Source of the DNA: Leptolyngbya sp. NIES-3755
Lineage (GTDB): Bacteria > Cyanobacteriota > Cyanobacteriia > Leptolyngbyales > Leptolyngbyaceae
Direction of reading: 5' to 3'
Assembly: GCA_001548435.1 (NCBI GenBank)
Contig: AP017308.1
Coordinates: forward strand, 503,030 to 567,029
Length of the DNA: 64,000 bases
Shown: piece by piece, positions 1 to 64,000 of the stretch
Layout of the letters: every line of letters begins with the position of its first letter
Position numbering within the stretch: the stretch's first letter is position 1
Position numbers and translations under genes: made by a program
The notes under the pieces: generated by a model
Seen by the model: only the letters and a program-made list of their open reading frames with translations
Databases searched by the model: none
Told to the model about the DNA's origin: nothing

Positions 1-490
1 CATTTTCTCAGGATTGAACAATGTTGATCAGTTAACGACAGTAACGATGGATGCGAAAGCGACGGTTCGAGTAGAGAAGCCAAGTGAAGTCTGGGGCTTG
101 CAAGTTGGACAAACGAATTTTGTGTATGAGGGAGTCAGTCAAGTTCAAGCAGGCATTAACCTCAAACAGTTAGAAGTAAAATCGGTGAGTGCGGATGCGG
201 TTCATTTAAGTTTGCCTGCACCGTATATTCGAGAGATTGGTTTGGATGTGGGACATTCGACGATTTTGGCGAACTATCGAGATTGGGTTGCACCAAAAGC
301 AACTCCCGAATTGCAAGAACAAGCTCAACTGAAAGCGATCGCTGCAATTCGACAAGAAGCTTGTCATGGTGGGATTCTTGAAGCCGCAAATCAGAGTGCG
401 AAACAATTGCTAACTGATGTATTGACGAAGTTGGGATACACCACGATTCAGATTGATACGCAGTTGCCGAAAGATAGTCCTTGTGGTTAG
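1..490 (+). CDS. DUF4230 family protein (5' end probably outside window; listed ORF starts at TTG 14)
   Basis: The reading frame is open back to base 2. The translated product resembles DUF4230 proteins from its overall composition and length class; this is pattern recall, not a search. Confidence 0.45.
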   Translation, partial: IFSGLNNVDQLTTVTMDAKATVRVEKPSEVWGLQVGQTNFVYEGVSQVQAGINLKQLEVKSVSADAVHLSLPAPYIREIGLDVGHSTILANYRDWVAPKATPELQEQAQLKAIAAIRQEACHGGILEAANQSAKQLLTDVLTKLGYTTIQIDTQLPKDSPCG

Positions 491-1011
491 TTTTTGGGAA
501 GCGTTCAATGCCTCGGTTCAACAGATGCAGCAATTAGGACTAGATTACTTGAATCGCTTACAGAGATAGCTATGGTAAACACCTGAAACTCTGCTATTGT
601 TCTTTCAATCTGATATTAGTTCTCAATAACTAGCATTCCATAGATGCGCGAAAGTGAAGCTTATAAATAGAATTCAATGAATTTAAAAAGGCGGTAGAGG
701 AACTCATCGAAACTTGTTTCAGGTGATTTGGCTTCGGTAGCAACGCAAAGTCGTATGGCAACCGGGGCTTTTCTGTGTGAATTCGTAAGGGAGCGATCGC
801 GGCTTAACATTACTTAATGGTCAATTAATGAGAATTTATTGCAGTAATAGTGCTACACTCTGTTTTGAGTTTATTGAGATTAATCGTCAACAACGATCAC
901 GATAAAGACATCGATCGCATTCAATCACGACTTAGATTTTTGTCGATCGACTCATTGTTCAATCTGTTGAAATCCAACTTCAGCACACTCTCATTTGGAG
1001 AAAAGTAAACC

Positions 1012-2040
1012 ATGCAAAGTTATGGCAACCCAGAGGTACAGTACGACTGGTGGGCGGGAAATGCCCGATTTGCTAATCTCTCTGGACTCTTCATTGCAGC
1101 CCATGTTGCCCAAGCCGCGCTGATCACCTTCTGGGCAGGAGCATTCACCCTGTTTGAAATCTCCCGCTATTCGCCAGATCTACCAATGGGCGCACAAGGA
1201 CTTATTCTGCTTCCTCATCTTGCAACACTAGGTTTAGGAGTCGGTAAAGGTGGACAAATTGTGGATACTTATCCTTACTTTGTGGTTGGAGCAGTTCACC
1301 TGATTTCCTCAGCCGTCTTGGGAGCAGGGGCATTGTTCCACACCTTTAGAGCACCACAAGACTTAAAAGAGGCAACTGGACAAGCTCGCAAGTTTCACTT
1401 CGAGTGGGAAAAGCCTGAATCACTCGGATTTATTTTAGGACATCATCTTCTGTTTTTGGGTGCGGGAGCATTGTTACTGGTTGCAAAAGCAATGTTTTTC
1501 GGTGGAATTTATGATGCCACGATTCAAGAAGTTCGTGTTGTCACTGAACCCACTTTGAATCCTGCTGTGATTTATGGTTATCAAACTCACTTTGCTAGTG
1601 TGAACAACTTAGAAGATCTGATCGGTGGTCATATCTATGTGGGAGCAATGTTGATTTTGGGTGGAATTTGGCACATTCTCGTTCCGCCGCTGAAGTGGGC
1701 AAGAAAGCTGCTCATCTTTTCGGGTGAAGCGATTTTGTCTTACTCATTGGGTGGAATTGCTTTAGCAGGATTTGTTGCGGCTTACTTCTGTGCGGTGAAT
1801 ACGCTTGCTTATCCGGTTGAGTTCTATGGTCCTGCACTCGAAGTCAAGCTGGGAATTACACCTTACTTTGCGGATACAGTCCAGCTACCGATGGGCGCTC
1901 ATACGCCGCGTTCCTGGTTGGCGAATGCTCATTTCTTCTTAGCGTTCTTCTTCTTGCAAGGACATCTCTGGCACGCACTCCGCGCAATTGGCTTTGACTT
2001 TAAGCGAGTTGAAAAAGCATTGAACTCTGTCGAAGTGTAA
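1012..2040 (+). CDS. isiA: Iron-stress-induced chlorophyll-binding protein IsiA (CP43')
   Basis: 342 aa with N-terminus [49 protein letters not shown] and six membrane-spanning helices of the CP43/IsiA/Pcb family. The length matches IsiA; it lacks the large lumenal loop that gives PsbC about 460 aa. Confidence 0.85.
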
Positions 2041-2130
2041 GTTTAACATTCGAGGCTCAGGATGAAGGAATAGCACCTTTCATCTTGAGCGACTTACAAC
2101 AATCGCGATCGTGCCACGTTCTGATCATGC

Positions 2131-2460
2131 TTGATGTTATTTCATACCATGACCTATCTCGTTCAATTTTGTCACATCTTTCTCTGTTGTTTCTGCATTT
2201 TTGCTTTACTGTCTGTGTTTCTATTTAGTCTCAGTTGGGCAGGACAAGACGGAATCAAGCAACTAAAGCGGCTCCATCAAATTCCCTGTAGTCGTTGTGC
2301 TTACTTCACGGGTGATTACAACCTCAAATGTACGGTTCGTCCCTGTGAAGCGCTGACCGAATCTGCAATCTGCTGCCGAGATTTTGAACCTCGTTCCGCA
2401 CCTCAACCTATCTCCAAATCTAAGAAAAATGTACCTTCCTTTTCGCTCCACTCCCGCTGA
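2131..2460 (+). CDS. Small hypothetical protein: hydrophobic N-terminus plus Cys-rich C-terminus (CSRC-x10-C-x4-C-x8-CC)
   Basis: ORF only; overlaps the start of the downstream Crp-family gene in another frame; no recognised family. Confidence 0.2.
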   Translation: MMLFHTMTYLVQFCHIFLCCFCIFALLSVFLFSLSWAGQDGIKQLKRLHQIPCSRCAYFTGDYNLKCTVRPCEALTESAICCRDFEPRSAPQPISKSKKNVPSFSLHSR

Positions 2461-3040
2461 GAATCGTTTGCCAGCAAAACCTACTCTTTTACAACCTCAA
2501 AATTCTGTGATTCGTTCTCGATCGTTTCGACATCGCGATCGCATTCCTGCGGTTCCGAATCGTCTTTGGAGCATTGAATCGGGCTATGTTCGATCGCTCA
2601 CTTGGGATGAAACGGGCACGATCGCAGCTTTAGGAATTTGGGGAACAGGAGATATCGTTGGACATCAACTCTCAAAAATTCAGCCTTACCAAATTGAGTG
2701 CTTAACTCCTGTTCTGGTAAGAGAAATTCCATTGTCCGGTGACTGTGTTCATTTACTGTTGTCTCATCTTCAACAGATGGAAATATTGTTAAGTCTTGCC
2801 AGTATTAAACAAGCTTCGGATCGATTAATGAGTCTTTTGGAATGGTTATCGCAGCGATTTGGCGAACTGAATGACCAAGGTTATGTCATTGATGTCCCGC
2901 TTACACATCAATCGATTTCTGAATTAATCGGATCAACTAGAGTCACTGTCACTCGGATTTTAAATCAGCTAGAACGAGAGAGCAAAATTCAGCAGCTTCG
3001 CCAACATCGCATTCTTTTACGGAGTTTTGTGAATCGATAA
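2384..3040 (+). CDS. Crp/Fnr-family transcriptional regulator (cNMP-binding domain plus C-terminal HTH). True start possibly the internal ATG at 2429.
   Basis: Beta-roll region (RLWSIESGYVRSLTWDETGTIAALGIWGTGDIVG) followed by a C-terminal HTH (SISELIGSTRVTVTRILNQLE). Architecture matches the CRP/NtcA family. Confidence 0.8.
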   Translation: MNLVPHLNLSPNLRKMYLPFRSTPAENRLPAKPTLLQPQNSVIRSRSFRHRDRIPAVPNRLWSIESGYVRSLTWDETGTIAALGIWGTGDIVGHQLSKIQPYQIECLTPVLVREIPLSGDCVHLLLSHLQQMEILLSLASIKQASDRLMSLLEWLSQRFGELNDQGYVIDVPLTHQSISELIGSTRVTVTRILNQLERESKIQQLRQHRILLRSFVNR

Positions 3041-3116
3041 GATTGGTTGACAAATTTAAGAAAGACTCAGATTTTGCGGGGTTCCAAGCAGGCTTAATCG
3101 GCTCTGTGTTGTGATT

Positions 3117-3145
3117 TGCAAATAATTATCTGATATTTATTTGCA
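3117..3145. promoter_or_regulatory. AT-rich perfect inverted repeat TGCAAATAA-n11-TTATTTGCA (candidate operator, Fur-box-like content)
   Basis: Perfect 9-bp arms read directly in the sequence, in the crp-dps intergenic region. The core AATAATTATCTGATATTTATT resembles AT-rich Fur/iron boxes. Confidence 0.25.
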
Positions 3146-3504
3146 TTTAGTCGATGTTATGTAGATTACACCTCGGCTCAATCACGATCGCTATTGCACA
3201 ATAAAGTCAGGATTACAACTTCAGAGATTCTTCTTATGATTTAATGACAGAAGCCCTACAGAGTGATTGCGTAAGTTAAGCAACATCACGAACCTTGCAT
3301 GAATTTGCTGTCCAACTGATTTTACGTACTTGAATAAAAGCTGGTTTAACTGAAATCAGTACTGATAAAACCTTGCATTTTTTAAGTTTAAACCTTGTTG
3401 AATCAGCGATCGCGCCTCGAATAAACCTGTTACACTCAGGCGTAGCTCAATCTCTACAAATAGAGCATTGATCGCGAACCCACCGATTCTCTAGGAAGAA
3501 CACT

Positions 3505-4035
3505 ATGTCTCAAACACTCGTCAGACCCTTTGGGCAAGTTGGCAATAATCCAGTCCTGTTGGATCGTTCTACAACCGAACCCGTTTGCGAAGGTTTAAAC
3601 ATTGCTCTAGCAAGTTTTCAAGCTTTGTATCTGCAATACCAGAAGCATCATTTCGTGGTGGAAGGCGCAGAATTCTACTCGTTGCATCAGTTCTTTGAAG
3701 AGGGGTATGATGCAACCCAAGGTCATGTGCATGACTTAGGAGAACGATTGAATGGTTTGGGTGGTGTCCCGGCTGCCAGCTTCTCGAAACTTGCAGAACT
3801 TTGCTGTTTCACACCCGAAGCGGATGGAGAATTTAACTGTCGCCAAATGGTCGAAAATGATTTAGTAGCAGAACAAGCGATTATTTTGTTGCTTCGTCGA
3901 TTGGCATCCCAAGCAGAAAGTTTGGGCGATCGTGCAACTCGTTACCTGCTTGAGCAAATTCTCCTCAAGACTGAAGAACGCGCTTACCATTTGGATCATT
4001 TCTTAGCACATGATACTTTGGTGATTCTGAATTAG
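3505..4035 (+). CDS. dps: Dps-family DNA-protecting ferritin-like protein
   Basis: 176 aa; the ferritin-like fold signature runs [18 protein letters not shown]...HVHDLGERL, with ferroxidase-site His/Glu/Asp spaced as in Dps. Confidence 0.8.
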
Positions 4036-4043
4036 CGATCGCG

Positions 4044-4076
4044 CTGTGGATCAGGTTCAAACAATCTGATCCACAG
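4044..4076. terminator. Bidirectional hairpin (CTGTGGATCAG-n11-CTGATCCACAG) between convergent dps and the downstream minus-strand gene
   Basis: Perfect 11-bp inverted repeat read from the sequence, sitting between two convergent stop codons. Confidence 0.5.
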
Positions 4077-4123
4077 CATGAAGTTACCTTTTAATCAAAG
4101 CATCGACTGGATCAGTAGGAAAA

Positions 4124-5167
4124 CTACATAGATGCCATTTCTTGTTGCACTCTGGTTTTTACCGCTTTGAATTGAGAAGCCATTTGTTCCTTCTCTTCGG
4201 TACTGCAATTTTTGTCGATCGATGCAAACATGGTGCTTTCTTCCTGCCGAATGTGGTCGCCGACTTGCTCCATCAAATCCTTGATTTTGGAACGGAACAG
4301 ATCAGCCGATGAAGATGGATCGATCGATTTAATCTCTTCCAACATCGGTCGCCATTCTGCTTGTTCGTCGTAGAGTTCTTGAGTGTTTTCATCGCCGTAG
4401 AATGGGCGAATTTTGGCATAGACCACTTCTTCCTCAGCTTGAGCGTGAGCCAGCATATCCTTGTACAGTTGACCGAAGTATTCTTGTAGCTTCTGTGGAT
4501 CTTTCGTTGCACCGATTTCAGTAAAGATCGTGTTGACCTTGTTGTGATCCAATCGAATCAACGTTTGGATATTCATATCCTGCTTATTAGTGTTTTGAGT
4601 GATCACACTGCCCGCAACACCAGATAAAGCCGCGATCGCATCTTGCACTCGTGCCCAAAGACCTTGATCGGCATCCATTCCAGTCATCTCACGAACGCCC
4701 ACTTGTTCGAGCATTCCTTTGAGTTGTTCTTGATGTGCCCGACCTTCAAAATTCACTGTATTGAGCGGCGCGATCGCAATTTCGATATCGGCTCCCACCT
4801 TTTGTGCTGCTTTGTGAATGTTGATGCCGCTCATGGCTTGACCATGCTTCATCAGTTCATGGTGAATCAGCTTTTGATAGTACGTGAACTCATCCCGTGC
4901 CATCATTTGCTCAAAGTTTTCGACAAAAATCTTCGTTGCAGCACTCGGTTCAGGTTGAATGCCGTATTGCACCAGCACCGTTTCAATGATGCCTAAGTTC
5001 TTTTGATCATCTTCCAGCATGTTTTGTAAACGATCGCGCACATCATTATAGGGACAGGCTTCGATCAACTTCTGGTCATTGGAAATAATCAAACTTTGAA
5101 AGGCTTTTAGATCTGCTAACCGTTCTCCGATCATTAATCGCTTTGTATCGTCTAGCGTTGTAACCAT
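4124..5167 (-). CDS. Ferritin-like (DUF892/YciF-like) N-terminal domain plus C-terminal hemerythrin HHE cation-binding domain protein
   Basis: 347 aa. The C-terminal half has the H...HxxxE / H...E spacing of hemerythrin-like domains (LIRLDHNKV...MLAHAQAEEE...HIRQEE). The N-terminal half is an all-helical ferritin-like region. Confidence 0.5.
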   Translation of the reverse strand: MVTTLDDTKRLMIGERLADLKAFQSLIISNDQKLIEACPYNDVRDRLQNMLEDDQKNLGIIETVLVQYGIQPEPSAATKIFVENFEQMMARDEFTYYQKLIHHELMKHGQAMSGINIHKAAQKVGADIEIAIAPLNTVNFEGRAHQEQLKGMLEQVGVREMTGMDADQGLWARVQDAIAALSGVAGSVITQNTNKQDMNIQTLIRLDHNKVNTIFTEIGATKDPQKLQEYFGQLYKDMLAHAQAEEEVVYAKIRPFYGDENTQELYDEQAEWRPMLEEIKSIDPSSSADLFRSKIKDLMEQVGDHIRQEESTMFASIDKNCSTEEKEQMASQFKAVKTRVQQEMASM

Positions 5168-5353
5168 CTTAAATTCTCCTATAAATTCGGACTCCCTGAT
5201 TTTGAAAGGGATTGATTAGTGTTCCACCTGACTGAAGTTAGATCTTGAAAAGAGAGTCGGGTTGCAGACTTTTGATTTCGCCAATATTTCTTAAGAGAGC
5301 GGAGGTTTCAAAATTCTTCCCTTATTCTGACGAAGAAGAATGATAAATGCCTT

Positions 5354-6070
5354 ATGAATCCACACATTGAAATTCTCTCTGACTTGCCTGCACTGGTCGA
5401 TCGTGCTCTTGAACTCGTACTTGAAAAACTCCATAGCGCGATCGCATCTCGCAACATTGCGACGATCGCTCTAGCAGGCGGTAGCACTCCAAAACCGCTC
5501 TACGAAAAACTCGCACAGCAAGATTTTCCCTGGGATAAACTCCACATTTTCTGGGGCGATGAACGGTATGTGCCAGCAGATCATCCCGATAGTAATCAGC
5601 GAATGGCGCGGTTAGCCTGGCTCGATCGAGTTCCGATCCCCGCTGAGAATATTCATCCGATGCCAACCGAAGAAGCAGATCCCACGATCGCAGCCCAGAA
5701 ACACGAAGCTGAATTGCAATCTTTCTTTCACTCAAAGCCTGGAGAATTTCCTGCATTTGATGTGATTTTGCTTGGAATTGGTGATGATGCTCATACTGCG
5801 TCGTTATTTCCAAATACGGAAGCTTTGAAAATTCGCGCTCGCTTAATCACAGTCGGAAACAAAGACGGAAATCCTCGAATTACTTTTACTGCGCCTTTGA
5901 TTAACGCTGCTCGCAGTGTCATTTTCATGGTCGCAGGTGCAAATAAATACAACGCCCTAACGCAGATTTTTGCAGACGAAGCCGACGAAACAACCTACCC
6001 AGCGAGACTAATCAAACCGCAAGGCGAACTCTGGTGGTTGCTCGAACAATCTACAAATTTTACTAAATAA
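5354..6070 (+). CDS. pgl: 6-phosphogluconolactonase
   Basis: IALAGGSTPKPLYEKL...WGDERYVP...GIGDDAHTASLFP motifs typical of Pgl/NagB-fold lactonases. Confidence 0.85.
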   Translation: MNPHIEILSDLPALVDRALELVLEKLHSAIASRNIATIALAGGSTPKPLYEKLAQQDFPWDKLHIFWGDERYVPADHPDSNQRMARLAWLDRVPIPAENIHPMPTEEADPTIAAQKHEAELQSFFHSKPGEFPAFDVILLGIGDDAHTASLFPNTEALKIRARLITVGNKDGNPRITFTAPLINAARSVIFMVAGANKYNALTQIFADEADETTYPARLIKPQGELWWLLEQSTNFTK

Positions 6071-6152
6071 TGCGGAAAATCGAGAGTCTTAGGTTTACAA
6101 TCGTGCTTCACTAACACTCGGATTTCTCGATCGATAAGGAGTTGACCATTTA

Positions 6153-7493
6153 ATGAGTAACCAGGCTTTCCCAACTCGTCTGAAAATCGGACGCGCTTTG
6201 TCTCTCGCAGTCATGACACTCACTGTTGGATTGCTGGCTGCCGCCTGTCAAGAAGCCGCCCCACCCACCGGACAAGGCGGAACCGCATCTCCAGGGGGAA
6301 CCTCTCCTGCTGCAAACACTGGAGGCGGAGGCTTAAAGATTGGATCGCTCCTGCCTTCGACTGGAGATCTCGCCTCGGTTGGACAACAGATGACCGCGGC
6401 AGTTCCCCTACTGGTTGAAACCGTGAATCAGTGCGGTGGCGTGAATGGTCAGCCTGTGACCTTGGTTCAAGTGGATGACCAGACCGATCCGGCTGCGGGT
6501 GCAGAAGGGATGACCCGACTAGCAGAACGCGAACGGGTCGCAGGTGTCGTTGGCTCGTTCGCAAGTAGTGTTTCGACCGCAGCACTCCCGATCGCAGTTC
6601 GGAACAAAGTGGTGCTAATTTCTCCGGGAAGTACAAGCCCAGTGTTCACACAACAGGCGAAAGAAAACAAATTCCAAGGCTACTGGGCAAGAACGGCTCC
6701 ACCGGATACCTATCAAGCACAAGCGTTGGCAAAATTGGCGAGTGAGCGCAACTTGAAAACCGCAGGCACGATCGTGATTAACAATGATTATGGCGTGGGC
6801 TTTGAGCGGGAATTTGTCAAGGCGTTTACAGCACTCGGTGGCAAGATTACGAATGAGGCAAGACCGACTCGGTACGATCCCAAAGCTACCACGTTTCAAA
6901 CGGAAGCTGCGGCAGCGTTTACAGGGAATCCACAAGCCGTTGCAGCCGTCTTATATGCGGACACGGGAAGCTTGATTGTGAAGTCGGCTTATGAGCAAGG
7001 AAGAAGCCAGAATTCTCAATTCCTGCTCACAGATGGGGTTTACTCTCAGGACTTTGTGGATAAGGTTGGTAAAGGTCAGAATGGACAATCGATCCTCGCA
7101 GGTGCGCTAGGAACGGTTCCAGGAGCGAGTGGAACGGGATTAGCCGCCTTTACGAAACTGTGGGAAGAAAAACAGAAACGTCCTTTAGCGGCTTATGCGC
7201 CTCATGCTTGGGATGCTGCTGCGATTTTGGTGTTAGCCGCGCAAGCAGCGAAATCGAACACAGGGGAAGCGATCAAAAATCAGTTGCGAGAAGTGACTAA
7301 TGCGCCTGGAGAAGAGGTTTCGGATGTGTGCAAAGGGTTGGAACTGTTGCGTCAAGGTAGACAAATTAACTATCAAGGGGCAAGCGGCAATGTCGATATC
7401 GATGAGGCTGGCGATGTCGTGGGTAGCTATGATGTTTGGACTGTAGGACCAGATGGCAAGCTGAAAACGATCGGGAAAGTAAATCCGAGATAA
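6153..7493 (+). CDS. ABC transporter periplasmic substrate-binding lipoprotein, LivJ/NatB branched-chain/neutral amino-acid type (orphan; no permease adjacent)
   Basis: Lipobox LAAAC followed by a Gly/Pro-rich linker, then a type-I periplasmic binding fold (LKIGSLLPSTGDLASVG...GSFASSVS...). Confidence 0.7.
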   Translation: MSNQAFPTRLKIGRALSLAVMTLTVGLLAAACQEAAPPTGQGGTASPGGTSPAANTGGGGLKIGSLLPSTGDLASVGQQMTAAVPLLVETVNQCGGVNGQPVTLVQVDDQTDPAAGAEGMTRLAERERVAGVVGSFASSVSTAALPIAVRNKVVLISPGSTSPVFTQQAKENKFQGYWARTAPPDTYQAQALAKLASERNLKTAGTIVINNDYGVGFEREFVKAFTALGGKITNEARPTRYDPKATTFQTEAAAAFTGNPQAVAAVLYADTGSLIVKSAYEQGRSQNSQFLLTDGVYSQDFVDKVGKGQNGQSILAGALGTVPGASGTGLAAFTKLWEEKQKRPLAAYAPHAWDAAAILVLAAQAAKSNTGEAIKNQLREVTNAPGEEVSDVCKGLELLRQGRQINYQGASGNVDIDEAGDVVGSYDVWTVGPDGKLKTIGKVNPR

Positions 7494-7565
7494 GAGAATG
7501 TGCGATCGTCGATGAAAGTTCTTGCGTGAGTTCAACGTTCAAACAAGAACTAATCTACGATCGCA

Positions 7566-8399
7566 TTAAGCCGACCAAGCCTCGCGAAAATCCGCATAGA
7601 GTGTTAATCCACCATCAATGAACAGCGTTTGCCCCGTAATGTAAGCGGCATCTTCTGAAGCGAGAAAGGCAACAGCGGCAGCCATTTCCTCAGTAGTTCC
7701 CGCACGAGACATCGGGATATGACTTTCTACAACGGCTTTCTTTTCTGGATCTTCGACCCACTCTTCATTAATTGGAGTCACAGTTGCACCCGGCGCGATC
7801 GCATTGACCCGAATTCTACGACCTGCATATTCAAGCGCCAGTGTTTTTGTTAGATTTTCCATTCCGCCTTTGCTCACCGAATAGCTCAGATACATCGGTC
7901 GCGGAATGATTTCGTGAACACTTGAGATATTGATAATTGTTCCAGGCTGATTGTGTGAAACAAAGTGTTTTAGAGCTTCCCGCGCACAGAGAAATGCACC
8001 GCGTAAGTTAATTGAAAGAATTCGATCGAACTCTTCAGTCGGAATTTCATGTGAAGCACACTCGGTTTGTACCCCTGCATTGTTGACTAAGATATCTAAG
8101 CTACCGAATGTCTCGATCGTCGTTTTGAACATTCTCAGAATGTCGTCTTCTTTTGAGACATCTCCTTGAATTAGAACTGTTTTGATCCCTTCAGGAGCTT
8201 TTTGGAGTGCCATTTTTTGGGTCTCTTCGGCTTCTTCGAGGCTTTTGCGGTAATTGATCACAATATTGCAGCCTTCTTGAGCCAATCGAATTGCGATCGC
8301 TTGTCCGATCCCTGAACTGGCTCCGGTAATGAGCGCGGTCTTTCCAGCGAGTCCTTTCATCACAGTTCTCCTTTGGGTCTGAGCGAACAGCGTGATCAT
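7566..8399 (-). CDS. SDR-family oxidoreductase (glucose-1-dehydrogenase-like)
   Basis: Cofactor site TGASSGIGQAIA, NNAG motif, and the catalytic YSVSK (YxxxK) tetrad region. Confidence 0.85.
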   Translation of the reverse strand: MITLFAQTQRRTVMKGLAGKTALITGASSGIGQAIAIRLAQEGCNIVINYRKSLEEAEETQKMALQKAPEGIKTVLIQGDVSKEDDILRMFKTTIETFGSLDILVNNAGVQTECASHEIPTEEFDRILSINLRGAFLCAREALKHFVSHNQPGTIINISSVHEIIPRPMYLSYSVSKGGMENLTKTLALEYAGRRIRVNAIAPGATVTPINEEWVEDPEKKAVVESHIPMSRAGTTEEMAAAVAFLASEDAAYITGQTLFIDGGLTLYADFREAWSA

Positions 8400-8461
8400 A
8401 CACTGGTCACTAAAATAGAAAAACGATAAATCACTTCAACAGGCGAAAATCTGTCCGTAGA

Positions 8462-9142
8462 GTGAGTCAAATTTTGTTAACTGCGATCGAGAATGACACC
8501 ATGACGGAACAAGACAAGCCTCGAAGCGTACCTCAGTTACATACCTCTGAACTATTGCAGAATCTATTGCAGCAACATTCTGGGGAGACGATTCGCTTAG
8601 GAGAATTGATCCAAAGTTTGGGCAGTCGTGCATTTGGTCCGACATTATTGCTTTGTGCATTACCGGAAGCATTACCGTTACCGATCGCAGGTGTGTCTGC
8701 GATTATTGGCACTCCATTATTTATTTTTTCCGTACAGCTCCTACTTGGATATCCTTCTCCTCAACTTCCAAAGTGGCTCTCTAATAAAACGTTTAGGCGT
8801 AAAGACTTTGAGAAAGCTGTGAGACAGATTTTGCGCTATTTGCACCGATTCGAGAAAATCATTCGTCCTCGCTGGCAGTTTGCAACAACTCCGATCGTAG
8901 AACGTTGGTTAGGATTACTCTTTGTCGTGCTTGCAGTGGTGATTATGCTGCCGATCCCGTTTGGGAATTTCTTGCCTGCGATCGCGATTGTGACGATTAG
9001 TTTGGGATTGATCGAGGCGGATGGAGTGTTGGTAGTCGCTGGCTCGATCGCATCGGTGATCATTTTGGTGATTATGGCAGGTGCGATCGTGACACTCTTC
9101 TCTTGGGTGATGCAATGGCTTAATCAATTCTTGAGACGCTGA
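8462..9142 (+). CDS. ExoD-family exopolysaccharide-synthesis membrane protein
   Basis: Matches the ExoD family pattern (LALPEALPLP..G..AIIGTPL...), 226 aa, multiple TM segments. Confidence 0.65.
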   Translation: MSQILLTAIENDTMTEQDKPRSVPQLHTSELLQNLLQQHSGETIRLGELIQSLGSRAFGPTLLLCALPEALPLPIAGVSAIIGTPLFIFSVQLLLGYPSPQLPKWLSNKTFRRKDFEKAVRQILRYLHRFEKIIRPRWQFATTPIVERWLGLLFVVLAVVIMLPIPFGNFLPAIAIVTISLGLIEADGVLVVAGSIASVIILVIMAGAIVTLFSWVMQWLNQFLRR

Positions 9143-9159
9143 GCGAAATCTTTCTTCGG

Positions 9160-10683
9160 GTGGAAACTTTCTATGTTCTTGAAACGGTAAGGTCAGTCTG
9201 GAATCTCGTATCGATCGTGGTTATGGAATTACAAGAACTCTTCAATGGAATCGTTGTTCGAGGCTTGTCTGGAGAGTTATCTGAGTTTTTTTCGACCAAA
9301 CTATTTACATTTGGTGGAAAGCAATTCTCGATCGGCTCTGTGGTCGAGATTCTGATTCAAGTTGTGATTGTTCTGATTATTGCGAATCTAACGAAGCAAC
9401 TTCTGAAAGAGAGAGTGTTTCCAGGGTTCGGGCTGAATGTCGGAACTCGCGAGTCACTTTCTACGATCGTGAGCTATATCGTTACGGTTATTGGATTTTT
9501 CGTTGTTGTTGAAACGACTGGAATTAATCTGAGTTCTCTTACCGTATTTGCAGGTGCGATCGGGATTGGGTTTGGGATTGGTTTGCAGAACATCACGAGC
9601 AATTTTATTAGTGGCATCACATTGTTGTTTGAGCAGCCTGTGAAGGTCGGTGACTATATTGAAGTCGATCAAATGGCGGGAGTTGTTGAAGAAATTTCGG
9701 TTCGCAGTACAACGATTCGGACGATCAATGGGGTGCATGTGATTGTGCCTAATAGTCGAGTGCTTGAGAATAGTGTGGTGAACTGGAACTATCGTGATCC
9801 AGAATCTCGATTAGTGATCCCGGTTTCAGTCGTAGATGAGAGTGATTCTCTGACTGTGATGGAAGCATTGTTGGCGGCTGCACGTCAGGAACCGAGAGTG
9901 TTAACTTTGCCATCCCCAGAGGTTTATTTCAAGGGATTAGATGTTGAGAATTCCATGCTGAAGTTTGAACTATTAGTGTGGATTGATCACCCGATCGAGA
10001 TGGATTCGATTAAAAGTGCATTGTATTTTTTGATTGAAGCAGAGTTTCGCGATCGCGATCTCGACACCAAAGCGGCTCCGACTGATATTGTGCTGAACGA
10101 TTTACCTACAATTGTTCAACTCTTACAAAATAAAACTCATCAAAATGGTTCAGCAACTCCAGTCATGCAGCCTGAAAAGCCGATTAGTGGTTGGCTTCTG
10201 CGCGATTTGCTGAAGAAAGTAAGCTATTTTCAACATTGTTCTGATGTAGAGCTTCGACAGGTGATCGAGAAAGGCTATCGTAAGCGATTGGCAGCGGGTG
10301 AAGTGATTGCACGAGAAAATGATCCAGGAGATTCGTTTTATCTCATTTTGTCGGGTGCGGTTGAAGTCGTGGTGGAATCTATCGATCGACAAGTTGCGGT
10401 TCGACGTGCGGGTGAATTTATCGGAGAGATGTCGCTTTTGTTGGGAACGCCTCGGAGTGCCACTTTACGCACAGTTGAGGATACGATTCTGTTCGTCGTA
10501 GATCATGGAAATCTTCAAAGCTTGCTCAGTAGTCATCAGGGATTGGCGGATCAAATTGCTGAGGAACTATCGCATCGGCAGGAGACACTTAAAAGTATCG
10601 GTGTGACTGTGATGGAAGCGACGAAAGAAGAATCGCGGTTTGAATTGATTCGGAAACAGATTCGATCGATCTTTGATCTGTAA
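9160..10683 (+). CDS. MscS-family mechanosensitive channel with C-terminal cyclic-nucleotide-binding domain (bCNG-type channel); start may be the internal ATG at 9223
   Basis: TM helices, the MscS pore/beta domain (GIGFGIGLQNITSNFISGITLLFEQPVKVGDYIEV...VRSTTIRT), then a CAP-type cNMP domain (FYLILSGAVEV...GEMSLLLGTPRSATLRTVE). Confidence 0.8.
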   Translation: METFYVLETVRSVWNLVSIVVMELQELFNGIVVRGLSGELSEFFSTKLFTFGGKQFSIGSVVEILIQVVIVLIIANLTKQLLKERVFPGFGLNVGTRESLSTIVSYIVTVIGFFVVVETTGINLSSLTVFAGAIGIGFGIGLQNITSNFISGITLLFEQPVKVGDYIEVDQMAGVVEEISVRSTTIRTINGVHVIVPNSRVLENSVVNWNYRDPESRLVIPVSVVDESDSLTVMEALLAAARQEPRVLTLPSPEVYFKGLDVENSMLKFELLVWIDHPIEMDSIKSALYFLIEAEFRDRDLDTKAAPTDIVLNDLPTIVQLLQNKTHQNGSATPVMQPEKPISGWLLRDLLKKVSYFQHCSDVELRQVIEKGYRKRLAAGEVIARENDPGDSFYLILSGAVEVVVESIDRQVAVRRAGEFIGEMSLLLGTPRSATLRTVEDTILFVVDHGNLQSLLSSHQGLADQIAEELSHRQETLKSIGVTVMEATKEESRFELIRKQIRSIFDL

Positions 10684-10760
10684 ATTCCCCTCTTGAGATA
10701 GATACTCAGCACCTTCACATTGCGTTAGTCTCGGCTACGAACTGATCGCGGCGATCGTAC

Positions 10761-11210
10761 ATGTTACTGCTGCTTTTCCATCTTGATGAAGATACTTATG
10801 CGATCGATAGCACTCATGTGATTGAAGTGTTGCCGATCGTGATGCTGCGAAAAGTTTATCAAGTGCCTGCTCATGTTTCAGGCGTGTTTCGATATCGTAA
10901 TTGCATTGTGCCTGTGGTGGATCTTTGTAAGCTGATTCGGGGTGAAGCTTCTCGATCGAGGTTTAGTACTCGCATCATTATGGTTCGATATCAGACTAGA
11001 AATGGTGAAGATGCTTATGTAGGATTGTTAGCCGAACGAGTAACTGAAACACTTAATTTACCTGATCTCAAGCCCACAGAACAAAGCCATGATGGTTCTT
11101 ATCTCGGTGAAGTCTTAATGCACGATAGTGAAATGATTCAGCGATTTCGGTGGGAATCTTTGATCACTGATGTTCAGAATGCAGCACTAATTTCGGGAGG
11201 GGCTTGTTGA
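10761..11210 (+). CDS. CheW-like coupling protein (WspB-equivalent)
   Basis: 149 aa single CheW-like domain (YAIDSTHVIEVLPI...VPAHVSGVFRYRNCIVPVVDL). Confidence 0.8.
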   Translation: MLLLLFHLDEDTYAIDSTHVIEVLPIVMLRKVYQVPAHVSGVFRYRNCIVPVVDLCKLIRGEASRSRFSTRIIMVRYQTRNGEDAYVGLLAERVTETLNLPDLKPTEQSHDGSYLGEVLMHDSEMIQRFRWESLITDVQNAALISGGAC

Positions 11211-11214
11211 GTGA

Positions 11215-12363
11215 ATGGTGCAAACAACGATTGAAGCAATGTTGAAACAGAAGATTGGATTAGATGCAAATAGTATTGGATCAAACGCGATCGCTTATGT
11301 CATTGATCAGCGTCGATCGCGCTGCGGTTCTCCCAATCTCAATGACTATTACGATCGTTTGCAACATTCACCCGAAGAACTTAATGCCTTAATTGAAGCG
11401 GTTGTTGTTCCTGAAACTTGGTTTTTTCGCGATCGAGAACCTTTTGCCTATCTAAAGCAATGGATTCAGACTGAATGGAGGTCAACTACGAAATTGCGTG
11501 TTCTTTCTGCACCTTGTTCGACCGGAGAAGAACCGTATTCGATCGCGATCACATTGCTTGAATCAGGACTATCAACACAGCAGTTTGGAATTGATGCGAT
11601 CGACATTAGCCAAACTGTTTTAGAAAGAGCGAAAAAGGCAACGTATTCAAAGCGATCGTTTCGAGGAAATGCGTCTGCTAACTTGACGTACTTCGAGAAA
11701 ATTGGCGAGCAATATCAAGTACGATCGCACATTCGTAATACGGTTCAATTTGTTCGAGAAAATCTTGTAGAACCTCGGTTTATTCTCGATCGACACTATG
11801 ATGTGATTTTTTGTCGAAACTTGTTGATTTATCTCGATCAAGAATCGCGATCGCAAGTGATGAAAATTCTCGATCGAGCTTTAGCGACTCCTGGCGTATT
11901 GTTCTTAGGTGCAGTAGAAACATCACAAGTTCCATTCAATACTTATCAACCAGTTCATCACTCTGGTGCATTTGCTTATCGAAAAGTAGAGCGATCAGAA
12001 CCCGCACCGCTCAGAATCCCAATTATTCAATCGTTACCGCCACTAAAGTCATTTCCAAAGCTTCCGAAATTAGAGCAAGTAAAACAATGTTTGGCACAAG
12101 GGAAACTCACCGAAGCAGCACGACTTTGTGAAGCTTATCTAATGAACGATCGAACCGATACAAACGCTTACTTTCTTCTCAGCAAAATCTATCAGGAACT
12201 TAAACAACTTCCTCAAGCAGAACAAGCTTTACAAAAAGCGATTTATCTTAATCCTAAATTCTATGATGCCTTGATTGAATTAGCAGTGTTGAAAGAGCAA
12301 CAAGGAGATTTTACAACCGCAAAGATTCTCAGAGCAAGAGTTCAAAGACTTCTCAATTTATAA
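11215..12363 (+). CDS. CheR-type MCP methyltransferase with C-terminal TPR repeats (WspC-like)
   Basis: CheR N-terminal and SAM-binding motifs (ETWFFRD, LSAPCSTGEEPYSIAI), followed by C-terminal TPRs. Confidence 0.85.
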   Translation: MVQTTIEAMLKQKIGLDANSIGSNAIAYVIDQRRSRCGSPNLNDYYDRLQHSPEELNALIEAVVVPETWFFRDREPFAYLKQWIQTEWRSTTKLRVLSAPCSTGEEPYSIAITLLESGLSTQQFGIDAIDISQTVLERAKKATYSKRSFRGNASANLTYFEKIGEQYQVRSHIRNTVQFVRENLVEPRFILDRHYDVIFCRNLLIYLDQESRSQVMKILDRALATPGVLFLGAVETSQVPFNTYQPVHHSGAFAYRKVERSEPAPLRIPIIQSLPPLKSFPKLPKLEQVKQCLAQGKLTEAARLCEAYLMNDRTDTNAYFLLSKIYQELKQLPQAEQALQKAIYLNPKFYDALIELAVLKEQQGDFTTAKILRARVQRLLNL

Positions 12364-12373
12364 GGTTATTCCT

Positions 12374-13969
12374 ATGCTAAACAGAATCACAAATCGAATT
12401 TTACTCGGTTATTCTATTCCGCTAATCTTTCTGATTATCCTGAGCGCGATCGTCTATCGATCAACAACCCGCACGTTTCAACTCCAAGCCCAAGCCCAAC
12501 AAGCTGAGCGAAATATCCGACAGACTAACGAACTTGTTGAAGGCATCAATCGGATGATTGGCGCGGGTCGGGGTTACTATATCTTTCCAGGGCAGCAGGA
12601 CTTTATCAAAACTTACAGTGCGGGACTGCGACAAGCAAACGAGAAGGCTCAGCAGTTACAATCGACCAATAATCCGATTGTTCGCAATGCAACAGGTGAA
12701 CTTTCGCAGTTAGTTGAACAGTATGATGATGTGTTTCAAAGTGCGTTTCGATCGATTAACCAGCGTAACTTGGCGCAAGCCAGAGCAGAACTCGCAAAGC
12801 CTAGAATTGTCGATGTGTTGGAACGACGCGATCGGGTGGTGAGTGAGCTTCAGAACGAACTCAATCAGATCAATCAATCGGTTGCTGAATCTCAAGGATT
12901 TTTGCTGAGATTGATTGTGATTGGAACGACGCTGACTGTGATTTCAACGATCATCGTTGGACTGTTGAATACTTTGCCTCTGAAGCGTCAACTGCCTAAA
13001 GTGGTGAATGCAGCGGAAGCGATCGCAGATGGCAATCTAACTCATTCGCTGGGTGAAACGAAAGATAAAACTGAGGTGGGTCAATTGCTGGCTGCATTTC
13101 AGAACATGATCAAAAGCTTGAATGGTTTGATTTCTCAGGCTCAGCGATCGGGCATTCAAATCAGTACTTCAACCACACAGATCGCGGCGGCTGGCAAACA
13201 ATTAGAAGCAACAGTTAACGAGCAATTTGCCTCAATGAATGAAGTGAATGCGACAGCACGACAGATTGCAATGACAGCAGGGAACTTAGCACGATCGATG
13301 GATGAGGTGGTGAAAACAGCCCAAGAAACAACTCATGCAGCGACAGATAGTCAGACGAACTTAGATAAGATTCAGTCTGCGATGCAAAGACTTGGATATG
13401 CGACGAATTCGATCTCATCTAAGTTGAAAGTGATGGATGAGAAAGCGAACAATATCAATACTGTTGTCACTACCATTACGAAGGTGGCGGATCAAACGAA
13501 TTTACTATCTCTGAATGCTGCGATCGAGGCAGAAAAAGCGGGAGAATATGGTGCTGGATTCGCTGTGGTTGCCCGTGAGATTCGACGTTTAGCCGATCAA
13601 GCCGCAGTTGCGACTCTGGAAATCGAACAGATGGTAAAAGAAATGCAATCCTCGGTTTCAACAGGTGTAATTGAAGTTGATAAATTTCGTGGGGAAGTGA
13701 AGCAATATGTGGATGAAGTTGGCAATGTGAGTCAGCAGATTGAAAGCTTTATCGGTGATGTGCAAGGACTGACACCCAGATTTGTTACCGTCAGTCAAAG
13801 CATGGATGAGCAATATCGAGGAGCCGAGCAGATTAGTACTGCGATCGCTCAATTGCGAGATGCGTCTCAACAAACTGTACAGTCGATTCAGGAAACGAAC
13901 TATGCACTGACTCAATTAGACGATGCGACACGGGGCTTGCAGCGTGAAATTTCACAATTCAAGGTGTAA
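12374..13969 (+). CDS. Methyl-accepting chemotaxis protein with CHASE3-like periplasmic sensor, HAMP and MA domains (WspA-equivalent)
   Basis: Two TM segments flank a region of about 150 aa with a GRGYYIF...Y motif like the CHASE3 domain of the histidine kinase at 53571. HAMP and the highly conserved MA signalling core (LLSLNAAIEAEKAGEYGAGFAVVAREIRRLADQ) follow. Confidence 0.85.
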   Translation: MLNRITNRILLGYSIPLIFLIILSAIVYRSTTRTFQLQAQAQQAERNIRQTNELVEGINRMIGAGRGYYIFPGQQDFIKTYSAGLRQANEKAQQLQSTNNPIVRNATGELSQLVEQYDDVFQSAFRSINQRNLAQARAELAKPRIVDVLERRDRVVSELQNELNQINQSVAESQGFLLRLIVIGTTLTVISTIIVGLLNTLPLKRQLPKVVNAAEAIADGNLTHSLGETKDKTEVGQLLAAFQNMIKSLNGLISQAQRSGIQISTSTTQIAAAGKQLEATVNEQFASMNEVNATARQIAMTAGNLARSMDEVVKTAQETTHAATDSQTNLDKIQSAMQRLGYATNSISSKLKVMDEKANNINTVVTTITKVADQTNLLSLNAAIEAEKAGEYGAGFAVVAREIRRLADQAAVATLEIEQMVKEMQSSVSTGVIEVDKFRGEVKQYVDEVGNVSQQIESFIGDVQGLTPRFVTVSQSMDEQYRGAEQISTAIAQLRDASQQTVQSIQETNYALTQLDDATRGLQREISQFKV

Positions 13970-13972
13970 GTC

Positions 13973-14635
13973 ATGGTCACGATCGAAGAAATCAGCGATT
14001 GTTGGAATCAGATCGGCGCAGAAGGCGATCGCAGTTGTGATCAGCTTAAACAGATGACGCATTGCCATAATTGCCCAGTGTTTGCGAAATCTGGAAGCTT
14101 GTTATTAGAGCGAGAAGTTCCGAGTGAGTATATTCAGGAATGGACGAACACGATCGCAGAACGTGGATCAGCCCTGAGTTTGCGATCGACTGAGGAAATG
14201 CTTTCACTGATTCTGTTCCGGTTGGGAAATGAACAGTTCGCAATTTCAGTACGATCGCTACAAGAAGTGATTCGTCTAGCTCGAATTCATACTCTGCCCC
14301 ATCGCAGCAATTCTCTATTTTTAGGTCTGACTAGCATTCGAGGCGAAATCTTACTTTGTGCATCTCTCAGAGAGTTTCTGAACTTAGAGCCTGCTGCATC
14401 ATCAGGACGCGAACAAATGCTAGTCGTGGGAACAACTCAGCGTAAATGGGTGTTTCCAGTCGATGAAGTGTATGGAATTCACCGCTATCCCTTACGAGAG
14501 ATTCAAGATCCGCCTGTTGTTCTGCTCAAAACAAATTCAGCTTATACACAAGGGATTGTTAACTGGAACGATCAGAAAGTGAACTATCTGAATGCAGAAT
14601 TGCTCATTGACACGCTTGATCGGAGATTGCTATGA
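13973..14635 (+). CDS. CheW-like coupling protein with N-terminal Cys-cluster extension (WspD-equivalent)
   Basis: CheW domain (LILFRLGNEQFAISVRSLQEV...). The N-terminal 40 aa carry C-x12-C-x8-C-H-N-C. Confidence 0.75.
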   Translation: MVTIEEISDCWNQIGAEGDRSCDQLKQMTHCHNCPVFAKSGSLLLEREVPSEYIQEWTNTIAERGSALSLRSTEEMLSLILFRLGNEQFAISVRSLQEVIRLARIHTLPHRSNSLFLGLTSIRGEILLCASLREFLNLEPAASSGREQMLVVGTTQRKWVFPVDEVYGIHRYPLREIQDPPVVLLKTNSAYTQGIVNWNDQKVNYLNAELLIDTLDRRLL

Positions 14636-17430
14636 GCTATTCAATGCGCGATCTGTTTCAGCAAGAAACGAGTACTCAAGTCGATCGCTTAAAACAATGT
14701 TTAACTCGTTTACAGCAACAGCCTGATCAAAAAGATGAGATTGATACGGCTTTGCATTCGATTCGTGCGATCGTGGGCGCGGCTCATTTGATCGAATTTA
14801 CGGCTGCGATTCATTTAGCAGAGGTGATGCAATCTTGTTTGAATGCCGCTTATCAGGATCGGCGACCTTTAACTCCTGAGAGACTAGAAGCATTGCTGCA
14901 TGGCTGTACTTTGCTTTCTCAGATGAGTCAGCTTGAGGAAACGGAACAATGGTTGTCGAATCATGGCGAGGATCTAGAGAAAACAGAAAAGTCGATCGAG
15001 GAAACATCGTCTGCTGAAGTGAATGGATCATTGAACAATGGTGTGCCCTCACCCCCAGCCCCTCTCCCAGAAGGAGAGGGGGGCAAGAATTCTAGTTCCC
15101 TCTCCCCTAGGGAGAGGGTTAGGGTGAGGGCTACAACCGATTCAAACGAAGCGAATACACCTCAATTGCTGATAGAAGAGCCACCTGAGTCTTCTCCTCA
15201 AAGCCTTGTTCAAGATGATCCGGAATTGATGGAATTGTTTCGGCAAGAAGTCGAAGCACAAACGATTACATTGAATCGGGGATTAGTCGCGATCGAAGCT
15301 CATCCCAATTCCCGTCAAGAGCTTGAATCCCTCATGAGAGCCGCACACTCAATCAAAGGAGCCGCTCGAATTGTTGGGCTAGATGTTGCAGTCGAATTAG
15401 CGCATCAGATGGAGGATTGCTTTGTAGCGGCTCAGAAACAATCTTTTAAGATCAATGCAGCCATGATCGATGCGTTGTTTCGCGGTGTCGATCTAATTCA
15501 ATCGATTAGCCAAACCCAGAATGTTCAACAATGGCTTTCTCAACATCGTTCTGACCTTGAATCTGTTCATCAATTGCTGTCTTCTGATGCTGCTCCCGTT
15601 TCACAGCCCGTTCCACAACCTGTTCCTACTCCTGCACCGATTTCTCCAAAGATCGAACCTCCAGAGCCTGAAGTGAACACACAGAGCAATACACGTGAAC
15701 GCGATGCCTCCGGCACACGGGAACGTGACCGAGTGGTTCGCATTAGTGCCGATAACTTAAATCGCATTGTTGGACTGGCTGGTGAATCAATGGTTGAAGC
15801 GTATTGGCTCCAGCCCTTTGCAGAATCATTGATGGAACTCCGATCGAAACAAATCGCGCTCTCAAAAGCTCTAGAAGATCTGCAACAATCGCATCCGATC
15901 GAGCAGTTAGAGACACTGCGGCAACAAGAGCGAGAATGTCGGGATTCATTAAGCGATCGTATTGCTGAACTCGGTGAATACATTCGACGGACTGATAATT
16001 TGTCCGATCGCTTATATCGAGAGGTGATTCAATCTCAGATGCGACCGTTTGCGGATGGAGTGCAGGGTTTCCCACGAATGGTACGAGACTTGTCGCGACA
16101 GATTGGAAAGCAAGTCAACTTCTCGATCGTTGGAGAGAATACGCCTGTCGATCGAGATATTTTGACCAAGCTCGAAGCTCCGATTACTCATATTTTGCGA
16201 AATGCGATCGATCACGGAATCGAGTCGCCTGAAGACCGGATTAAAGCTGGAAAATCCGCAGAGGGAACGATTCAACTCGAAGCTTCTCATCGGGGTGGAA
16301 TGTTGATGATTAGCATTTCTGATGATGGAAAAGGGATAGATGTCGATCGGGTTCGCAAACAGGTGATTCGTCGCCATCTTGCACCGCCAGAATTTGCGAG
16401 ACGAATGAGCCACGGTGAATTGATGGAATTTCTCTTTTTGCCTGGTTTTTCGCTCTCGAAACAAGTGACAGAGCTATCCGGGCGCGGTGTTGGATTGGAT
16501 ATTGTGAAAGCGATGGCGCAGGAGGTCGGAGGTTCTGTTCGTGCAACCTCTTCACTCGGTTCGGGTACAAGTTTTCACTTGCAGTTACCGCTTACCTTGT
16601 CAGTCGTGCGAACATTGCTGGTCGAGGTTTCGGGTGAACAATATGCGTTCCCTTTGTCGCGGATCGATCGAATTCTCAGTCTCGATCGAGCTTCGATTTC
16701 TGTGGTCGAAAATCAGCCTTACTTTACCTTTAATGATCAACATATTGGATTGATTTCGCTGAATCAAGTGTTTGATCTACAGCAATCTAGTTCACTGTCT
16801 GAATCGCTGTGTGTGATTGTTTTAAGTTATCAATCAGCGCAGTATGGATTAATTGTCGATCGAACATTGGGAGAGCGAGAATTAGTAGTACGCCCGCTCG
16901 ATCCACGTCTTGGAAAAGTTCAAGATATCGGTGCTGCATCATTGATGAGTGATGGTTCATTAGTTCTGATTGTCGATGTTTCGGATTTAGTTCGATCGAT
17001 TAATAAACTATTAGATGCTGGAAAGCTCACAGCACCACGCACCGTTGAGACTGAACAACCGAAAAAACGTATTCTTGTTGTCGATGATTCGATTACAGTA
17101 CGGGAAGTAGAGCGAAAATTATTAGAAAAACACGGATACAGTGTGGATGTCGCGATCGATGGAATGGAAGGTTGGAATGCGGTTCGCAATCAGTCTTATG
17201 ATTTAGTCATTAGTGATGTTGATATGCCTAGAATGAATGGAATCGAGTTAATTCAACAGATTAAGAGTCATGCTCGACTACGATCGACTCCGGTAATCGT
17301 TGTGTCTTATCGCGATCGAGAATCCGATCGATTGCAAGGATTAGATGCAGGAGCCAATTATTATTTAACAAAAAATAGTTTTCAAGATGATACTTTGATT
17401 CAAGCTGTCGTTGATTTGATTGGGCAGTAA
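14632..17430 (+). CDS. Hybrid CheA histidine kinase: degenerate Hpt, canonical Hpt (HSIKGAA), HATPase_c, CheW-like and C-terminal receiver (WspE-like)
   Basis: Two Hpt-like segments, H-box/N/G1/G2 kinase motifs, CheW-like domain, C-terminal REC (ILVVDDS...DLVISDVDMPRMNG). 4-bp overlap with the upstream gene. Confidence 0.9.
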   Translation: MSYSMRDLFQQETSTQVDRLKQCLTRLQQQPDQKDEIDTALHSIRAIVGAAHLIEFTAAIHLAEVMQSCLNAAYQDRRPLTPERLEALLHGCTLLSQMSQLEETEQWLSNHGEDLEKTEKSIEETSSAEVNGSLNNGVPSPPAPLPEGEGGKNSSSLSPRERVRVRATTDSNEANTPQLLIEEPPESSPQSLVQDDPELMELFRQEVEAQTITLNRGLVAIEAHPNSRQELESLMRAAHSIKGAARIVGLDVAVELAHQMEDCFVAAQKQSFKINAAMIDALFRGVDLIQSISQTQNVQQWLSQHRSDLESVHQLLSSDAAPVSQPVPQPVPTPAPISPKIEPPEPEVNTQSNTRERDASGTRERDRVVRISADNLNRIVGLAGESMVEAYWLQPFAESLMELRSKQIALSKALEDLQQSHPIEQLETLRQQERECRDSLSDRIAELGEYIRRTDNLSDRLYREVIQSQMRPFADGVQGFPRMVRDLSRQIGKQVNFSIVGENTPVDRDILTKLEAPITHILRNAIDHGIESPEDRIKAGKSAEGTIQLEASHRGGMLMISISDDGKGIDVDRVRKQVIRRHLAPPEFARRMSHGELMEFLFLPGFSLSKQVTELSGRGVGLDIVKAMAQEVGGSVRATSSLGSGTSFHLQLPLTLSVVRTLLVEVSGEQYAFPLSRIDRILSLDRASISVVENQPYFTFNDQHIGLISLNQVFDLQQSSSLSESLCVIVLSYQSAQYGLIVDRTLGERELVVRPLDPRLGKVQDIGAASLMSDGSLVLIVDVSDLVRSINKLLDAGKLTAPRTVETEQPKKRILVVDDSITVREVERKLLEKHGYSVDVAIDGMEGWNAVRNQSYDLVISDVDMPRMNGIELIQQIKSHARLRSTPVIVVSYRDRESDRLQGLDAGANYYLTKNSFQDDTLIQAVVDLIGQ
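15046..15130. repeat. GC-rich nested-palindrome mini-element inserted in-frame in the cheA inter-Hpt linker (small-dispersed-repeat/MITE-like)
   Basis: CCCTCACCC...CCCCTCTCCCAGAAGGAGAGGGG...CCCTCTCCCCTAGGGAGAGGG...GGGTGAGGG. Outer arms pair with each other and two inner hairpins form. It is translated as PSPPAPLPEGEGGKNSSSLSPRERVRVRA inside an otherwise ordinary CheA linker. Confidence 0.55.
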
Positions 17431-17433
17431 GCG

Positions 17434-18408
17434 ATGAGAATTGCGATCGTCAATGATTTAAGTTTGGCTGTAGAAGCCTTGCGCCGAACGGTCAAACAAG
17501 TTCCACAGCATGAGATTGCTTGGGTCGCTTACACAGGTCTGGAAGCGGTGAATAAATGCGCCCACGATCGCCCTGACTTGATTTTGATGGATTTATTTAT
17601 GCCTGAGATGGATGGCATTGAGGCGACAAAGCTGATTATGCAGCGATCGCCCTGTGCGATTTTGGTTGTTACGGCAGATGTGCAACATAGTTCTGCAAAA
17701 GTGTTTGAAGCAATGGGCTATGGTGCGTTAGATGCGGTGAATACGCCAACTTTAGGGAAAGAAAATGCTCACTTGTTGCTATCGAAAATTAAGACGATCG
17801 GGAAATTGATCGGAAAGTCCGAGTTTGTACCAATTCAGGCTAAAGTCCCTCTAGTGGTGATTGGTGCTTCGACTGGAGGACCAAAAGCGATCGTGACTAT
17901 TCTCTCTCAGTTACCACCCGATTTTGGAGCCGCGATCGTGATTGTTCAGCATGTCGATGTGCAGTTCGCCGCTGGCATGATTGATTGGTTAGATCAGCAA
18001 ACCGTATTAAAAGTGAAAAAAGCGCAGGTTGGCGATCGACCCACGAAAGGTATGGTTTTATTCGCATCGACTAATGATCATCTCTGTTTACAGGCGAATG
18101 GAACATTGACTTATACGCCGTATCCAAAGAGCTATCCTTACCGTCCCTCGGTGGATGTTTTCTTCAAAAGCGTGGCGCAGTATTGGAGCGATCGAGGAAC
18201 TGCGATTTTGCTCACAGGCATGGGACGCGATGGCGCAGAAGGCTTGAAAGCGTTGCGGCTTCAGGGATGGTATACGATCGCTCAAAGTGAATCGAGTTGT
18301 GTCGTTTATGGAATGCCTAAAGCTGCGATCGAGCTAAATGCTGCGGTCGATGTTCTGACTCCCGAAGCGATCGCAACCGCTTTATTGCACCGTTCACATC
18401 AACATTAG
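17434..18408 (+). CDS. cheB: CheB protein-glutamate methylesterase (REC plus methylesterase; WspF-like)
   Basis: REC ([14 protein letters not shown]) plus CheB_methylest ([14 protein letters not shown]...VQHVD) with catalytic Ser/His/Asp. Confidence 0.9.
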
Positions 18409-18410
18409 TC

Positions 18411-19901
18411 ATGAGCGATTCTATTACTGTTCTCCTCATCGACGATCAAGCCATCATCAGCGAAGCCATCCAGAAAATGTTGGCTCCAGAATCGGATATC
18501 AAATTCCACTATTGCAACAATCCACTAGAAGCGCTAAAGGTTGCGAAACAGTGCAATCCGACTGTGATTTTGCAAGATTTGGTGATGCCGCAGATGGATG
18601 GATTGTTACTGGTGCGATTTCTGCGATCGCAAGATGCTCCAACGGCTGATGTTCCTCTAATTGTGCTATCGAGCAAAGAAGAACCTGTGATTAAAGCTCA
18701 AGCGTTTGAACTAGGGGCAAATGATTATTTGGTGAAATTGCCCGATCGTGTTGAGTTGATTGCTCGAATTCGCTATCACTCCAGAGCTTATATCAACTTA
18801 CGCAAACGTCAGGAAGCAGAAGCGCAATTACGCGATGAGAACTTGCGGCAAGCTCAATACATTGAACAAGTGAATAAGCTAACGAAAGCAGCAGTTTCTG
18901 TTGAAGATAATAGTTTTAGACCAGAAGATTTAGAAGAAGTCAGCGATCGACCTGATGAACTGGGTCAACTCTCGCGGGTGTTTGTGCAAATGGTCGATAC
19001 GGTGAACACACGAGAACAAGAACTAAAGCGATTGAATGAGTCGTTTGCTCGATTCTTCCCTGGTGAATATCTGCAATTTCTGCGAAAAGAATCGGTGACA
19101 GAGGTGCAGTTAGGCGACTATGTAAGTAAAACGATGGCAGTGATGTTTAGTGATATTCGAGCATTTACAAGTATCTCTGAATCGATGACACCGCAGGAGA
19201 ATTTCGCTTTCGTGAATGCTTACTTGAAGCGTGTCAGTCCAGAAATTCGCAATCACTACGGCATTATTGTGAAATTCTTAGGTGACGGAATGATGGCAGT
19301 GTTTCCAGATGGTGCGGATGATGCGGTCGCGGCGGGCGTTGCGAAACAGCTTCGGGTGCAGGAATACAATGTCGATCGAATGGAACGAGGCTTTTTACCT
19401 GTGCAAGTTGGAATTGGAATTCATGTCGGGCACATGATGTTAGGCATGGTCGGGGAAACAAATCGAATTCAAGGTGATGCGTTCTCAGATAATGTGAATC
19501 TGACCTCTCGACTCGAAGGATTGACCAAATACTACGGCGTATCAATGCTGATTTCTGGTCAGACTTTGGAGTATTTGAGCAATCCGGATCAATATCAATT
19601 TCGGTTTCTCGATCGAGCGATCGTCAAAGGTCGAATTGAACCGATTACGGTGTACGAAGTGTTAGATGCTGAAACTGAAGAGAATCGTCAAATCAAACTA
19701 CAAACTCAATCGATTTACGATCAAGGAATTGAACACTATCGACAACAGGAATTTGATCAAGCGAGATCTCGTTTTAAGGAAGTTCTAGAGGCAAATCCAG
19801 ACGATAAAACGGCGCGGCTGTATGTCGATCGCGTCACTGAATTGCTCGATCGAGGAGTGCCCGAAGATTGGACGGATGCTTGGGCGTTTAGCGAGAAATA
19901 A
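18411..19901 (+). CDS. Response regulator fused to class III adenylyl/guanylyl cyclase (CHD) domain with C-terminal TPR-like tail
   Basis: REC (LLIDDQ...ILQDLVMPQMDG); coiled-coil linker; CHD (MFSDIRAFTSISE...KFLGDGMMAVF...GDAFSDNVNLTSRLE). Lys and Asp sit at the adenine-specifying positions. Confidence 0.8.
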   Translation: MSDSITVLLIDDQAIISEAIQKMLAPESDIKFHYCNNPLEALKVAKQCNPTVILQDLVMPQMDGLLLVRFLRSQDAPTADVPLIVLSSKEEPVIKAQAFELGANDYLVKLPDRVELIARIRYHSRAYINLRKRQEAEAQLRDENLRQAQYIEQVNKLTKAAVSVEDNSFRPEDLEEVSDRPDELGQLSRVFVQMVDTVNTREQELKRLNESFARFFPGEYLQFLRKESVTEVQLGDYVSKTMAVMFSDIRAFTSISESMTPQENFAFVNAYLKRVSPEIRNHYGIIVKFLGDGMMAVFPDGADDAVAAGVAKQLRVQEYNVDRMERGFLPVQVGIGIHVGHMMLGMVGETNRIQGDAFSDNVNLTSRLEGLTKYYGVSMLISGQTLEYLSNPDQYQFRFLDRAIVKGRIEPITVYEVLDAETEENRQIKLQTQSIYDQGIEHYRQQEFDQARSRFKEVLEANPDDKTARLYVDRVTELLDRGVPEDWTDAWAFSEK

Positions 19902-19969
19902 AGGAACGCGATCGTTTTCCAAATCTGCATTAAGATGGTCATGCCCTCGTTACCCGGTTCTCGATCGTT

Positions 19970-20920
19970 ATGTCTGACCTTCAAGCAACGTTCTCCAGCC
20001 TTCGACAAGCTCTTGATCAAATTGTGGTGGGTCAAAGCGCATTAGTACAGCAGCTTTTAGTGGCGTTGCTGTCTGGCGGGCATGTGATTTTAGAAGGTGT
20101 GCCGGGAACTGGAAAAACGCTTTTAGTCAAAGTAATGGCGCAATTAGTTCGATCGGAGTTTCGCCGCGTTCAACTGACTCCAGACATTCTGCCATCTGAT
20201 ATTTTAGGAACGAATATTTTTGACCTGAACACTCGCAACTTTATTTTGAAAAAAGGTCCCGTGTTCACGCAGATTCTACTTGCAGATGAAGTCAACCGAA
20301 CGCCACCCAAAACACAATCGGCACTGCTCGAAGCAATGGAAGAACAGCAAGTCACTCTAGACGGTGAGAGCTTGCCTTTGCCTGAGTTCTTCTGGGTAAT
20401 TGCAACTCAGAATTCATTGGAGTTTGAAGGAACTTATCCACTACCAGAGGCGCAACTCGATCGCTTTTTGTTCAAGCTAATGGCGAACTATCCCGATCCA
20501 GCAGCAGAAAAGAAAATGTTGCTCAATCATCAAGCAGGATTCCAAGCGAAACGGCTCAATCTCAGTAGACTTCAACCGATCGCATCTGTGGACGAAGTTT
20601 TGAAAGCGCGGCAACTGGTACGATCGCTAACTGTTGAAGAACCGATTCTCGATTATTTACTATCTGTGGTTCAGAAAACTCGCCAACATCCTGATCTAGT
20701 GTTAGGTGCTTCTCCTCGATCGGCAGTCGCCTGGTTGAATGTGAGTAAAGCTCAAGCTTGGTTATCCGGTCGGAACTATGTGACTCCGGATGATATTAAA
20801 GCGGTTGCTCCTCCACTGTTGCGCCATCGATTAATTCTACGTCCTGAAGCTCAGTTAGATGGAATTAATGTCGATTCGGTGATCAATGCCATTCTCAATC
20901 AAGTTGCTGTTCCTCGTTAG
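19970..20920 (+). CDS. MoxR-family AAA+ ATPase
   Basis: Walker A GVPGTGKT and the MoxR signature (ILLADEVNRTPPKTQSALLEAMEE). Confidence 0.85.
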   Translation: MSDLQATFSSLRQALDQIVVGQSALVQQLLVALLSGGHVILEGVPGTGKTLLVKVMAQLVRSEFRRVQLTPDILPSDILGTNIFDLNTRNFILKKGPVFTQILLADEVNRTPPKTQSALLEAMEEQQVTLDGESLPLPEFFWVIATQNSLEFEGTYPLPEAQLDRFLFKLMANYPDPAAEKKMLLNHQAGFQAKRLNLSRLQPIASVDEVLKARQLVRSLTVEEPILDYLLSVVQKTRQHPDLVLGASPRSAVAWLNVSKAQAWLSGRNYVTPDDIKAVAPPLLRHRLILRPEAQLDGINVDSVINAILNQVAVPR

Positions 20921-20923
20921 CTT

Positions 20924-22228
20924 ATGATTCCTTCACTCCGAACTTATGGATTATTGCTAGTCGGTGGCGCGATCGCTGCTGTTCTATTCTTGTTCAATCC
21001 GCAATTGTCGATCGTCGTTCTATTACTCTTCGATCTGATTGTTCTCGGATTAGCATTCTTCGATAGTTCACGAGTGAAACCGCATCGGGTGAAAGTCGAT
21101 CGACAAGTGGCATCCAGATTATCGATCGGGCGAGATAACTTAGTCAGCCTCAATGTTGAATCTGTAGCGCGATCGACAGAAATTCGCATCTATGATCAGT
21201 ATCCGATCGAGTTCTCTGTTTCATCAATGCCGCTAGCTCTAAAGCTTGGAGCAAATCTGAAACAGCAACTTTCCTATACGGTGAATCCTTCCTATCGAGG
21301 AGAGTATCACTGGAAAGACATTCAAGTGCGTCAATTAAGTCCGTGGCGACTCGCTTGGCACAGTTGGAAGATTCCACAAGAGCAAAAAGTTTCGGTTTAT
21401 CCAGATTTACTTGGACTACGATCGCTTTCAATCCGATTAACCTTAGAATCTTCTGGCTCAATTCGTCGCGCCCGTCGATTAGGCATTGGAACTGAATTCT
21501 CAGAGCTTCGAGAATATGGCATTGGAGATGATCCACGGTTTATTGATTGGAAAGCAACTGCACGACGTGGACAACCGTTAGTTCGAGTATTGGAACCAGA
21601 ACAAGAGCAGACTTTGATTATTTTGCTCGATCGCGGTCGGTTGATGACTTCTCAAGTTCAAGGATTAGCGCGATTTGATTGGGGACTGAATGCGACACTA
21701 GCACTGGCACTGGCGGGATTACATCGAGGCGATCGAGTTGGGGTTGGCGTATTCGATCGACAAGTTCAAACATGGATTCCTCCAGAACGCGGACAGGCAC
21801 ATTTGAATCATTTAATCGAGCGCTTAACTCCGATTCAACCAGAGATTCTAGAGCCAGATTATTTAGGTGCAGTTACAACCTTAGTCAATCAACAGGCTCG
21901 ACGGGCTTTAGTGGTTGTGATTACCGATATTGTTGATACTACAGCCTCATCCGAACTATTAGCAGCATTGGGACGATTAACACCGAGGTACTTACCATTC
22001 TGCGTTACCTTGCGAGATCCACAAGTTGATCAACAAGCACATACAGTAACCGAGGATTTGCCCTCGACTTACGAAAGAGCCGTAGCACTCGATTTGATTG
22101 CTCAGCGACAGATTGCATTTAGTACATTAAAACAACGAGGTGTATTAGTGTTGGATGCACCTGCGAATCAAATTACAGAAGAATTAGTCGATCGATATCT
22201 TCAACTCAAAGCCAGAAACCAACTTTAA
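20924..22228 (+). CDS. DUF58-family protein (vWA-like partner of MoxR) with N-terminal TM helices
   Basis: Immediately follows MoxR with a 3-bp gap; DUF58 motif region (EFSELREYGIGDDPRFIDWKATARRGQPLVRV). Confidence 0.75.
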   Translation: MIPSLRTYGLLLVGGAIAAVLFLFNPQLSIVVLLLFDLIVLGLAFFDSSRVKPHRVKVDRQVASRLSIGRDNLVSLNVESVARSTEIRIYDQYPIEFSVSSMPLALKLGANLKQQLSYTVNPSYRGEYHWKDIQVRQLSPWRLAWHSWKIPQEQKVSVYPDLLGLRSLSIRLTLESSGSIRRARRLGIGTEFSELREYGIGDDPRFIDWKATARRGQPLVRVLEPEQEQTLIILLDRGRLMTSQVQGLARFDWGLNATLALALAGLHRGDRVGVGVFDRQVQTWIPPERGQAHLNHLIERLTPIQPEILEPDYLGAVTTLVNQQARRALVVVITDIVDTTASSELLAALGRLTPRYLPFCVTLRDPQVDQQAHTVTEDLPSTYERAVALDLIAQRQIAFSTLKQRGVLVLDAPANQITEELVDRYLQLKARNQL

Positions 22229-22299
22229 TTGAGTCGATTGATCTCTTACAGAATTTTTTCAGCGATCGTTCCCTGCATTTCCTTGTCAAAATTGTATAA

Positions 22300-22536
22300 G
22301 TGTTTATATATTCGCGATCGTACACCATGACCGAAATCGTATTTCTCATCGAAGATGCACCCGAAGGCGGCTATACTGCTCGTGCCTTGAGCGAATCGAT
22401 CTTTACTGAAGCCGATGATATGGATCAATTACGCGAAGAAGTCCGCGATGCCGTCAGATGTCACTTTCCGGACGAACAAGATCGTCCTAAACTCATTCGT
22501 CTACATTTCGTGCGGGATGAGGTCATTGCCTCGTGA
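22300..22536 (+). CDS. HicB-like (UPF0150) antitoxin; start probably the internal ATG at 22327
   Basis: Small acidic protein with the HicB N-domain pattern (IVFLIEDAPEGGYTARALSE). GTGA overlap with the downstream HicA-like gene. Confidence 0.5.
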   Translation: MFIYSRSYTMTEIVFLIEDAPEGGYTARALSESIFTEADDMDQLREEVRDAVRCHFPDEQDRPKLIRLHFVRDEVIAS

Positions 22537-22778
22537 AACTCCCTCGCGACCTCTCCGGTTTAGAACTTGCCAATCTGCTCAAACGGTTTGAATACGTTAT
22601 TGGTCGTCAAACAGGCAGTCACATTCGCTTAACGACAGATCGAAACGGAGAACATCACATTACAATTCCTGCCCACAATCCGCTGAAAATTGGAACTCTT
22701 TCCGCAATTCTGAGAGATGTTGCTGAGCATTTAGAGCTAAGTCGCGACGAGCTAGTTGCTGAACTATTTGAGAAATAG
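22533..22778 (+). CDS. HicA-like (YcfA) mRNA-interferase toxin (GTG start)
   Basis: 81 aa; LKRFEYVIGRQTGSHIRLTTDRNGEHHITIPAHNPLKIGTLSAIL matches the HicA GSH...P.H..L..GT...IL pattern. Confidence 0.55.
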   Translation: MKLPRDLSGLELANLLKRFEYVIGRQTGSHIRLTTDRNGEHHITIPAHNPLKIGTLSAILRDVAEHLELSRDELVAELFEK

Positions 22779-22877
22779 CGAAATCGAATGATGAAATTCT
22801 AGTTTCATGCGGCTGGATCTAACATCAAATTCTGCAAAGCGCTAAAATTTAACCATTCCTGATTTCCTGCAATTCTT

Positions 22878-23153
22878 ATGGCGATCGCACTCTCATCTGA
22901 AATCCTGACCCTTGAAGAAGCTGCCGCCTACTTGCGGTTATCGCCTGAGGTCGTCGAACGTCAAGCGACTCAAGGAAGTTTACCCGGACGCAACATCGAG
23001 AACGAATGGCGATTTCTCAAATCAGCGATCGATGATTGGCTCCGAACACCGAACAGCTATACGGCGCTACTTGAGCAGATTGGCGCTTTTTCCGACGATG
23101 AAACACTCGCTGAACTGAGAGACTCGATTTACCGCGATCGCTCAGAATCCTGA
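22878..23153 (+). CDS. Excisionase/MerR-type HTH small DNA-binding protein (orphan antitoxin-like)
   Basis: LTLEEAAAYLRLSPEVVERQATQGSLPGR matches the excisionase-family HTH. Confidence 0.4.
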   Translation: MAIALSSEILTLEEAAAYLRLSPEVVERQATQGSLPGRNIENEWRFLKSAIDDWLRTPNSYTALLEQIGAFSDDETLAELRDSIYRDRSES

Positions 23154-23159
23154 TTTCAA

Positions 23160-24794
23160 TCACTCCAGACCGTGACTCTTCCCGATCACCCAATGCCGTT
23201 TAAAGAATCGCGCCAGACTAGATTCTTCAAGCGATAGATAAATCGGGCGACCATGTGGACAGGTACGCGGATTTCGGGTTTTCTGCCAGCGATCAATCAA
23301 CGATTGCATTTGGTCGATCGACAATGGAACCCCATTCCGAATCGCACTCCGACAAGCGACCGAGACCTGCGCCGCTTGCAAATCTCCACCCAAACTCAAC
23401 TCGATCAAAGCTTCTGCACAATCTTCCCGCTTTGCTAAGAGTTCAGGAACCGATCGCACTGCCCAAAGTTGTTCACCAAATGGATCAACTTCAATTCCAA
23501 TCCGCTGAAGTTGTTCGACTTGAGTGATTGAAAGTTGATGAAGCACGATCGCAGGCTCAAGCGGAACTAACTGCCATCGATCGCTAATTTCTTCAAACAG
23601 AATTCGCTCATGAGCAATGTGCTGTTCAATTAACCACATTCCTGATGGATGCTCTGCCAGAATGTAACGATTGTGGACCTGTGTTAGCGCTTTGAGAAAC
23701 GAGAAAGAAGGTTCTGGGATAACTTCCCGCTGCACATGATAGCCAGCATCAGACTCAGCCGCCTTAATTAGTTGACTCACTTGTGAAGTATAGAGACCAT
23801 CAGGAACAGTCTCAGGATTAATTCGGAGAGCTTGAGCGATCGCATTTTTCACCTGCTCTTTCCAATCATCCAAATTGTGCAAATACACTTCTGCTTTTGC
23901 AGGATGGCGATTCCAATCAATCTGTTCTGGAGCAAGCTGAAGATGAATCAAACAAATGGGATGTCGCTCTCTTGGTAATGTTCTCCGAAATGCTCCTAAA
24001 ATCGTTTGCTCTAGCTCTGGAAATTGTACAAACCGACCATTAATTGCAACTCTCACCCAATCCGGTCGATGTCGATGAGCGCGATCGGGCAATCCCAACA
24101 CCAAAGACAGTGCAGCCGATTTTAGCTCAGTTAAATCCTCAATTCGCACATCTTTCAACAATTGTGGTAGTAAATCTTTTGCAGAGTTACCAGCCCAAAG
24201 ATTGAACCATAATCGATCGTTTTGATACACCTGCCAAGTAATTCGCGGATGAGCTAACGCAATCTGATAAATAATTTGCTGAACTGCCTTTAACTGTTGA
24301 GAAGTTGAGGGTAAACCGTCACGTCTCGCTTCCCACGTTTCAAACAATCGATCGACCATCACAATCGTTCCTGGCGCGATCGCTACCGATTCAACTTGAT
24401 CCGCTTCTCCATCCGTTCGATAAGTGATTTTCCATCCCGGTTCTGAAGCCATCCGACTGAGAATCTCTAAATTTGAGAGTTGCGCCAAACTATGCAGAGC
24501 TTCCCCGCGAAATCCGAGACTATGAATCTGCCAAAGATCAGCACGATCGCGAATCTTACTGGTACTATGCGGCTGTGCAGCTTTCCGCAAATCGTCCAAA
24601 CTCATGCCTGCACCATTATCCGCGACTCTGATGCGCCATTGCTCAGCCCAGACGGAAACGGTGATCCGAGTTGCACCTGCATCGATCGCATTTTCGACGA
24701 GTTCGCGCACGACAGCGGCAAGAGAATCAATCACTTCTCCCGCTGCAATCAGGTGAACAACGTCGATCGGTAGTGGTTGTATCTGCTGTCCCAT
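23160..24794 (-). CDS. mutL: DNA mismatch repair protein MutL
   Basis: GHKL ATPase N-terminus (IAAGEVIDSLAAVVRELVENAIDAGATRITV) and C-terminal dimerisation domain; 544 aa. Confidence 0.9.
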   Translation of the reverse strand: MGQQIQPLPIDVVHLIAAGEVIDSLAAVVRELVENAIDAGATRITVSVWAEQWRIRVADNGAGMSLDDLRKAAQPHSTSKIRDRADLWQIHSLGFRGEALHSLAQLSNLEILSRMASEPGWKITYRTDGEADQVESVAIAPGTIVMVDRLFETWEARRDGLPSTSQQLKAVQQIIYQIALAHPRITWQVYQNDRLWFNLWAGNSAKDLLPQLLKDVRIEDLTELKSAALSLVLGLPDRAHRHRPDWVRVAINGRFVQFPELEQTILGAFRRTLPRERHPICLIHLQLAPEQIDWNRHPAKAEVYLHNLDDWKEQVKNAIAQALRINPETVPDGLYTSQVSQLIKAAESDAGYHVQREVIPEPSFSFLKALTQVHNRYILAEHPSGMWLIEQHIAHERILFEEISDRWQLVPLEPAIVLHQLSITQVEQLQRIGIEVDPFGEQLWAVRSVPELLAKREDCAEALIELSLGGDLQAAQVSVACRSAIRNGVPLSIDQMQSLIDRWQKTRNPRTCPHGRPIYLSLEESSLARFFKRHWVIGKSHGLE

Positions 24795-24954
24795 TCCTCT
24801 AGTTTACAAAATTGGAAGAGTTCTGTGATTTGTGGGGGAAATTGTGCGATCGTACAAACTCTCCAAACCGGAAATTTCTGAATTTACGTCGTTTTGAGCA
24901 GAAAATTTCTGGGGCACTCTAAATGAGCCAGTCTAGCAAACGGAAGTAGCCACA

Positions 24955-25770
24955 ATGAAACTCATTCATGTGCATGGATTCGCAGAGCTTGAGCCAGAAA
25001 CACTAATCACCAAGCAATATCGGAAATTTGCGAAGAAACTGTATTGGAACTTAGACATCCAGGAATTTAAGTGGAACACTTTAGAAGGAAATCCAACAAA
25101 GCTAGTTGCAAATTTCCATGAATCTGAGCGACGCATCAAAGAAGTTGCAAAGCAATTAATAGAGGAGATCGCATCAGAGAAAGACGAGATTATCCTATCT
25201 GGACACAGTCTTGGCGGTGCAATCTTGTTGGAAGCCTTGGAAGCTTACCCGATTCTTTCTAATCTTCATAGTGTCGTTTTGTTGGGTACAGCCTATCCTC
25301 GAAAAAATTCACTTTATCGAATTCAGTCGATAACACCGCGCTGCTATGCGTTAAATTATCACTCGCCAGTCTGGGATCTTGCCCTGAATCAAGCTTTTTA
25401 CAATGCAAAAGGATGCACCGCAGTGGGAAGCTATGGGCTTCTGAATCCTGGCATTTTTGAGAATGTAGGGGTAAGTTGCACTCACACTGGTCTTACAGGA
25501 TATGCACGTTTAATTCCTGGTATTGTTGGGCTTCTTGCTCATTCTCAAGGCATTCAAAGTGTTGAGAAAGCAAAAACGCCTTGGCAGCCCATTGCGATCG
25601 GCAATACAGGAGATTGGGACAATTTGCACCAATTCGATGAACATATCTTGCAGCGTCACTGTATGACCGGATATTTCCGCGTGATTGAGGCAGGTGGATT
25701 GCATCGAGAGCGCTTTTATTCTAGGTGTGTAATCCCGCTTCTTAATGAAGTCGCAGCGCTACCAAAATAG
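24955..25770 (+). CDS. Alpha/beta-hydrolase-fold protein (GHSLGG nucleophile elbow), function unknown
   Basis: GHSLGGAILLEA lipase/esterase-type motif. Confidence 0.5.
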   Translation: MKLIHVHGFAELEPETLITKQYRKFAKKLYWNLDIQEFKWNTLEGNPTKLVANFHESERRIKEVAKQLIEEIASEKDEIILSGHSLGGAILLEALEAYPILSNLHSVVLLGTAYPRKNSLYRIQSITPRCYALNYHSPVWDLALNQAFYNAKGCTAVGSYGLLNPGIFENVGVSCTHTGLTGYARLIPGIVGLLAHSQGIQSVEKAKTPWQPIAIGNTGDWDNLHQFDEHILQRHCMTGYFRVIEAGGLHRERFYSRCVIPLLNEVAALPK

Positions 25771-25895
25771 CGATTGCTTTCTAAGCGCGATCGAATCTCG
25801 TATGCTGACTGTGCAGGATGATTAAACGTTGATCGTTTCCTCCATTTCCTTGTCACAATTGAATCAGTCGCTTATCCACAGGAGTACGATCGCAC

Positions 25896-26216
25896 ATGAA
25901 CATGCAACTCATGATTCAACCCTCCTCACTCATGCCTAAAGGCTTATCTCTGAATCAATTTGGAGACGTTCAGCTTTTCAGGTTTACAGATGAGCTACAA
26001 TCACGCTTTGAAGAACTACTGACCAAGAACAAGCAAGCATCACTCACACCAGAAGAACGGGCTGAGCTTGATGGTATCTCTGAACTCTCCAGAATCTTCA
26101 CCTACATCAATGCACAACTGGCAGCCCAATCGAAATGGTGTCCAACGCAACTCGAAAACTTGTCCGACAACGCGCCAAATTCCTCTGTGAATACTGCTAT
26201 TCCCCCGAATACTTAA
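25896..26216 (+). CDS. Hypothetical small protein (its 3' end overlaps the start of the HNH pseudogene)
   Basis: ORF only. Confidence 0.3.
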   Translation: MNMQLMIQPSSLMPKGLSLNQFGDVQLFRFTDELQSRFEELLTKNKQASLTPEERAELDGISELSRIFTYINAQLAAQSKWCPTQLENLSDNAPNSSVNTAIPPNT

Positions 26217-26588
26217 GCCCCGATCGCTTCACGATCGACCACATTCAACCCCAATCTTTGAACGGTTCTGATGAGTTATGACAATCTTGCTCTAGCCTGC
26301 CATCGTTGCAATGAGCGTCATTACAACTTCACAACCGCGATCGATCCTCAGACACAAAAACCTGTTCTCCTATTTAACCCACGTCAAAACGCCTGGGCAA
26401 AGCATTTCATTTGGACAGCCGATGCTCTCAAAATTAGTGGTACTACGCCGATCGGTCGAGCAACTTGCGCTCGTTTTGACCTCAACGACGAAGAACATGA
26501 CGAAGGTGCAATTCAAAATGCTCGTTGGATTTGGACACAGAGTGGCTGGCATCCTCCTCAAGACGATCCGCGACAACTCTCCTCCTAA
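26135..26588 (+). pseudogene. HNH endonuclease with a +1 frameshift near 26266-26272
   Basis: Frame 2 reads ...RQRAKFLCEYCYSPEYLSPDRFTIDHIQPQSLNGSDEL then a stop. Frame 0 continues MSYDNLALACHRCNERHYNF.... Deleting one T after GAGTTA restores the canonical HNH motif CEYC...DHI.P...GG.DELDNLALACHRCN. Confidence 0.6.
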
Positions 26589-26723
26589 CGCGGTTCGTTC
26601 TGCGAGAGTCGAAGCGATCGAATCCCGAATGCTCACCGTCCAGGATGAATAGCGCGATCGTTTGGTGTGCAGCTTGTCAAAAGTGTATAAATGATTTAGG
26701 TCTAAAAGCGCGATCGTATTCTT

Positions 26724-26921
26724 ATGAAAGGTTACATCAAAAATAAAACCATCATTCTCATCGATCCCCTTCCCGACGATCTCCAGGACGGGGACGAAGT
26801 AGAAGTTTCGATCGCTCCTGCTCCGAAGCAAAACTTACCCTTCCCGACTTTCAATCTCGGCATCAAAGACGAATATTTGGAACGCGATCGTATCTATGAG
26901 CAAAACCCGGATTCTGTTTGA
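26724..26921 (+). CDS. VapB-like antitoxin (small, overlaps the PIN-domain gene)
   Basis: 65-aa ORF whose 3' end overlaps the start of the PIN-domain gene by 26 bp. Confidence 0.45.
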   Translation: MKGYIKNKTIILIDPLPDDLQDGDEVEVSIAPAPKQNLPFPTFNLGIKDEYLERDRIYEQNPDSV

Positions 26922-27363
26922 CACCAATGTTTTAGTTTATGCTCATGATGCGACTTCTCAATATCACGCTGACTCTGCTGCTCTGCTACTTCAAGTCTTT
27001 CAGCAAGATATACAGGGAGTTTTAGCTGAGCAAAACATCATTGAACTTTACCGAATTCTAACAAATCCGGTCGCTATGACTGGAAATGCCCTAACGCCTA
27101 AACAAGCTCAATCATTACTCACAGCAACCTATCTCGGCGGAAATTTTGAACTGATTTACCCCAATCTTTCTACGATTGATCGGCTCTTGAACCTAGCTGT
27201 CACTCGCAACATCACTTCTGCCAAAATTTTCGATTTGCGTCTTGCCGCGATCGCTCTAGAATCACAAATCGATTACTTTGCAACTTATAACATTCGAGAT
27301 TTTCAACAAATTAATCACTTGAACGCGATCGAGCCTCCGACACTTCTCAAATTACTAATCTAA
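26896..27363 (+). CDS. PIN-domain ribonuclease toxin (VapC-like)
   Basis: ILFDTNVLVYA N-terminal motif and later acidic residues (D...E...D) in the PIN arrangement. Confidence 0.7.
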   Translation: MSKTRILFDTNVLVYAHDATSQYHADSAALLLQVFQQDIQGVLAEQNIIELYRILTNPVAMTGNALTPKQAQSLLTATYLGGNFELIYPNLSTIDRLLNLAVTRNITSAKIFDLRLAAIALESQIDYFATYNIRDFQQINHLNAIEPPTLLKLLI

Positions 27364-27908
27364 TCCAAGCATCGGTACATCACATACGCATCGACATAGC
27401 CAAGAGATTGATGGTGAAATGCTTTCGGTAAAGTGCCGACGATCGAGAATCCTAACTTTTCCCACAATGCGATCGCGGCATGATTCGTACTCACCACAAA
27501 GTTAAACTGAATCGCTAAAAATCCTAATCGTTTTGCCTCTTGCAAACAATGTAATCCCATTGCTTTCCCGATACCGCGACCGTGATAGCTCGGATCAACC
27601 ATAAAACTTGCATTGGCAACATGAGAACCGCGATCGCGCTGATTTGCAACAATCTTGTACATTCCCACGATCTGCCCCTGATCTTCTGCAATGTAAGTCG
27701 TTACTCCTGCACCAAACCAGTAAGAAAAGGCATCTTCGCGGCTCGTATTGGCTGCAAAAACGTAAGTGTCTCCCGGTTCAATCACGGTTTTGAAGATTGT
27801 CCAGATGGAATTAAAATCGGTGTCGATCGCTTTCCGAATCAGCATAAATCTGAAGCTTACTGAGTTACATTCTCTCCAATACCTGAATTCCCAACAAAGA
27901 TAAGCCAA
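27360..27908 (-). CDS. GNAT-family N-acetyltransferase (true start probably internal, near 27845)
   Basis: Acetyl-CoA-binding motif region ([24 protein letters not shown]). Confidence 0.75.
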
Positions 27909-29631
27909 GTTTTAATGTTCTCGCTGTCAAATCACACAGGACTAATCGAGAAGTTCGTGCAGGTTCTTCTGCATCCAAAACGGGGACACCTTGTTCTCGA
28001 TCGTAGAACACATTAAATTTCTGACTCAGTTGGAACAGGTAATCACAGAGCCGATTTGGGAATAAATCTTCCTCAACCTCAGAAAGAACGATCGTGAATT
28101 GAAGCAAGTGTTTTGCTAAGGTCAATTCTCGCTCATGTTCCAGCACCAGTTGAACATTAGACCCTAATTGATTGAAATCAATGCCACCTTTCCGACTAAT
28201 GCCCTGAATTCGAGCATAGGCATAAAGCATATAAGGTGCGGTATTTCCCTGAAGCGCCAGCATTTTGTCGTAGCTAAAAATATAATTGCTGGTACGATTT
28301 TGGCTCAAGTCCGCATACTTCACAGCACTAATTCCAACCGTGAAGGCAACATGATTGATAAACTCTTCGGATTCGTGACGTTCTTCGGCTGCCAATCGAG
28401 CTTCTAAGTCAGACTTCGATCGCTCAATTGCTTCATCTAACAAATCCCGTAGTCGAACCGTGTCACCCGATCGCGTTTTGAGCTTTTTCCCATCCTCGCC
28501 TTGCACCAATCCAAACGGCACGTGAGTCACTTCCACCGTATCAGGAATCCAACCTGCTCGACGTGCGACCTGGAAGACTTGAGCAAAGTGATTCGCTTGT
28601 CCTGCATCGGTGATGTAGATTAAGCGATCGTCATGTTCCTGTTGCACCCGATATCGAATTGCAGCTAGATCGGTTGTTGCATAGTTATAACCACCGTCGG
28701 ACTTTTGAATAATCAACGGCAAAGGATTTCCTTCTCGATTCGTAAAGCCTTCAAGAAACACACATTTCGCGCCTTGATCTTCTACTAATAAGCCTGCTTT
28801 CTCTAAATCTTCAACGACTTGCTGTAGCAACGGATTGTAAAAGGATTCTCCCCGCTCTGTGATGTGAATGTCTAGCAAATCATAGATAATTTGAAACTCC
28901 CGGCGAGATTGCTCACATAACAATCGCCAAGCTCGTAAAGTATCTTCTGCACCGGATTGCAATTGCACCACTTCTTGACGCGACTTTTCCTGAAACTCTG
29001 GATCTTCATCGAATCGCTGTTTCGCTTTCTTGTAAAACGCAACTAAATCACCCAGATCTAAAGCATCAGCGGTCGTCAGTGCTTCAGGTGCAACTTCTCT
29101 GAGATAGGTAATCAACATTCCAAACTGAGTTCCCCAATCGCCAACGTGATTGAGGCGTAACACATCATGCCCTTGGAATTCGAGAATGCGGCTGATTGAA
29201 TCTCCGATAATTGTCGATCGTAGATGTCCAACGTGCATTTCCTTAGCAATATTCGGACTGGAAAAATCCACAATCACTTTCTTTGGATCTTTGACCGTAG
29301 GAATTCCTAAGCGTGAATCGCCTGCCATTTCACTTAATTGCGCCTGAAGATAAGCAGGTTTGAGCGTCAGATTGATGAATCCAGGACCTGCGATCGAGGG
29401 CGTTTCACAAAGGTCATCAATCTGCAAATTTTCGGTAATCTCTTGTGCGATCGCTCTTGGCTGTTTGCCCAACCGTTTCGCCAGCGACATCGCCACATTT
29501 GCCTGATAATCCCCGAACTTCGGATTGCTCGTCGGAACCAACATCGGGTCAGTTCCCGCCATTTCAGCCCCAAACGCCGCCACCAAAGCGGCTTCTAAGC
29601 GATTCTTTAATTCAGCGACGGTTGCATTCAT
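27865..29631 (-). CDS. argS: Arginine--tRNA ligase
   Basis: 588 aa; class I HIGH (HVGHLRS) and KMSK-like motifs; anticodon-binding DALR domain. Confidence 0.92.
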
Positions 29632-29830
29632 GATTTCTCAGCCTTATAGCGCGTCCTTCTAGGATAGCGATCCAACCTATTTATGATTCAGTACTGTGTT
29701 CGTTTAGGCAAGAGATTATCGGCAAATTTCGATTCCTATCCCCGAAAAATTACGAAGGTGTTGATCCGAAAAATCGGGAATGCTATTGAAATATTTTCTA
29801 TCACACTCATGAATCGTTAGGGATGCTCTA

Positions 29831-30616
29831 ATGTCATTGACTCTCAAAATTGAAACTAACACCGTTCTCAAGCGTAAGCCGATTCAGTCTTCCGAACTCC
29901 CAGAGGATCAGAAGCAACCGATCGAGGCGGGCAGAGAATTTCAGATTGATTCATATACTATCGATCGAGGTCATGTCCGCTGCTTTTTGAGCAATGACAC
30001 GTTCAAGGGTACGAATGTTTGGTACGCTTTCGGCAAGCACGTGAAGATTTTCCGTGACACTCAAGTTTTTCCCCGCACCCTTCCCGCCTCAATTAAGCTG
30101 AATATTCCGTACAAGTCGCAGCGGGACAATGTTCTGAATCCTGATGGTGCTTGTAATGTCACCTCGATCGCGATGTGTTTGCGCTATCTCGGAGCGGCTC
30201 GTAAGGAAACGGCTGGACAGTTCGAGGATGAACTCTATAACTACACCATTCGTCGGGGCTATAGTCGCCACAATCCCTATGATCTGGCGAAGGTTGTTCA
30301 AGAGTATGGAATGCGCGATGAATTTAGAACAGATGCCACGATCGAGCAAGTTCGCTCTTGGTTAGCAGATGGTAATCCTGCTGTGATTCATGGCTACTTT
30401 ACTGATTTTGGTCACATTGTCGTGGCAGCGGGTTACGATCCGACGGGTTTTTTAGTGCATGATCCGTTTGGTGAATGGTACTGGTGGGGCTATGACCTGA
30501 ATGAGCCGAATGGCAACAATCGCAAAGGAGAGTACATTCACTATTCGTTCTCGATGATTGAACGGCTTTGTATTCCGGATAGTAACTTCTGGGTGCATTT
30601 CATCTCCAAGCCTTAG
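29831..30616 (+). CDS. C39-like papain-fold peptidase domain protein with N-terminal SH3-like region
   Basis: Cys/His pattern (GACNVTSIAMCL ... GH) similar to peptidase_C39-like domains. Confidence 0.45.
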   Translation: MSLTLKIETNTVLKRKPIQSSELPEDQKQPIEAGREFQIDSYTIDRGHVRCFLSNDTFKGTNVWYAFGKHVKIFRDTQVFPRTLPASIKLNIPYKSQRDNVLNPDGACNVTSIAMCLRYLGAARKETAGQFEDELYNYTIRRGYSRHNPYDLAKVVQEYGMRDEFRTDATIEQVRSWLADGNPAVIHGYFTDFGHIVVAAGYDPTGFLVHDPFGEWYWWGYDLNEPNGNNRKGEYIHYSFSMIERLCIPDSNFWVHFISKP

Positions 30617-30737
30617 AGTTTTGTGTTAGCGTTTCTGGTAGGAAGAAACGAAGGTGGTCTGTAGCGGTTTCGGTTCTGTATGCCGAACTGACACGCGATC
30701 GAGAGCGTGTATCACAGTGCCAGAGATTCAACCTACG

Positions 30738-30809
30738 GTTTGATTAGCTCAATTTGGTAGAGCAGTCGTCTGAAATCGATGTGTACAGGTTCGAGTCCTG
30801 TATCAAACA
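30738..30809 (+). tRNA. Aberrant tRNA-like gene (perfect acceptor, D and T arms; GAA in the anticodon loop, but the anticodon stem pairs poorly: 4 bp with an 8-nt loop). Possible pseudo-tRNA-Phe.
   Basis: Hand-folded: acceptor GTTTGAT/ATCAAAC, D-arm GCTC-AATTTGGTA-GAGC, T-arm ACAGG-TTCGAGT-CCTGT. The anticodon region GTCGTCTGAAATCGATG does not form the canonical 5-bp stem. Confidence 0.4.
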
Positions 30810-30811
30810 CC

Positions 30812-30884
30812 CGAAAGTTAGCTCAACTGGCAGAGCAATCGACTGAAAATCGATGTGTCGCAGGTTCAACTCCTGCACTTTCCA
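30812..30884 (+). tRNA. tRNA-Phe (GAA), CCA encoded
   Basis: Hand-folded: D-arm GCTC-AACTGGCA-GAGC, anticodon stem ATCGA/TCGAT with loop CTGAAAA, T-arm GCAGG-TTCAACT-CCTGC, acceptor CGAAAGT/ACTTTCC (1:72 C:C mismatch), then ACCA. Confidence 0.7.
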
Positions 30885-31217
30885 CCACCCTGCCCTGGGT
30901 TATCGGGCATCAGTTTAGGGAACTGACACTTTTGGTAATGGGAGAAATCCCTAGCGGTTCGAGTCCGTACTATTTCACTGCCCCGCAAGGTTCGTGTTCG
31001 GCTGAATTGGGTTCGCCTGATTCGGCAACAGTTGAAAGGCTTGCGCGATCGACATTCCCTTTTCGCTTGAGTATGTCTCTGTCGGGATTCCTGGCACAGC
31101 GTATTTGAGAGGCGACTCTCTTAATCCAGCGTTAAGGAAGCGATTGCCCGCTCTGGATCTGTGAACGCGAATGTTGCGGGGTTTTCAATTTTTGATGTAG
31201 TATATGTAGTATGACGA

Positions 31218-32768
31218 GTGGGTGAAGAGACGATGTTCAAAGCGTTCTACATCAAAGAGCGCGATCGCGGTGTTTTATACGATCGTGATGATTTCCAGCG
31301 AATTTTACAACCTGGAACGTATCGACGGTTGTGGGCAACTCGTTGGCGCGTGGTGAATTACGATCTCAATCAACCCGAAGCGAGAATTCCCGATCTAGAA
31401 TTCTTACTCCAAACTCATCGAGCCGAACTGGAATCGCATCTCGTTGTAGTACGCACTGCATTTAATGAAGTCGCGTTAGTCAAAGCGGGACAACAGTGGA
31501 TCAGTGTCGCTCCAAATCGATTGAAAGCATTTTGGCGTGGTTTTACAGAGATTGAAGTTCATCGCTTTAACCTAGATCAACAGCTTGAACTTCCGACAGA
31601 GCTAGTTCAACAAGTGCGAGGAATCGCGATCGACAATCTTCTAAAGTTCCAAGTTTCCGAAGCTGAAATCGGCTTGCTGTATGTGCAAGATAACTTTGTG
31701 CGTCCATTGGAAGCGGGAGAATATGCGTTCTGGACATTCAATCGCAAAGTTCAAGTCCGATCGCTGAGTAAAATTGTTCCAAATCCTCAGTTTCCCTTAG
31801 TCGATGTTTTGATTGATCAGCATCCCGACTTTGTTGCAACTTACTGTGAACTGGTGCAATTAACGAGCAATCAAACTGCGATCGTGCGTTATCAATCGAA
31901 AGCGATCGAACTGGTTCCCCCTTCGAGCCGCAAACTGTTTTGGAAAGGTGTGGAAATTGAAATCATCGATATTGAAGCTGAGTCAAAACTCCCTGTGCGA
32001 CTGGTTAAAGAACTGGTCACAGGCTCGATCGAGGTCGCGATGCTCAGTCACGAGTCATTACACACCTTAGAAGTTCCAGCACAGCACATTGGATTGCTCT
32101 ACTTAGATAGTGTGCTTCAAGAACCATTAGCAGCAGGAACTCATACTTGGTGGAAATTTGGTCGATCGATTAAAACCGAATCGCTTGATCTCCGTCTGCA
32201 AACGCTCGAAGTTTCTGGACAAGAAATTCTCAGTAAAGATAAAGTTCCGCTGCGTCTGAATCTCACAGCAGGCTATCGAATTGCTGATCCGATTCGTGCA
32301 AAGACAACGCTGATCGATATTTCGGGCTTTTTGTACAAAGAGCTTCAATTCGGCTTACGGTCTGCGGTCGGAACGCGATCGCTCGATCAACTGCTCGAAG
32401 ATAAAACTGCGATCGACACCACAATTTCAGACTACATTCGCGCCAAAGTAGTCGATTACGGGATCGAAGTAGAATCCGTGGGAGTCAAAGACATCATCTT
32501 ACCAGGAGAAATCAAAGCAATCCTTGGAAAAGTGGTCGAAGCTGAGAAAGCGGCTCAGGCGAATGTGGTACGTCGTCGTGAAGAAACGGCTGCAACTCGC
32601 AGTATGTTAAACACAGCGAAAGTGATGGAAGATAACCCGGTTGCTCTGCGTTTGAAAGAACTTGAAGTGTTAGAACGCATTGCTGAGAAGATTGAAAACA
32701 TCAATGTGAATGGAGGTTTAGAAAGTATTCTCACTGAACTGATCAAAATCAAAGGACAACCAAGCTGA
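31218..32768 (+). CDS. SPFH/band-7 (stomatin/prohibitin-like) domain protein with four N-terminal tandem repeat modules
   Basis: C-terminal SPFH core (KDKVPLRLNLTAGYRIADPIRA...KDIILPGEIKAILGKVVEAEKAAQANVVRRREE). N-terminal segments recur about four times (AFWRGFTEIEVHRF / AFWTFNRKVQVRSL / LFWKGVEIEIIDIE / TWWKFGRSIKTESL). Confidence 0.7.
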   Translation: MGEETMFKAFYIKERDRGVLYDRDDFQRILQPGTYRRLWATRWRVVNYDLNQPEARIPDLEFLLQTHRAELESHLVVVRTAFNEVALVKAGQQWISVAPNRLKAFWRGFTEIEVHRFNLDQQLELPTELVQQVRGIAIDNLLKFQVSEAEIGLLYVQDNFVRPLEAGEYAFWTFNRKVQVRSLSKIVPNPQFPLVDVLIDQHPDFVATYCELVQLTSNQTAIVRYQSKAIELVPPSSRKLFWKGVEIEIIDIEAESKLPVRLVKELVTGSIEVAMLSHESLHTLEVPAQHIGLLYLDSVLQEPLAAGTHTWWKFGRSIKTESLDLRLQTLEVSGQEILSKDKVPLRLNLTAGYRIADPIRAKTTLIDISGFLYKELQFGLRSAVGTRSLDQLLEDKTAIDTTISDYIRAKVVDYGIEVESVGVKDIILPGEIKAILGKVVEAEKAAQANVVRRREETAATRSMLNTAKVMEDNPVALRLKELEVLERIAEKIENINVNGGLESILTELIKIKGQPS

Positions 32769-33004
32769 TTGCTGTATTTATTGGAGAAAAGCTCGCACCA
32801 TTATGTCTGTTTGATGGGTTTTTTCACTCCGATTCATTCCGGGGCGGTTGAGCAACGAAGCGAAGGGACTTTCAGAAGCTTTGTCAGTCAATCAGCTAAT
32901 CCAACCTAGACAAATGGCTAGGTCAAGTTCTACCCGAATCTCCGATGCTGCTTAGATAAGGATTACGGCATTCTGGAAACAGGAAATCGTTTACCCCTAA
33001 CTCT

Positions 33005-33958
33005 ATGACAGATCCAACTTTAGCCTTTGCAGCGTTGGCGTTCTCAAATCAGCTATCGGATGCAGTAGAAAAAGCATCTCGCTCGATCGTTGCCGTCAAT
33101 GCCCGAAGAAGACGCACCTCTAGTGGAATTCACTGGCGCAAAAACCTGATTATTACAGCGGATCACACGATCCAGCAAGACGAAGAAATTAACGTGATCT
33201 TGCCCGATGGTCGATCGACATCCGCCTCGATCGCTGGACGAGATTCGACAATGGATCTCGCTGTTCTCCGCCTCGAAACGGACGACCTTTCTACAGCAGA
33301 AATTGCCGATTCAACTCAAGCGAAAGTCGGTCAAATTGTACTAGCAGTTTCCAGAAGTGCAGAAGGTTCGACCAGTGCCAGTATGGGCATTATCAGTTCG
33401 ATTAGCGAAGGGTGGCAGCGTTCCGAACACCATCATCGACATGGGAGACGATCGAGAGCCGCGATCGCACAATTAATTCAACCTGCACTGATGATGTATC
33501 CAGGCTTTTCTGGAGGTGCATTGATCAATCCTGAAGGGCAAGTACTGGGAATTAATACAGCGGGTGCGCGTCATTCTCCGTTAACGATTCCAGCAGCATT
33601 GGTTGATCGAGTGTTAGATCAATTGCTGCAAACTGGACGAATTGCGCGGGGTTATCTTGGTTTAGGAATGCAGGCGATTCGATTACCGGAAGCACTTTAT
33701 CGATCGCTCAATCTTTCAAATCCGGGTGGCGTAATTGTTGTGAGTGTCGAACCGGGTGCGCCTGCGGACAATGCGGGAATGTTGCTTGGGGACATTTTGG
33801 TTGCATTGAATGAAACGACGATCGAAGATGTCACCGATGTTCACGCGATGCTGAGTTCTGAACAAGTCGGGCAGCCATTGACCGCAAAAATTGTTCGGGG
33901 TGGGGTGCTGACGGAAAAAACCATCGTTGTTGGAGAAAGACCAGGGAGGAATGGTTGA
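33005..33958 (+). CDS. HtrA/DegP-like trypsin-fold serine protease with C-terminal PDZ, no signal peptide
   Basis: Catalytic H (TADHTI), D (DLAVLRL), S (GFSGGALI); PDZ (GYLGLGMQAI...). A His/Arg-rich insertion (EHHHRHGRRSR) sits before the Ser motif. Confidence 0.8.
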   Translation: MTDPTLAFAALAFSNQLSDAVEKASRSIVAVNARRRRTSSGIHWRKNLIITADHTIQQDEEINVILPDGRSTSASIAGRDSTMDLAVLRLETDDLSTAEIADSTQAKVGQIVLAVSRSAEGSTSASMGIISSISEGWQRSEHHHRHGRRSRAAIAQLIQPALMMYPGFSGGALINPEGQVLGINTAGARHSPLTIPAALVDRVLDQLLQTGRIARGYLGLGMQAIRLPEALYRSLNLSNPGGVIVVSVEPGAPADNAGMLLGDILVALNETTIEDVTDVHAMLSSEQVGQPLTAKIVRGGVLTEKTIVVGERPGRNG

Positions 33959-34800
33959 TGTTGCTTACAGAAAGCTTTGCGGAAATTGTAGAGCCGTTAC
34001 GTCGATCGACGGTGCAAGTTCGAGTGGGCAGACGCGGATTTGGATCAGGCGTGATTTGGCGATCGAATGGTTTGATCATCACAAATGATCATGTTGTACA
34101 GGGACAAGATGCAACTGTAGAACTCTCAGACGGTCGAACTTTCTCAGCCAAGATTCAAGGTCGAAACTCACAGCGTGATTTAGCTGCACTCCAAATTAAT
34201 GCAACTGATTTACCTGCTATTAATGTTGGAGATTCGGAGCAGCTACGAGTCGGAGAATTAGTGTTTGCTGTGGGAAATCCGGGCGGAAGAGTTGGGGCAG
34301 TCACAGCAGGAATTATTCATACGATCGAGTCAAAGAATGCTTGGATTCAAGCGGATATTCGATTGGCTCCGGGTAATTCTGGTGGTCTGTTAGCAAACGC
34401 GAAAGGCGAAGTGATTGGCATCAATACCATGATCATGAATGGTAAAGGGCTTGCTATTCCGAGTAAAACTGTCGAACAATTTCTCAAGAACATGGGCAAC
34501 AATCCTTATTTGGGTGTTGAACTTCAGTTTGTTCGGGCGATTATTGCTCGTCGTCCTGCGTATGGATTGTTGATTACTGCGATCGAGCCGAATAGTCCAA
34601 TCGAAACCGCAGGATTGCTGCCCGGAGATATTCTGATTGGAGTTCGTGGCACAGTGTTCCAATCGCAGAATGAACTTTTCTGGATTCTGCAAAACTCGAA
34701 TGTGGGCGATAGTTTACAGATTGAGTTCCTTCGAGGTGGGCAACATTTGAGCCGAAACGTTATCCTAGAAAGCCGCCACACTGAGCCACAAGCCGCATGA
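33955..34800 (+). CDS. HtrA/DegP-like serine protease with PDZ, no signal peptide (ATGA overlap with upstream paralogue)
   Basis: Catalytic H (TNDHVV), D (DLAALQI), GNSGG; PDZ domain. Confidence 0.8.
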   Translation: MMLLTESFAEIVEPLRRSTVQVRVGRRGFGSGVIWRSNGLIITNDHVVQGQDATVELSDGRTFSAKIQGRNSQRDLAALQINATDLPAINVGDSEQLRVGELVFAVGNPGGRVGAVTAGIIHTIESKNAWIQADIRLAPGNSGGLLANAKGEVIGINTMIMNGKGLAIPSKTVEQFLKNMGNNPYLGVELQFVRAIIARRPAYGLLITAIEPNSPIETAGLLPGDILIGVRGTVFQSQNELFWILQNSNVGDSLQIEFLRGGQHLSRNVILESRHTEPQAA

Positions 34801-35402
34801 TCCGCGTGTTCATTATTGCTCAATCGAGCGTGACTCAAGCAGGACTTACAGCGCTTCTAACTCCTGATTTAGACATCGCTGGTAGTGCAATTCGTCCTGC
34901 TTCGATTTCTTCTGCAATTAAGGCTTCGGAAGCAACTGTAATTTTGGGTGAACAGGACGCGATCGCTTCGCTGCACCCAGTGTTCGCAGAAGTTTCCGAG
35001 GTTGAAATCCCGATCGTAGTGTTGCTCGATGATAGTTCTGCGATTTCAGAATTGTTGCAATCGGGCATTCGTTCCATTTTGCTGAATGATGTATCCCGCG
35101 AACAACTGATCGAAGCAATTAAAGCTACTTCAGCAGGTTTAACGGTAATACATCCTGATTTGATAGAATCGATGTTGATTCCAACGGTACGATCGACTGA
35201 ACCTGCCCCATTAACGCCGCGTGAGATTGAAGTATTGACCATGCTAGCGGAAGGATTGGGGAATAAAGCGATCGCACAACATCTCAATTTGTCGGAACAT
35301 ACAGTGAAGTTTCACATTAGTTCGATTTTTAGCAAGTTGGATGTTTCGAGTCGAACTGAAGCTGTGATTTTAGGTGCAAAACAGGGATGGATTTTGCTCT
35401 AA
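34797..35402 (+). CDS. LuxR/NarL-family transcriptional regulator with atypical (non-phosphorylatable-looking) receiver domain
   Basis: C-terminal LuxR HTH (LTPREIEVLTMLAEGLGNKAIAQHLNLSEHTVKFHISSIFSKL). The N-terminal REC-like fold lacks the acidic DD pocket (QSS) and the conserved Lys. ATGA overlap with the upstream protease gene. Confidence 0.75.
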   Translation: MIRVFIIAQSSVTQAGLTALLTPDLDIAGSAIRPASISSAIKASEATVILGEQDAIASLHPVFAEVSEVEIPIVVLLDDSSAISELLQSGIRSILLNDVSREQLIEAIKATSAGLTVIHPDLIESMLIPTVRSTEPAPLTPREIEVLTMLAEGLGNKAIAQHLNLSEHTVKFHISSIFSKLDVSSRTEAVILGAKQGWILL

Positions 35403-37762
35403 GCTTCTTGCACGAGCCGTAAGGTCTGAGGTTCTGTCTGCACAAAGCGCTTCCGAAGTTTGTGAATCGCTTCGATCGCATGTTGATGTTTCGCTTGATC
35501 GCCTTGTACGGAAAAGAGCCAAGCCGCTTCTTTCAAATCTCGAATTGCACCTGTCTTATCATTCATGGTGCTACGAACTAAACCGCGATGAAAGTAAGCT
35601 ACTGCATTCTGAGCGTCGATCGTTAACATTGCCGTGAAGTCATCGATCGCGCCTAATTTATTCTCAAATCTCATTCGCGCCAGTCCTCGTTGCACATAAG
35701 CATTCAAACAAGTGGGATCAACTTGAATTGCATAGCTAAAATCCTCGATCGCATTCACTTTCTCGCCAATTTGTAACCAAATCACACCGCGATTGCAATA
35801 CAGCGTTGGATTTCGACTATCCGCGAGAATGGCACGATTGAGATCTGCGATCGCGCCCGCATGATCTCCAAGTTCAAACTTGACTAATGCTCGATTGTTA
35901 TAAGCAATGCTGTGCTTCTCATCAAGTTCGATCACATTGGAATAGTCCTCGATCGCGCCTTGTCGATCACCAAGTTCATATCGAGTGGTGGCACGATTCA
36001 GATATGCGATCGCACTTTTCTCTAACACCGGATGATCAAAGCGATCGATCAAACCTTGAATCACAGTTAAATTCTGAGTCCGAAGCCCGATCGCCATTTC
36101 AGGAAATGCAGTACTCGCAGTAGCAACCGGATGCAGTCCGAGAATACTATAGCTAGAATCGCAAACCAGGAAATTTTCGCTAGTTCCTAACACTTTGAAG
36201 CGGAATTGATTGGGATAGTTGCGCTTTAGTTGAGTTAACTGTCCGAGGATCTTTCTGAGGAAGTTCTTTGAAATCGAAGGCGTTTCTCGATCGTGAATAT
36301 ATCGCGCCTGTTGTCCAGCTTGCTCGTCTCCCAAATGTCCCCAACCGATATCGAGCGAACCTCCTCGATCGAGAAATTCCTGAAAACTCTGGATCAATTC
36401 ATCATCGAGCGTAGCGCGATCGGGATACGGGAAAACGACAATTACTCTCGATCGGGCTGATTCCAGTGCTTCTTTCAATACAGTCCGCGTGTTCTCAAAC
36501 GGATTATCATTTTGCGACAGATTGAACAACAATTCATACTCTGATTTAGTAGAAGAAGTCACTAATTCGGCAAGCTGATTTTCCGTCACCTCCAAACGCG
36601 AGGTCAAATACTTAATCTGAGTTTGGAGAGCACTAGCATCGAGCATTTCAGGCAAGCGACCCATCCATTCGGTTAAATGCTTCTGTTGTCGATCGAGATT
36701 CTGAGCGTATTGCTGCACACTATCAAACTGTTCTTGCAAATGGCTTAAATGTCCATTGATCATGGTTTGCATTTCAGTGTGCAACTCAGCTAAATTTGCT
36801 CCACTTGAGAAAGTATCGAGCCGATCTTCAAGCTGTTTCACGGTTGCTTGTAGCTGTTCAACATCAACCATCGGAGTAGCGGGATGTCCAGTCGCTACCC
36901 AAGTCGATAAAGTATCCATCTGCTTTCGCATGATTGTGTTGACCGATTTCAAAGGAGCAACGGTTTGTTCTAAGTTCTGATGCTGTTGTCGGATTCTCTC
37001 AATTTCAGCCATCAGTTTCGCCATATCGCGTCGAGAAACCAAGTCGCCAACAACCTTCACCAATCCATCTACTTCTTGCTTGAGTGCAGTCGCATCAAAG
37101 GGCTGAGGTAAACTATTCAACCGACGATGAATCTGATGAATTTCATCCTGCATCACACGCGGAATCACTTGTTTCTGACTCGTTGCAACTTCTGTGAGTC
37201 TGGTTTGTAGCTGTGTCACTTCAGACCGCAGTTCTGCGATCGCATTTTCCGCTCCTTCGACTCGATTGTTCGTTGCCAATCGTCCCAAGTACTGTGAAAC
37301 GGTCGCCATTGATTCCGATAGCTGCGAGTATCTAGTTTTGAGATACGCCAATTCTTTTTCAAGTTGGTCATAATCCCGACTCTCGATCGCACCAATCCGA
37401 TGAGAAATATTCTGTTGTAATTGTGCGATCGAGTTATCGTGCCGCTGTTGAATCGTTTTGCGAACACTGGCAAGATCCACAAAGCTAGGAAGAGTACGAA
37501 CCTGTTGATCGAGCACTTTAATCTCGTCAGATAAGCGCTGGTCGAGATGTGTAATGCTAGTATTTGCCGCTTTCAAGGTCTCTTTATCGAGACGGCGACG
37601 GTTCATCACATTCAGTAACAATAAGCACGAGACAGGGGCAGCCGTAAATGCTAATTGTTGGGAGGCGATCGACGCGATCGAACCGAAACCTGAGCCAATG
37701 AGTACCAAGTATTCAAACAGGCTGAGCCATTTTGCATTCTTCATATTGCCCCTGAATCCCAC
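35399..37762 (-). CDS. Membrane-anchored coiled-coil protein with central uncharacterised globular region and C-terminal TPR array (about 8 repeats)
   Basis: N-terminal TM helices, long heptad-rich region, C-terminal TPRs (AYNNRALVKFELGDHAGAIADLNRAI...). Confidence 0.6.
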   Translation of the reverse strand: MGFRGNMKNAKWLSLFEYLVLIGSGFGSIASIASQQLAFTAAPVSCLLLLNVMNRRRLDKETLKAANTSITHLDQRLSDEIKVLDQQVRTLPSFVDLASVRKTIQQRHDNSIAQLQQNISHRIGAIESRDYDQLEKELAYLKTRYSQLSESMATVSQYLGRLATNNRVEGAENAIAELRSEVTQLQTRLTEVATSQKQVIPRVMQDEIHQIHRRLNSLPQPFDATALKQEVDGLVKVVGDLVSRRDMAKLMAEIERIRQQHQNLEQTVAPLKSVNTIMRKQMDTLSTWVATGHPATPMVDVEQLQATVKQLEDRLDTFSSGANLAELHTEMQTMINGHLSHLQEQFDSVQQYAQNLDRQQKHLTEWMGRLPEMLDASALQTQIKYLTSRLEVTENQLAELVTSSTKSEYELLFNLSQNDNPFENTRTVLKEALESARSRVIVVFPYPDRATLDDELIQSFQEFLDRGGSLDIGWGHLGDEQAGQQARYIHDRETPSISKNFLRKILGQLTQLKRNYPNQFRFKVLGTSENFLVCDSSYSILGLHPVATASTAFPEMAIGLRTQNLTVIQGLIDRFDHPVLEKSAIAYLNRATTRYELGDRQGAIEDYSNVIELDEKHSIAYNNRALVKFELGDHAGAIADLNRAILADSRNPTLYCNRGVIWLQIGEKVNAIEDFSYAIQVDPTCLNAYVQRGLARMRFENKLGAIDDFTAMLTIDAQNAVAYFHRGLVRSTMNDKTGAIRDLKEAAWLFSVQGDQAKHQHAIEAIHKLRKRFVQTEPQTLRLVQEA

Positions 37763-37851
37763 AAGTCACTGAGTAATTAAAAGCACACAAGTGCTATTTG
37801 TTTCTACAGGTGTAGTAGCACCCAATCAGGAAATCGATCGAGAAATTTTCT

Positions 37852-38601
37852 ATGTCTAATCTGAAAGCCTTAATCTTTGATGTGGATGGCACACTTGCCG
37901 ATACTGAACGGGATGGACACCGAATCGCCTTTAATCGTGCTTTTACGGATTTCGGTCTCGATTGGAATTGGTCGATCGATCTTTATGGTGAACTGCTCGA
38001 AGTCGCTGGCGGTAAAGAACGCATTCAGCATTACGTCCAAACTTACGGGGCTAAAATTCCAGAGGGCGAAGATCTCAAGCAATTAGCCGCAAAAATCCAC
38101 GCTACAAAAACGCAGCATTATCAAGCTCTTGTCCAAGAGGGTATGATTCCTTTACGTCCGGGTGTGCGGCGATTGATCACAGAAGCGAAACAGGCAGGAA
38201 TTAGATTAGCGATCGCAACCACCAGCCGTCTCGAAAACGTGATTGCTCTACTCGAAACCGAACTTGCGCCTGATAGTCCAAATTGGTTTGAAGTGATTGC
38301 AGCAGGTGACGTTGTGCCACAGAAAAAACCTGCACCCGATATCTATTTTTATGCGCTAGAGAAACTGAGTCTAAGTGCAGCCAATTGTATTGCGATCGAA
38401 GATTCTTATCAAGGCTTACAAGCTGCTCTCGCGTCAGGACTTAAAACGGTGATTACCCTAAATGCGTATACTCGATCGCATGATTTCACGGGTGCTACTC
38501 TTGTCATTGATCAGTTAGGAGAACCAGACCAACCGTTTGAAGTACTAAACGGAACGATTGAGCAAACCTATCTCGATTTAATTGGATTAAAACGCTTATG
38601 A
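37852..38601 (+). CDS. HAD-superfamily hydrolase, CbbY-like
   Basis: Motif I FDVDGTLADTE, then motifs II-IV; 249 aa. Confidence 0.8.
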   Translation: MSNLKALIFDVDGTLADTERDGHRIAFNRAFTDFGLDWNWSIDLYGELLEVAGGKERIQHYVQTYGAKIPEGEDLKQLAAKIHATKTQHYQALVQEGMIPLRPGVRRLITEAKQAGIRLAIATTSRLENVIALLETELAPDSPNWFEVIAAGDVVPQKKPAPDIYFYALEKLSLSAANCIAIEDSYQGLQAALASGLKTVITLNAYTRSHDFTGATLVIDQLGEPDQPFEVLNGTIEQTYLDLIGLKRL

Positions 38602-38960
38602 ATGTTCGTGCGCTCCCATTGCTCAGTTTATTGATTGCGATGCCTGCTTATGCGGAGCGGCTCGAACTGAAAAATCCAGCCTGGAAAGCGGTTCCTGGTA
38701 CAGAATTTGACGGAACTGCTTATGTGGATACGAATGGCGTTCGTCGATCGGGACAGAAAGTAATTTACGATGTGGTGAACGCTGAGGCAGCTTATTCGCG
38801 AGTCGAAATGGATTGTAAAGCGCAGCGATTTCGCACCGTAAGAATAGGATATTTTGAAACGCGATCGCGCATCAACTACAAACCGATTAACGATCCCTGG
38901 CTTAAACCCGAAACCGCTTATCATAGAGCACTTGCCGCTTTTGTGTGCAATCTCAAGTAG
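38598..38960 (+). CDS. Hypothetical secreted protein (signal peptide)
   Basis: N-terminal LPLLSLLIAMPAYA signal; ATGA overlap with the upstream gene. Confidence 0.4.
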   Translation: MNVRALPLLSLLIAMPAYAERLELKNPAWKAVPGTEFDGTAYVDTNGVRRSGQKVIYDVVNAEAAYSRVEMDCKAQRFRTVRIGYFETRSRINYKPINDPWLKPETAYHRALAAFVCNLK

Positions 38961-39290
38961 ATGTCTAAGTATCACCAAATTTATCAAGTCGTGCGCCAAA
39001 TTCCTTACGGTCAAGTGGCAACGTATGGACAAATTGCCGAACTCGCAGGACTGCCAAGACAAGCCCGTTTAGTCGGATATGCCTTATTCCGGGCGACTGA
39101 CGACACGTTAGAAGTTCCGTGGCATCGAGTGATCAACGCCAAAGGAGAAGTTTCGATGTCTCCGTTTCGGGAAGGCATGGATTATATTCAGCGATCGCTT
39201 CTCGAATCCGAGGGGATCGAATTCAACGAAGATGGCAAACTCAGCTTGAATCGCTACCGCTGGCAACCGGATCTCACGCAGTTTGGTTAA
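38961..39290 (+). CDS. Alkyltransferase-like (ATL) protein: MGMT DNA-binding domain with Trp replacing the catalytic Cys
   Basis: PWHRVIN instead of PCHRV, together with the YGQVATYGQIAELAG helix-turn-helix of the MGMT family. Confidence 0.7.
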   Translation: MSKYHQIYQVVRQIPYGQVATYGQIAELAGLPRQARLVGYALFRATDDTLEVPWHRVINAKGEVSMSPFREGMDYIQRSLLESEGIEFNEDGKLSLNRYRWQPDLTQFG

Positions 39291-39699
39291 AAATCTCTAG
39301 AACCCGCTGACAAAAGATTTTCAATCTCGCGGCGGCTTCGGGTGCAGGCTGTCCTTCTCCTTCAAACGCCCAATTCTGAACCGTTGAAAATTGCCATTGC
39401 TTTCCTTTGTGGTCAAATCCCGCTGCTTCAATCCCGATCGCTCGTCGCTTTTGAGTTTCCACATCAGAATGAAACCGGATTTGCACCAACACACTGCGAC
39501 ATTGGAATAAGCGGCTGCGTCCGGGAAAATGGAAGCCGATATCGATCGAGTCCGGATCAATGAGTTCCCGCGTATCAGGATCATTCGCCCAGGGTTTGAG
39601 ATCGACACGGGCATCTGGAAAATCAGTTTTTACTAAATTCGTGACAGTCGCAATTTTGCTGGCGGTTTCTAAACTGGTCGCTTGTTCTGCTGCATTCAC
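39274..39699 (-). CDS. Hypothetical protein
   Basis: ORF only; the intergenic region toward tRNA-Gln lies upstream. Confidence 0.35.
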   Translation of the reverse strand: MNAAEQATSLETASKIATVTNLVKTDFPDARVDLKPWANDPDTRELIDPDSIDIGFHFPGRSRLFQCRSVLVQIRFHSDVETQKRRAIGIEAAGFDHKGKQWQFSTVQNWAFEGEGQPAPEAAARLKIFCQRVLEIFNQTA

Positions 39700-39852
39700 G
39701 ATTGTCCGGCTCCCAATCGAGTGATATAAAACGTCATGATGTTATCTTTTCATCATAAGGATTTCCCCACTCCGTAGCAGTACGAATCGATACGAAAGAA
39801 AGTTGTTGACAAAACTTTAAAGGGTCATGTTATATTACTGAATGTGATGCGT

Positions 39853-39924
39853 TGGGGCGTCGCCAAGCGGTAAGGCACCGGGTTTTGGTCCCGGCATCCC
39901 TAGGTTCGAATCCTAGCGCCCCAG
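39853..39924 (+). tRNA. tRNA-Gln (TTG), CCA not encoded
   Basis: Hand-folded: TGGGGCG acceptor, anticodon stem CCGGG/CCCGG with loop TTTTGGT, T-arm CTAGG-TTCGAAT-CCTAG. Closely resembles the canonical bacterial tRNA-Gln sequence. Confidence 0.85.
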
Positions 39925-40076
39925 TTTAATGAGATAAGAGTAGTATTCCTGATCTGGAATACCTTAGATTTTGGAAAAACGCCCAATAGAAACGCGCCTA
40001 TGGAAGTTTCTGAAATGAGGCATTGGAATCTGCCCGCATTTATTTCAACTTCCACAAGCGCGATCGAACATCCAAA

Positions 40077-41177
40077 TTATGCCATCACTCGCGATTCTGC
40101 TGTCGTAATGCGATCGCCTGTTGTCACATCAAACCAATGAATGTGCTCCGTCGGGAACGCCAGTCGAATCGCACTTCCATTTTTCACTCCCGAATGCACA
40201 GGCAGGATCGCCCGAACATTCATCGGTTCTGCTGCACCCGTTCTAATTCGAGTACTGACTAAATCGTGCATTCCCAAGTTTTCAGTTAGGAATACTTCGC
40301 CCGCCAGCGTCGGTTCATTCTCACCTTGAGCCATGTGAACATGCTCTGGACGAATGCCCAGTACAATCTCACGCGATGAGAATCCACGGGGAACGGGAAT
40401 TCGAGTACCGCCAACGATCGCGCTTCCATTTTCAACAGGCACTCGCAAAAAGTTCATCTGTGGACTACCAATAAAGCCCGCCACAAATTGATTTGCAGGA
40501 TGACTGTAGATCACATCGGGTCGATCGTACTGTTGTAGATAACCATTGTTCAACACCGCCACCTTAGTCGAAAGCGTCATTGCTTCCGTTTGGTCGTGCG
40601 TCACATACACGACAGGTGCATTCTGTGATCCAAACAACTGTTTCAACTCAGCCCGAACGTGCTCCCGTAACAGGGCATCTAAGTTACTCAGCGGTTCATC
40701 CAACAGGAAGATATCTGGACGACGGACTAAAGTTCGTGCCACTGCAACTCGCTGCCGCTGACCCCCCGATAATTGTCCAGGCTTACGATTCATCAATTCA
40801 TGTAAACCTAAGAAGTCCGCAACTTCTCGAATTCGCTCTTTGATTTCAGCATGAGGTGTTTTTTGCAGCTTCAATCCAGAGGCGATATTGTCATACACCG
40901 TCATGTGCGGGTAGAGTGCATAGCTTTGGAACACCATTGCAATATTACGATCGCCTGGATTCAACCGGCTGACATCTCGACCATTGATCAAAACCCGTCC
41001 GCTAGTTGGTTGTTCCAATCCTGCAATCATCCGCAGAATCGTAGATTTTCCGCACCCAGATGGACCGAGCAGCGTTAAGAACTCACCTTGGTTCACCTGC
41101 AAGCTCACATTCTTCACCGGAACAACTTGCGGAGTATAAGCTTTTCTCAATTCAATGAGTTGTAAGTTTCTTTCCAT
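40077..41177 (-). CDS. Sugar ABC transporter ATP-binding protein (MalK/UgpC-type)
   Basis: Walker A GPSGCGKST, signature LSGGQRQR, Walker B, C-terminal TOBE-like domain. Confidence 0.9.
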   Translation of the reverse strand: MERNLQLIELRKAYTPQVVPVKNVSLQVNQGEFLTLLGPSGCGKSTILRMIAGLEQPTSGRVLINGRDVSRLNPGDRNIAMVFQSYALYPHMTVYDNIASGLKLQKTPHAEIKERIREVADFLGLHELMNRKPGQLSGGQRQRVAVARTLVRRPDIFLLDEPLSNLDALLREHVRAELKQLFGSQNAPVVYVTHDQTEAMTLSTKVAVLNNGYLQQYDRPDVIYSHPANQFVAGFIGSPQMNFLRVPVENGSAIVGGTRIPVPRGFSSREIVLGIRPEHVHMAQGENEPTLAGEVFLTENLGMHDLVSTRIRTGAAEPMNVRAILPVHSGVKNGSAIRLAFPTEHIHWFDVTTGDRITTAESRVMA

Positions 41178-41185
41178 GATTGTAA

Positions 41186-42070
41186 TTATCCTTTGACAGC
41201 ACCAGAAGTGAGACCTTGAACGATGCGGCGTTGGAAGAACAACACCAATAAAACGAGAGGAATTGTGCCAAGAACGGTTGCAGCCGCGATCGGTCCGTAT
41301 GGAATTTCAAACGGTGAAGCTCCACCCAATTGAGCGCCCGCGACTGGAACGGTTTTCATGTCCTCGCGAGTAATGAATGTCAGTGCAAAAATGAATTCAT
41401 TCCAGGCTGAGATAAACGTGAGAATGCCGGTGGTAACTAAAGCTGGAATCGTCATCGGCAATACCACTTCAAGCAACATTCGAGGAGTACTGTACCCGTC
41501 TACTCTTGCAGCATCTTCGAGATCTTTTGGTAACTGCTGGAAAAAGCTTCGCATGACTAAAATCGTCAACGGTAAATTAATCGCGGTGTAAGGAATGATC
41601 AGCGCTAAATAGTTATTACCGAGGTTGAAAAAGCGAACGACTTCGAGCAATCCAATAAACAATAGAATCGGTGGAAATAACGTCACAATCAAAATCGCGG
41701 CGAGAATCCAGCGCTCTCCTTGGAGTTTTAATCGAGCAAGTGCATACGCAGCCGGAGCACCTACTCCTAAAGCTAAAATCGTTGAAGCAAAAGAAACGAT
41801 CGCACTATTAAAGATATAGTTCAAAAACGGGCGACGCTGAAATAGTTCGCGATAGTGATCCAGCGTGTAGCGCGTGGGAAAGTAAACGTTCGGAATTGCT
41901 GCAATGTCAGCGTTAACCTTCACCGAAGTGAGTAGCTGCCACAAAATCGGTGCAAGACAGAAGATAACCGTGAACGCGATCGCAATCGGTAATATGATTT
42001 TGCGTCCAATTTTAGTCGCTTTTCCGCCAGGTCTTCTGCGATCGATAGAGTCTGGAAATACAGTGGTCAT
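41186..42070 (-). CDS. Carbohydrate ABC transporter permease (MalG/UgpE-type)
   Basis: EAA-loop region (DLEDAARVDGYSTPRML); 6 TM segments. Confidence 0.85.
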   Translation of the reverse strand: MTTVFPDSIDRRRPGGKATKIGRKIILPIAIAFTVIFCLAPILWQLLTSVKVNADIAAIPNVYFPTRYTLDHYRELFQRRPFLNYIFNSAIVSFASTILALGVGAPAAYALARLKLQGERWILAAILIVTLFPPILLFIGLLEVVRFFNLGNNYLALIIPYTAINLPLTILVMRSFFQQLPKDLEDAARVDGYSTPRMLLEVVLPMTIPALVTTGILTFISAWNEFIFALTFITREDMKTVPVAGAQLGGASPFEIPYGPIAAATVLGTIPLVLLVLFFQRRIVQGLTSGAVKG

Positions 42071-42072
42071 AG

Positions 42073-42978
42073 TTAAATCGCTCCTGATGCTTTGGCTCTC
42101 GATCGAGTGAGGAAATACGACGCGATCGCAACGGCTAATACGAGCAATAGGAAGGTCACAACCACTAAGGCTGAACCGTATCCGAAGTCGAGATAGCGCA
42201 TCACGGTCGAATAGATATACAGTGAAACCGTTTCGGTCGCACCTCCCGGACCTCCACCCGTCATGACGCTGATTAAGTCAAAGATTCCAAAGGATTGAGC
42301 GAGTCGAAATAACAATGCAATCACGACCTGTGGCATCAAGAGTGGCAAGGTAATCGTTCGGAAACTTTGCCAAGGACTTGCACCATCGATCGCTTGTGCC
42401 TCGTACAAATCATTTGAAATCGACTGCAATCCTGCCAGCAATAAAATGCTAATAAACGGTGTCGTTTTCCAAACATCAGCAAAAATCACAGCAATCATCG
42501 CTAACACGGGATCACCGAGCCAATTGATTCCATTCTGAATGAAGCCCAGTCTGAGCAAAATATCATTCACAATGCCGTATTGGTCATTGAAAATCCAAGT
42601 CCAACCTAGTGCAATTAACGCAGTCGGCAACGCCCAAGGCAGAATCGCGATCGTTCTCACCGCGCCTCGTCCCCGAAACGCTTGATTTAACACCAACGCA
42701 ATCCCCATTCCTAGGATCAGTTCAAAGAACACTGATGCAAAGGTAAAGATGGATGAATTGATCAAAGTCCGCCAAAATCGCCCGTCTTGAGCCATCCGCC
42801 CAAAGTTTGCCAACCCGACAAACTCTGAATTGAGTTGATTTCCTAAGTTCTGAGCAAACAAGCTTTGCCAAAACGCTCTCAAAATCGGGTAAGCAAACAC
42901 CAAGGCTAGAATGACCAATGCTGGAATCGTTAGAAGCCAGCCTGTACGACGTTCTCGTTCTCGAATGACATCTTTCAT
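42073..42978 (-). CDS. Carbohydrate ABC transporter permease (MalF/UgpA-type)
   Basis: EAA loop (YEAQAIDGASPWQSFRTITLP). Confidence 0.85.
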   Translation of the reverse strand: MKDVIRERERRTGWLLTIPALVILALVFAYPILRAFWQSLFAQNLGNQLNSEFVGLANFGRMAQDGRFWRTLINSSIFTFASVFFELILGMGIALVLNQAFRGRGAVRTIAILPWALPTALIALGWTWIFNDQYGIVNDILLRLGFIQNGINWLGDPVLAMIAVIFADVWKTTPFISILLLAGLQSISNDLYEAQAIDGASPWQSFRTITLPLLMPQVVIALLFRLAQSFGIFDLISVMTGGGPGGATETVSLYIYSTVMRYLDFGYGSALVVVTFLLLVLAVAIASYFLTRSRAKASGAI

Positions 42979-42981
42979 CAG

Positions 42982-44298
42982 CTAAGCTCCTAACAACGAT
43001 CGAGTTTCCCGTGCTGCTGCCTGCATTGCTGCTTCCGGTGAACTTTGACCCGAAAGCACTGCATTCAAGTAGCGTTGCAAAATATCCGAAGCTTGAGCGT
43101 ATTGCGCGATCGGAGGACGCAAGGCTGGATTTTCCAGAACTTTCAGCACCAATGGAAAGTATTCATAGCGCTGAAGTAGTTCTTTGTCGTTGTAAAGCGC
43201 CCGTCGTGTCGGCAGATATGCACCCGCGATCGACAATTGCTTTTGAATCTCAGGACTGGTAAAGAACCGTACTGCTTTACGAGCTTCTTCTGGGTGTCGA
43301 GTCGTGCTAGAGATGCCCAAGCCCCATCCACCTTGAGCCGCTCCACTCCGTTCATTCGGGGCGCGAACCATCGGTCTGATCCCAACTTTGCCCCGAACTG
43401 GAGAATCATCCCCGTTTAGCAAGTCCCAAGCATAAGGCCAATTCCGCATAAATAGCGTATTACCGCTCTGGAACAAGCGCCGAGTATCTTCCTCGATATA
43501 CGTATTGACCCCTGGTGGCGAAACGCCTTGCTGAATCGTGCTAACGAGGAATTTAACCGTATCGATCGATTCAGGTCGATCGAGTCCGACTTCTTTCGTC
43601 TGTGGATTAATCCAGAAGCCTCCATTTCCTTGCAGGACTTCAGCGAATAGGGCAGACAGTCCTTCATACTGCCGACCCTGCCACACAAAGCCCCACTGCG
43701 CTGCATTTTTGCCTTGCACAGTTTTCGATGCCTGCATCAAGTCTTGAAAGGTTTCTGGTGGTTTTAATCCGGCTTGTTCAAGCAAATCTGACCGATAGTA
43801 CAGCATCCCCACATCAGTCCGATACGGCAAGCGATAAAGCTTTCCTTGGTATCGTCCGCCTTCAATATCTCCCTGGAGAAACTGATCGATTTCCGATTGC
43901 GGCAGGATGTCTGAAATATCTTGCAACCAACCTGCGGCAGCGAACTTCGGAACCCAGGTAATATCCATATTCAGGAGATCATAGGGTGAGTCTCCTAGCA
44001 AGAATGCAGAAGAGTACAAATCTTCGACTAAGTTAGAAGCGTTTGGACCTTCAACAATATTGATCCTGATGCCTGGATTTTGTCGTTGAAACTCTGCGAT
44101 GACAGGTGGAAACGGTTTCACATCTGGTGCAGGAATCAAAATCGACAATACAACGGGTTGCTGCGCTCTCAGAGGGAGAACTATCAGCAGTGCAGTTAAC
44201 GCAAAAGCAACGAGTGAACTAATAACCCGAAACGTGCGCGATCGTCGCCAAAACTGCACAAATTTGTAGCGGTATTCTTGTAGCATTTCCATAGGCAA
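42982..44298 (-). CDS. Extracellular solute-binding protein family 1 (sugar ABC transporter substrate-binding protein)
   Basis: N-terminal TM/signal anchor; family-1 binding-protein pattern. First gene of the minus-strand transporter operon. Confidence 0.8.
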   Translation of the reverse strand: MPMEMLQEYRYKFVQFWRRSRTFRVISSLVAFALTALLIVLPLRAQQPVVLSILIPAPDVKPFPPVIAEFQRQNPGIRINIVEGPNASNLVEDLYSSAFLLGDSPYDLLNMDITWVPKFAAAGWLQDISDILPQSEIDQFLQGDIEGGRYQGKLYRLPYRTDVGMLYYRSDLLEQAGLKPPETFQDLMQASKTVQGKNAAQWGFVWQGRQYEGLSALFAEVLQGNGGFWINPQTKEVGLDRPESIDTVKFLVSTIQQGVSPPGVNTYIEEDTRRLFQSGNTLFMRNWPYAWDLLNGDDSPVRGKVGIRPMVRAPNERSGAAQGGWGLGISSTTRHPEEARKAVRFFTSPEIQKQLSIAGAYLPTRRALYNDKELLQRYEYFPLVLKVLENPALRPPIAQYAQASDILQRYLNAVLSGQSSPEAAMQAAARETRSLLGA

Positions 44299-44584
44299 AT
44301 CACCCCGCGATCGCGTAAATACTTGTCGATCGCGCCTCGGTTAGTTGTTGAATGAATTGAACAAAGTATCCAATTGCTAAAACAGATCATTCCTGTATGT
44401 TCTAGCATTCTAAATCATACGAATGTAGCGATCCCCGTCTCATCTTCTTTAAGATGGATCAGATTAGGAAAGATATTAAGTTACTTGAACAAACCTACAA
44501 GTTATTGATAATAATCAGACCAACACTGCAAGTATAGCGCCGACAAATTTCCCGAATGCTTGATAATAAGGTGAGTTCAAAACA

Positions 44585-44788
44585 TTGTCTACAATGGATA
44601 CCGTTTCACAAAGCTTAATCTATGAAGAGTTTATCGCTCAGTACGGTGATGATTTTCGCTATGAGCTAATCGATGGACAATTGCGAGATAGGCAATCGAC
44701 TGGACTGCACGAATGCGTTTGTGGAGAGGTAGCAGGTCGAGTATTTGTCGAAATTTTTAGATTAAATCTAGAGCGTGTCATCAATTAG
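44585..44788 (+). pseudogene. Uma2-family (DUF820) endonuclease, N-terminal fragment, disrupted by IS insertion
   Basis: The YELIDGQL motif matches the Uma2 N-terminus. The last six codons (LERVIN) are read from the terminal inverted repeat of the IS. Confidence 0.6.
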
Positions 44789-44841
44789 CAGGATTCGATA
44801 AAGTAGAGACGAAGACCCTGCAAAACGAGCCTGTAAACGCA

Positions 44842-45219
44842 ATGGCAACTCGACGCTACGCGCTACGCGATGACCAATGGGAGCGGATCAAAGATCTACT
44901 GCCCGGACGAGAAGGAACGGTAGGCGTGACTGCGAAAGACAATCGCTTGTTCGTCGAAGCGGTGTTGTATCGGTATCGTGCTGGAATCCCGTGGCGCGAC
45001 CTGCCAGAGCGATTTGGCGATTTTCGGGTAGTACATACCCGCTTTAGTCGCTGGTCAAAAACGGGCGTGTGGGAGCGCGTGTTTCAGCACCTCGCCGACG
45101 ATGCCGACAACGAATACGCCATGATTGATGCAACAATTGTCCGCGCTCATCAGCATAGTGCGGGTGCAAAAGGGGGCAACCCGAAACCGAAGCGATTGGT
45201 CGCAGCAAAGGCGGATTGA
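44842..45219 (+). CDS. IS5-family transposase, N-terminal part (orfA)
   Basis: DDQWERIKDLLPGREGTVGVTAKDNRLFVEAVLYRYRAGIPWRDLPERFG is typical of IS427-group transposases. Confidence 0.8.
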   Translation: MATRRYALRDDQWERIKDLLPGREGTVGVTAKDNRLFVEAVLYRYRAGIPWRDLPERFGDFRVVHTRFSRWSKTGVWERVFQHLADDADNEYAMIDATIVRAHQHSAGAKGGNPKPKRLVAAKAD

Positions 45220-45605
45220 GTACCAAGATTCATGCGACCGTCGATGCCTTGGGCAATCCCTTGCACTTTCATCTCACACCTGGACAAGCCTGTGACCTAG
45301 ACGGAGCCGACAAACTCTTGCCGCAGATAGCCGCAGATATTGTACTTGCTGACAGAGCCTATGATGCGGATGAGCGAGTGATTGAGGTGCTGACAGTGCA
45401 AGGAAAGACGGCGGTGATTCCACCCAAACGCAATCGCAAGCAGCAACGCAACTATGACAAGGAGTTGTACAAAGCGCGGCATCTGATTGAGAACTTTTTT
45501 GCCAAGCTGAAGCAGTATCGAGCGATTGCAACTCGCTATGACAAACGAGCGGTCAACTTTTTAGGAGCAATCTATCTTGCAGCTTCGGTCATCTGGCTCA
45601 ATTGA
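45216..45605 (+). CDS. IS5-family transposase, C-terminal DDE part (orfB, -1 frame relative to orfA)
   Basis: KIHATVD...ADRAYDADE...HLIENFFAKLKQYRAIATRYDK DDE motifs. The frame junction lies near 45180-45215 (GGNPKPK / EAIGRSKGGLSTKIHA). Confidence 0.8.
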   Translation: MSTKIHATVDALGNPLHFHLTPGQACDLDGADKLLPQIAADIVLADRAYDADERVIEVLTVQGKTAVIPPKRNRKQQRNYDKELYKARHLIENFFAKLKQYRAIATRYDKRAVNFLGAIYLAASVIWLN

Positions 45606-45641
45606 TGACACGCTCTAGGCTGGACAATTCCAAGAAGTTGC

Positions 45642-46037
45642 TTGATTAAATTAGCATCAGAAACGACTACACTGCGTCCTGATGTGGTTGTTCTAGATGA
45701 AGCCCAATTAGAACATGAACCTCTTTGGCAACAAGAACCGATATTAACCAGTGGCAAAGCGATTAAGCTTGTCGTAGAAGTTGCCAGTAAGAATTGGCAA
45801 GATGACTATGCACGAAAAGTTGAAGAATATGCGCTACTTCAGATTCCCGAATATTGGATTGTTGATTTCCGCGCTTTAGGTGGCATTGATTACATTGGCA
45901 AACCTAAGCAACCGACTTTTACGGTTTGTCAGCTTGTGGACGATCGATATCAAAAACAAAAATATCGATTAGAAGATGCGATCGCGTCTCCGTTATTCCC
46001 AGAATTATTACTCCAGCTCATTGATGTGATGCCTTAA
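45642..46037 (+). pseudogene. Uma2-family endonuclease, C-terminal fragment (TTG-initiated ORF artefact; continues the interrupted gene)
   Basis: PDVVVL...KLVVEVAS...YARKVEEYALLQIPEYWIVDF is the conserved Uma2/PD-(D/E)xK core. Confidence 0.6.
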
Positions 46038-46221
46038 TAATCACTATCCGCGATACAAATTCCCTGGCACTTGATCCCATTAGTCGCAGTTCGCAAACAA
46101 TGAGGACAGAGAATTTTTTCAGCGGTCTGCTCAGTTTTTTCTTGAGTGGTTGTTTGAGGTTTATCAGTTTGAGTGGTCATACGCACTTGAGCAATACACT
46201 GCTTCAAATAGCTTAACAAAT

Positions 46222-49200
46222 CTAAGAGATGGGAACTCCTTCGATTTTGCTATCGGATTGATCATAGAGCGATCGCAGTTTCTCCAATTTCTCTTGATCC
46301 GGATTCCAAAATCCTCGCCCATTCGCCTCAAGCATTCGTGCCACAATGTTCCGAAACGCCTCAGGATTCGCTTCTTGCAATCGTTTCGCCATTTCCGCAT
46401 CAAGCGCATAAGTATCCGCCGCCTGGTCATACACCCAAGATTCTTTGAAATCGACGGTTCCACTCCAGCCAATTAACGCGGTCATTCTTTGCGAAATTTC
46501 ATACGCTCCGCCTGATCCTTGGGCTGCCATCGCTTCCGCCCATTTCGGATTCAATAACTTCGTGCGATACTCCATTCTCAAAAGTTCTTCTAAGTTCCGA
46601 GGCGTTGTATCTTTCGAGAAGCTTTCTACAAAACTAGCTTGAACTTTCTCCCCTTTTTGCTGTTCTGCGGCGCGTTTAAGTCCACCTGTATTCGCGTAAT
46701 ACTCCTGAATGTCGGTTAAGCCATATTCAACGGAATCGATTTCTTGAACAATGCGATCGGTCGTTTTGAGTAATGTTTGTAAAACTTGCGATCGCGCTTC
46801 TCCTTTATCTTTCCTGCCATAGCTAAACACATTCCGACTCTGCCAAGTTTGTCCTAATTCCTCACTCGTTTCCCAATTCGAGTCAACGACTTGATCGTTG
46901 ACTAAAGAGCCATAATCGCCTGCGGGGTTCGAGAATAAACGGGCTGTGGGATTTTCGATACCTTGTTGCGTGAGCGCGATCGCATGTTTCCGAATAAAGT
47001 TCTGATCTTCCGGCTCATCTAGTTCTGCGGCTCTTTGAAACAAATCATCTAATAGCTCAATAATGTTGACAAAGCTATCTCGAAAAATCCCCGATAGATT
47101 TGCGAGAACATCAATTCGAGGATGTCCAACTTCTGAAAGCGGCTTCAAACTGTAGCGAACAATCCGCCCTGTGCCTTCTTTCGTTGGCTCTGCACCAACT
47201 AACTCTAAAAGAATTCCAAGCGATTCTCCTTTTGTTTTAATTGCATCTAATCCCCAAAGCATCACCGCAACTGTTTCTGGATAGCTTTGATGTTCTTTGA
47301 GATGCTGATCAATAATCTTTCGAGCAATTTCGCGACCGCGTTCATAAGCAGCAGGAGAAGGCATTCGATAGGGATCAAGGGCATGAATGTTTCGACCTGT
47401 GGGCAATGCTCCTAAACCATCACGCAACAAATCGCCACCGGGAGCAGGAGGAATGTATTCGCCGTTTAAGCCTCGTAGTAAATTAGTAAGTTCGTCTGGA
47501 GTTTGAAGTAAAAGATTCCGAATATCTATTGCTTCCTGATACCCTTCTAAATCCTCACCTTGAGCAATTCGAGACAGTTCAGAACTATGATCATCAAAAT
47601 AAGCGTTCAAATAACTCTCGATCGCTTCCGCTGAAGGTTTCTCTCCCAATGTATGCAAGCCCGATGAGAACAATCGATTTTCTAAAACTTGCAAGTACTC
47701 ATACAGCTTGATCAAATACTGATTGAAAGCAACATTGCTAAATAGACTAATGTTCTCAACATTGAAAGCAATGCCTAACCGTTTTGCATCTTCAAATGGG
47801 CAATCTGCATCAATGCCAATATCAATGATTTTTTGGACGATCGCACTTTTCAACGCATAGTTCTTTTCTGGGTCTTCCCGATACTCTGCAACTAAATCTC
47901 GAATGTTGACTAGCTCTTTGTACAATCCTGCTCGACCATACGGCGGAACATTATGAGAGATCAAAGTCCCATAGCCACGACGTTTTGCCAAAATCGACTC
48001 TGATGGATTGTTCGCAGCATAGATGTAAAGATTCGGAAGATTGCCAAGTAAGATATCTGACCAGGAATAGCCAGTATTTCCAAGCGGTGAACCGGGCAAC
48101 CATTCAACAGTGCCGTGCATCCCGAAATGTACGATCGCATTCGCTCCAAAGTCATTTTGAAGCCACTTATAAAACGCTGCATATTGCGGATGTGGTGTTA
48201 AATCTCGCTCAAACATCAATCGCATCGGATCACCAGAAATCCCTAGCGGCGGCTGTACTCCGATCCAAACATTACCAAGCTGTACTCCACCCCAAACTAA
48301 GTCATCCCCTAATGTTTTAATGCCGCTACTCGATAGTGACTGCCATTGTTTCTTAACTCTCGAAGTTAATAGATAGCCTAACCACTGTTCTAATGTTTGA
48401 GTGGAGATTGCAATAGAGTCGCTTTCATCGGCATTCTTCACAGCCTGAATTAAAGCTTCTCCATCTTCGGGTAAGTCTCCAAGCTCGTATCCTCGCTCTT
48501 TCATGGCTTGAAGTAGCTTGATGAGCGATCGCGGAACATTCAAAAGTGCTGCCGTTCCGACTGCCCCATATCCCGGTGGGAATCCATAGAGCAAAATTGC
48601 AATCTTCCGCTGATTTGCAGGAGTTTGACGTAATTTAATCCATTGATTTAATCTTCCGGTTAATCGATCGACTCGTTCTGGAACTAAATAGATTGTTTCC
48701 CCAACCAAACCACCGAGCGGAATTGTATCGATCGCTCCATCCAATTCCGGTAACGAATACAAAACCACGCTCTGTAATCCGCCAATTCCCTGTCTCGTCC
48801 AAGAATGAATATCTTGAATCAACAATGGAGCCGCAACCATGTAAGGAACATTCTTTGCGCTGAGAATCCGTTTTGCTACTTCGATCTGCCGCCCTGCTTC
48901 CATTGATCCAGCGGGACCACCAACTAAAGGAAAGCCGATCGTAGAAACAATGGCATCCACTTTCACCGCTTGATCCGACAATGAAAGCGTTTCTTTAATT
49001 CCACGATCGCGCATTTCCATCTCATATTCAGTCGTCATCAAATCGCGAACCGCAACATGACCTTCAACGCCATTAATAAAAATCGGAACCGGAATCAAAT
49101 TCGCTTTCTCAAACGCTTGAATCAACTTCGGAATATATGGCTGTTTTGTAATAACGTGCTTCCGATACAACAAAATTCCAACTATTGGAGAATCAGAATT

Positions 49201-49878
49201 GAAACGCTGTCGATACCACTCTAAATATTGCTTAGGTGATTCAAAATAACCTGAATAATCTGGATGTAATAGACCAATATTCGGAGTCTCGATCGCTTCT
49301 GCAATTTCCCCGATCGATAAGCCTAGATATTTTTGAGCGATCGTACAAAACATCGCTGCAACATTCTCAGTTCCACCCGCATTCCAATACCCATAAATAA
49401 TCAGCCAATTCCGCAAATCCTGAACCTTCTGAACAGGCACAAACTTCAATAATTTCGGTCCCGTTTTCAGAAAGCTAATGTATCCCGCCAGCTTATCTTC
49501 TTCCCGCCCATTGCTAAATTTATCGAGAATGAACTTAACTGGCTTCGGCATTCCTTTGGGTTTGTCACCAATCGAAAACTTTCCGATCTGCGTCAAACCC
49601 ATCAATTCCAATGCCGATTCAAACACCAATCGAATTGGAATGGTCTGAACTCGCTCTCTCAACCAAAGCACCTGATCATAGTCAAACAGGAGACTCGCAA
49701 AAAACACATCCGCTTGCTTGAGTGCGGCTTCGACTGTAGTTGGATTACTTGTGAGATCTCGATCGCTAAACACGCAAATCTCCAACTCCGGACACCGCTG
49801 ATGCGCCAGTTCCGCTGCCTGCCGATACAGTCCCGCATTAAACGACTCAAATCCTGCAATCAAAACAATCCGCTTCAT
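46222..49878 (-). CDS. cobN: Cobaltochelatase subunit CobN (CobN/Mg-chelatase H family)
   Basis: 1218 aa, CobN-length member of the CobN/ChlH family with conserved central and C-terminal blocks. Confidence 0.8.
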   Translation of the reverse strand: MKRIVLIAGFESFNAGLYRQAAELAHQRCPELEICVFSDRDLTSNPTTVEAALKQADVFFASLLFDYDQVLWLRERVQTIPIRLVFESALELMGLTQIGKFSIGDKPKGMPKPVKFILDKFSNGREEDKLAGYISFLKTGPKLLKFVPVQKVQDLRNWLIIYGYWNAGGTENVAAMFCTIAQKYLGLSIGEIAEAIETPNIGLLHPDYSGYFESPKQYLEWYRQRFNSDSPIVGILLYRKHVITKQPYIPKLIQAFEKANLIPVPIFINGVEGHVAVRDLMTTEYEMEMRDRGIKETLSLSDQAVKVDAIVSTIGFPLVGGPAGSMEAGRQIEVAKRILSAKNVPYMVAAPLLIQDIHSWTRQGIGGLQSVVLYSLPELDGAIDTIPLGGLVGETIYLVPERVDRLTGRLNQWIKLRQTPANQRKIAILLYGFPPGYGAVGTAALLNVPRSLIKLLQAMKERGYELGDLPEDGEALIQAVKNADESDSIAISTQTLEQWLGYLLTSRVKKQWQSLSSSGIKTLGDDLVWGGVQLGNVWIGVQPPLGISGDPMRLMFERDLTPHPQYAAFYKWLQNDFGANAIVHFGMHGTVEWLPGSPLGNTGYSWSDILLGNLPNLYIYAANNPSESILAKRRGYGTLISHNVPPYGRAGLYKELVNIRDLVAEYREDPEKNYALKSAIVQKIIDIGIDADCPFEDAKRLGIAFNVENISLFSNVAFNQYLIKLYEYLQVLENRLFSSGLHTLGEKPSAEAIESYLNAYFDDHSSELSRIAQGEDLEGYQEAIDIRNLLLQTPDELTNLLRGLNGEYIPPAPGGDLLRDGLGALPTGRNIHALDPYRMPSPAAYERGREIARKIIDQHLKEHQSYPETVAVMLWGLDAIKTKGESLGILLELVGAEPTKEGTGRIVRYSLKPLSEVGHPRIDVLANLSGIFRDSFVNIIELLDDLFQRAAELDEPEDQNFIRKHAIALTQQGIENPTARLFSNPAGDYGSLVNDQVVDSNWETSEELGQTWQSRNVFSYGRKDKGEARSQVLQTLLKTTDRIVQEIDSVEYGLTDIQEYYANTGGLKRAAEQQKGEKVQASFVESFSKDTTPRNLEELLRMEYRTKLLNPKWAEAMAAQGSGGAYEISQRMTALIGWSGTVDFKESWVYDQAADTYALDAEMAKRLQEANPEAFRNIVARMLEANGRGFWNPDQEKLEKLRSLYDQSDSKIEGVPIS

Positions 49879-49985
49879 ATTGGTTGAGAAAGAGAACTCC
49901 CCTACATTCTACGGATTGTTTTTACTCAGTTTCAGTATTCATGCTTCAACAATCCTCACATCCACTGCGGAATCCTAAAAACGAA

Positions 49986-50822
49986 TCAATGCAGGATCAC
50001 CGTATCCTTTGCTGAATTCGCCAAATATAGGCGGGTACAGTAAGTTAGTCGAACCTGATCTTGGGAATTGCGAAAACGCTGATGAAATGTTGATAACTCT
50101 GCAACCAGCTTGCCTAAATCAGAGCCTTCTGCTGGAGTAAATCCCTGACTCCGAGCTAAACCAATCAATCCAACTAAATCTAGCTGCTGAGTAAACTTAA
50201 ACTCGCACCGTCGGAAATTCGTAAAATAGGGGAGCCATAAGCCCTGCCAAAATAGTTGATAACGCAAGCTCTTAAACAATGTTGTTACTGTCATTCGAGA
50301 TTGTGATTTCTGCTCTTGCTCCTTGGATGCTTCAAAAATCAAACGGCTATACTCTTTTGAGACAGCATCACTTTGATCCCAAAGACTCCAAACCAATGCC
50401 AACTGTCCGCCAGGTTTGAGAACACGACGAAATTCTTGAAGACTCTTAGCAAAGTCAAACCAGTGAAACGCTTGAAACGACGTGACTAAATCGACTGTTG
50501 CCGCCTCTAGTGGAATCTGTTCAGCCGTTCCAGTCAAAAACTCTACTCGTTCATGTGGAGTCGCTGCGGCTCTCATATCCGTATTGGGTTCGATCGCGAT
50601 AACCCGAACGCCACGATCGGCTAACAACCTTGCGCCAATCCCTGTCCCTGCTCCAACATCCGCAGCAAACAACTGACTGGGAGAACCCAAGCCCAACAAA
50701 ATGGCATCAATTGCGGAAGCTGGATGAATCGGACGATATTTCTCATAATCTTCGCCCCGATCAGAGAAGTAGCTCAATGGATTTGGTGTCGAATCTGAGG
50801 CAGTGGTGAAATCAAAACTCAT
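49986..50822 (-). CDS. Class I SAM-dependent methyltransferase
   Basis: Motif I DVGAGTGIGARLLADRGVRVIAIEP and motif II/III spacing. Confidence 0.8.
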   Translation of the reverse strand: MSFDFTTASDSTPNPLSYFSDRGEDYEKYRPIHPASAIDAILLGLGSPSQLFAADVGAGTGIGARLLADRGVRVIAIEPNTDMRAAATPHERVEFLTGTAEQIPLEAATVDLVTSFQAFHWFDFAKSLQEFRRVLKPGGQLALVWSLWDQSDAVSKEYSRLIFEASKEQEQKSQSRMTVTTLFKSLRYQLFWQGLWLPYFTNFRRCEFKFTQQLDLVGLIGLARSQGFTPAEGSDLGKLVAELSTFHQRFRNSQDQVRLTYCTRLYLANSAKDTVILH

Positions 50823-51125
50823 ATTTCTAACCTCGCCGCAAGTTATGTTTTCACACTAGCTTAAAGACTCAGATCGTAATCTAATAAATTATTAAAACGA
50901 AAGTCGCGATCGCGCATTATTACTCAAGGATGAGAGAAAAAATGATTTACGATCGTGGAAATCCCTCGACGGTTTCAATTCACACACTCAACCAACATTC
51001 AAGGGAAAAACGCGACTGAGTTTAGAAAATTAGTTCGATCGATCAAACCAGAATGTCTCGACTCTCCAAAACTTTGTCCGGGCGATCGAAATCCGCAATA
51101 AAAACTTTCTGGATGCGGTACTACT

Positions 51126-51332
51126 CTACTGCTCCAGTGTTGGATCAAGTTTTTTAAGGAATTCAGGGAAGTTCTGGAGATCTTCAATAGATTCAACGGG
51201 AGGAAGTTCGATCCAGTTTGCCTCGACTTCCGAGCGATCGACGTAAGCGAAAAAGGCTTCCTCATCCTCTCGATGGTCAAGTAAATACGCTCTTAGCTCT
51301 TTTCGACTCATTGCTGAAAAATCGGGCTTCAT
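51126..51332 (-). CDS. Small conserved hypothetical protein
   Basis: ORF only; paired with the adjacent small minus-strand ORF. Confidence 0.35.
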   Translation of the reverse strand: MKPDFSAMSRKELRAYLLDHREDEEAFFAYVDRSEVEANWIELPPVESIEDLQNFPEFLKKLDPTLEQ

Positions 51333-51368
51333 ACCTCAAAAACCTCCATCGACCTCGTAGACATTGAA

Positions 51369-51665
51369 TCAATCTTCTAACTCTTGCTGTCTTGCTGACA
51401 CAACCATATCAAGAAGATAAGGACGCAACCGCTCAGACAAAATCGATTGAACGCTTACAAGGGCTGATTTCCACACATCATAGTCGCCGGATTTGCCAAG
51501 TCCATAATCGAGTAGAAAATTCTTTGTCACTTCCAAGACTTGAAGATAATCGCTCTCTGTTAGTTCTGATCGAATTTGTTCAGTAGTTTTCATGGTTCTT
51601 GACTGCTTACTTTTGCTTAAAAGTATTCGATTTCTACCAGAACAGCAACAAAACAGACCTCTCAT
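51369..51665 (-). CDS. Small hypothetical protein (start probably internal, at MKTTEQ)
   Basis: ORF only. Confidence 0.3.
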   Translation of the reverse strand: MRGLFCCCSGRNRILLSKSKQSRTMKTTEQIRSELTESDYLQVLEVTKNFLLDYGLGKSGDYDVWKSALVSVQSILSERLRPYLLDMVVSARQQELED

Positions 51666-51683
51666 CCTACGTTTATCTTCAAC

Positions 51684-51706
51684 AAAAAAGGAGGTCTAAA
51701 ACCTCC
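51684..51706 (-). terminator. Rho-independent terminator of the apc operon (GGAGGT-n5-ACCTCC followed by a T6 run on the minus strand)
   Basis: Hairpin and poly-T read from the sequence, directly downstream of the apcC stop. Confidence 0.55.
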
Positions 51707-51745
51707 CGCTAATGCTCAGAGTTAGCAAACCTTACGATCGAACAA

Positions 51746-51949
51746 TTACGCCAGACCTGTATTTGCACCCGGTCTGCCCGTTGCGAGTTCAACCTTCACA
51801 ATTTTTCCACCCATTTTTTGGATGCGTTGCTGCTCTTTGAACCAGTTCTCGTAAGGAACCAGCTTCGTAAAGAAGGTATTTTGCAGTTCGCGTTGTGTCC
51901 GAATCCGAGTTTGGCTCGGCACACAAGCGGTGATCTTGAACATTCTCAT
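51746..51949 (-). CDS. apcC: Allophycocyanin-associated core linker LC7.8 (CpcD-type domain)
   Basis: 67 aa MRMFKITACVPSQTRIRTQRELQNTFFTKLVPYENWFKEQQRIQKMGGKIVKVELATG; classic ApcC sequence. Confidence 0.85.
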   Translation of the reverse strand: MRMFKITACVPSQTRIRTQRELQNTFFTKLVPYENWFKEQQRIQKMGGKIVKVELATGRPGANTGLA

Positions 51950-52259
51950 TTGGAATCTCTCCTAAAGGATGAAGAAAGCAGACACAAATTAGACGCAATG
52001 CAACGAGTGTCTAGCGGGTCGAGTTTAGAAAAATCTCAAAAATCGATCGCGCTTTAGATTCAGCTAAATGAATAGCAACTTAACAAATCTAAACGGATCA
52101 ATCAGGTTAAACAAACCTCTGTTTAAAAGGTTGGAAGCCAAGAGTCAATATTAAATCGCAAAAGCCAGATCAGCCTCAACCACTTAATACTCACTCCAGA
52201 CTTCCAAACCAGTCGAGAACGCTAGAGAATGAAGGAAACCCTCACCCTTTATCAATCTC

Positions 52260-52745
52260 TTAGCTCAAACCAGAGCTGATGTAGTCGAAGTAAACGCCCA
52301 TTTCTTTTCCAGCATCAGCACCCACCAAACCAGCGGTGACTTCTTTCATCGCTTGGATCGATTGAACGGTTGCTGCAATGGGTACACCCAAGCTGTTGTA
52401 GGTTTCTTTCAATCCGTTGAGAACGCGCTCATCGAGGATCGAAGGATCTCCCGCCAACATTGCGTAGGTGGAATAGCGGAGGTAGTAGTCCAAGTCACGG
52501 ATGCAAGCAGCATAGCGACGAGTCGTGTACATGTTGCCACCGGGACGGGTGATGTCCGAGTACAACAAGGATTTTGCGACTGCTTCTTTCACGATCGCTG
52601 CTGCGTTAGCAGAGATGGTGGTTGCTGCACGAACACGCAGTTCACCAGTTTGGAAATAGCCTTTGAGCTTTTCGAGCGCTGATCCGTCAAGGTACTTGCC
52701 TTGAACATCAGAAGTGTTGATTACCGAGGTAATTGCGTCTTGCAT
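52260..52745 (-). CDS. apcB: Allophycocyanin beta subunit
   Basis: 161 aa, [10 protein letters not shown]...[14 protein letters not shown] phycobiliprotein beta signature. Confidence 0.92.
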
Positions 52746-52809
52746 GATTAAAGTTCCGTAAGTCGCGTGGTCTTAAATTAACAAAGGAGGAAATCGATCA
52801 AGGCAGAAA

Positions 52810-53295
52810 TTACTGCATTGCACCGATCACGTAGTCGAAGTATGCGCCAGCTTCAGACGCATCATCAGACGAAAGCAAGGACGCTGCAACGTTCTTCATT
52901 GCGCGGATGCCTTCTGCAACTGCGGGGATCGGGGTTCCCAAGGAGTTGTACATTTCACGAACGCCAACGATTCCGATTTCTTCGATCGGGGTGACATCGC
53001 CTGCAACAATTCCGTAGGTCACGAGACGCAGATAGTAGTCCAAGTCACGCAAGCAGGTAGCGGTCATTTCTTCGCCGTAAGCGTTTCCACCAGGAGAAAC
53101 GACATCAGGGCGCTTTTGGAACAATTGGTCGCCTGCTTGCTTGACAATGCGCTCACGTGAGTCCGTCAAGGTTTGAGCAATCCGCAAACGCTTTTCGCCA
53201 GTGGTGACGAAGCTCTTGATCCGATCCAATTCGCCGGGGCTGAGGTAACGTGCTTCAGCATCAGCATTCACGATTGATTTCGTGACAATACTCAT
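52810..53295 (-). CDS. apcA: Allophycocyanin alpha subunit
   Basis: 161 aa, [29 protein letters not shown]...[14 protein letters not shown]. Confidence 0.92.
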
Positions 53296-53570
53296 TGATG
53301 GATTCCTCCAAGGAAATGTAACCGAGTGTGTTTAAAAGCGGGAGTTCCCCAAATGGCTTAGTAAGTCTTTGCGCCCGGAACTTTGCTTGCTCTTGGCGGT
53401 TTGACTTAGCGACCTTCCGAAATTATTTTGCGGCATTGCGATCCCCTTCTCGGTCGATTTGCAACATTTTGTAATATCTTTACTCAGGATAGAGCGGATC
53501 TATCTTTCAGTAGAGCCACGGAGAGAGAAATGCGTTTAGGATCTACCGCACGGTTGATCTAGAGCGCTAC

Positions 53571-55508
53571 ATGAAGCGATCGTTTTCACGCAATGCCTTG
53601 ATCGGGGTTTGGTGTTCGCTAGTGGCATTGATTGGGATTGGATTGTTGTCTTACTCGACCCTGACGGGGTATCGGGAGGCGCAGCGATGGGAAAGTCACA
53701 CCCAGCACGTTTTGTTAACGACTGAAGCGCTGTTGTCTCAGTTAAAAGATGCGGAGATCGGACAGCAGGGCTATTTGCTGACGAACGATCGACGGTATTT
53801 GCAGCCGTATGATGATTCGATCGGGGTCGTTGATGAGACGATAAATCGCCTACAAGATCTGACGAAGGACAATCCTATTCAGCAGAAGCGGCTTGAGCAG
53901 ATTAATCGATTGAGGCTCGATCGATTGTCGCTGTTAAAAGAGACGATTCTGTTAGCCGATACGAACCGAATTGGGGAAGCACGATCGATTGCAAAAAGCG
54001 ATCAAGGTCGGTTTCTAATGAATGAGATTCGCGGCTTAATTTACGCGGTGCAAACAGATGAGCAGCACTTATTAGAAGCGAGATCGGCGGCTGAGCGAGT
54101 TCGATTAAATACGATCGTGGGTGTAACGCTTCCGAGTTGTTTAGCGATCGCGCTATTTCTAGAGCTTTTAGTTTGGCAATTACGACGAAATCTAATTCAG
54201 CGTGAGGAAGCAGAGAAAGCACTTCAGAAACAAAATGACAAGCTCAATCTACTGTATGACACAACGCGAGAATTATTGTTAGCTGAAAATCCAATTACAC
54301 TGCTTGATGATCTGTACGAGCGGCTTTCAGCACAGTTGGGATTAGATCTGTATCTGAATTATCTAGTAACACCAAGACAGAAGGATTCTTATCTCAGGTT
54401 GGCATCATCTCGTGGGTTAACAGCGCAACAGAAACTAGATTTTTCAGAGTTAGAAATTGGGCAAGCGGTTTGCGGTGGAGCCGTACAAGATGCTGTACAA
54501 GTCTGTTTAAGTGATGTTCAAAATTCAGCTTCAGAAAAAGCGCAGTTAATTAAAGCGATCGGGATTACGGCTTATTCGAGTCAACCTTTAATCAATCAAG
54601 GAAGAGCGCTAGGAGTCTTATCTTTTGGGAGTCGATCGAGGACTTCTTTCACGATTGAGGAACAGGAATTGATGCAAGCGGCGGCGGATCAAATTGCGAT
54701 CGCGCTCGATCGATCTGATTTAGTCAAATCTCTCCAATTCCGAAGCGAACAATTAGCAAAATCGAATCAAATTAAAGACGAATTTTTAGCTGTTTTGTCG
54801 CATGAATTACGCACACCGCTCAACCCAATTTTGGGATGGAGTCAATTACTTAGACAACGAAAGTTTGATCAAGCGGGTCTAGAGAAGGCATTAGAAATTA
54901 TTGAACGCAATGCGAAAATTCAGATTAATTTGATTGATGATTTATTAGATATTTCGCGAATTCTTAAAGGTAAGCTGGTTTTGAAGAAAGAACTGATTGA
55001 TTTGAGAACTGTAATTCAATCAGCGATCGACACTGTTCAACTTTCTGCACACGCGAAAAGAATTACGATCAAATCTGTTAGTCCTGATGATTCTTGTATA
55101 GTTTTAGGGGACTCGAATCGAATACAACAAATTGTTTGGAACTTGCTTTCAAATGCAATCAAATTCTCGCCGGAAAATGGGCAGGTTGAGGTTTCGTTAG
55201 TACAGATAGGATCGATCGCTGAAGTAATCGTTCAAGATCACGGTATTGGAATTGAACCCAGATTTCTGCCGCATGTGTTCGACCATTTTAGACAGGCGGA
55301 TGGGAGTAGTACTCGACAATTTGGCGGATTAGGACTCGGACTCGCGATCGTGCGGCATCTCGTTGAACTACACGGTGGAACGGTGCGGGCAGAAAGCGAG
55401 GGAGAAGGGAAGGGGGCAACCTTTATTGTTGGATTACCCGTTTTAGAATTTGCGGATTTAAAACAACTTCGCTGGTTTGAGAAACAGCCAACCAACGAAG
55501 AAAAATGA
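53571..55508 (+). CDS. Sensor histidine kinase: CHASE3 extracytoplasmic domain, GAF, HisKA, HATPase_c
   Basis: TM, then CHASE3 (QGYLLTNDRRYLQPY), then GAF, H-box (LAVLSHELRTPLNPI), N/G1/G2 boxes. Confidence 0.85.
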   Translation: MKRSFSRNALIGVWCSLVALIGIGLLSYSTLTGYREAQRWESHTQHVLLTTEALLSQLKDAEIGQQGYLLTNDRRYLQPYDDSIGVVDETINRLQDLTKDNPIQQKRLEQINRLRLDRLSLLKETILLADTNRIGEARSIAKSDQGRFLMNEIRGLIYAVQTDEQHLLEARSAAERVRLNTIVGVTLPSCLAIALFLELLVWQLRRNLIQREEAEKALQKQNDKLNLLYDTTRELLLAENPITLLDDLYERLSAQLGLDLYLNYLVTPRQKDSYLRLASSRGLTAQQKLDFSELEIGQAVCGGAVQDAVQVCLSDVQNSASEKAQLIKAIGITAYSSQPLINQGRALGVLSFGSRSRTSFTIEEQELMQAAADQIAIALDRSDLVKSLQFRSEQLAKSNQIKDEFLAVLSHELRTPLNPILGWSQLLRQRKFDQAGLEKALEIIERNAKIQINLIDDLLDISRILKGKLVLKKELIDLRTVIQSAIDTVQLSAHAKRITIKSVSPDDSCIVLGDSNRIQQIVWNLLSNAIKFSPENGQVEVSLVQIGSIAEVIVQDHGIGIEPRFLPHVFDHFRQADGSSTRQFGGLGLGLAIVRHLVELHGGTVRAESEGEGKGATFIVGLPVLEFADLKQLRWFEKQPTNEEK

Positions 55509-55894
55509 GGCAGTGAACAATTGAGCAATGTCGATCGCGGAAAGATACCCGTCCATGAATGCGGCGAGTGAACGATCGGTTAAGCCAAATAACCAGGACG
55601 AGATGCCGAAAATCCAAATCCCAGATCGGAGGCGTGAAAGAAACGTAACCAAATCAGCAGACGGCTTACGCATCATAAGTGCGCTCCTATGGAGTAGCTT
55701 GTGGGTTTATTATGACCTATATGTTAAAAAATGTTTTCAGATCTTGCCATAATTCCCCAGATATACATTAGGGTTTCTTGACCTGTGGTATTTGACTCAG
55801 ATCGCAAATCATGGATCGCCCCGATTGCACCCTGCTTCCGTCCTCTATAAAAATTTCGCAAAGCTCTAGGAAGTTCACATTATTGCTGTTGTAG

Positions 55895-56290
55895 TTGGTT
55901 CAAGTTCCAGAGCGATCTTTTATGAAAACCGTCACTTCTGCACGTTGGGCTTGGATTATTTCCGCGATCGTCTTTTCCGCTATTTTTCTCGCAATTCTCT
56001 TTTTCGCCTACAATGGCAAGCTTCCAACGATTCTCACCGAAAACGATAAACTCGCTCATGTCATTCTCTACGGCATCGCAACTTTGCTCGGACACAAAGC
56101 TTTAAGCAATCGACGAATCAGAATTCTCAATATTCCTGTGCCAATTTTTCCAGGATTATTTGCGCTGTTTACATTAGGCGAAGAGCTTGCACAAGGACTT
56201 TCACCGAATCGAAGTTTGGATGCGATCGACTTGATTGCGAGTTTTGCGGGAATTGCGATCGGGTATTGGTTGGCAGAACGAATCAAATAA
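55895..56290 (+). CDS. VanZ-like small membrane protein
   Basis: Four TM segments with a conserved H and E...Q pattern (LAHVILYG...GEELAQG), as in VanZ-family proteins. Confidence 0.4.
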   Translation: MVQVPERSFMKTVTSARWAWIISAIVFSAIFLAILFFAYNGKLPTILTENDKLAHVILYGIATLLGHKALSNRRIRILNIPVPIFPGLFALFTLGEELAQGLSPNRSLDAIDLIASFAGIAIGYWLAERIK

Positions 56291-56325
56291 TCTTGCTTTA
56301 GACACATCAATTATGGTTTGGTGAA

Positions 56326-57966
56326 TTGGTATACCTGATTCACGTTCATCTACTTGTTGTCAGAATGCCTTACGCGATCGACTTCGGAACCAGTAACACT
56401 GTGATCACTCGCTGGAATGCAGCGACTCAACAGCCTGAAACGCTTTCGATTCCTGGAATTTCTCAACGGTTGGCACAGAATCCGCCGCTGATTCCCAGTT
56501 TGGTTTATGTGGAGAATGCGGCTCAAGGAAAAGTCACGATCGGTCAACAAGTGCGCGATCAAGCGTTAGACATTAGCAGCGATGCCCGATTTTTCCGCAA
56601 TTTCAAACGGGGAATCGGTACAGATGTGCAAGGATTTTTACCGGAATTAGATAATCAAACGGTTCGATTCGAGCAGGTTGGCGAATGGTTTTTGACGCAG
56701 ATTATCAACCAACTCAAAACAACTGATCCTGAGATTGCAGAATCGCTAACTTTTACGGTTCCGGTGGATAGTTTTGAGGCGTATCGATTGTGGTTGGGTC
56801 AGATTTGCGAATCGCTCGATATCAATCAGGTGCGGATGATCGATGAACCGACTGCGGCAGCGTTGGGATATGGATTAAGCGATCGACAAACGCTATTGGT
56901 AATCGATTTCGGAGGCGGAACACTCGATTTATCGATCGTTCAAATCAATGTGAATGAAACCGCTCAATCCAGACCAATGGGATTCATTCTGAAATGGGGA
57001 CAGAAATCATTTAAGGAACAGTCTGGACAAAAAGCAAAAATCGCTAGAGTGATCGCGAAAGCTGGACAAAATTTAGGCGGATCAGATCTTGATAATTGGC
57101 TCGTAGATCATTTTGTCAATACTCAAGAAGTTGCAGCATCACCGCTAATTGCAAGATTATCTGAACGGTTAAAGATCCAGCTTTCGCTTTCAAATCAAGC
57201 ACAGGAAGTATTCTTTAACGATGAAACTTTTGAGAGTTACGATTTATCTTTAACACGATCGCAGTTTGAGCAGATTTTAAGCGATCGAGGTTTCTTCACT
57301 AAACTCGATGAATCAATGGAGCAAGTTTTACAACAAGCCCGCCGCCAGGGACTTGCTGTGAGCGATATTGATGCCGTTCTCTTAGTCGGTGGAACGGTTC
57401 AAATTCCAGCGGTTCAGAATTGGGTGAGACAGTATTTTGATCAGAGCTTAATTCGATGTGAGAAACCGTTTGAAGCGATCGCACAAGGAGCTTTACAACT
57501 CAGCCAAGGGGTTCAACTCAAAGACTTTCTCTATCACGGTTATGGAATCCGCTATTGGGATCGCAGACAAAATCAACATAATTGGCATCCACTGGTCAAA
57601 GCTGGACAGTCTTACCCGATGGAAAATCCTGTCGAACTCGTACTTGGTGCATCTGTTGATAATCAACCGAGTATTGAGCTGATTATTGGTGAACTCGGAA
57701 CCGAAACGACTCAGACAGAAGTATATTTTGATGGCGATCGATTAGTCACCAGAAATCTTTCGACTTCTCAAGCTCCGGTACAAGCATTGAACGATCGAGA
57801 GGGATCGCGCAGTATTGCCGAACTTGATCCGCCGGGAGTACCAGGAAGCGATCGTATCAAAGTGCAATTTATTGTCGATAGCGATCGCTTTCTCAAAATT
57901 ACGGTGGAAGATTTGTTAACCGATCGAACGCTCGTTGAAGATCAGCCTGTGGTGCAATTAAGTTAA
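56326..57966 (+). CDS. Non-canonical Hsp70-family (actin-fold ATPase) protein; true start probably MPYAIDFG at 56368
   Basis: Hsp70 NBD motifs IDFGTSNT, IDEPTAAALGYG, LVIDFGGGTLDLSIV. The C-terminal region is not the DnaK substrate-binding domain. Confidence 0.7.
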   Translation: MVYLIHVHLLVVRMPYAIDFGTSNTVITRWNAATQQPETLSIPGISQRLAQNPPLIPSLVYVENAAQGKVTIGQQVRDQALDISSDARFFRNFKRGIGTDVQGFLPELDNQTVRFEQVGEWFLTQIINQLKTTDPEIAESLTFTVPVDSFEAYRLWLGQICESLDINQVRMIDEPTAAALGYGLSDRQTLLVIDFGGGTLDLSIVQINVNETAQSRPMGFILKWGQKSFKEQSGQKAKIARVIAKAGQNLGGSDLDNWLVDHFVNTQEVAASPLIARLSERLKIQLSLSNQAQEVFFNDETFESYDLSLTRSQFEQILSDRGFFTKLDESMEQVLQQARRQGLAVSDIDAVLLVGGTVQIPAVQNWVRQYFDQSLIRCEKPFEAIAQGALQLSQGVQLKDFLYHGYGIRYWDRRQNQHNWHPLVKAGQSYPMENPVELVLGASVDNQPSIELIIGELGTETTQTEVYFDGDRLVTRNLSTSQAPVQALNDREGSRSIAELDPPGVPGSDRIKVQFIVDSDRFLKITVEDLLTDRTLVEDQPVVQLS

Positions 57967-58010
57967 TTTTTGCGTTCGATCAATGAACGGGCTATGTGAA
58001 CAATTCGCAC

Positions 58011-59513
58011 TTACAACCGTCTTGCCACACAGCCTTTCCGGTCTTGATCCGACTGAGGTTCTTGCCAGGAATAAGCAAAATGACTCACCGAAGAAATTCG
58101 TGGTGAAAGAGACTTTAAAGCCTCCATTTGCACTTCTAACGGCGGACGATTGCTAATCGATTCTTGCCAAACTCCTGCTAAGACAGGTCTGACTTCAGTT
58201 CCTTGAGGAGCTTGCGCCAAAACTCGCTGGACTTGTTTCACCACACAATCTGCATTCCCACAAGTCGCATAAGACATTGGATTCCAGGAAATATTTTTGG
58301 GAAATCGATCCCAAGGCTGCAAGCGCGAATCAAATCCCCGTCCGATCGTTTGATTGCCTTCTGGAAAAAACACCGCTCCCGCTGGTAATCCTGCCTGTTG
58401 CACCGGATAAATTGCGACATTGAGAAAATCAACAACGCCCTGCATCGCATGAGCCACACTCAATCGCCACAAATCCGATTGCAGGACTCCCGCCCGCTGC
58501 CCAACCGTTCCACGAGTGTCGATCGCAGTCGGAATTCGCCCTTGCCACATCGGAACTTTCTCACGCGGAAGTAGTTTATCAACCGCTGCGACATCACTCG
58601 CACTAATCGAACCTCGATCGATATACCGCTTGATCAACTCCCGTCCTTTATTATTCAATCCTCGATCGATCAGTGCCTTTCTCGATGCTTCGCCAAACAC
58701 CCACAAATCTTGGATACTCGTTGACACTGAGCCTTTTCCTTGACTGCGCGGATAGCGAATGTAATCGAACAATAACCCATCAGGTCGGCGCTTGATCACT
58801 TCTTTCACCATCCGGTAATAGTCCTGTTTCGCCGCCAAACTATAGGGATCAATAAAAGCTTCATCCGGGTTCAATGCGCCTAAAACCGTACTCAATCCCG
58901 CGATCGTATTGGCGTTTAAACTGGTTTGTCCACGTCCATTCCGCAATAGAGAGACCTGCTTTTCTGGCTTGTTCGCGTAGGTATAGCCGAAATTCATGCT
59001 GAACATCCAGGCATAAACTTTCAGACCGCGATCGCGTCCTTTCTGAATCACTTGAGCGAGTAGATCGACATTACTCGACTGGATCACCGATTGCCATGCG
59101 GTCGGATTGTCATTCGCTGGCAGAAGAACCTGTCCGTTGTAGAAAGTCTCAACATAAACTTCGTTGTAGCCTCGATCGACAATCCGATCCAACACTTCCT
59201 CGATCGCTCCTGGTCGTGTATCACACGCATAGAGTCGTAACCAAATCCCCTGAGTTTTTAGCCAGTTCTGGTTGCGACATTGCCGCAATTGATCCGCATG
59301 TTGACGGAGCAGAGTTTGATAATTTTGTTGTGCTTGTGCTCCATCTTTAAGCGATTCACGGCGGGCAGCATCCTTTTGTCGGATTATGTCCGAAGTTTGC
59401 TGGCAATAAGGAAGAAAATCTGCCTTTGCCACACTGCGCCACACGCCTTGAGCAACGAGACTAGCGGTGACGATCGCGAAAACGAAGCCATTCCGAAAAG
59501 AGATTACTCTCAT
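58011..59513 (-). CDS. Glycoside-hydrolase-like GHL10 (DUF4015/YngK-type) family secreted protein
   Basis: Signal peptide; GYNEVYVETFYNGQVLLP block typical of GHL10. Confidence 0.65.
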   Translation of the reverse strand: MRVISFRNGFVFAIVTASLVAQGVWRSVAKADFLPYCQQTSDIIRQKDAARRESLKDGAQAQQNYQTLLRQHADQLRQCRNQNWLKTQGIWLRLYACDTRPGAIEEVLDRIVDRGYNEVYVETFYNGQVLLPANDNPTAWQSVIQSSNVDLLAQVIQKGRDRGLKVYAWMFSMNFGYTYANKPEKQVSLLRNGRGQTSLNANTIAGLSTVLGALNPDEAFIDPYSLAAKQDYYRMVKEVIKRRPDGLLFDYIRYPRSQGKGSVSTSIQDLWVFGEASRKALIDRGLNNKGRELIKRYIDRGSISASDVAAVDKLLPREKVPMWQGRIPTAIDTRGTVGQRAGVLQSDLWRLSVAHAMQGVVDFLNVAIYPVQQAGLPAGAVFFPEGNQTIGRGFDSRLQPWDRFPKNISWNPMSYATCGNADCVVKQVQRVLAQAPQGTEVRPVLAGVWQESISNRPPLEVQMEALKSLSPRISSVSHFAYSWQEPQSDQDRKGCVARRL

Positions 59514-59641
59514 ATTTTCACATTGATGAACTTGACAGGTTCAGAGTCAGAGTTTAGCGTCTCTTGTCCAAAGATCTGAACCGTAGCGATCGTGTCTTCA
59601 TCGATATAAACGCTCCATGAAAAGCGATCGCTCAAAGTTTT

Positions 59642-60067
59642 TTAGCGCTCCCAACGGAACTTACGGTCTGATTCCTGAATGAGCAAATCATTAATACTTG
59701 CTTCTCGCCGTCGCATCAAACCATTCTCAGCAAATTCCCACTGCTCATTTCCATAAGAGCGAAACCAGTTGCCTGAATCGTCGTGCCATTCATATTCAAA
59801 TTTCACCGAAATCCGATTTTCAGTAAAACTCCATAGTTCTTTCCGGAGCCGATAATCGAGTTCCTTGTTCCATTTGCGCTTGAGAAATTCTCGAACTTCT
59901 TCGCGTCCAGTCAGAAACTCTGATCGATTCCGCCATTGAGAATCTTCGGTATATGCCAGCGCAACCCGCTCTGGATCACGAGTATTCCAAGCATCCTCAG
60001 CCGCTTGAACTTTGATTTTTGCCGTCTCAAGCGTAAACGGCGGTAAAGGAGGTTTCGTTTCCATCAC
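59642..60067 (-). CDS. DUF1348 (NTF2/SnoaL-like) family protein
   Basis: [43 protein letters not shown] pattern of the DUF1348 family. Confidence 0.6.
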
Positions 60068-60196
60068 ATCGAACCAATCAATCGATCGCTTATTTTAGGG
60101 GACGAAGTCGATCGAGCAATGGACGAAATTCTTAAGTTTGCACAGCAAAAAGCGCATCAGTCGAAGTTCAAACCCATGCGCTTCAGAGATCCAGAA

Positions 60197-60529
60197 TTAG
60201 CCGACGAGATCTTCAGGGGGAGTCGGTCCAGCGGAAATTCCGAGTTGCTTGTGGCTTTTCTTCAGTTGCTTCCACAGCGATCGAATTTCTTGAAACGATT
60301 CTTCTGGAGTGAGCTTACCGCCTGTTTCAAGACAGCAAATATACGTCACTCGCTGAGAAAACTCCTGCAAATTCGCATTAAACACCAAGTTCTCTGGTTT
60401 GACTTGCCCCCGATAGCGGCTGCGCGGGTATAAGAAATTGTGTTGGTCTGCCATTTTTGGATCTCCTGCTAAAAACGATGTTGGTGTTTGCGCTTCAGTG
60501 GATGCGAACCACTGGGTTGCACGGTGCAA
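60197..60529 (-). CDS. Hypothetical protein (start likely internal)
   Basis: ORF only. Confidence 0.3.
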   Translation of the reverse strand: MHRATQWFASTEAQTPTSFLAGDPKMADQHNFLYPRSRYRGQVKPENLVFNANLQEFSQRVTYICCLETGGKLTPEESFQEIRSLWKQLKKSHKQLGISAGPTPPEDLVG

Positions 60530-60714
60530 TTTTTCTCCTGTGTAAGAGGAAGGGAACTCGATGAGAGCGAATTCTTACTTTAACCTGTCTTAACCAAATG
60601 TTAACCTATGCTTTCGGAAAAAGCTGTAACAAAAAACACGGCTTTACCTAGACTAGACAGAGCCGCGTTTCTACACATCACCCGTAGGGATAAATTTCTC
60701 TTAACCTTAGCAAT

Positions 60715-62382
60715 CTAAGCCACCTGTTGCTTCAATTTCACACCTTGTTCTGTCGTCTGCTCAGGCAAGTAGTTAAACTTCAACCAGTCTGCTAAGCGTA
60801 GCGACATTGCCACAATCATCAGTGTCGGATTGGCATGACCCGCCGTTGGAAAGACTGAGCTACCCGCAATAAACAATCCTTCGACATCATGAACTTGACT
60901 GTTAGAGTTCACGACTCCTTGTTTTGGATCGTCTGACATGCGAGTAGTTCCGATCGGATGTGCTCGATCGACAAAATTCGGCTCCCAGCCTTCCGCTTGA
61001 TCGAGCCAGTCAGACAACACAGGTTTGGGAAGATTCAATCGATCGAACTCTTCACAAATTAAATGTGCCAACCGCCGGACAGATTGCCGTTCTTGTTCGC
61101 TAATCTTCCAATCGATTCGAGAAATTGGCATTCCTAATCGATCGCGTTGATCGGATAAGGTGACTCGGCTGTCTGGATTCGGACGCTGCTCGACATGGCA
61201 ATACAAATCCACGCGCTCAGCTTTATTAATGGTGGGTCGATGTTTGATATATCGACGGTAGAGACCATAGCCGATCGCATGGGGTTGAGTTAAAACTGCC
61301 ATTGCTCCTCGATAGGCTTCCGGAGTAATCTTGCCGTTTTTCAGTGCCTCTTTCAAAGCTTTGACTGCATCCCACGGATCATCCTCAGATACGATCGTTT
61401 CAAGATAGGCTGCACAGTTGAGCAATTGTTCTTTCTGTTGAAGTTCAGGGTTGAGCGCCATGCCCTGAAGATACACATGCCGACCTTTGGTGTTATCTAA
61501 CCAGTAGTGTCCAAAGCGATCGCGGACTTGTTTCGCGGCAACTGGATCAAAGCTGCCCAATACACAACCTGGATGATCCATCAAATATCGCCCGACCACA
61601 TCGTTTTGATTGCCTACTCCCTGCGGCACAATTCGATTCGAGGCTAAAAGTAAGCGGGCATTCTCGATCCCACCACAGCAGAGCACGACTGCTTTTGCTC
61701 GAATTGTCGCTTGTTTCCCGTTTAAGCTTGTCACCTCGATCGATTGCAGTCTTGTTCCTTCTGGATTGGTGTTGAGATGCGTCACATTTGCATTCATCAA
61801 CACCTGAATATTCGGTGCGTGATCGGGCATAAACCCTTGACCAAATCGTGCAGGTTCATGCGGATTGTTGTGATGTTTGCTGAATTGCCAAAATACAGGT
61901 TTAACCAAAGCTTCGTTCAGTGAATCCGCAGCAGAAGACACTTTGAACTGTTCCCAAAGCCGCTCATCGTAACAGTGCGGACCCAGTCCAAGATTTTCCC
62001 CGGCTCGTTCGAGATAGGGGTCAAGACTACGCCGAGTGATGGTCCAGCCTGAGTGCGGAACCCACGATCGCGGTTGAAAATCCAGTTCATCAAACGGTGC
62101 ACACCGACCTGTCCAAAGGTGAGAGGTTCCACCAAAAATTCGATAACGATTCCGGCTATGATTGGGTTCGCGAGGAACACCCACGTTTTCAATTTGATAC
62201 AGCGATTGTGTTTCTACATCTTCATCTTTGCTGCCACTTTCCACGATTAAGACTTGAACACGAGTTCCGACAAACTCTTTCGCGATCGAGAGTCCAGCCG
62301 GACCACTGCCCACAATACACAGGTCTGCTTCAAATTCAGACTCAGGTTCCAATGTTTTGAAATCTCTAAATTTCACGCTCAC
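60715..62382 (-). CDS. GMC-family FAD-dependent oxidoreductase
   Basis: N-terminal Rossmann motif DLCIVGSGPAGLSIA and C-terminal GMC active-site region with conserved His/Asn (GTTRMS...HDVEGLFIAGSSVFPTAGHANPTLMI). Confidence 0.85.
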   Translation of the reverse strand: MSVKFRDFKTLEPESEFEADLCIVGSGPAGLSIAKEFVGTRVQVLIVESGSKDEDVETQSLYQIENVGVPREPNHSRNRYRIFGGTSHLWTGRCAPFDELDFQPRSWVPHSGWTITRRSLDPYLERAGENLGLGPHCYDERLWEQFKVSSAADSLNEALVKPVFWQFSKHHNNPHEPARFGQGFMPDHAPNIQVLMNANVTHLNTNPEGTRLQSIEVTSLNGKQATIRAKAVVLCCGGIENARLLLASNRIVPQGVGNQNDVVGRYLMDHPGCVLGSFDPVAAKQVRDRFGHYWLDNTKGRHVYLQGMALNPELQQKEQLLNCAAYLETIVSEDDPWDAVKALKEALKNGKITPEAYRGAMAVLTQPHAIGYGLYRRYIKHRPTINKAERVDLYCHVEQRPNPDSRVTLSDQRDRLGMPISRIDWKISEQERQSVRRLAHLICEEFDRLNLPKPVLSDWLDQAEGWEPNFVDRAHPIGTTRMSDDPKQGVVNSNSQVHDVEGLFIAGSSVFPTAGHANPTLMIVAMSLRLADWLKFNYLPEQTTEQGVKLKQQVA

Positions 62383-62909
62383 CGCTCCGTCAAAAGCTTT
62401 GTTACTTTAATCACTTCTATCTGATCGACTCACTCGCTTTTCTAGAAAGAAAAGCACCAGAATGCAAGCTAATCAGAAGCTTGGAATTGTTCACTACCTA
62501 CGAGCAAAGCTTCACCAGACAACGGCAGAAGAAAGAGTTGTGATTTGAAACACTATTTGGTTGTATTGCGTATCACAGTGTAGGAGAACACGAAAAATAT
62601 ACGGCGAATACCGAAGAGATTTCTTACTGCCTTCGCGAAATTTGCACAATCTCTACGTAAAACAAGGGAATGTTCTGAATTTAATGAAGCTTTCGTATTT
62701 CTGCCAGTTAGTACAGGTACAGAAAAATACATAAAATCTACCTGCGTAGAACTTCATCTTCGCTTAGCAACTCTTGATTTTCGGTTTTTTTTACACAAAG
62801 CTGCTTTAAGAAATTTCCGTAAACTTTATTAGTTGATTCTCAATCAGAGCGAAATCATCAGTATCTTTTTTGTAAATAAAACTACTGACAACTACGAGGA
62901 TTCACCTGA

Positions 62910-64000
62910 ATGAGAAGTCGCCGAGTTCTGGGATATTTTTTTTACGGTGGGAATGAGACTTATAAGCTAGAACTTTTTTTCAGCATTCTTTCTGCCTTAA
63001 AACAACTGCAAAGCAAATCCAGCGACATCATCATTAGCGTTGTCACTGATCAAGTTGATTTTGATCCAGATCTACCGATCGACATTCTTCATGTTTCACC
63101 GGAAGAACTCGCAATCTGGACAAACGGCGGGACTTATAACCATCGGGCAAAATGCTTCGCAATGAAGAAGTTACTGGAGCATTATCAATGTCCAGTCGTC
63201 CTGGCTGATACGGACACCTATTTTCTAAAGCATCCCTCAGAACTCTTTGACAGAATTTCGCCCACTCAAACGGTGATGCACTGTAAAGAAGTAGATGCGA
63301 TCGCAGATTATTCTTTGTACCAGCCGTTCCTCCACAATCTTGGTAATGGACTGGAGATCGGAGGAATTCGGCTAACTCGTGATTCTCCGGTCTACAACTC
63401 TGGCGTGATCGGTGTGGATGCGGCTCATCTGAGTCTAATGGATCAAGCGATCGCGGTTTTGGATAAAACTTATGCGGTTTGTCCAGTTTTCGATGTTGAA
63501 CAATTGTCGATCGGGCTAGTTCTAGCTCAAAGAACGAAGCTCTCGACCAGCGAAGATGTCATGGTTCATTACTGGGGCTATTCCAGATACTTCATTCAAG
63601 TGCAGAGCAAAAGGCTTTTTACTAACTTTTCAGCCCGCACTCTAGAGAAATTGCTCAAGCAACCTTTTCCCGTAGCACCCGGTTATCCTGCTAAATCGCT
63701 GCGAGATAAGCTCAGTGCTCGTGCCTGGAGTGCGTTTTACAAGTGGGACGATGACTACCGATTCGCCTATTTAAGTTATCGGTGTGCATTATCTTATGCA
63801 GATCGAGATACAGAGTATGCCAATGTCTGGGCGAAGATTGCTCTAGAAAGTCTGAAATGGGCAAATCCAGATCACTTAGTTGAATCCGTTAGACGGGATT
63901 TTCGTCAGTTTCGAGTTGAAAAGCTCGATCGACTGACTTGGCTTGATCCAGAAGTTAAGATTGCTTGGCAAAACTTTGGGAGTGGTTCGCTCGATTTTGG
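62910..64000 (+). CDS. Hypothetical protein (3' end outside window)
   Basis: Open frame from the ATG at 62910 to the window end. Preceded by a 500-bp AT-rich intergenic region. Confidence 0.4.
   Translation, partial: MRSRRVLGYFFYGGNETYKLELFFSILSALKQLQSKSSDIIISVVTDQVDFDPDLPIDILHVSPEELAIWTNGGTYNHRAKCFAMKKLLEHYQCPVVLADTDTYFLKHPSELFDRISPTQTVMHCKEVDAIADYSLYQPFLHNLGNGLEIGGIRLTRDSPVYNSGVIGVDAAHLSLMDQAIAVLDKTYAVCPVFDVEQLSIGLVLAQRTKLSTSEDVMVHYWGYSRYFIQVQSKRLFTNFSARTLEKLLKQPFPVAPGYPAKSLRDKLSARAWSAFYKWDDDYRFAYLSYRCALSYADRDTEYANVWAKIALESLKWANPDHLVESVRRDFRQFRVEKLDRLTWLDPEVKIAWQNFGSGSLDF

Follow-up and report, generated by a model that had tools for sequence, protein, structure and literature searches.

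The Pil-Chp pathway of Pseudomonas aeruginosa controls cAMP through the cyclase CyaB, and CyaC-type (histidine kinase-REC-CHD) cyclases are activated by phosphotransfer to their receiver. CheR-TPR proteins typify ACF pathways (PMC3447774), and REC-mononucleotidyl-cyclase outputs have been listed, as annotation only, for CheR-TPR clusters (Munoz-Martinez et al., 2012; PMC3447774). For Phormidesmis priestleyi BC1401, a gene order identical to that of the Leptolyngbya sp. NIES-3755 locus considered here has been described, with a cyclic-nucleotide-binding gene ahead of the cluster and a class 3 adenylate cyclase in the place of WspR; the genes were annotated only, a c-di-GMP output was sought elsewhere, and no link from cAMP to a channel was proposed (Chrismas et al., 2016; PMC4971617). 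For channels of the bCNG family, a 2026 review (PMC13591265) states that neither their physiological function nor the origin of the ligand is known, nor what the nucleotide does, and cAMP gating of these channels in general is poorly established. A sequence-only reading of the present locus had held that the arrangement had not been characterised as a unit; for the gene arrangement this is wrong, as it was already in print (PMC4971617; PMC3447774). Our literature search found no functional study of the module. Comparison across genomes now makes the link from cyclase to channel a testable hypothesis. We propose that the eight genes probably form a Wsp-like, non-motility (ACF-type) pathway that makes cAMP, most likely read by the neighbouring bCNG channel.

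Gene content and order of the locus

Within the window, by which we mean the whole 64-kb stretch of DNA analysed, assigned to its organism by a 100% match, positions 9160-19901 hold eight genes on one strand, in the order bCNG, CheW, CheR-TPR, MCP, CheW, CheA-REC, CheB and REC-linker-CHD-TPR:

9160..10683, + strand: MscS + cNMP channel (bCNG); Pfam MS_channel_1st, MS_channel_2nd, MS_channel_3rd and cNMP_binding
10761..11210, + strand: CheW in the WspB position; Pfam CheW, 71.3 bits; place kept across loci
11215..12363, + strand: CheR-TPR methyltransferase, WspC-like; Pfam CheR, 148 bits, with TPR_17, TPR_19, TPR_8 and TPR_2 at residues 293-370
12374..13969, + strand: transmembrane MCP; Pfam MCPsignal, 111 bits, and HAMP
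13973..14635, + strand: second CheW, in the WspD position; Pfam CheW, 88.3 bits
14632..17430, + strand: hybrid CheA-REC, WspE-like; Pfam Hpt, HATPase_c, CheW and Response_reg, with NCBIfam CheA matches
17434..18408, + strand: CheB with REC, WspF-like; Pfam CheB_methylest, 198 bits, and REC
18411..19901, + strand: terminal response regulator; Pfam REC and Guanylate_cyc

The open reading frames coincide exactly with the span given for the locus by the sequence-only reading, and Pfam confirmed each of its domain calls. The gap between the channel gene and cheW, on the same strand, is 77 bp (10684-10760), as that reading had stated. The che genes themselves are spaced by -4 to +10 bp. A scan for promoters and terminators returned no signal above chance, so that co-transcription of the channel gene with the che genes stays putative. 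The product of the CheB gene matches the NCBIfam CheB subfamily PRK12555 at 443 bits, against a cut-off of 342. In the MCP, TM1 and TM2 flank a CHASE3-like periplasmic domain of some 145 aa, and a HAMP domain and the signalling domain follow; the translation shows hydrophobic stretches (residues 9-28 and 176-198). The MCP's own CHASE3 score (27.1 bits) lies marginally below the Pfam cut-off of 28, and MCP orthologues do score as CHASE3. The neighbours of the cluster are ExoD, an SDR, MoxR and DUF58 genes, with no flagellar or pilus genes among them; the placement of ExoD and MoxR beside the cluster is not conserved.

The channel and its linkage to the cyclase

The channel combines an MscS TM3/beta-domain core with a C-terminal cNMP domain (PF21088, PF00924, PF21082 and PF00027; cNMP_binding at residues 375-459, 74.7 bits), an architecture shared by hundreds of cyanobacterial homologues. 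Since most of these are 482-498 aa long, translation probably starts at the ATG at 9223 and not, as assumed earlier, at the GTG at 9160. The segment GEMSLLLGTPRSA, read from the translation, is the phosphate-binding cassette, the motif of which is Gly-Glu ... Arg-Ser/Thr-Ala; its Glu and Arg-Ser-Ala are kept, as in CAP.

Where enough upstream sequence is available, the type-A loci (at least 73% identity) all carry bCNG immediately upstream in the same orientation (12 of 12), with gaps of about 10-310 bp, although this adjacency is one inherited event and not 12 independent ones. It is possible that the channel is no more than a syntenic neighbour inherited within one Leptolyngbya/Phormidesmis lineage, in which case the che genes and cyclase would still be a real pathway, with the cAMP acting on another reader such as a SyCrp-type transcription factor or other cNMP proteins encoded at other loci. 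This we regard as unlikely, though it deserves weight: most type-B clusters (Nostocales, Oscillatoriales) have no cNMP gene within reach, the cyclase and channel genes of Moorena bouillonii lie unlinked about 1.3 Mb apart, of five distant bCNG genes that were sampled, three have no cyclase nearby, and the promoter and terminator evidence leaves co-transcription unsettled. The linkage with the channel is thus, in the genomes compared, clade-restricted. However, adjacency is kept down to about 65% identity of the channel and 74% of the cyclase, and a sister strain retains, with a second complete paralogous module, that module's own bCNG. The pair also occurs in independent layouts: bCNG is flanked by cheA and cheB in one distant paralogous cluster (L022), elsewhere lies downstream on the opposite strand, and adjoins dCache-HAMP-HK-REC-CHD-TPR cyclases in four loci (L110, L116, L125 and L166), these cyclases being paralogues with 57-62% identity in the CHD-TPR part; at a further locus (L126) an MscS-core match lies by the cyclase, with no cNMP domain detected in it. 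A second cNMP-binding transporter recurs at the same spot, as a divergent SulP transporter adjoins the channel in four type-A loci, confirmed as SulP-STAS-cNMP in L170-L172 (L171 being the P. priestleyi ULC007 locus, where type I-C cas genes split the cluster) and a partial SulP match only in L002. Type-C loci keep the divergent SulP transporter, with SulP-STAS-cNMP demonstrated in one species. Outside the cyanobacteria, REC-CHD genes adjoin TPR-cNMP, ABC-cNMP, kinase-cNMP or small cNMP proteins, and by gene neighbourhood other cyclase clades and other phyla have acquired cNMP-binding neighbours independently. Enrichment over loci with a WspR-like REC and an output other than CHD points the same way (cNMP ORFs within 10 kb at 11 of 41 CHD loci versus 0 of 39 controls; Fisher p = 4.6e-4), a comparison that carries a taxonomic confound, as most of the controls come from planctomycetes and deltaproteobacteria. 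The clade-wide adjacency, the paralogous module with its channel and the independent juxtapositions hence lend comparative support to the earlier suggestion that the channel is a plausible reader of the signal.

The same suggestion had been extended to a Crp-family regulator upstream, and here it is not supported: the Crp-like gene at 2384-3040 sits in an isiA/IsrR/dps stress island and, while it has the Crp HTH, lacks a credible cNMP domain (cNMP_binding 15.2 bits, cut-off 27.5), its best NCBIfam match being PtrA, which scores 78.5 bits where 300 are required.

The terminal regulator and its output

The terminal regulator comprises a WspR-type REC, a helical HAMP-like linker (HAMP score 22.8 bits, sub-threshold in Pfam), a class III cyclase domain (CHD) and a TPR tail; REC and CHD had been recognised from the start, whereas the linker and the C-terminal tail had been missed. 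In phmmer searches against the PDB, residues 3-145 match WspR (3bre, E ~8e-48, 166.8 bits; 3i5a, E 2.8e-45), the REC and the start of the stalk helix (residues about 4-145) being some 60% identical to WspR, and D56 aligns with its phospho-acceptor D70. The AF2 model has the REC, helices at 113-165 and 183-212 and the TPR at 423-481, and is of low confidence in the cyclase domain.

An ordinary Wsp pathway could nonetheless act through c-di-GMP, with a WspR (REC-GGDEF) encoded elsewhere and the REC-CHD protein as a side branch or phosphate sink. Chrismas et al. (2016; PMC4971617) worked on the assumption of such a distant WspR and identified REC-GGDEF proteins resembling WspR at other places in the P. 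priestleyi genome. A Pseudanabaena locus (L067) even carries a REC-GGDEF with a WspR-like receiver after such a cluster. However, the gene in the WspR position bears the WspR-type REC and starts 2 bp after cheB, no GGDEF gene was matched anywhere in the 64-kb window, and full-length cyclase orthologues follow CheW-CheR-MCP-CheW-CheA-CheB in nearly all cyanobacterial loci with enough sequence, keeping REC-CHD in that position across the cyanobacteria. Outputs are moreover interchangeable in this REC family (CHD in 40, PP2C in 36 and GGDEF in 2 of 80 terminal regulators), which speaks for the fused domain being the output; a c-di-GMP pathway is accordingly quite improbable here.

That a cyclase replaces the GGDEF domain of WspR was correctly recognised in the sequence-only reading (Guanylate_cyc, PF00211). 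The domain carries both metal-binding Asp residues, the transition-state Asn/Arg and the Lys/Asp adenine pair, and all six residues (D248, D292, K288, D356, N363 and R367) are invariant in an alignment of 13 orthologues, their positions having been cross-checked on alignments with Cya2, CyaB and bPAC. K288 aligns with a Glu of Cya2 that is Lys in the engineered adenylate-cyclase form of that protein, and the position of D356 is Gly in Cya2 and Thr in class IIIb adenylate cyclases. A domain that makes cGMP or another nucleotide, or that is a dead scaffold, is very improbable: the closest solved domain is that of Synechocystis Cya2 (2w01, E 1.3e-22), a guanylate cyclase, but its Glu and Gly are Lys and Asp here, and the metal-binding Asp residues and the Asn/Arg pair are kept throughout. 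The residues thus support an intact cyclase domain with an ATP-specific catalytic set, a predicted producer of cAMP.

A model of the pathway and its relation to known systems

Taken together, the data allow the Wsp-like, cAMP-making pathway to be drawn as a model. With its CHASE3-like domain the MCP would sense a cue from the periplasm or the envelope, possibly upon contact with a surface, and together with the two CheW proteins would control the hybrid kinase CheA-REC. CheA may then phosphorylate D56 of the WspR-type receiver, and the stalk helix and HAMP-like linker may relay this to a dimeric class III cyclase domain, raising the conversion of ATP to cAMP. CheR-TPR would methylate the receptor and CheB demethylate it, so that the cAMP output would adapt. 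It is proposed that cAMP then binds the C-terminal domain of the bCNG channel and alters ion flux, and that in relatives it may also bind the divergently encoded SulP-STAS-cNMP anion transporter.

Compared with Wsp of Pseudomonas, the module has the same seven proteins, namely a membrane MCP, two CheW, CheR-TPR, CheA-REC, CheB and an enzyme-linked regulator right after cheB, with the core MCP, CheW, CheA, CheR and CheB in one cluster; the Wsp-type content read earlier is thereby borne out, down to a true WspR-type receiver. The order, which had been called almost that of Wsp, differs in that CheW and CheR precede the MCP here whereas Wsp has MCP-CheW-CheR. The sensor also differs in being CHASE3-like, a gene for a cNMP-binding channel stands ahead of the cluster, and the output is a class III adenylate cyclase with a TPR tail where Wsp has GGDEF. 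Since the output domain is Guanylate_cyc and GGDEF is absent, the module may be said to work like Wsp without being Wsp in the strict sense. It represents a genuine variant of the Wsp/ACF pathways, one so far uncharacterised. Pil-Chp is likewise a chemotaxis-like pathway whose activity sets the cAMP level, but it belongs to the type IV pilus class and acts on a separate membrane cyclase, CyaB, whereas the cyclase here is fused to the receiver of the pathway itself and no pilus genes lie near the module. CyaC-type cyclases share a REC directly upstream of the class III domain; here, however, the kinase is a separate CheA under a methylated receptor array, and that control would make the pathway adaptive. 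The nearest known kind for the channel is the bCNG family (Caldwell et al., 2010; Malcolm et al., 2012), from which it differs in that its gene is embedded in a defined pathway predicted to produce cAMP.

The module and its terminal regulator

All of the reading frames that the sequence-only reading had assembled into a Wsp-like operon were recovered in place on a single strand, and Pfam agreed with the domains assigned to them.

9160-10683, + strand, bCNG channel gene (MscS-type with C-terminal cNMP-binding domain): MscS domains and cNMP_binding (ORF list, Pfam)
10761-11210, + strand, CheW (ORF list, Pfam)
11215-12363, + strand, CheR with TPR (ORF list, Pfam)
12374-13969, + strand, MCP: MCPsignal and HAMP, with CHASE3 at 27.1 bits against a cut-off of 28 (Pfam)
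13973-14635, + strand, second CheW (ORF list, Pfam)
14632-17430, + strand, hybrid CheA: Hpt-HATPase_c-CheW-REC (Pfam)
17434-18408, + strand, CheB: REC and CheB methylesterase (Pfam)
18411-19901, + strand, terminal regulator: REC and Guanylate_cyc, a sub-threshold HAMP match, and TPR at the C-terminus (Pfam)

Spacing between the che genes runs from -4 to +10 bp, and 77 bp separate the channel gene from cheW. In NCBIfam, no Wsp-specific or bCNG-specific model was reached by the module's proteins, and a promoter and terminator scan of 8300-22500 gave counts at or below the shuffled expectation, so that the operon boundaries are not informed by it. ExoD (17-80 bp upstream) and MoxR/DUF58 (68 bp downstream) were rejected as operon members, as they are kept as neighbours only in a 97%-identical sister strain. 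A second CHASE3-type sensor lies within the same 64 kb, a CHASE3-GAF-HisKA-HATPase histidine kinase at 53571-55508 (CHASE3, 120 bits).

When searched by sequence against the PDB, the terminal regulator matches WspR best (3bre, E 7.9e-48; 3i5a, E 2.8e-45); the matched part, residues 3-145, comprises the receiver plus the first portion of the stalk helix, and D56 aligns with the WspR phospho-acceptor. Judged by its sequence, the protein is therefore a WspR-type receiver with its output domain swapped, rather than an arbitrary response regulator. It shows 100% identity to an annotated protein of Leptolyngbya sp. NIES-3755, the source of the window. Across 13 aligned orthologues, ranging from Leptolyngbya to Nostocales, the receiver residues D11 and D12 (the acidic pocket), D56, S87 and K109 are invariant, as are D248, D292, K288, D356, N363 and R367 of the class III cyclase domain (CHD). 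The top PDB match for the cyclase domain, the guanylate cyclase Cya2, raised the possibility of a guanylate cyclase here too, a reading rejected on the specificity residues. In alignment to solved cyclases, the K288 position is Glu in Cya2 and Lys in its engineered adenylate-cyclase version, while residue-by-residue alignment places Gly of Cya2, and Thr of CyaB and bPAC, at the D356 position. A Lys/Asp specificity pair is the mark of ATP-specific class III cyclases; K288 and D356 form such a pair, and the terminal regulator is thus a predicted adenylate cyclase. An AF2 model built from the 13-sequence alignment is confident for the receiver, the long helices 113-165 and 183-212, and the TPR hairpins at 423-481, and poor for the cyclase core (pLDDT <50).

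Cyclase clades and their che clusters

A total of 172 loci, drawn from a one-genome-per-species scan, a metagenome scan (by cyclase-only alignment) and individual homologue look-ups, were compared by tblastn, jackhmmer and Pfam, and three clades of full-length REC-CHD-TPR proteins can be told apart by sequence identity.

Type A: includes the window's regulator; identity of 73% or more
Type B: 62-70% identity to the window; 68-84% to the second copy of the sister strain
Type C: about 71% identity to the window

The genes CheW-CheR-MCP-CheW-CheA-CheB directly precede the cyclase gene in almost all loci with enough upstream sequence, the exceptions being L006/L096 and L111. The sister strain, Leptolyngbya AN10/AN03gr2, carries beside its type-A module a second complete paralogous module of eight genes (locus L167, 10001-20957), ordered bCNG-CheW-CheR-MCP(TarH)-CheW-CheA-CheB-REC-CHD and possessing a TarH/4HB-type MCP, whose channel is 51% and whose cyclase is 66.6% identical to those of the window. 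As this type-B module coexists with type A in the sister strain, the cyanobacterial matches at about 67% identity cannot all be taken as orthologues; the second module is probably also present in NIES-3755, outside the window. In L015, L132 and proteins P0043-P0058 the type-A regulator takes a 617-aa form, in which a PAS_4 domain (about 120 aa) is inserted between linker and cyclase domain and would provide a second input. In Phormidesmis priestleyi ULC007 (L171, 13474-18695), the type I-C cas genes Cas5d, Csd1, Cas7 and Cas3 break the cluster right after cheR, with the SulP-cNMP, bCNG, CheW and CheR genes still in place.

Among 80 loci found via the WspR-like receiver, the fused output was CHD in 40, SpoIIE/PP2C in 36 and GGDEF in 2 (Pfam spot checks), a distribution that marks this receiver family, which closes Wsp-like clusters, as one whose outputs are interchangeable. 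The receiver-SpoIIE/PP2C clusters (L034-L080; planctomycetes, deltaproteobacteria and others) are, at 36/80, about as common in this sample as the cyclase version. The WspR-type receiver, the ATP-specifying residues and the che cluster before the cyclase together favour the cAMP-writing, Wsp-like pathway that had been proposed, its steps beyond domain identity being drawn by analogy with WspR and CyaC-type cyclases.

The channel and other cNMP-binding neighbours

Channels of the bCNG type were reportedly defined by Caldwell in 2010 and Malcolm in 2012. A bCNG gene lies directly upstream, on the same strand, in 12 of 12 distinct type-A loci with enough upstream sequence (L001, L002/L085, L015, L132, L086, L087, L090, L091, L092 and L170-L172), an adjacency that represents one inherited event. 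Linkage recurs in other, independent arrangements: in Iningainema (L022) bCNG sits between cheA and cheB, in a Moorena metagenome-assembled genome (L008) its place is downstream and its strand the opposite one, and in L110, L116, L125 and L166 it adjoins dCache-HAMP-HK-REC-CHD-TPR paralogues; in L126 only the MscS core gave a match, and a cNMP domain was not detected. A second cNMP-binding transporter, a divergent SulP-STAS-cNMP protein, stands beside the channel in three of the 12 type-A loci (L170-L172), and L002 has a partial SulP match at the same spot. In type-C loci the channel is missing but a SulP transporter, divergently transcribed, is present (STAS and cNMP domains seen in 1 of 2 species), and the 64-kb window has no SulP gene. 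Non-cyanobacterial REC-CHD genes adjoin TPR-cNMP, ABC-transporter-cNMP, Ser/Thr-kinase-cNMP or small cNMP proteins. Within the genome set, a cNMP reading frame was present within 10 kb at 11/41 CHD loci, compared with 0/39 where the output was a different one (Fisher p = 4.6e-4, the control set being taxonomically different); for scale, 14 of 6630 Arthrospira genes are cNMP genes (PMC2853384). Counting against a functional link, most type-B clusters had no cNMP neighbour, and 3 of 5 distant bCNG genes sampled had no cyclase nearby. The suggestion that the channel may read the cyclase's signal now has support from a linkage that is both conserved and recurrent, and the SulP transporter extends it.

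Two further features of the channel's surroundings were observed. The channel-cheW spacer, 77 bp in the window (10684-10760), measures about 310 bp in the sister strain of 97% identity (L001, 2079-2387), which suggests a small insertion there. In Moorena bouillonii (L165, 11491-12501) and Westiellopsis prolifica (L166, 11500-12450), an unannotated gene of 316-336 aa with no Pfam match begins 14 bp after bCNG and may encode a conserved channel partner.

A Crp-family regulator had also been counted into the module. It lies in an iron and oxidative-stress island at 1012-5167:

1012-2040, isiA-like CP43 homologue
1405-1582, minus strand, IsrR antisense RNA inside the isiA-like gene (Rfam, 118.7 bits)
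2384-3040, Crp/Fnr-family regulator, between the isiA gene and the dps/hemerythrin genes
3505-4035, Dps ferritin
4124-5167, minus strand, hemerythrin-domain protein

The regulator has a Crp HTH and weak PtrA/NtcA-like matches; its cNMP_binding match reaches only 15.2 bits, which is sub-threshold, and this, together with the isiA/IsrR/dps/hemerythrin context, removes it from the module. Elsewhere in the window, tRNA-Phe(GAA) at 30812-30887 abuts, with no spacer, a tRNA-like gene at 30738-30811 (Rfam tRNA, 56 bits) for which ARAGORN makes no anticodon call (short anticodon loop), and which may be a degenerate duplicate.

Proposed pathway and known systems

Taken together, the data allow a model in which a methylation-adapting chemoreceptor array would set the cAMP level via a WspR-like REC-cyclase, and cAMP would have two dedicated local targets in the membrane, both of them transport proteins: the MscS-type bCNG channel and the SulP-STAS-cNMP anion transporter. 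The direct output would then be a flux of ions or anions, seen in membrane potential, turgor, or bicarbonate or sulfate uptake, in place of motility, c-di-GMP or transcription. That all of this forms one conserved cyanobacterial module is advanced tentatively, with somewhat more doubt than confidence. Of the interpretation as first drawn, the cAMP-writing pathway is supported by sequence and synteny and the channel as its candidate reader by linkage; the Crp component and the description of the unit as new are not supported. In a list of what CheR-TPR clusters have as outputs, mononucleotidyl cyclase already appears (Munoz-Martinez et al., 2012; PMC3447774). The cassette, with the cyclic-nucleotide-binding gene upstream, was described in Phormidesmis priestleyi, and L. 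boryana and Geitlerinema were reported also to have the system, with a c-di-GMP output sought elsewhere (Chrismas et al., 2016; PMC4971617); because the gene arrangement was already in print, any claim to novelty is limited, and the module is an uncharacterised variant of known chemosensory pathways. Literature searches brought up no functional study of the module in any cyanobacterium, though papers on Nostoc punctiforme mention adenylate cyclase.

A 2026 review lists as unknown both what bCNG channels do physiologically and what the nucleotide does to them (PMC13591265). If true, the model would supply their first physiological ligand source and role. The conserved pairing names a specific cyclase, kinase and receptor to manipulate, so that the question can be put to a direct test in Leptolyngbya, which is genetically tractable. 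The repeated presence of SulP-STAS-cNMP as a partner further hints at cAMP control over cyanobacterial anion transport. Non-motility chemosensory pathways are common and mostly uncharacterised, with Wsp as the main worked example, and a cAMP-writing version would carry that paradigm to another second messenger: whereas Wsp writes c-di-GMP, the module here is predicted to write cAMP through a fused cyclase.

What the first reader, a model, noticed from the sequence alone, without database searches (positions are those of the whole stretch)
15046..15130. GC-rich nested palindromic mini-element inserted in-frame inside cheA
An approximately 85-nt segment with three nested hairpins (outer arms CCCTCACCC/GGGTGAGGG; inner CCCCTCTCCC-AGAA-GGAGAGGGG and CCCTCTCCCC-TA-GGGAGAGGG) interrupts the linker between the two Hpt domains. 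It is translated as a Pro/Gly/Arg-rich peptide (PLPEGEGG...LSPRERVRVRA). Its composition is unlike the flanking AT-richer coding sequence. This is the behaviour described for very small dispersed repeats (SDR/MITE-like elements) in filamentous cyanobacteria, which insert into genes while preserving the frame. Here it sits in a signalling kinase, where it could alter linker length or flexibility, or form an RNA structure affecting translation.
Basis: partly seen in the sequence, partly recalled or inferred. Interest (0 to 1): 0.6.

Follow-up and report, generated by a model that had tools for sequence, protein, structure and literature searches.

The report
Pan-bacterial BoxC repeat pair inside kinase gene
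An 87-base palindromic repeat found almost letter for letter from E. coli to cyanobacteria (the 'BoxC' or intrastrand-triplex motif) sits in frame in the floppy linker of a chemotaxis-type kinase and adds 29 amino acids. It is a known repeat family in an unusual, translated place, and its core blocks have stayed unchanged far longer than neutral drift allows.

Summary
Window 15045-15131 is an 87-nt nested palindrome, the only one in the 64 kb. It lies in frame (29 codons) in the disordered linker between the two Hpt domains of a WspE-like hybrid CheA (14632-17430).

It is not a cyanobacteria-specific SDR. It is two inverted copies of the pan-bacterial BoxC / PIT / intrastrand triplex motif (TM): CCCTCTCCC-loop-GGGAGAGGG-TTA-GGGTGAGGG. 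One copy is type A and one is type B-like, the same pairing reported in E. coli K-12. The right unit matches TMECO no. 17 at 31 of 34 bases. Its 21-mer occurs in at least 120 genome stretches, mostly non-cyanobacterial.

Among the orthologues, the doublet is intact in window, AN03gr2 and P0002. It is wrecked and carries a second nested doublet in NIES-2104. It is undetectable in P0003 and P0005, and its peptide is absent from more distant orthologues.

The six 9-nt blocks show 0/54 and 2/54 differences, where synonymous sites differ by 29% and 60%. Loops and spacers drift at about the synonymous rate.

Full doublets also lie in frame in other cyanobacterial genes (PglX, an exonuclease, DNA methyltransferases).

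Verdict: a known repeat family in an atypical translated position. Copy number in the source genome is untested.

The parts
15045..15131 (.). Whole 87-nt palindromic doublet: two inverted triplex-motif (BoxC/PIT/TM) units with tails outward. It equals 29 codons, read in frame.
   Evidence: Searches give the sequence, inverted repeats and fold z-scores. One search aligns it with independent full-length copies from cyanobacterial and Enterobacter plasmids.
15045..15081 (-). Left unit, read on the minus strand: CCCTCTCCT-TCT-GGGAGAGGG-GCTGG-GGGTGAGGG-C. It is type B-like (CTG-type second loop) with one mismatch in the pyrimidine block.
   Evidence: 8/9 Watson-Crick pairs and 9/9 purine-motif triads. 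Compared with TMECO type B sequences in Table 1 of PMC4666352.
15082..15097 (.). 16-nt spacer GGCAAGAATTCTAGTT, with the internal palindrome AGAATTCT (15086-15093).
   Evidence: The spacer is loosely conserved among independent cyanobacterial doublets (GAGCAAGAA..TTCT.GTT). It matches AN03gr2 at 15/16 and P0002 at 11/16, so these copies are orthologous.
15098..15131 (+). Right unit, type A: CCCTCTCCC-CTA-GGGAGAGGG-TTA-GGGTGAGGG-C. It also fits a canonical G3N3G3N3G3N3G3 quadruplex motif on the coding strand.
   Evidence: 9/9 Watson-Crick pairs and 9/9 triads. It is identical at 31/34 to E. coli TMECO no. 17 (Table 1, PMC4666352). The 21-mer is found in at least 120 genome stretches.
14632..17430 (+). 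Host gene: a hybrid CheA-like kinase (WspE-like) with Hpt-linker-Hpt, HATPase_c, CheW and REC domains.
   Evidence: one source names orthologues 'WspE'.
15007..15201 (+). Predicted disordered inter-Hpt linker (residues 126-190). It wholly contains the doublet.
   Evidence: AlphaFold2 pLDDT is 32-42 over residues 126-190. The flanking helical Hpt bundles (5-123 and 197-316) are mostly above 90.

Best explanation
The segment is an inverted pair (one type A unit plus one type B-like unit, tails outward, 16-nt spacer) of the pan-bacterial BoxC / PIT / intrastrand-triplex-motif repeat.

History. It entered the DNA that encodes the disordered tether between the two Hpt domains of a WspE-like CheA in an ancestor of a Leptolyngbya subclade. 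It survives because it is 87 nt long, is open in the frame used, and lies in a linker whose length and sequence are free to vary. It therefore simply adds 29 Pro/Gly/Ser/Arg/Glu-rich residues.

DNA level (inferred from the published biophysics of the family, not shown here). When single-stranded, each unit can fold into a 9-bp homopurine/homopyrimidine hairpin onto which the adjacent GGGTGAGGG block folds as a third strand. Alternatively it can form a G-quadruplex. Together the two units can form a long cruciform or hairpin. Such structures are reported to stall polymerases in vitro and to mark rearrangement-prone loci. This fits the behaviour of this linker, which ranges from 189 to 357 nt among six close orthologues and has taken up a second, different triplex-type doublet inside the first in NIES-2104.

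Kinase. The element most likely has no dedicated role in the kinase.

Open point. The nucleotide sequence of its six blocks is held constant much more tightly than synonymous sites. This indicates sequence-specific constraint on the DNA or RNA. Its cause is unknown.
For: Identity with the family:
- Block-for-block match to the TMECO sequences, including the A+B inverted pairing.
- The right-end 21-mer is in at least 120 genome stretches from many phyla.
- BoxC = PIT = TM according to PMC4666352.

Dispersed doublet as a unit:
- Full-length copies at about 80% identity on plasmids of Kovacikia, Fremyella/Tolypothrix, Leptolyngbya BL0902, Pseudanabaena, Nostoc and Enterobacter.

Tolerated in frame:
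- The linker is disordered.
- Other in-frame copies lie in PglX, an exonuclease and DNA methyltransferases. One of these genes carries 4 doublets plus 2 single units, read in three phases.

Age and orthology:
- Tree ((window,AN03gr2),((P0003,P0005),(NIES2104,P0002))), each node 200/200.
- Intact in window, AN03gr2 and P0002 with the same 16-nt spacer and the same right flank.
- pS is 0.29 and 0.60.

Constraint:
- Blocks differ at 0/54 and 2/54. Loops, linkers and spacer differ at 7/33 and 16/33 (Fisher p = 7e-4 and 9e-7).
- Third-codon positions in blocks differ at 0/18 and 0/18 (p = 0.002 and 8e-8 against pS).

Instability:
- The NIES-2104 copy is wrecked at only pS 0.24 from P0002 and carries a nested G5-type doublet.
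- In Nostoc pglX a doublet replaces 33 nt, a net gain of 21 codons, with no target duplication.
Against: - No second copy was found in the 64-kb window or in about 67 kb of orthologous loci. Multi-copy status in the source genome is therefore unproven.
- P0003 and P0005 show no significant remnant. The choice between a single ancestral insertion with later loss and two insertions at the same site is therefore not settled.
- Triplex or quadruplex formation was not detected in duplex DNA or in vivo in E. coli (PMC4666352), and nothing was measured here.
- The strong conservation of the blocks sits uneasily with a purely neutral-passenger reading.
- The constraint estimate rests on three sequences.
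Confidence: 0.8

Rival explanations
1. One reading: a cyanobacteria-specific small dispersed repeat (SDR) or MITE-like element that recently inserted into cheA.
For: It is a small palindromic dispersed element that lies in frame in a cyanobacterial gene. Similar copies lie in frame in other cyanobacterial genes. In NIES-2104 one element is nested inside another, which recalls, from my memory of Elhai et al. 2008, how SDRs behave.
Against: The units match E. coli BoxC/TMECO almost base for base. The 21-mer is overwhelmingly found outside cyanobacteria. The insertion is old (pS up to 0.60 between carriers). No target-site duplication was seen. The SDR paper could not be read, so no SDR consensus was compared.
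Confidence: 0.08
2. A REPIN-like element: the doublet is the mobile unit and is moved as single-stranded DNA by a RAYT or IS200/IS605-type HUH (Y1) transposase that recognises the subterminal hairpins. This concerns how the element spreads and is compatible with the best explanation.
For: The architecture is two inverted about 35-nt palindromic units with a short spacer, forming one long hairpin. The whole doublet, including a loosely conserved spacer, recurs at unrelated loci. There is no target-site duplication, and the Nostoc pglX case is not a clean insertion.
Against: No RAYT or Y1 transposase was looked for in the window. None is annotated on the P. galeata plasmid that carries 14 units. 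The GTAG tag appears only by chance in window and AN03gr2 and not in other copies. REP families are normally species-specific, whereas this sequence spans phyla. Holder et al. found no link to mobile elements.
Confidence: 0.2
3. A locally functional nucleic-acid element: the blocks are kept by selection because the DNA or mRNA structure does something at this locus. Possibilities are a ribosome or polymerase pause between the two Hpt domains, a protein-binding site, or a programmed recombination hot spot.
For: The blocks are about ten times more conserved than synonymous sites, while loops drift at about the synonymous rate. There are no compensatory double changes, so it is the primary sequence that is kept and not just the pairing. 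The coding strand carries a perfect G3N3 quadruplex motif. The mRNA hairpin is very stable.
Against: Three of the six closest lineages have lost the structure with the gene intact. More distant orthologues never show it. In E. coli the family showed no promoter, terminator or polymerase effects in vivo (PMC4666352 introduction). The same blocks are conserved in intergenic copies across phyla, so the constraint need not relate to CheA.
Confidence: 0.2
4. Chance, in-situ origin from linker drift, or an assembly artefact.
For: None beyond the general variability of the linker.
Against: Shuffle controls exclude chance. The sequence equals a known repeat family. The same doublet is present in independent assemblies: GCA_050565645.1 and two Logan runs.
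Confidence: 0.01

Closest known systems
BoxC / PIT elements / intrastrand triplex motif TM (TMECO) of E. coli and more than 260 other bacteria (Hoyne et al. 2000; Holder et al. 2015, PMC4666352)
   Same: The same three 9-nt blocks and the same loop types (TTA for type A, C(C/T)G-type for type B). The same pairing of A with B in inverted orientation with a spacer of about 16 nt. Loops are less conserved than blocks. It is associated with a locally rearranged region.
   Different: Here it is inside a coding sequence and translated, whereas E. coli TMECOs are 'always intergenic'. The tails point outward, whereas four of the five K-12 pairs by the Table 1 coordinates, including hrpB-mrcB, have tails inward. 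Copy number in the source genome is unknown.
HPGQ 'G-quadruplex-hairpin-duplex switch' motif of E. coli (Kaplan et al. 2016, PMC5100583)
   Same: The same sequence family, read as a G3N3 quadruplex competing with the hairpin. The right unit here fits G3-AGA-G3-TTA-G3-TGA-G3.
   Different: It was proposed as an upstream regulatory motif. Here it is intragenic. No structural data were obtained here.
Rickettsia palindromic elements (RPE; Ogata et al. 2000) and other repeats fused in frame into genes (reviewed by Delihas 2011, PMC3184786)
   Same: A palindromic selfish repeat inserted in frame in protein-coding genes and translated, tolerated in surface or linker regions.
   Different: The sequence family is unrelated. 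RPEs are 105-146 nt and restricted to one genus. The present family spans phyla and is mainly intergenic elsewhere.
REPINs (REP doublets forming hairpins; Bertels and Rainey 2011, PMC3116915)
   Same: Two inverted short palindromic units separated by a short spacer. The doublet recurs as a unit.
   Different: No associated RAYT is known or was found. The sequence is not species-specific.
Small dispersed repeats (SDR) of Nostoc (Elhai et al. 2008; cited from memory, paper not held)
   Same: Very small elements in cyanobacteria that nest in other repeats.
   Different: SDRs are described, as I recall, as 21-27 nt and specific to heterocystous cyanobacteria. No sequence comparison was possible.

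Membership tests
BoxC / PIT / triplex motif (TM) | Three consecutive blocks: pyrimidine block, short loop, complementary purine block, short loop, purine-rich third block that is the mirror of the purine block (G.G-C, A.A-T, T.A-T triads) | tested here: met
   Right unit: 9/9 Watson-Crick pairs and 9/9 triads. Left unit (minus strand): 8/9 and 9/9.
BoxC / PIT / triplex motif (TM) | Sequence match to the TMECO consensus (CCCTCTCCC..GGGAGAGGG-TTA or CCG-GGGTGAGGG) | tested here: met
   The right unit is 31/34 identical to TMECO no. 17. The left unit has a CTG-type loop like TMECO no. 8 (Table 1 of PMC4666352).
BoxC / PIT / triplex motif (TM) | Occurs as type A plus type B inverted pairs at some loci | tested here: met
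   Window: B-like unit on the minus strand and A unit on the plus strand, with a 16-nt spacer. E. coli has five A+B pairs. At hrpB-mrcB the spacer is also 16 nt but the tails point inward.
BoxC / PIT / triplex motif (TM) | Many copies per genome | not testable with these tools
   Only one locus in the 64-kb window and none elsewhere in about 67 kb of orthologous loci. Other cyanobacterial replicons do carry many, for example 14 units on one plasmid.
BoxC / PIT / triplex motif (TM) | Intergenic location (E. coli: 'always located intergenically') | tested here: not met
   It lies inside ORF 14632-17430, in frame. This is a property described for E. coli rather than a structural definition. Other cyanobacterial copies are also intragenic.
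BoxC / PIT / triplex motif (TM) | Actually forms an intrastrand triplex | not testable with these tools
   Shown in vitro for E. coli oligonucleotides by CD and NMR, and not detected in duplex DNA or in vivo (PMC4666352). Only Watson-Crick folding could be computed here.
MITE | Terminal inverted repeats | tested here: met
   GCCCTCACCC / GGGTGAGGGC, 10 bp.
MITE | Target-site duplication flanking the element | tested here: not met
   The flanks GTGTG|..|CTACA show no direct repeat. None is seen in 11 other copies. The filled versus empty pglX alleles show a replacement without duplication.
MITE | A related autonomous IS with the same terminal repeats | not tested
   No search was made. None is evident among the transposases annotated on P. 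galeata pPg_03.
REPIN / REP-RAYT | Two inverted REP units with a short spacer that form one hairpin | tested here: met
REPIN / REP-RAYT | A cognate RAYT (Y1 transposase) gene flanked by the repeats | not tested
   The window ORFs were not screened for Y1_Tnp. No such gene is annotated on the TM-rich plasmid examined.
REPIN / REP-RAYT | A conserved GTAG or CGTC tetranucleotide tag at one end (Di Nocera et al. 2013, known to me only from the abstract) | tested here: not met
   GGGC-TAC gives GTAG on the minus strand in window and AN03gr2 only. It is absent from P0002 and from the plasmid copies.
Cyanobacterial SDR (Elhai 2008) | Match to an SDR1-8 consensus (21-27 nt; recalled from memory) | not testable with these tools
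   The paper is not held. The pan-bacterial distribution argues against a cyanobacteria-specific family.

The most novel reading that the evidence does not exclude
The six 9-nt BoxC/TM blocks are kept by purifying selection on the nucleotide sequence itself, even when they are translated inside a free-to-vary protein linker. This would mean that the motif is recognised or used by the cell, through a protein, a triplex or a quadruplex. Intragenic copies come with a built-in neutral clock (synonymous sites), so they could finally make the 30-year-old question of what BoxC/PIT elements do testable by comparative genomics. A corollary is that in cyanobacteria these doublets are a recurrent source of in-frame peptide insertions. 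The other examples found, all from plasmid searches, lie in large defence-type genes.
Probability: 0.3. Interest if true: 0.65.

Novelty: new member of a known kind. Interest (0 to 1): 0.45.

Why it matters
BoxC/PIT/triplex motifs have been known since the 1990s, are conserved across phyla and still have no accepted function or mode of spread. This case and the other cyanobacterial cases found here show three things:
- The doublet can be carried and translated inside genes.
- It marks an indel-prone spot in a signalling-kinase tether.
- Its blocks resist change while the surrounding synonymous sites saturate.

If the last point holds in larger samples, it gives a clean quantitative handle on the selective constraint on these repeats. 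For annotation, Pro/Gly/Arg-rich stretches such as PSPPAPLP.GEG.. / ..LSPRER.RVR in cyanobacterial proteins can be recognised as translated repeat DNA rather than functional motifs.

Tried and rejected
- Peptide search for other proteins carrying the translated doublet. The query was first too short and then found no candidate, not even the known orthologue. This was uninformative and cost one search.
- Metagenome scan for the window-specific spacer GGGGCAAGAATTCTNGTTCCCTC: 0 hits. There is therefore no evidence for recent copies of this exact subfamily.
- Rfam: only sub-threshold chance matches to miRNA hairpins and whalefall-1.
- Test for decayed remnants in P0003 and P0005. The global alignment looked suggestive (26/39 identical), but local scores were no better than shuffles (226/500, 80/500, 321/500 and 318/500 shuffles scored as well). 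I therefore do not claim a remnant there. For NIES-2104 the spacer match is modestly significant (8/500), and both outer ends are collinear.
- Counting intragenic hits among the 120 genome loci by open-frame length. This is unreliable in GC-rich genomes and was not used.
- The Elhai 2008 SDR paper is not held.
- The E. coli K-12 record carries no repeat annotation at the hrpB-mrcB BoxC pair.
- The signature scan of the 120 best CheA homologues matched only P0001. It also missed P0002, which carries the intact doublet in DNA, so its sensitivity is limited.
Full report
**What is there**

Window 15045-15131 reads GCCCTCACCCCCAGCCCCTCTCCCAGAAGGAGAGGGGGGCAAGAATTCTAGTTCCCTCTCCCCTAGGGAGAGGGTTAGGGTGAGGGC. 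It contains:
- two perfect 9-bp hairpins, 15059-15067/15073-15081 and 15098-15106/15110-15118;
- a 10-bp outer inverted repeat.

As RNA it folds at -64.7 kcal/mol, and no shuffle among 200 does as well (z = -5.8). As DNA both strands give z of about -4.4 to -5.1. The hairpin pattern and the 9-mers GGAGAGGGG and GGGTGAGGG are essentially confined to this spot in the 64 kb. The palindrome is 87 nt, not 85. That is 29 codons.

**The host gene**

ORF 14632-17430 encodes a 932-aa hybrid kinase with two Hpt domains, HATPase_c, CheW and a receiver domain. It sits in a Wsp-like cluster:
- CheR-TPR
- CHASE3-HAMP-MCP
- CheW
- this CheA-REC
- CheB
- REC-HAMP-class III nucleotidyl cyclase

One source names the orthologues 'WspE'. 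AlphaFold2 with 28 homologues predicts two confident helical bundles (residues 5-123 and 197-316). They are joined by a coil with pLDDT of 32-42 (residues 126-190). The element encodes residues 139-167, PSPPAPLPEGEGGKNSSSLSPRERVRVR(A), entirely within that coil.

The window carries 59 HIP1 octamers where 1.85 are expected. The closest homologue is from Leptolyngbya sp. AN03gr2 (92%). The source is therefore a Leptolyngbya-like cyanobacterium.

**What the element is**

Only four were cyanobacterial. The rest were Pseudomonas, Azospirillum, Rhizobium/Ensifer, Enterobacteriaceae, Dehalococcoidia/Chloroflexota, Planctomycetota, Acidobacteriota, Nitrospirota and others. In nearly all of them the 21-mer is preceded by (C)CCCTCTCCC and a 3-10-nt loop.

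A full-text search for the two 9-mers led to two papers:
- Holder et al. 2015 (PMC4666352) describe exactly this sequence as the 'triplex motif' TM (TMECO in E. coli). It was formerly called BoxC and then PIT elements (Hoyne and Maher). It has 23 copies in E. coli K-12 and is present in more than 260 genomes. They report it as especially frequent in Enterobacteria and Cyanobacteria.
- Kaplan et al. 2016 (PMC5100583) read the same motif as a G-quadruplex/hairpin switch.

The window's right unit, CCCTCTCCC-CTA-GGGAGAGGG-TTA-GGGTGAGGG-C, differs from TMECO no. 17 only in two loop bases and the last base. It satisfies 9/9 Watson-Crick pairs and 9/9 purine-motif triads. The left unit, read on the minus strand, is CCCTCTCCT-TCT-GGGAGAGGG-GCTGG-GGGTGAGGG-C. 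It is a type B-like unit scoring 8/9 and 9/9.

Holder et al. report five E. coli loci where a type A and a type B unit form an inverted pair. The window element is such an A+B pair. At E. coli hrpB-mrcB the spacer is also 16 nt but the tails face inward. By the Table 1 coordinates, one K-12 pair has tails outward like the window, as do many copies in other phyla.

**The doublet is a dispersed unit in cyanobacteria**

blastn of the 97-nt region against PLSDB found 287 plasmids. Full-length doublets (at least 86% coverage, about 76-82% identity) occur on plasmids of:
- Kovacikia
- Fremyella/Tolypothrix
- Leptolyngbya sp. BL0902 (three plasmids)
- Pseudanabaena (up to 8 places per record)
- Nostoc
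- Enterobacter

In the alignment, the left half CCCTCACCCCCAGCCCCTCTCCC is identical in several copies. The spacer shows a loose, itself palindromic, consensus. The flanks are unrelated and show no target-site duplication.

Some of these may be prophage calls that include host DNA. Holder et al. had reported no association with plasmids or phages.

**In-frame copies are recurrent**

Three of the full-length plasmid doublets lie inside annotated genes, and the open frame runs through each:
- a P. galeata DNA methyltransferase;
- Nostoc sp. ATCC 53789 PglX;
- a P. galeata 3'-5' exonuclease.

On P. galeata pPg_03, all 14 units found lie between 153 and 162 kb. One 1580-aa DNA methyltransferase gene carries four doublets, two single units and tandem partial units. 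All are in frame and are read in three different phases.

In pglX, Nostoc C052 and MS1 (94% and 90% identical) have an unrelated 33-nt stretch where ATCC 53789 has the 96-nt doublet. The net gain is 21 codons, with no duplication.

**History in this gene**

Of the 17 nearest orthologues, only P0001 (AN03gr2) and P0002 carry the peptide. The signature scan of the 120 best homologues picked out only P0001, so it also missed P0002.

DNA was retrieved for five orthologues and aligned. Each node of the tree ((window,AN03gr2),((P0003,P0005),(NIES2104,P0002))) has 200/200 bootstrap support. The state in each lineage is as follows:

| Lineage | State of the doublet |
|---|---|
| window, AN03gr2, P0002 | Intact, with the same 16-nt spacer and the same right flank (TCAAACGAAGC within 8-14 nt) |
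| NIES-2104 | Keeps both outer ends and a recognisable spacer (8/500 shuffles as good). It has lost the hairpins. It carries, nested inside, an inverted pair of a different, G5-type triplex unit (CCCCC-N-GGGGG-ATTTA-GGGGG) |
| P0003, P0005 | No triplex blocks and no statistically detectable remnant |

That G5-type unit is itself dispersed on Synechocystis, Pseudanabaena, Gloeocapsa and Picosynechococcus plasmids.

The simplest history is one insertion before the six lineages split, followed by decay or loss in three of them. Two insertions at the same site cannot be excluded.

**Constraint**

Outside the linker, synonymous sites differ by 29% (window-AN03gr2) and 60% (window-P0002; dS about 1.2). 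Within the doublet:

| Comparison | pS | Blocks | Loops, linkers and spacer | Fisher p | Block third-codon positions (p against pS) |
|---|---|---|---|---|---|
| window vs AN03gr2 | 0.29 | 0/54 | 7/33 | 7e-4 | 0/18 (0.002) |
| window vs P0002 | 0.60 | 2/54 | 16/33 | 9e-7 | 0/18 (8e-8) |

The loops drift at roughly the synonymous rate. The copies are therefore old and orthologous rather than recently re-inserted or wholly converted.

The blocks keep the pan-bacterial consensus and show no compensatory double changes. It is therefore the primary sequence that is held, not merely the pairing. The protein cannot explain this, because the linker is otherwise unconstrained and all three codon positions are frozen.

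There are two caveats. Only three sequences are involved. The window copy was picked because it looks perfect, although allowing only the other branch to carry the changes still leaves the result very unlikely under neutrality.

**How it most likely works**

Shown:
- The element belongs to the BoxC/TM family.
- It is read in frame.
- It lies in a disordered, length-variable tether. The linker is 189-357 nt in the six orthologues.
- It is old, and its blocks are constrained.
- The locus is rearrangement-prone.

Inferred from the literature on the family:
- Single-stranded units fold into a hairpin plus a third strand, or into a quadruplex.
- They can block polymerases in vitro.
- They mark variable loci in E. 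coli.
- Purine-motif triplexes do not form in RNA. In the mRNA, only the long hairpin or an RNA quadruplex is plausible.

Inferred by me:
- The peptide is a neutral extension of the tether.
- The spreading mechanism may resemble that of REPINs (single-strand, hairpin-guided, no target duplication). No transposase was identified.

**Comparison and novelty**

The element passes the structural and sequence tests for BoxC/PIT/TM. It fails only the E. coli-based expectation of an intergenic location. It fails the MITE test for target duplication. It could not be tested for a cognate transposase or against the SDR consensus sequences.

In-frame palindromic repeats in genes are a known phenomenon (RPE and others; PMC3184786). 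In the held library I found no paper that describes BoxC/TM doublets translated inside genes. That library is incomplete.

I therefore class this as a new member of a known kind. The block-versus-synonymous-rate contrast is the one observation that might repay a larger study.

Noticed in passing
L259-L262 (NZ_CP112877.1, Pseudanabaena galeata pPg_03) 153059-161749: All 14 triplex-motif units on this 175-kb plasmid cluster in a defence-like island (DEAD/DEAH helicase, exonuclease, DNA methyltransferase, helicase-related protein). One 1580-aa methyltransferase gene carries 4 doublets, 2 single units and tandem partial units, all in frame and in three different phases.
   Followed up: partly
L005 3474-3573 (Leptolyngbya sp. 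NIES-2104 orthologue): A second, different triplex-type doublet (CCCCC-N-GGGGG-ATTTA-GGGGG units, tails outward) is nested inside the degraded BoxC doublet, and is also in frame. Its units are dispersed on Synechocystis, Pseudanabaena, Gloeocapsa and Picosynechococcus plasmids, sometimes inside annotated genes.
   Followed up: partly
L129 1500-1596 versus L137 and L138 (Nostoc pglX): A filled and an 'empty' allele at 94% identity. The 96-nt doublet replaces an unrelated 33-nt stretch (net +21 codons) with no target duplication. The 33-nt stretch itself contains CACCCTCACC.
   Followed up: partly
blastn of the 97-nt doublet region matched 287 plasmids. An earlier report found no association with phages or plasmids. 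The viral hits were not inspected and may include host flanks of prophages.
   Followed up: no
window 11215-19901: A Wsp-like chemosensory operon whose output protein is a REC-HAMP-class III adenylate/guanylate cyclase rather than a GGDEF protein. It has CheB and CheR and an MCP with a CHASE3 sensor. The operon is conserved in all five orthologous loci.
   Followed up: partly
window, whole: HIP1 (GCGATCGC) occurs 59 times where 1.85 are expected. This is the usual cyanobacterial signature.
   Followed up: yes
L133, L134 (Fremyella and Pseudanabaena ABRG5-3 plasmid copies): In variant units the hairpin purine block GGGAGAAGGGG and the tail GGGGATGAGGG both carry one extra A at mirror positions, while the partner tail of the doublet does not. 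This covariation fits the triplex (mirror-repeat) relation within a unit rather than tail-tail pairing.
   Followed up: no
window 52239-52247: A lone GGGTGAGGG 9-mer on the minus strand, with no adjacent hairpin. It is probably chance.
   Followed up: yes

Follow-up and report, generated by a model that had tools for sequence, protein, structure and literature searches.

The gene at 18411..19901 (ATG start, 496 aa; taken from the ORF listing) in the 64,000-nucleotide stretch of Leptolyngbya sp. NIES-3755 DNA analysed here (the window; all features below lie on its forward, or plus, strand) probably specifies the response regulator through which a Wsp-type chemosensory pathway ('alternative cellular function', ACF) delivers its output. 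Where WspR has its GGDEF domain, this protein carries a HAMP-like linker, a class III cyclase homology domain (CHD) with a Lys/Asp (K/D) pair and a TPR-like tail, and phosphotransfer from a CheA kinase would set the rate of cAMP synthesis. A preliminary description of this gene had recognised a receiver joined to an adenylyl-type CHD. That reading is incomplete rather than wrong, as the identity of the protein as the output regulator in the WspR position was overlooked. The Leptolyngbya sp. NIES-3755 protein held at NCBI is 100% identical to the ORF product and is named 'adenylate cyclase, family 3', while a search of NCBIfam returned no specific family for it, only generic receiver matches below their cut-offs.

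Domain architecture of the cyclase

The cyclase is built as receiver (REC), stalk, HAMP-like linker, CHD and TPR-like tail, and no transmembrane (TM) segments were predicted, as expected of a soluble protein. Pfam placed the REC domain (PF00072) at aa 5-121 (18423..18773) with 72.7 bits and the class III CHD (Guanylate_cyc, PF00211) at aa 237-417 (19119..19661) with 74.7 bits, both above cut-off (21.9 bits for PF00211). All of these parts were present in the AF2 monomer model (mean pLDDT 92), where the REC is followed by a long helix, the HAMP-like helices, the CHD and three tail helices. Residues 113-165 (18747..18905) form a single helix with pLDDT of 91-94 in that stretch, in which alpha-5 of the REC runs on into a WspR-like stalk.

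The HAMP-like linker (18870..19049) was matched by Pfam at aa 154-198, and its second helix extends to aa 213. PF00672 scored 22.8 bits, short of its 25-bit cut-off, HAMP matches were found in 9 of 10 orthologues (E<=0.01), and relatives without a REC, whose alignments start near aa 178, have clear HAMP domains at 45-58 bits. The modelled helices at 171-178 and 183-213 are compatible with HAMP. The linker at aa 154-198 had not appeared in the preliminary description. The tail, for which a TPR-like stretch of about 90 aa had been proposed, proved shorter, at about 75 aa (aa 423-496, 19677..19898), and its TPR character is seen at sub-threshold level in Pfam, where the best match, TPR_16, scored 24.2 bits and the cut-off is 32.7; TPR_2 was matched in 6 of 10 orthologues. 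In the AF2 model the tail comprises three helices (423-444, 448-461 and 466-481, or roughly 1.5 repeats) and a short strand, and it travels with the CHD through many unrelated architectures.

A WspR-type receiver with a different output domain

The receiver carries the acidic pocket D11 and D12, the predicted phospho-acceptor D56 (18576-18578, within PF00072), S87 and K109, all invariant in 10 orthologues. Of the full DD/D/T/K set that had been attributed to it, the Asp and Lys members are in place, and the 'T' position holds a Ser, like WspR. By BLASTP the receiver and stalk are 59% identical over 140 aa to WspR of P. aeruginosa and P. syringae, with an alignment that reaches aa 145 of the cyclase and pairs D56 with the WspR acceptor motif LQDLVMP, whereas identity of the receiver to the CheA-REC and CheB-REC of its own operon is 25-28%. 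The best sequence matches in the PDB were to WspR, namely 3bre (E 7.9e-48) and 3i5a, with PleD following as the next REC match at just 54.8 bits, and WspR was also the top Foldseek match. A neighbour-joining tree, unbootstrapped and built on about 140 columns, grouped the receiver closely with Pseudomonas WspR in a single clade.

In Pseudomonas, the Wsp chemosensory operon ends with the gene for WspR (PA3702), a diguanylate cyclase of the response-regulator type. The present protein is likewise encoded by the last gene, after cheB, of a cluster with a chemoreceptor (MCP), two CheW proteins, CheR-TPR and a hybrid CheA-REC. Unlike WspR, it has neither the GGDEF domain nor the I-site, and carries the HAMP-like linker, class III CHD and TPR-like tail instead; we found no PF00990 match and no GG[DE]EF motif in it, and its C-terminal half is PF00211. 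Because the GGDEF domain is missing, the cyclase is a bearer of the WspR receiver and not a member of the WspR family, and its predicted product is cAMP rather than the c-di-GMP of WspR.

WspR is activated by phosphorylation, and by analogy the close similarity of receiver and stalk makes activation the most likely consequence of phosphorylating D56. That phosphorylation in the same pathway would turn the cyclase off, or only relocalise or oligomerise it, is unlikely but keeps some weight: the sign of regulation is not fixed by anything in the sequence, and the register of a HAMP or linker can invert it, as engineered cyclases one linker residue apart behave differently (PMC5995499).

The cyclase gene closes a Wsp-type chemosensory operon

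Seven genes at 10761-19901 follow one another with intergenic gaps of -4 to 10 nt, the cyclase gene being the last. The operon begins with a WspB-like cheW (10761..11210; Pfam CheW, synteny conserved) and a WspC-like cheR with a C-terminal TPR (11215..12363; Pfam CheR plus TPR), followed by an mcp (12374..13969; Pfam) for a chemoreceptor of WspA-like topology, with TM segments at aa 9-27 and 180-198, a periplasmic helical CHASE3-like sensor of about 150 aa, HAMP and an MCP signalling domain. A second, longer cheW (WspD-like, 220 aa; 13973..14635; Pfam CheW) overlaps by 4 nt the start of a WspE-like hybrid cheA (14632..17430; Pfam, NCBIfam CheA), whose product combines two Hpt domains, HATPase, a CheW-like domain and a C-terminal REC. 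Next comes a WspF-like cheB methylesterase gene (17434..18408; Pfam, NCBIfam), matched by PRK12555 at 443 bits, above cut-off, against 284 bits for PRK00742, and its stop lies 2 nt ahead of the cyclase start. A promoter and terminator scan of 7400-20400 returned fewer sites than in shuffled controls and left the operon boundaries undefined.

No stand-alone CheY is encoded in the operon, and therefore the cyclase is its only dedicated output. A CheR-TPR protein marks ACF clusters (PMC3447774), and by its gene content the present cluster is of the Wsp-type/ACF chemosensory kind, with no CheY/flagellar or PatA/pilus output. It departs from Wsp in the strict sense, where the output is c-di-GMP, as its output domain is a mononucleotidyl cyclase, and its first three genes are permuted (W-R-MCP-W-A-B-RR here, MCP-W-R-W-A-B-RR in Pseudomonas). 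A related locus, L058, has the same cluster type in the canonical MCP-W-R-W-A-B-RR order with a GGDEF output, and its CheA and CheB are 49-50% identical to those of the operon. Among 15 orthologous loci, cheB and cheA stand immediately upstream of the cyclase gene in 12; of the remaining three, L012 has cheB alone, L003 has no DNA upstream, and in L006 che genes are absent within 10 kb.

This arrangement makes the adjoining CheA the presumed kinase for the cyclase receiver. We consider it very unlikely that the receiver is served by another kinase, or that the enzyme works independently of phosphorylation and the adjacency is inherited gene order, although L006 would suit such an arrangement and phosphorylation-independent regulation is reportedly described for WspR. 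The 2-nt gap to cheB and the short gaps across the operon suggest co-translation, the adjacency to cheB and cheA is kept across cyanobacteria, the same receiver type adjoins cheB/cheA in many phyla with four different output domains, and the phospho-acceptor pocket is invariant.

An orthologous cluster has been reported from Phormidesmis priestleyi BC1401, where a cNMP-binding gene is followed by wspB-C-A-D-E-F and then a class 3 adenylate cyclase in a 'Wsp-like' cluster (Chrismas et al. 2016, PMC4971617); a P. priestleyi homologue is 78% identical to the cyclase. Leptolyngbya boryana, too, is reported there to have the Wsp system. Those authors took WspR as missing and sought GGDEF homologues elsewhere; their study contained no experiments, and the WspR-type receiver and specificity residues of the cyclase went unreported in it (PMC4971617).

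Catalytic and base-specifying residues point to ATP

Four key CHD residues were located from the residue table: D248 (19152-19154), K288 (19272-19274), D292 (19284-19286) and D356 (19476-19478); R352, N363, R367 and K406 are also present, R352 and K406 being phosphate contacts. D248 is the metal Asp of FSDIRAFT (aa 246-253), to which the preliminary description had drawn attention. In VKFLGDGMMAVF (aa 287-298), K288 stands four residues ahead of the second metal Asp, D292, and in GDAFSDNVNLTSRLE (aa 355-369), D356 stands seven residues ahead of the transition-state Asn, N363, whose Arg partner in the transition state, R367, comes after it. We aligned the CHD by HMMER to Cya2, the guanylyl cyclase of Synechocystis PCC 6803, as present in the chimera PDB 6fht in its engineered E488K adenylyl-cyclase variant (PMC5995499). 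K288 fell on Cya2 residue 488 and D356 on the Gly of the Cya2 E-G pair, in a register that agrees with the K/D positions of adenylyl cyclases and the E/C or E/G positions of guanylyl cyclases. The Lys at the adenine-specifying position and the Asp at the second position, as first read, were thus borne out by the alignment, and Glu/Cys was not found there.

These positions are conserved to a degree that far exceeds chance. The Lys, the Asp and the metal Asp are kept in 120 of the 120 closest homologues, and the complete D-K-D-R-D-N-R-K pattern recurs in all 15 orthologous loci. In a wider CHD-tail family of 86 sequences, D248, D292, N363 and R367 never vary; the first base-specifying position (position 1) holds K in 84 sequences and Glu in none, and the second holds D in 69 and T/S in 17, with neither C nor G. 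Foldseek matched the AF2 model to CyaB (3r5g; target-normalised TM-score 0.84, rmsd 1.8) and to Cya2 (2w01) and CyaC (1wc0), both with a target-normalised TM-score of 0.78. Position 356 is also that of the marker Thr of class IIIb (bicarbonate-responsive) cyclases, and holds Asp in this cyclase and T/S in 17 of 86 cassette relatives.

Adenylyl cyclases conserve K and D at these positions, whereas guanylyl cyclases have Glu with C, S, T, H, A or G, as in the E-G pair of Cya2 (PMC4215837), and the single E488K change turns Cya2 to ATP (PMC5995499). Because the K/D pair occupies both canonical positions within an invariant catalytic set, and in view of this published rule and switch, the prediction of ATP over GTP as substrate is well founded and supports the earlier assignment as an adenylyl, not a guanylyl, cyclase. 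Such a call from sequence is usually right, not always, and conversions of substrate preference by mutation are often imperfect (PMC4215837). Like the present cyclase, Cya2 has a C-terminal extension past its core, in its case needed for activity (PMC5995499), but it receives its input through CHASE2 and the membrane, whereas regulation by the REC is predicted here.

Exchange of outputs on the same receiver

Across 80 related loci, the same receiver bears a PP2C domain, a GGDEF domain, a K/D cyclase or a Cya2-like E/G (guanylyl-type) cyclase, so the K/D call separates real alternatives. The nearest solved catalytic domain by sequence is Cya2 itself (2w01, E 2.8e-22), sister regulators have E/G domains on this WspR-type receiver, and the specificity residues do not always fully decide preference (PMC4215837). 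It is nevertheless highly improbable that the enzyme is a guanylyl or dual-specificity (ATP and GTP) cyclase despite its Lys/Asp pair: its CHD is about 30% identical to that of Cya2, against 52-70% for the E/G group, K288 and D356 are invariant throughout the closest homologues, no CHD-tail family member has Glu at position 1, and Lys at the same Cya2 position suffices for ATP specificity (PMC5995499). The adenylyl cyclase that we favour has its full complement of eight catalytic and substrate-binding residues, unchanged among orthologues, so the CHD is predicted to be catalytically competent, as had been proposed. Degenerate CHD domains occur in other proteins, yet with this complete residue set it is scarcely credible that the CHD serves for regulation or as a scaffold without catalysing anything, or that the protein is chiefly a phosphate sink.

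The output cassette itself is found with other inputs. Cyanobacterial HAMP-CHD cassettes (dCache-HAMP-CHD, PAS/GAF-CHD and glutaminase-HAMP-CHD) are 50-66% identical to the cyclase over aa ~178-496 and share with it the AS2 helix of HAMP, the CHD and the TPR-like tail, but they receive their input from membrane sensors, PAS, GAF or kinases, not from a WspR-type receiver. These cyclases are the likely donor of the cassette. The highly conserved WspR-type receiver and stalk thus form a chassis for at least four output chemistries: c-di-GMP, PP2C phosphatase and, by prediction, cAMP and cGMP.

A bCNG channel gene upstream of the operon as candidate effector

On the same strand, 77 nt upstream of the first cheW, lies a gene (9160..10683) for an MscS-like channel with a C-terminal cNMP-binding domain, the architecture of bCNG channels. 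Pfam matched MS_channel_2nd at 81.8 bits and cNMP_binding at 74.7 bits, three TM segments were predicted, and the phosphate-binding cassette GEFIGEMSLLLGTPRSAT is intact, with a GE...RSA motif. Among cyclase-type loci, 7 of 40 had a cNMP-domain gene within the flanks that were fetched, whereas none of 38 PP2C/GGDEF-type loci did (Fisher p = 0.012, a value that ignores the phylogenetic non-independence of the loci). Three arrangements were seen, with the gene upstream and co-oriented, downstream and oppositely oriented, or inserted between cheA and cheB. The bCNG linkage is lineage-restricted, occurring at 4 of 15 orthologous (type-A) loci. Close bCNG orthologues from metagenomes lay directly upstream of the same cluster in two of three cases and were unlinked in one, a sample too small for statistics, and bCNG paralogues at 40-43% identity are unlinked. 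We compared the cNMP cassettes beside K/D and E/G cyclases and found no cAMP/cGMP signature, RSA and RTA occurring in both.

The tie between the channel and the chemosensory cyclase is inferred from gene neighbourhood, and the bCNG channel is the leading candidate for a cAMP effector. As a tentative proposal, which we think doubtful as a whole, a Wsp-type array in filamentous cyanobacteria may control cAMP through the cyclase, and cAMP may gate the adjoining bCNG channel. The physiological role of bCNG channels has been stated as unknown (PMC13591265, a 2026 review citing Caldwell 2010 and Malcolm 2012). If true, the proposal would describe a bacterial cascade from receptor to cyclic nucleotide to ion channel and give these channels a first physiological role, and sister lineages would use this chassis for cGMP (Cya2-like E/G cyclase) or a PP2C phosphatase instead.

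Discussion

In the mechanism that we propose, the two-TM chemoreceptor and the two CheW proteins would control the hybrid CheA, with adaptation by CheR-TPR and CheB, and phosphorylated CheA would pass its phosphate to D56 of the WspR-type receiver. The signal may then travel along alpha-5 and the stalk helix through the HAMP-like linker to the cyclase transducer segment, where it would reset the geometry of what is presumably an obligate CHD homodimer and change the rate of cAMP synthesis from ATP. The cAMP would act on cNMP-binding effectors, with the bCNG channel encoded upstream as the leading candidate.

Phosphotransfer to a class III adenylyl cyclase would have a parallel in cyanobacteria. 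CyaC of Spirulina and Anabaena was reportedly described by Kasahara and Ohmori in 1999 as a class III adenylyl cyclase under two-component phosphotransfer. It differs from the present cyclase in being a REC-HK-REC-CHD hybrid with K/T (class IIIb-type) residues that is not encoded in a che operon, and in sequence the two are only distantly related (E 1.7e-11). A literature search for functional studies of a cyanobacterial Wsp-like/cAMP system found none, only the P. priestleyi genome note (PMC4971617) and a 2012 census of CheR-TPR (PMC3447774). Nothing relevant came from the genome paper on Arthrospira or from the one on Dgc2 of L. boryana. In Nostoc motility papers, 'adenylate cyclase' apparently belonged to two-hybrid usage, unrelated to this system.

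Taken alone, the K/D assignment as an adenylyl cyclase confirms the existing database annotation. What the context adds is that a cyanobacterial Wsp-type pathway, read in 2016 as being without WspR, has its true counterpart of WspR in this cyclase, and that the cyclase now has a concrete candidate partner in the bCNG channel. Motility of cyanobacteria is affected by cAMP. If confirmed, the pathway would tie surface or chemical sensing in filamentous cyanobacteria to cAMP through a defined, genetically tractable operon.

Domain architecture and base-specifying residues of the cyclase

The cyclase gene is a single ORF with an ATG start that occupies precisely 18411..19901 (+ strand). Its 496-aa product comprises a receiver domain (aa 7-121; Pfam, 72.7 bits) and a class III cyclase homology domain (CHD, aa 240-413; Pfam, 74.7 bits against a cut-off of 21.9), with sub-threshold Pfam matches to HAMP (aa 154-198) and TPR (aa 436-471). 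The preliminary description had read a Lys/Asp pair in the CHD as that of an adenylyl, not guanylyl, cyclase, and the three motif strings it named were all found (FSDIRAFT, 246-253; VKFLGDGMMAVF, 287-298; GDAFSDNVNLTSRLE, 355-369). K288 lies four residues N-terminal to the second metal Asp, D292, and D356 lies seven residues N-terminal to the transition-state Asn, N363, a spacing that puts both in register with the two base-specifying positions. In the HMMER alignment to PDB 6fht, which joins a phytochrome to the E488K variant of the Cya2 cyclase (PMC5995499), K288 aligned with Cya2 residue 488 and D356 with the Gly of the Cya2 E-G pair. Adenylyl cyclases conserve K and D at these positions, and guanylyl cyclases carry Glu with C/S/T/H/A/G, Cya2 being E-G (PMC4215837); E488K alone turned Cya2 ATP-specific (PMC5995499).

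The eight functional positions read D-K-D-R-D-N-R-K in all 15 orthologous loci, and K, D and the metal Asp were retained in 120/120 close homologues. Across the wider CHD-tail family (n=86), the first position was K in 84 members and the second D in 69 and T/S in 17, D and T/S both being adenylyl cyclase signatures. The protein thus carries every sequence feature examined for a class III adenylyl cyclase, and the Cya2 alignment, the residue rule and the conservation among homologues all support the predicted adenylyl specificity. Asp rather than Thr at residue 356 suggests that the enzyme falls outside class IIIb, the bicarbonate-responsive type, by a Thr-position criterion that reportedly comes from Cann et al. 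2003. The receiver had been described as having the full DD/D/T/K set; D11, D12, D56 and K109 are indeed present, but the T position is Ser (S87), as in WspR.

Residues ~178-496 form an output cassette with 50-66% identity to the C-terminal parts of numerous larger proteins, whose inputs include dCache-HAMP, PAS, GAF, glutaminase-HAMP, kinase and other receivers. HAMP was clear in these relatives (45-58 bits) and matched in 9/10 orthologues, which supports the HAMP-like assignment here. In the AF2 model (mean pLDDT 92), a single helix (113-165) forms receiver alpha-5 and the stalk, followed by helices 171-178 and 183-213, a short helix (218-223) ahead of the CHD (237-417) and three tail helices (423-481). 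The short helix falls within the segment FARFFPGEY, which aligns with the FGRY transducer motif of Cya2.

The protein matches a Leptolyngbya sp. NIES-3755 entry named 'adenylate cyclase, family 3' at 100% identity, and full-length orthologues (67-97% identity) occur in Leptolyngbya, Phormidesmis, Calothrix, Scytonema, Nostoc, Anabaena, Dolichospermum, Oscillatoria and Microcoleus. A search of a library clustered at 50% identity gave just one full-length alignment among the 150 best hits (P0121, 66% identical), so the REC-HAMP-CHD-tail architecture is essentially a single cyanobacterial orthologue group. In a 617-aa variant (L015:10001-11854; homologues P0043, P0044, P0048 and others), an inserted PAS_4 domain of ~120 aa separates the HAMP-like linker from the CHD.

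A WspR-type receiver at the end of a Wsp-type operon

The best PDB match was not a cyclase but the receiver and stalk of WspR, a diguanylate cyclase, from P. aeruginosa (3bre, E 7.9e-48) and P. syringae (3i5a), with PleD the next-ranked receiver at only 54.8 bits. BLASTP gave 59% identity to WspR over 140 aa, against 25-28% to the CheA and CheB receivers of the same operon, and Foldseek with the AF2 model ranked WspR first, then Cya2, CyaB, CyaC and photoactivated cyclases. In an unbootstrapped NJ tree (~140 columns), all WspR-type receivers, including both Pseudomonas WspR, formed one tight clade far from the CheA/CheB receivers; output types were interleaved within it, and receivers of the window type clustered with cyanobacterial PP2C-type proteins. 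The protein shares the receiver type and operon position of WspR but lacks GGDEF, the domain that defines WspR, and is therefore not a WspR.

Upstream on the same strand lie cheW, cheR-TPR, a chemoreceptor gene, a second and longer cheW, a hybrid cheA whose product has two Hpt domains and ends in a receiver, and cheB, with gaps through to the cyclase of 4, 10, 3, -4, 3 and 2 nt; the operon holds no stand-alone CheY. Together these make up the Wsp gene set (WspB, WspC, WspA, WspD, WspE and WspF), and the cyclase occupies the WspR position. The chemoreceptor has two TM segments and a CHASE3-like periplasmic domain (weak match, 27.1 bits); a clear CHASE3 (120 bits) is found in a CHASE3-GAF-histidine kinase gene elsewhere in the window (53571-55508, +).

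Scanning receiver-derived patterns against one genome per species yielded 80 related loci, and in most of them che genes of the operon's type flank the WspR-type receiver (tblastn with window proteins). Among the 15 orthologous loci, cheB and cheA lie directly upstream in 12 and cheB alone in L012; upstream DNA is absent from L003, and in L006 no che gene lies within 10 kb. Downstream of the cyclase by 68 nt (19970-22228, +) are a gene for a MoxR-type AAA ATPase and an ORF, presumably DUF58, that encodes 434 aa with one TM segment. The MoxR gene recurs only in L001 and L083, and the single-TM ORF only in L001; being confined to the closest relatives, the pair is probably an unrelated operon.

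Output domains carried by the WspR-type receiver

The 15 loci with the window-type protein (K/D CHD and TPR-like tail) belong mainly to cyanobacteria, with a few unclassified MAGs. A second type of CHD was found in 19 loci (L017-L019, L021-L024, L026, L027, L029, L031, L035, L036, L044-L047, L057, L068) from Acidobacteriota, Desulfobacterota, Moduliflexus, Thiotrichales, Magnetococcus and two cyanobacteria. Its specificity residues are Glu/Gly (Glu/Ser or Glu/Thr in two loci), its identity to the Cya2 guanylyl cyclase domain is 52-70%, and its gene adjoins Wsp-type che genes in at least nine loci (e.g. L018, L022, L023, L031, L044-L047, L057); these fusions predict that some chemosensory pathways produce cGMP. 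Yet another cyclase type, unrelated to the other two, class IIIa-like with K/D and an HNOBA-like linker (PF00211, 221 bits), occurs in six loci of Microcoleus and other cyanobacteria (L028:9749-11089, L030:9749-11080, L033, L040, L060, L061) and adjoins che genes in L028, L030, L040 and L060.

A PP2C/SpoIIE phosphatase is the output in 36 of the 80 loci (L020, L025, L032, L034, L037-L039, L041-L043, L049-L056, L059, L062-L066, L069-L080). These ~395-400 aa fusions, from Planctomycetota, Desulfobacterota, Elusimicrobia, Verrucomicrobiota and some cyanobacteria, mostly adjoin the same che gene set. GGDEF was found in two loci, of which L058 has the canonical MCP-W-R-W-A-B-RR order. On the simplest reading, output domains have been repeatedly swapped on a conserved receiver/stalk chassis. 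Such variety on one receiver makes K/D versus E/G a real alternative within the regulator family, which gives the K/D call more weight than it has alone.

Proposed mechanism and a candidate effector

To the observed anatomy, intact catalytic residues, WspR-type receiver, operon structure and synteny a mechanism may be added. D56 would be phosphorylated by CheA~P, the change would be carried by the stalk, HAMP and transducer helices to the CHD dimer, and cAMP synthesis would increase, by analogy with WspR activation; the sequence itself does not fix the sign of regulation.

An MscS-like channel with a C-terminal cNMP-binding domain (bCNG architecture; 9160-10683, +) is encoded 77 nt upstream of cheW, and its phosphate-binding cassette is intact. 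In the flanking DNA retrieved for each locus, genes with cNMP domains occur in 7/40 cyclase-type against 0/38 PP2C/GGDEF-type loci (Fisher p = 0.012, uncorrected for phylogeny), in three arrangements. Of three close bCNG orthologues from metagenomes, two immediately precede the same cluster and one is unlinked, as are paralogues at 40-43% identity. The 2016 P. priestleyi paper has a cNMP-binding gene at the same position (PMC4971617), and a 2026 review called the physiological role of bCNG channels unknown (PMC13591265). We consider the channel a suggestive, lineage-restricted candidate, with a rather small chance of being the effector of the cyclase pathway.

One of these arrangements is seen in Iningainema tapete, where a bCNG-type gene (MscS plus cNMP-binding domain; L022:7550-8935) separates cheA from cheB in a cluster with an E/G (guanylyl-type) cyclase as its output. 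In the window, an ExoD family (exopolysaccharide synthesis) gene (8462-9142, +) precedes the bCNG gene by 17 nt, and the two may be co-transcribed; among the other loci, only L001 and L083 have ExoD.

Other features of the window

IsrR antisense RNA (1405-1582, -; Rfam, 118.7 bits) lies opposite a 342-aa CP43-like (PSII family) ORF (1012-2040, +); this is an isiA/IsrR iron-stress locus. The anticodon loops of two directly abutting tRNA genes (30738-30887, +) both read GAA (Phe). ARAGORN left the first untyped (anticodon call 'ga', position 35), pointing to tandem duplication and an abnormal anticodon arm.

Relation to earlier work

Receiver-fused mononucleotidyl cyclases were listed in 2012 among the response regulators of CheR-TPR/ACF (alternative cellular function) clusters (PMC3447774). 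In a 2016 drawing of the orthologous P. priestleyi cluster, whose homologue (P0019) is 78% identical to the protein described here, 'a class 3 adenylate cyclase' takes the place of WspR; the authors searched GGDEF proteins elsewhere for WspR and described the regulators as unclear (PMC4971617). No functional study of the system was found in the literature searched, which comprised papers readable without subscription. This kind of protein has thus been noted previously and left uncharacterised, and the K/D finding in itself is ordinary. Its context is moderately interesting, because the output of the pathway and the function of the bCNG channel become directly testable.

Follow-up and report, generated by a model that had tools for sequence, protein, structure and literature searches.

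In the cyanobacterium Leptolyngbya sp. NIES-3755, a gene for an SPFH (slipin-type) protein is followed on the same strand by genes for two HtrA-family proteases (P1 and P2) and for a LuxR-type regulator. Do these four genes constitute a single functional module, or do separate units lie here side by side? The original prediction, made on a window of 64 kb (the whole stretch of DNA that was analysed), favoured a single module, in which the SPFH protein would serve the proteases as a scaffold in the manner of HflKC and FtsH, and membrane damage would lead to proteolysis of the regulator. All the genes and domains that it described are present where it had placed them, and domain calls for the window genes were made with Pfam and NCBIfam (Table 1).

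Table 1. Positions of the features discussed in the text, numbered from the first nucleotide of the window.
Feature	Position	Strand	Remarks
tRNA-like gene A	30738..30811	+	ARAGORN 'tRNA-???', anticodon 'ga'; Rfam tRNA 56 bits
tRNA-like gene B, anticodon GAA here	30812..30887	+	anticodon varies by species
SPFH (slipin-type) protein, 511 aa from ATG	31233..32768 (GTG at 31218 possible)	+	Band_7 E 7e-28
Four N-terminal β modules	31233..32030	+	R1 31233-31418, R2 31419-31616, R3 31617-31820, R4 31821-32030
SPFH core, then long C-terminal helical segment	32070..32696	+	
Operator-like palindrome ACCTAGACAAATGGCTAGGT	32904..32923	+	82-101 bp upstream of P1; single copy in 64-kb window
Degenerate second operator unit TCTACCCGAATCTCCGATGC	32929..32948	+	by-eye reading against other loci's sites; family consensus CCTAGCCAtTTGGCgGATGc
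P1, signal-less HtrA-family (S1C) protease, one PDZ, 317 aa	33005..33958	+	Trypsin_2 2.5e-24, PDZ_2 1e-12
P2, signal-less HtrA-family protease, one PDZ, 280 aa from ATG	33958..34800 (33955 with TTG start)	+	Trypsin_2 4e-30, PDZ_2 1.5e-10
Orphan NarL/LuxR-type regulator	34797..35402	+	GerE 3.5e-22
Pseudo-receiver, residues 1-128	34797-35180	+	E52 at 34950-34952
GerE HTH	35208-35369	+	after disordered linker

The proteases, the regulator and their upstream motif

The two proteases are paralogues of each other (32% identity, E 7e-44), and both window proteins keep the His/Asp/Ser triad, which in P1 comprises H54, D84 and S169, the Ser lying within a GFSGG motif; the corresponding motif of P2 is the canonical GNSGG. 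The absence of signal peptides, already suggested for this pair, holds for the whole family: neither window protein has a hydrophobic N-terminus (maximum KD15 < 1.0), neither ORF can be extended upstream, and a hydrophobic N-terminal segment was found in 0 of 57 P1-type and 0 of 44 P2-type proteins, the longest possible ORF included. All these proteases lack export signals and are therefore predicted to act in the cytoplasm. In the family, P2 retains H/D/S and GNSGG in 45 of 45 cases and lacks the PDZ domain in seven of them. In P1 the carboxylate-binding loop RGYLGxG is conserved (G in 58 of 58), but the catalytic Ser is lost in 7 of 58, some two-gene loci (e.g., L095 and L109) among them. 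P1 is the invariant partner of the regulator, and P2 an accessory that is always catalytically intact.

Homologues of the regulator were collected from 80 metagenome contigs with a GC content of 0.44-0.78. This LuxR-anchored scan covers regulator-bearing loci and is blind to P1-type proteases without a regulator; within it, protease gene(s) lie directly upstream of LuxR wherever about 900 bp or more of upstream sequence is available, and in all 19 apparent exceptions a contig end cuts the locus. The gene order is P1-P2-LuxR at about 45 loci (trios) and P1-LuxR at about 22 (duos), and the P1-anchored look-ups (L085, L086, L087, L168, L169/170, and L171) found the trio in every case. The flanks are unrelated housekeeping genes that differ from lineage to lineage, with no flanking gene family common to more than five trio or duo loci, and no linked kinase was found beside the P1(-P2)-LuxR loci. 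The ATGA overlaps proposed for the genes proved correct in part: the P2/LuxR junction is the sole ATGA among those in the window, and in 35 of 43 trios these two genes overlap by 4 nt, but the P1/P2 junction is TGATG, a 1-nt overlap (ATG start), or TTGA (TTG start), and the gap between SPFH and P1 measures 236 bp, not 237. In bacteria of very different kinds the regulator is inherited along with its protease gene(s), always with P1 and optionally with P2, and the trio appears to be an operon whose conservation extends from cyanobacteria to soil bacteria, in line with the tight coupling that had been predicted.

The operon has a putative regulatory site of its own, a conserved DNA motif (ACCTAGCCA...) that occurs at -50 to -127 upstream of P1, always in the same orientation. 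With at most one mismatch, this operator-like motif is present at only 35 of 55 loci, compared with about 11 in shuffles. Its half-site, CCTAGCC[AG], shows a 78-fold enrichment within 200 bp upstream of P1 (53 loci), with a density of 1.74 per kb there vs. 0.022 per kb in the rest of the loci. Other loci carry two operator-like units with a spacing of 22-23 bp, and DNA homology between the window and its relatives begins at the palindrome.

The Pfam/NCBIfam search gave no match to Response_reg in the regulator; its receiver nevertheless has a (βα)5 fold, as seen from an AF2 model (pLDDT 82.5) and from alignment to VraR/DesR. The signature residues are replaced, DD by A8/Q9, the acceptor D by E52, T by L, and K by N97. 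The claim that this receiver is non-canonical can be extended from the window to the family, in which A8 is found in 73 of 85 members, S10 in 76, and Arg at the conserved-Lys position in 63, and the acceptor position is occupied by D in 37, by E in 36 and by A or V in 11. The receiver fold is retained, and the Mg2+-binding acidic pair is absent throughout the family; the members with an acceptor Asp (about 44%) may undergo an unconventional phosphorylation.

One reading of these data is that LuxR is an ordinary autoregulating transcription factor, the proteases being merely its targets (a cytoplasmic protein-quality-control regulon) and having no contact with it; its activity would perhaps be constitutive through a Glu 'phosphomimic', or would depend on the binding of a small ligand to the pseudo-receiver. 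The upstream motif fits autoregulation, Glu or Asp stands at the acceptor position in 73 of the 85 members, and htrA genes under regulator control are well known (e.g., CpxR-degP and CssR-htrA). Nonetheless, this reading is rather unlikely, as it leaves unexplained the position of P1, which is always directly upstream of the regulator over the entire GC range, the near-universal 4-nt translational coupling, and the retention of a dead P1 in two-gene loci such as L095 and L109.

The neighbouring SPFH gene and its tRNA-like pair

The SPFH protein is 100% identical to the 'band 7 protein' of NIES-3755 and has orthologues with 50-70% identity across cyanobacteria. No TM segment was found in it (maximum KD19 1.12). 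According to an AF2 model (pLDDT 80.8), four 5-stranded β modules precede the SPFH core. This agrees with the proposed fourfold N-terminal repeat in the number of modules, but not in their equivalence: profile comparison with hhalign gives an A-B-A-B-A pattern instead of four equal copies, R1, R3 and R5 being related at E 1e-6 to 3e-9 and R2 and R4 at 2e-8, with A vs. B not significant. The four modules make up a bipartite A-B unit that occurs twice, and homologues of about 660 aa contain one additional A-B unit. The modelled fold of the SPFH protein, and of this protein only, appears partly vault-like. As in MVP (major vault protein), a soluble chain is predicted in which a row of small β-repeat modules is followed by an SPFH 'shoulder' and a long helix, and of the solved chains only MVPs align to it over its full length (Foldseek, E 1e-12 to 1e-9, 575-627 columns).

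The supposed duplicated tRNA-Phe upstream of this gene consists of two different tRNA-like genes with distinct acceptor stems, each of them conserved (GUUUGAU/AUCAAAC in gene A, across species; GAAAGU/ACUUUC in gene B); in the first, the anticodon loop is 6 nt long. Of the 41 base pairs in the pair's alignment, 32 carry compensatory changes. The anticodons are hypervariable, with 19 distinct ones for gene B in 61 pairs. The pair precedes SPFH at 77 of 81 loci, and a family profile gave matches at 77 of 84 SPFH loci and at none of 85 other loci. These comparisons place the pair with SPFH and not with the protease operon, outside which SPFH is an independent gene.

The tRNA genes had also raised the possibility of an acquired anti-phage or stress island integrated beside them, for which weak domain-level matches in PADLOC (a trypsin fold as in RT-Protease_XI/LmuA, and an HTH as in CARF and CasR proteins) could speak. 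Such an origin is highly improbable: the PADLOC matches, the only ones obtained in the search for a defence signature, are generic folds far from any system model, GC is flat across the region (0.44-0.49), the flanks of the module are the housekeeping genes mentioned above, and the tRNA-like pair, which accompanies SPFH in a conserved manner, is neither an att site for the trio nor an integration scar.

As for the single module, all its genes lie side by side on the same strand of the window, and almost do so in NIES-2104, and SPFH-protease pairs such as HflK/C-FtsH and stomatin-NfeD are established in other systems. The likeness to these pairs is that an SPFH-domain protein adjoins protease genes; here, however, the adjacency is not conserved, and a TM anchor, NfeD and FtsH are all absent. 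In a neighbourhood test set in advance, P1, P2 and LuxR were neighbours of SPFH at 0 of 80 SPFH loci from other cyanobacterial species, and SPFH was found within 6 kb at none of about 65 trio or duo loci. In relatives, Rep_1 and nadC come after SPFH (L084), about 30 kb separate it from the trio (L081/L085), or an opposite-strand TPS gene (1159 aa) is interposed (NIES-2104), and AN03gr2, the nearest relative, has a deletion of SPFH residues 1-467 and the tRNA pair, with the trio intact. The trio, moreover, has a conserved upstream block of its own. A partnership of SPFH with the proteases is scarcely credible on this evidence, and the four-gene model counts as refuted on the ground that its own proposer had named, namely that the genes are not conserved together.

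The region appears instead to contain two unrelated units, adjacent in this strain lineage only. The first would be the tRNA-like pair with the SPFH gene; the second, the real module, would be a self-contained P1-P2-LuxR operon with its own conserved upstream operator. It is very probable that the units are two and that P1(-P2)-LuxR is a conserved, separately controlled module. Taken as a whole, together with the circuit proposed below, this explanation is moderately probable.

A proposed circuit and its relation to known systems

Control of the regulator via its protease partner is plausible, and a mechanism, though rather less likely than not, may be put forward tentatively. The activity of the regulator would be set by its obligate partner P1, and not by phosphorylation. 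P1 would be mainly a PDZ-based sensor or adaptor that probably grips the regulator by its invariant hydrophobic C-terminus. The window regulator ends in the hydrophobic tail GWILL, and 84 of 85 members end in G plus four hydrophobic residues; this argument is weak, because a hydrophobic 'GΦΦ' ending is in part common to GerE domains at large (VraR and DesR alignments). Proteolysis would be supplied by P2, or by P1 itself in the two-gene versions. The PDZ domain would be contested by proteins whose C-termini are exposed, for example truncated or unfolded ones, the regulator shifting between a bound (or cleaved) and a free state, and the regulator would bind the putative operator and autoregulate the operon.

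The cyanobacterial Deg proteases HhoA, HhoB and HtrA of Synechocystis (Cheregi et al. 2016, PMC4877387) are likewise S1C-family members with one PDZ domain, and HhoA is a solved homologue of P2 (E 1e-34). Unlike these, P1 and P2 have no N-terminal signal/TM region and remain below the cut-off of NCBIfam HhoA_HhoB_HtrA (147 and 183 bits, cut-off 450). The regulator resembles NarL/LuxR-class response regulators with an atypical or aspartate-less receiver (ALR; Maule et al. 2015, PMC4395418), orphan proteins that combine a receiver fold and a GerE HTH without the residues for Asp phosphorylation; the present family differs in the loss of the acidic pair (A-x-S), in the D or E acceptor, and in its obligate synteny with a PDZ protease. 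A literature search found no published description of an A-x-S regulator family with such synteny. MprAB-PepD of M. tuberculosis, CpxAR-DegP and CssRS-HtrA share with the operon an HtrA-type protease genetically tied to a response-regulator-type transcription factor, and in mprA-mprB-pepD protease and regulator are in one operon. In these systems a histidine kinase is present, the receiver can be phosphorylated and the protease is exported, whereas the present operon has no kinase, a degenerate receiver, and proteases that lack an export signal.

A further likeness is to DegS-RseA-σE of E. coli, in which a single-PDZ HtrA-family protease binds exposed C-termini and a transcriptional response follows; for the present operon this is a proposal. 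The PDZ loop of P1 (RGYLGLG) resembles that of DegS, which is among the solved homologues of P1 and P2 (E 1e-21 to 1e-23). DegS, however, is a periplasmic protein with a membrane anchor, acts on an anti-sigma factor, and has no operon link to the regulator, whereas the proteases described here are predicted to be cytoplasmic and their linked regulator is a LuxR-type DNA-binding protein. If the proposed circuit is true, it would constitute a cytoplasmic analogue of DegS-type stress signalling.

Neighbourhoods of the SPFH gene and of the protease genes

The genes at issue are an SPFH (band-7) gene, two adjacent genes for signal-less HtrA/PDZ proteases (P1 and P2), and a GerE regulator gene placed after P2 (LuxR). 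The open reading frames of the original prediction were recovered, and its domains were confirmed with Pfam and NCBIfam, with small corrections. The window belongs to the chromosome of Leptolyngbya sp. NIES-3755, and three of its products, SPFH, P1 and LuxR, show 100% identity to proteins of this genome. For LuxR, no significant Response_reg match was obtained with Pfam or NCBIfam. The gap after SPFH, given as 237 bp, measures 236 bp; ATGA overlaps had been proposed throughout, and the one between P2 and LuxR is present while the P1/P2 junction reads TGATG, or TTGA if a TTG start is used. Downstream of SPFH, the check for an intrinsic terminator returned a weak hairpin followed by a U6 tract (z = -0.14).

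Features of the window discussed in this part (window positions)
Feature	Position	Description
Peptidase_C39_2 gene	29831-30616	papain-like; upstream of the tRNA-like pair
tRNA-like genes A and B	30738-30887	upstream of SPFH
SPFH	31218/31233-32768	Band_7 (Pfam/NCBIfam)
Palindrome ACCTAGACAAATGGCTAGGT	32904-32923	occurs once in the 64-kb window
Degenerate second motif unit	32929-32948	
P1	33005-33958	Trypsin_2 E 2.5e-24; PDZ_2 E 1e-12
His/Arg-rich insert of P1, EHHHRHGRRSR	33425-33457	residues ~141-151; loop before GFSGG
P2	33955/33958-34800	Trypsin_2 E 4e-30; PDZ_2 E 1.5e-10
LuxR	34797-35402	GerE E 3.5e-22
Gene for 787-aa protein	35399-37762 (minus)	N-terminal TM-like segment, long coiled coil, C-terminal TPR repeats

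These four genes had been read as one operon-like array, possibly an acquired stress or defence module, in which SPFH would partner the proteases as HflKC does FtsH or stomatin does NfeD. When 80 loci with SPFH orthologues, from different species, were searched with P1, P2 and LuxR over 10-kb flanks, the array P1-P2-LuxR (the trio) was found next to SPFH in none of them; a lone generic HtrA gene lies 4-5 kb upstream of SPFH in three. Conversely, SPFH is absent within 6 kb from all of the ~65 loci that carry the trio or the two-gene array P1-LuxR (the duo). An SPFH orthologue 88% identical to that of the window is followed by Uma2 and nadC, with the trio ~30 kb off on the same contig; after another, 90% identical, come a Rep_1 gene and nadC; and in Leptolyngbya NIES-2104 an opposite-strand gene for a 1159-aa TPS-domain protein is located between SPFH and P1. 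Leptolyngbya sp. AN03gr2 (L171, 6105-6236), whose P1 is 96% identical, carries a natural deletion which has reduced SPFH to its last 44 codons: residues 1-467 and the tRNA-like pair are lost, a 210-aa membrane ORF stands in their place, and P1-P2-LuxR and the genes downstream are intact despite the loss. In this comparison, the DNA upstream of P1 becomes homologous again at precisely position 32904 of the window. Between the C39 peptidase gene and P1 there is apparently a variable slot.

The neighbourhoods, seen from the SPFH side and from the trio side, together with the deletion in AN03gr2, refute the four-gene interpretation. The proposed SPFH-protease partnership does not survive either, as the genes are not linked from either side. 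In HflKC-FtsH and stomatin-NfeD this linkage is conserved and the SPFH protein is membrane-anchored, whereas here the linkage occurs in 0 of 80 SPFH loci and hydropathy reveals neither a TM nor an N-terminal hydrophobic segment in the SPFH protein of the window (maximum KD19 1.12). As for an acquired defence system, PADLOC returned only generic, weak domain-level fold matches (the best of them, E 2.4e-13, with the protease portion of RT-Protease_XI) and the GC profile is flat, which leaves both a defence function and a recently acquired island without support.

In Leptolyngbya relatives, in Kovacikia minuta (where P1 is 59% identical) and in metagenome-assembled genomes (MAGs), including one with the label Candidatus Tectomicrobia, the P1 homologues without exception lie in P1-P2-GerE arrays with unrelated flanks. 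A regulator-anchored metagenome scan yielded 80 loci (regulators 36-50% identical; GC 0.44-0.78, median 0.61), with P1-P2-LuxR in ~45 and P1-LuxR in ~22. In at least 15 of the P1-LuxR loci the sequence extends more than 1 kb further upstream and the second protease is absent, and every one of the 14 loci with LuxR only and the five with P2-LuxR ends at a contig end. Of the coupling originally proposed for the three genes, the 4-nt P2/LuxR overlap recurs in 35 of 43 trios. Clustering of the flanking ORFs in ~80 loci gave no family common to more than five, and neither an adjacent histidine kinase nor any other conserved extra gene, such as a regulon member, was found among them. Given these architectures and the lack of a common flanking family, the conserved unit is P1(-P2)-LuxR and nothing else, a self-contained operon that is inherited vertically and widely. 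This three-gene core is a real and widespread, apparently uncharacterised variant of HtrA-plus-regulator systems. It is not described in the reviews on aspartate-less receivers (PMC4395418) and on cyanobacterial Deg proteases (PMC4877387), and a literature search of incomplete coverage, whose silence is therefore weak evidence, returned no paper on it.

Some neighbouring genes are restricted to particular lineages. In two non-cyanobacterial MAGs (L168, labelled Candidatus Tectomicrobia, 2956-4579; and L169, 9597-11219), genes for DoxX and for YdjM, whose family comprises membrane-bound metal-dependent hydrolases, follow the trio on the same strand, being possible regulon members in this lineage. 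One Leptolyngbya relative (L085, 6320-6598) has, ~400 bp upstream of the trio, a separate gene for a 92-aa protein consisting of GerE only. In the window, the gene for the 787-aa protein converges on LuxR, with stop codons overlapping within 4 nt; it is syntenic in the closest relatives only (L086 and L171, not L085 or L087).

The SPFH protein and the tRNA-like pair

The SPFH family is very conserved in cyanobacteria, with 50-70% identity from Nostocales to Chroococcidiopsis and Gloeothece. Of the four-fold N-terminal repeat first noticed, the number stands, since the AF2 model (pLDDT 80.8) contains four 5-stranded β modules along with the SPFH core and long helices, but profile-profile comparison describes an alternating A-B-A-B-A array instead of one segment repeated four times: R1, R3 and R5 match one another with E 1e-6 to 3e-9, R2 and R4 with E 2e-8, and R5 is the beginning of the canonical SPFH domain. 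Homologues of ~660 aa (P0006 and P0010) contain one extra A-B unit, that is, six modules. Among solved structures, only the major vault proteins align full length in Foldseek (E ~1e-12, with a low TM-score). By sequence, no repeat of the major vault protein type is recognisable: the Pfam Vault model gave no match in residues 1-280 of SPFH, even at E up to 10. Sll1021 was discarded as the Synechocystis counterpart, being classed as a flotillin. No conserved protein partner of SPFH was found among the flanking genes; the most frequent flanking family is present in 14 of 84 loci, which is consistent with lineage synteny. The Peptidase_C39_2 gene occupies the same position in the Leptolyngbya relatives L084, L086 and L171, and was not found in the 80 other SPFH loci.

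Upstream of SPFH, what had been taken for a duplicated tRNA-Phe consists of two different tRNA-like genes, arranged head-to-tail, whose anticodons vary among orthologues. Both adopt the cloverleaf fold (Rfam, 56 and 63 bits). The head-to-tail pair recurs in other species upstream of SPFH and on the same strand, at a median distance of 554 bp: ARAGORN detects at least one tRNA-like gene in 77 of 86 SPFH loci and at least two in 61, and an nhmmer profile of the family matches 77 of 84 loci, or 77 of 81 when only loci with 1 kb or more of upstream sequence are counted. The same profile matched none of 85 unrelated loci and no other site in the window, and all 155 tRNA-like copies are co-oriented with SPFH. 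The acceptor stems, D-arms and T-arms are kept across species, with compensatory changes in 32 of 41 base pairs. Among the 61 pairs, the two genes show 25 and 19 distinct anticodons, CAU being the commonest; the set includes CUA and six A34 anticodons, and 12 anticodon loops are not of 7 nt (6 or 8 nt). As judged from these sequences, the pair is unlike ordinary orthologous tRNAs.

Five Nostoc loci (L029, 8036-9109; L024, L026, L033 and L034) harbour, between the pair and SPFH, a retron-type reverse transcriptase with YADD and VTG motifs, as well as a third tRNA-like gene with anticodon UAU. A third unit in the window was rejected, only a T-arm remnant (E 0.03) being present. A phage origin of the tRNA-like genes was also dismissed, the pattern scan of viral contigs having returned two unrelated phage tRNA-Asn genes. 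A literature search for SPFH with a tRNA-like pair gave nothing specific.

SPFH may be a soluble vault-like shell protein, composed of a β-repeat array, an SPFH shoulder and a long helix, with no TM segment, whose actual partners would be two tRNA-like RNAs of conserved structure, with anticodon loops that are free, or driven, to vary. The protein and the RNAs might form, for example, a ribonucleoprotein particle or a tRNA-mimic/decoy system; the pair itself could contribute the RNA to a vault-like particle, serve in processing or as a leader, or act as a decoy. What emerges from the comparison is a very consistent association of a possibly vault-like SPFH protein with hypervariable tRNA-like genes.

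Proteases, regulator and putative operator

In the textbook view, HtrA proteases act in quality control outside the cytoplasm, and response regulators work as phospho-switches. P1 and P2 are paralogues (32% identical) with the catalytic triads H54/D84/S169 and H45/D74/S141, respectively. Their closest solved relatives are DegP-like, DegQ, HhoA and DegS; by sequence they are HtrA-family proteins whose scores fall well short of the curated cut-offs for the Do, HhoA/HhoB/HtrA and DegS models (TIGR02037, 177 and 206 bits vs 416; NF041521, 147 and 183 bits vs 450). They have in common with HtrA/DegP (MEROPS S1C) the trypsin-fold triad and at least one C-terminal PDZ domain; HtrA/DegP, however, carry a signal peptide or TM anchor and are extracytoplasmic, and P1 and P2 possess neither. 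Upstream extension of the two ORFs is impossible. A crude KD hydropathy check, not SignalP, revealed no hydrophobic N-terminal segment in P1, P2, 57 P1-type and 44 P2-type homologues, even with the longest ORF, so that the absence of signal peptides noted in the window extends to 101 homologues and the predicted cytoplasmic location holds family-wide.

The two types of protease differ in what they conserve. All 45 P2-type proteins keep His/Asp/Ser and GNSGG, and seven of them lack the PDZ domain. In the P1 type this domain is always present, with a RGYLGxG carboxylate-binding loop (Gly in 58/58) which resembles that of DegS. The nucleophile Ser is lost in seven of the 58 P1-type proteins, from both duos (L095, L099 and L109) and trios (L102, L110, L117 and L164), which display AAAGG, GAVGG, NLEGG and similar motifs and keep the PDZ binding loop. 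Their sequences identify them as natural pseudo-proteases that have kept the linkage to the regulator. The His/Arg-rich insert of P1 is not a family trait: it is confined to the window, L085 and L086, and absent in the other 55 P1-type proteins.

LuxR aligns end-to-end with VraR, DesR and DevR, and its AF2 model (pLDDT 82.5) shows a (βα)5 receiver, a disordered linker and a four-helix GerE domain (residues 141-195). It could not be assigned to MadR, the Enterococcus cell-envelope response regulator, since the score (88 bits vs a cut-off of 300) reflects generic similarity only. LuxR has the GerE/LuxR output HTH in common with the NarL/FixJ response regulators. These carry an acidic pair, Asp, Thr/Ser and Lys, and usually an adjacent cognate kinase, whereas the receiver in the window is devoid of this set (A8/Q9, E52, L77 and N97 at the signature positions) and no kinase is conserved next to LuxR in ~80 loci, by adjacency. 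In the 85-member family, the acidic-pair position is occupied by Ala in 73 and a nearby Ser (S10) is found in 76; at the acceptor position 37 members have Asp, 36 have Glu and 11 have Ala or Val; and the conserved Lys is replaced by Arg in 63 (Asn in the window). The earlier view that this receiver, without acidic pocket and Lys, is not a conventional phospho-acceptor agrees with both the window residues and the family. In 84 of the 85 regulators, the chain ends with a Gly followed by four hydrophobic residues.

A block of ~110 bp located 5′ of P1 is common to three Leptolyngbya relatives despite their different upstream neighbours. Upstream of P1, two k-mers, CTAGCCA and CCTAGCC, are strongly enriched (49-55 diverse loci). 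In 53 loci, the 200 bp preceding P1 contain CCTAGCC[AG] 18 times (1.74 per kb), vs 10 times over the other 451 kb of these loci (0.022 per kb). The sites have a single orientation, lie at -50 to -127 and fit the consensus ACCTAGCCAtTTGGCgGATGc; a second motif unit is often found 22-23 bp further upstream. In the window, the motif takes the form of the palindrome ACCTAGACAAATGGCTAGGT, after which comes the degenerate second unit. The recognition helix region of the regulator is almost invariant, which, together with the conservation of the motif, suggests that the latter is the putative operator of LuxR and that the operon is probably autoregulated.

Since LuxR has neither a conventional phospho-acceptor nor a kinase, we infer that it is under the control of P1, its obligate partner. 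The intact PDZ pocket of P1, the dead P1 of two-gene loci and the invariant hydrophobic C-terminus of the regulator point to a control based on binding. P1 would gate the activity of LuxR, LuxR would autoregulate the operon via the upstream motif, and P2 would act as a dedicated protease beside the binding-type P1. Such a circuit would parallel DegS-type sensing inside the cytoplasm, with a PDZ protease acting directly as the gate of a DNA-binding pseudo-response regulator, separately from the SPFH/tRNA-like unit. The main rival explanation, which keeps some probability, is a plain autoregulated protease regulon, with proteases and regulator devoid of protein-protein contact, which leaves unexplained the absolute synteny of the genes and the catalytically dead P1 variants. 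That gating by P1 in a cytoplasmic DegS-like pathway and a vault-like partnership of SPFH with the tRNA-like pair both hold is, taken jointly, rather unlikely.

The tempting story of an SPFH-protease partnership is removed as wrong. In its place, a two- or three-gene module is now defined, widespread in cyanobacteria and many soil bacteria, which couples signal-less HtrA/PDZ proteases, an orphan regulator whose receiver is predicted not to bind Mg2+, and a conserved putative operator. The partner hypothesis lends itself to direct tests, now that the proteins concerned, their DNA site and natural variants without catalytic activity have been listed. If P1 gates the regulator, the module would represent a cytoplasmic counterpart to DegS-type signalling and a new control of a pseudo-receiver.
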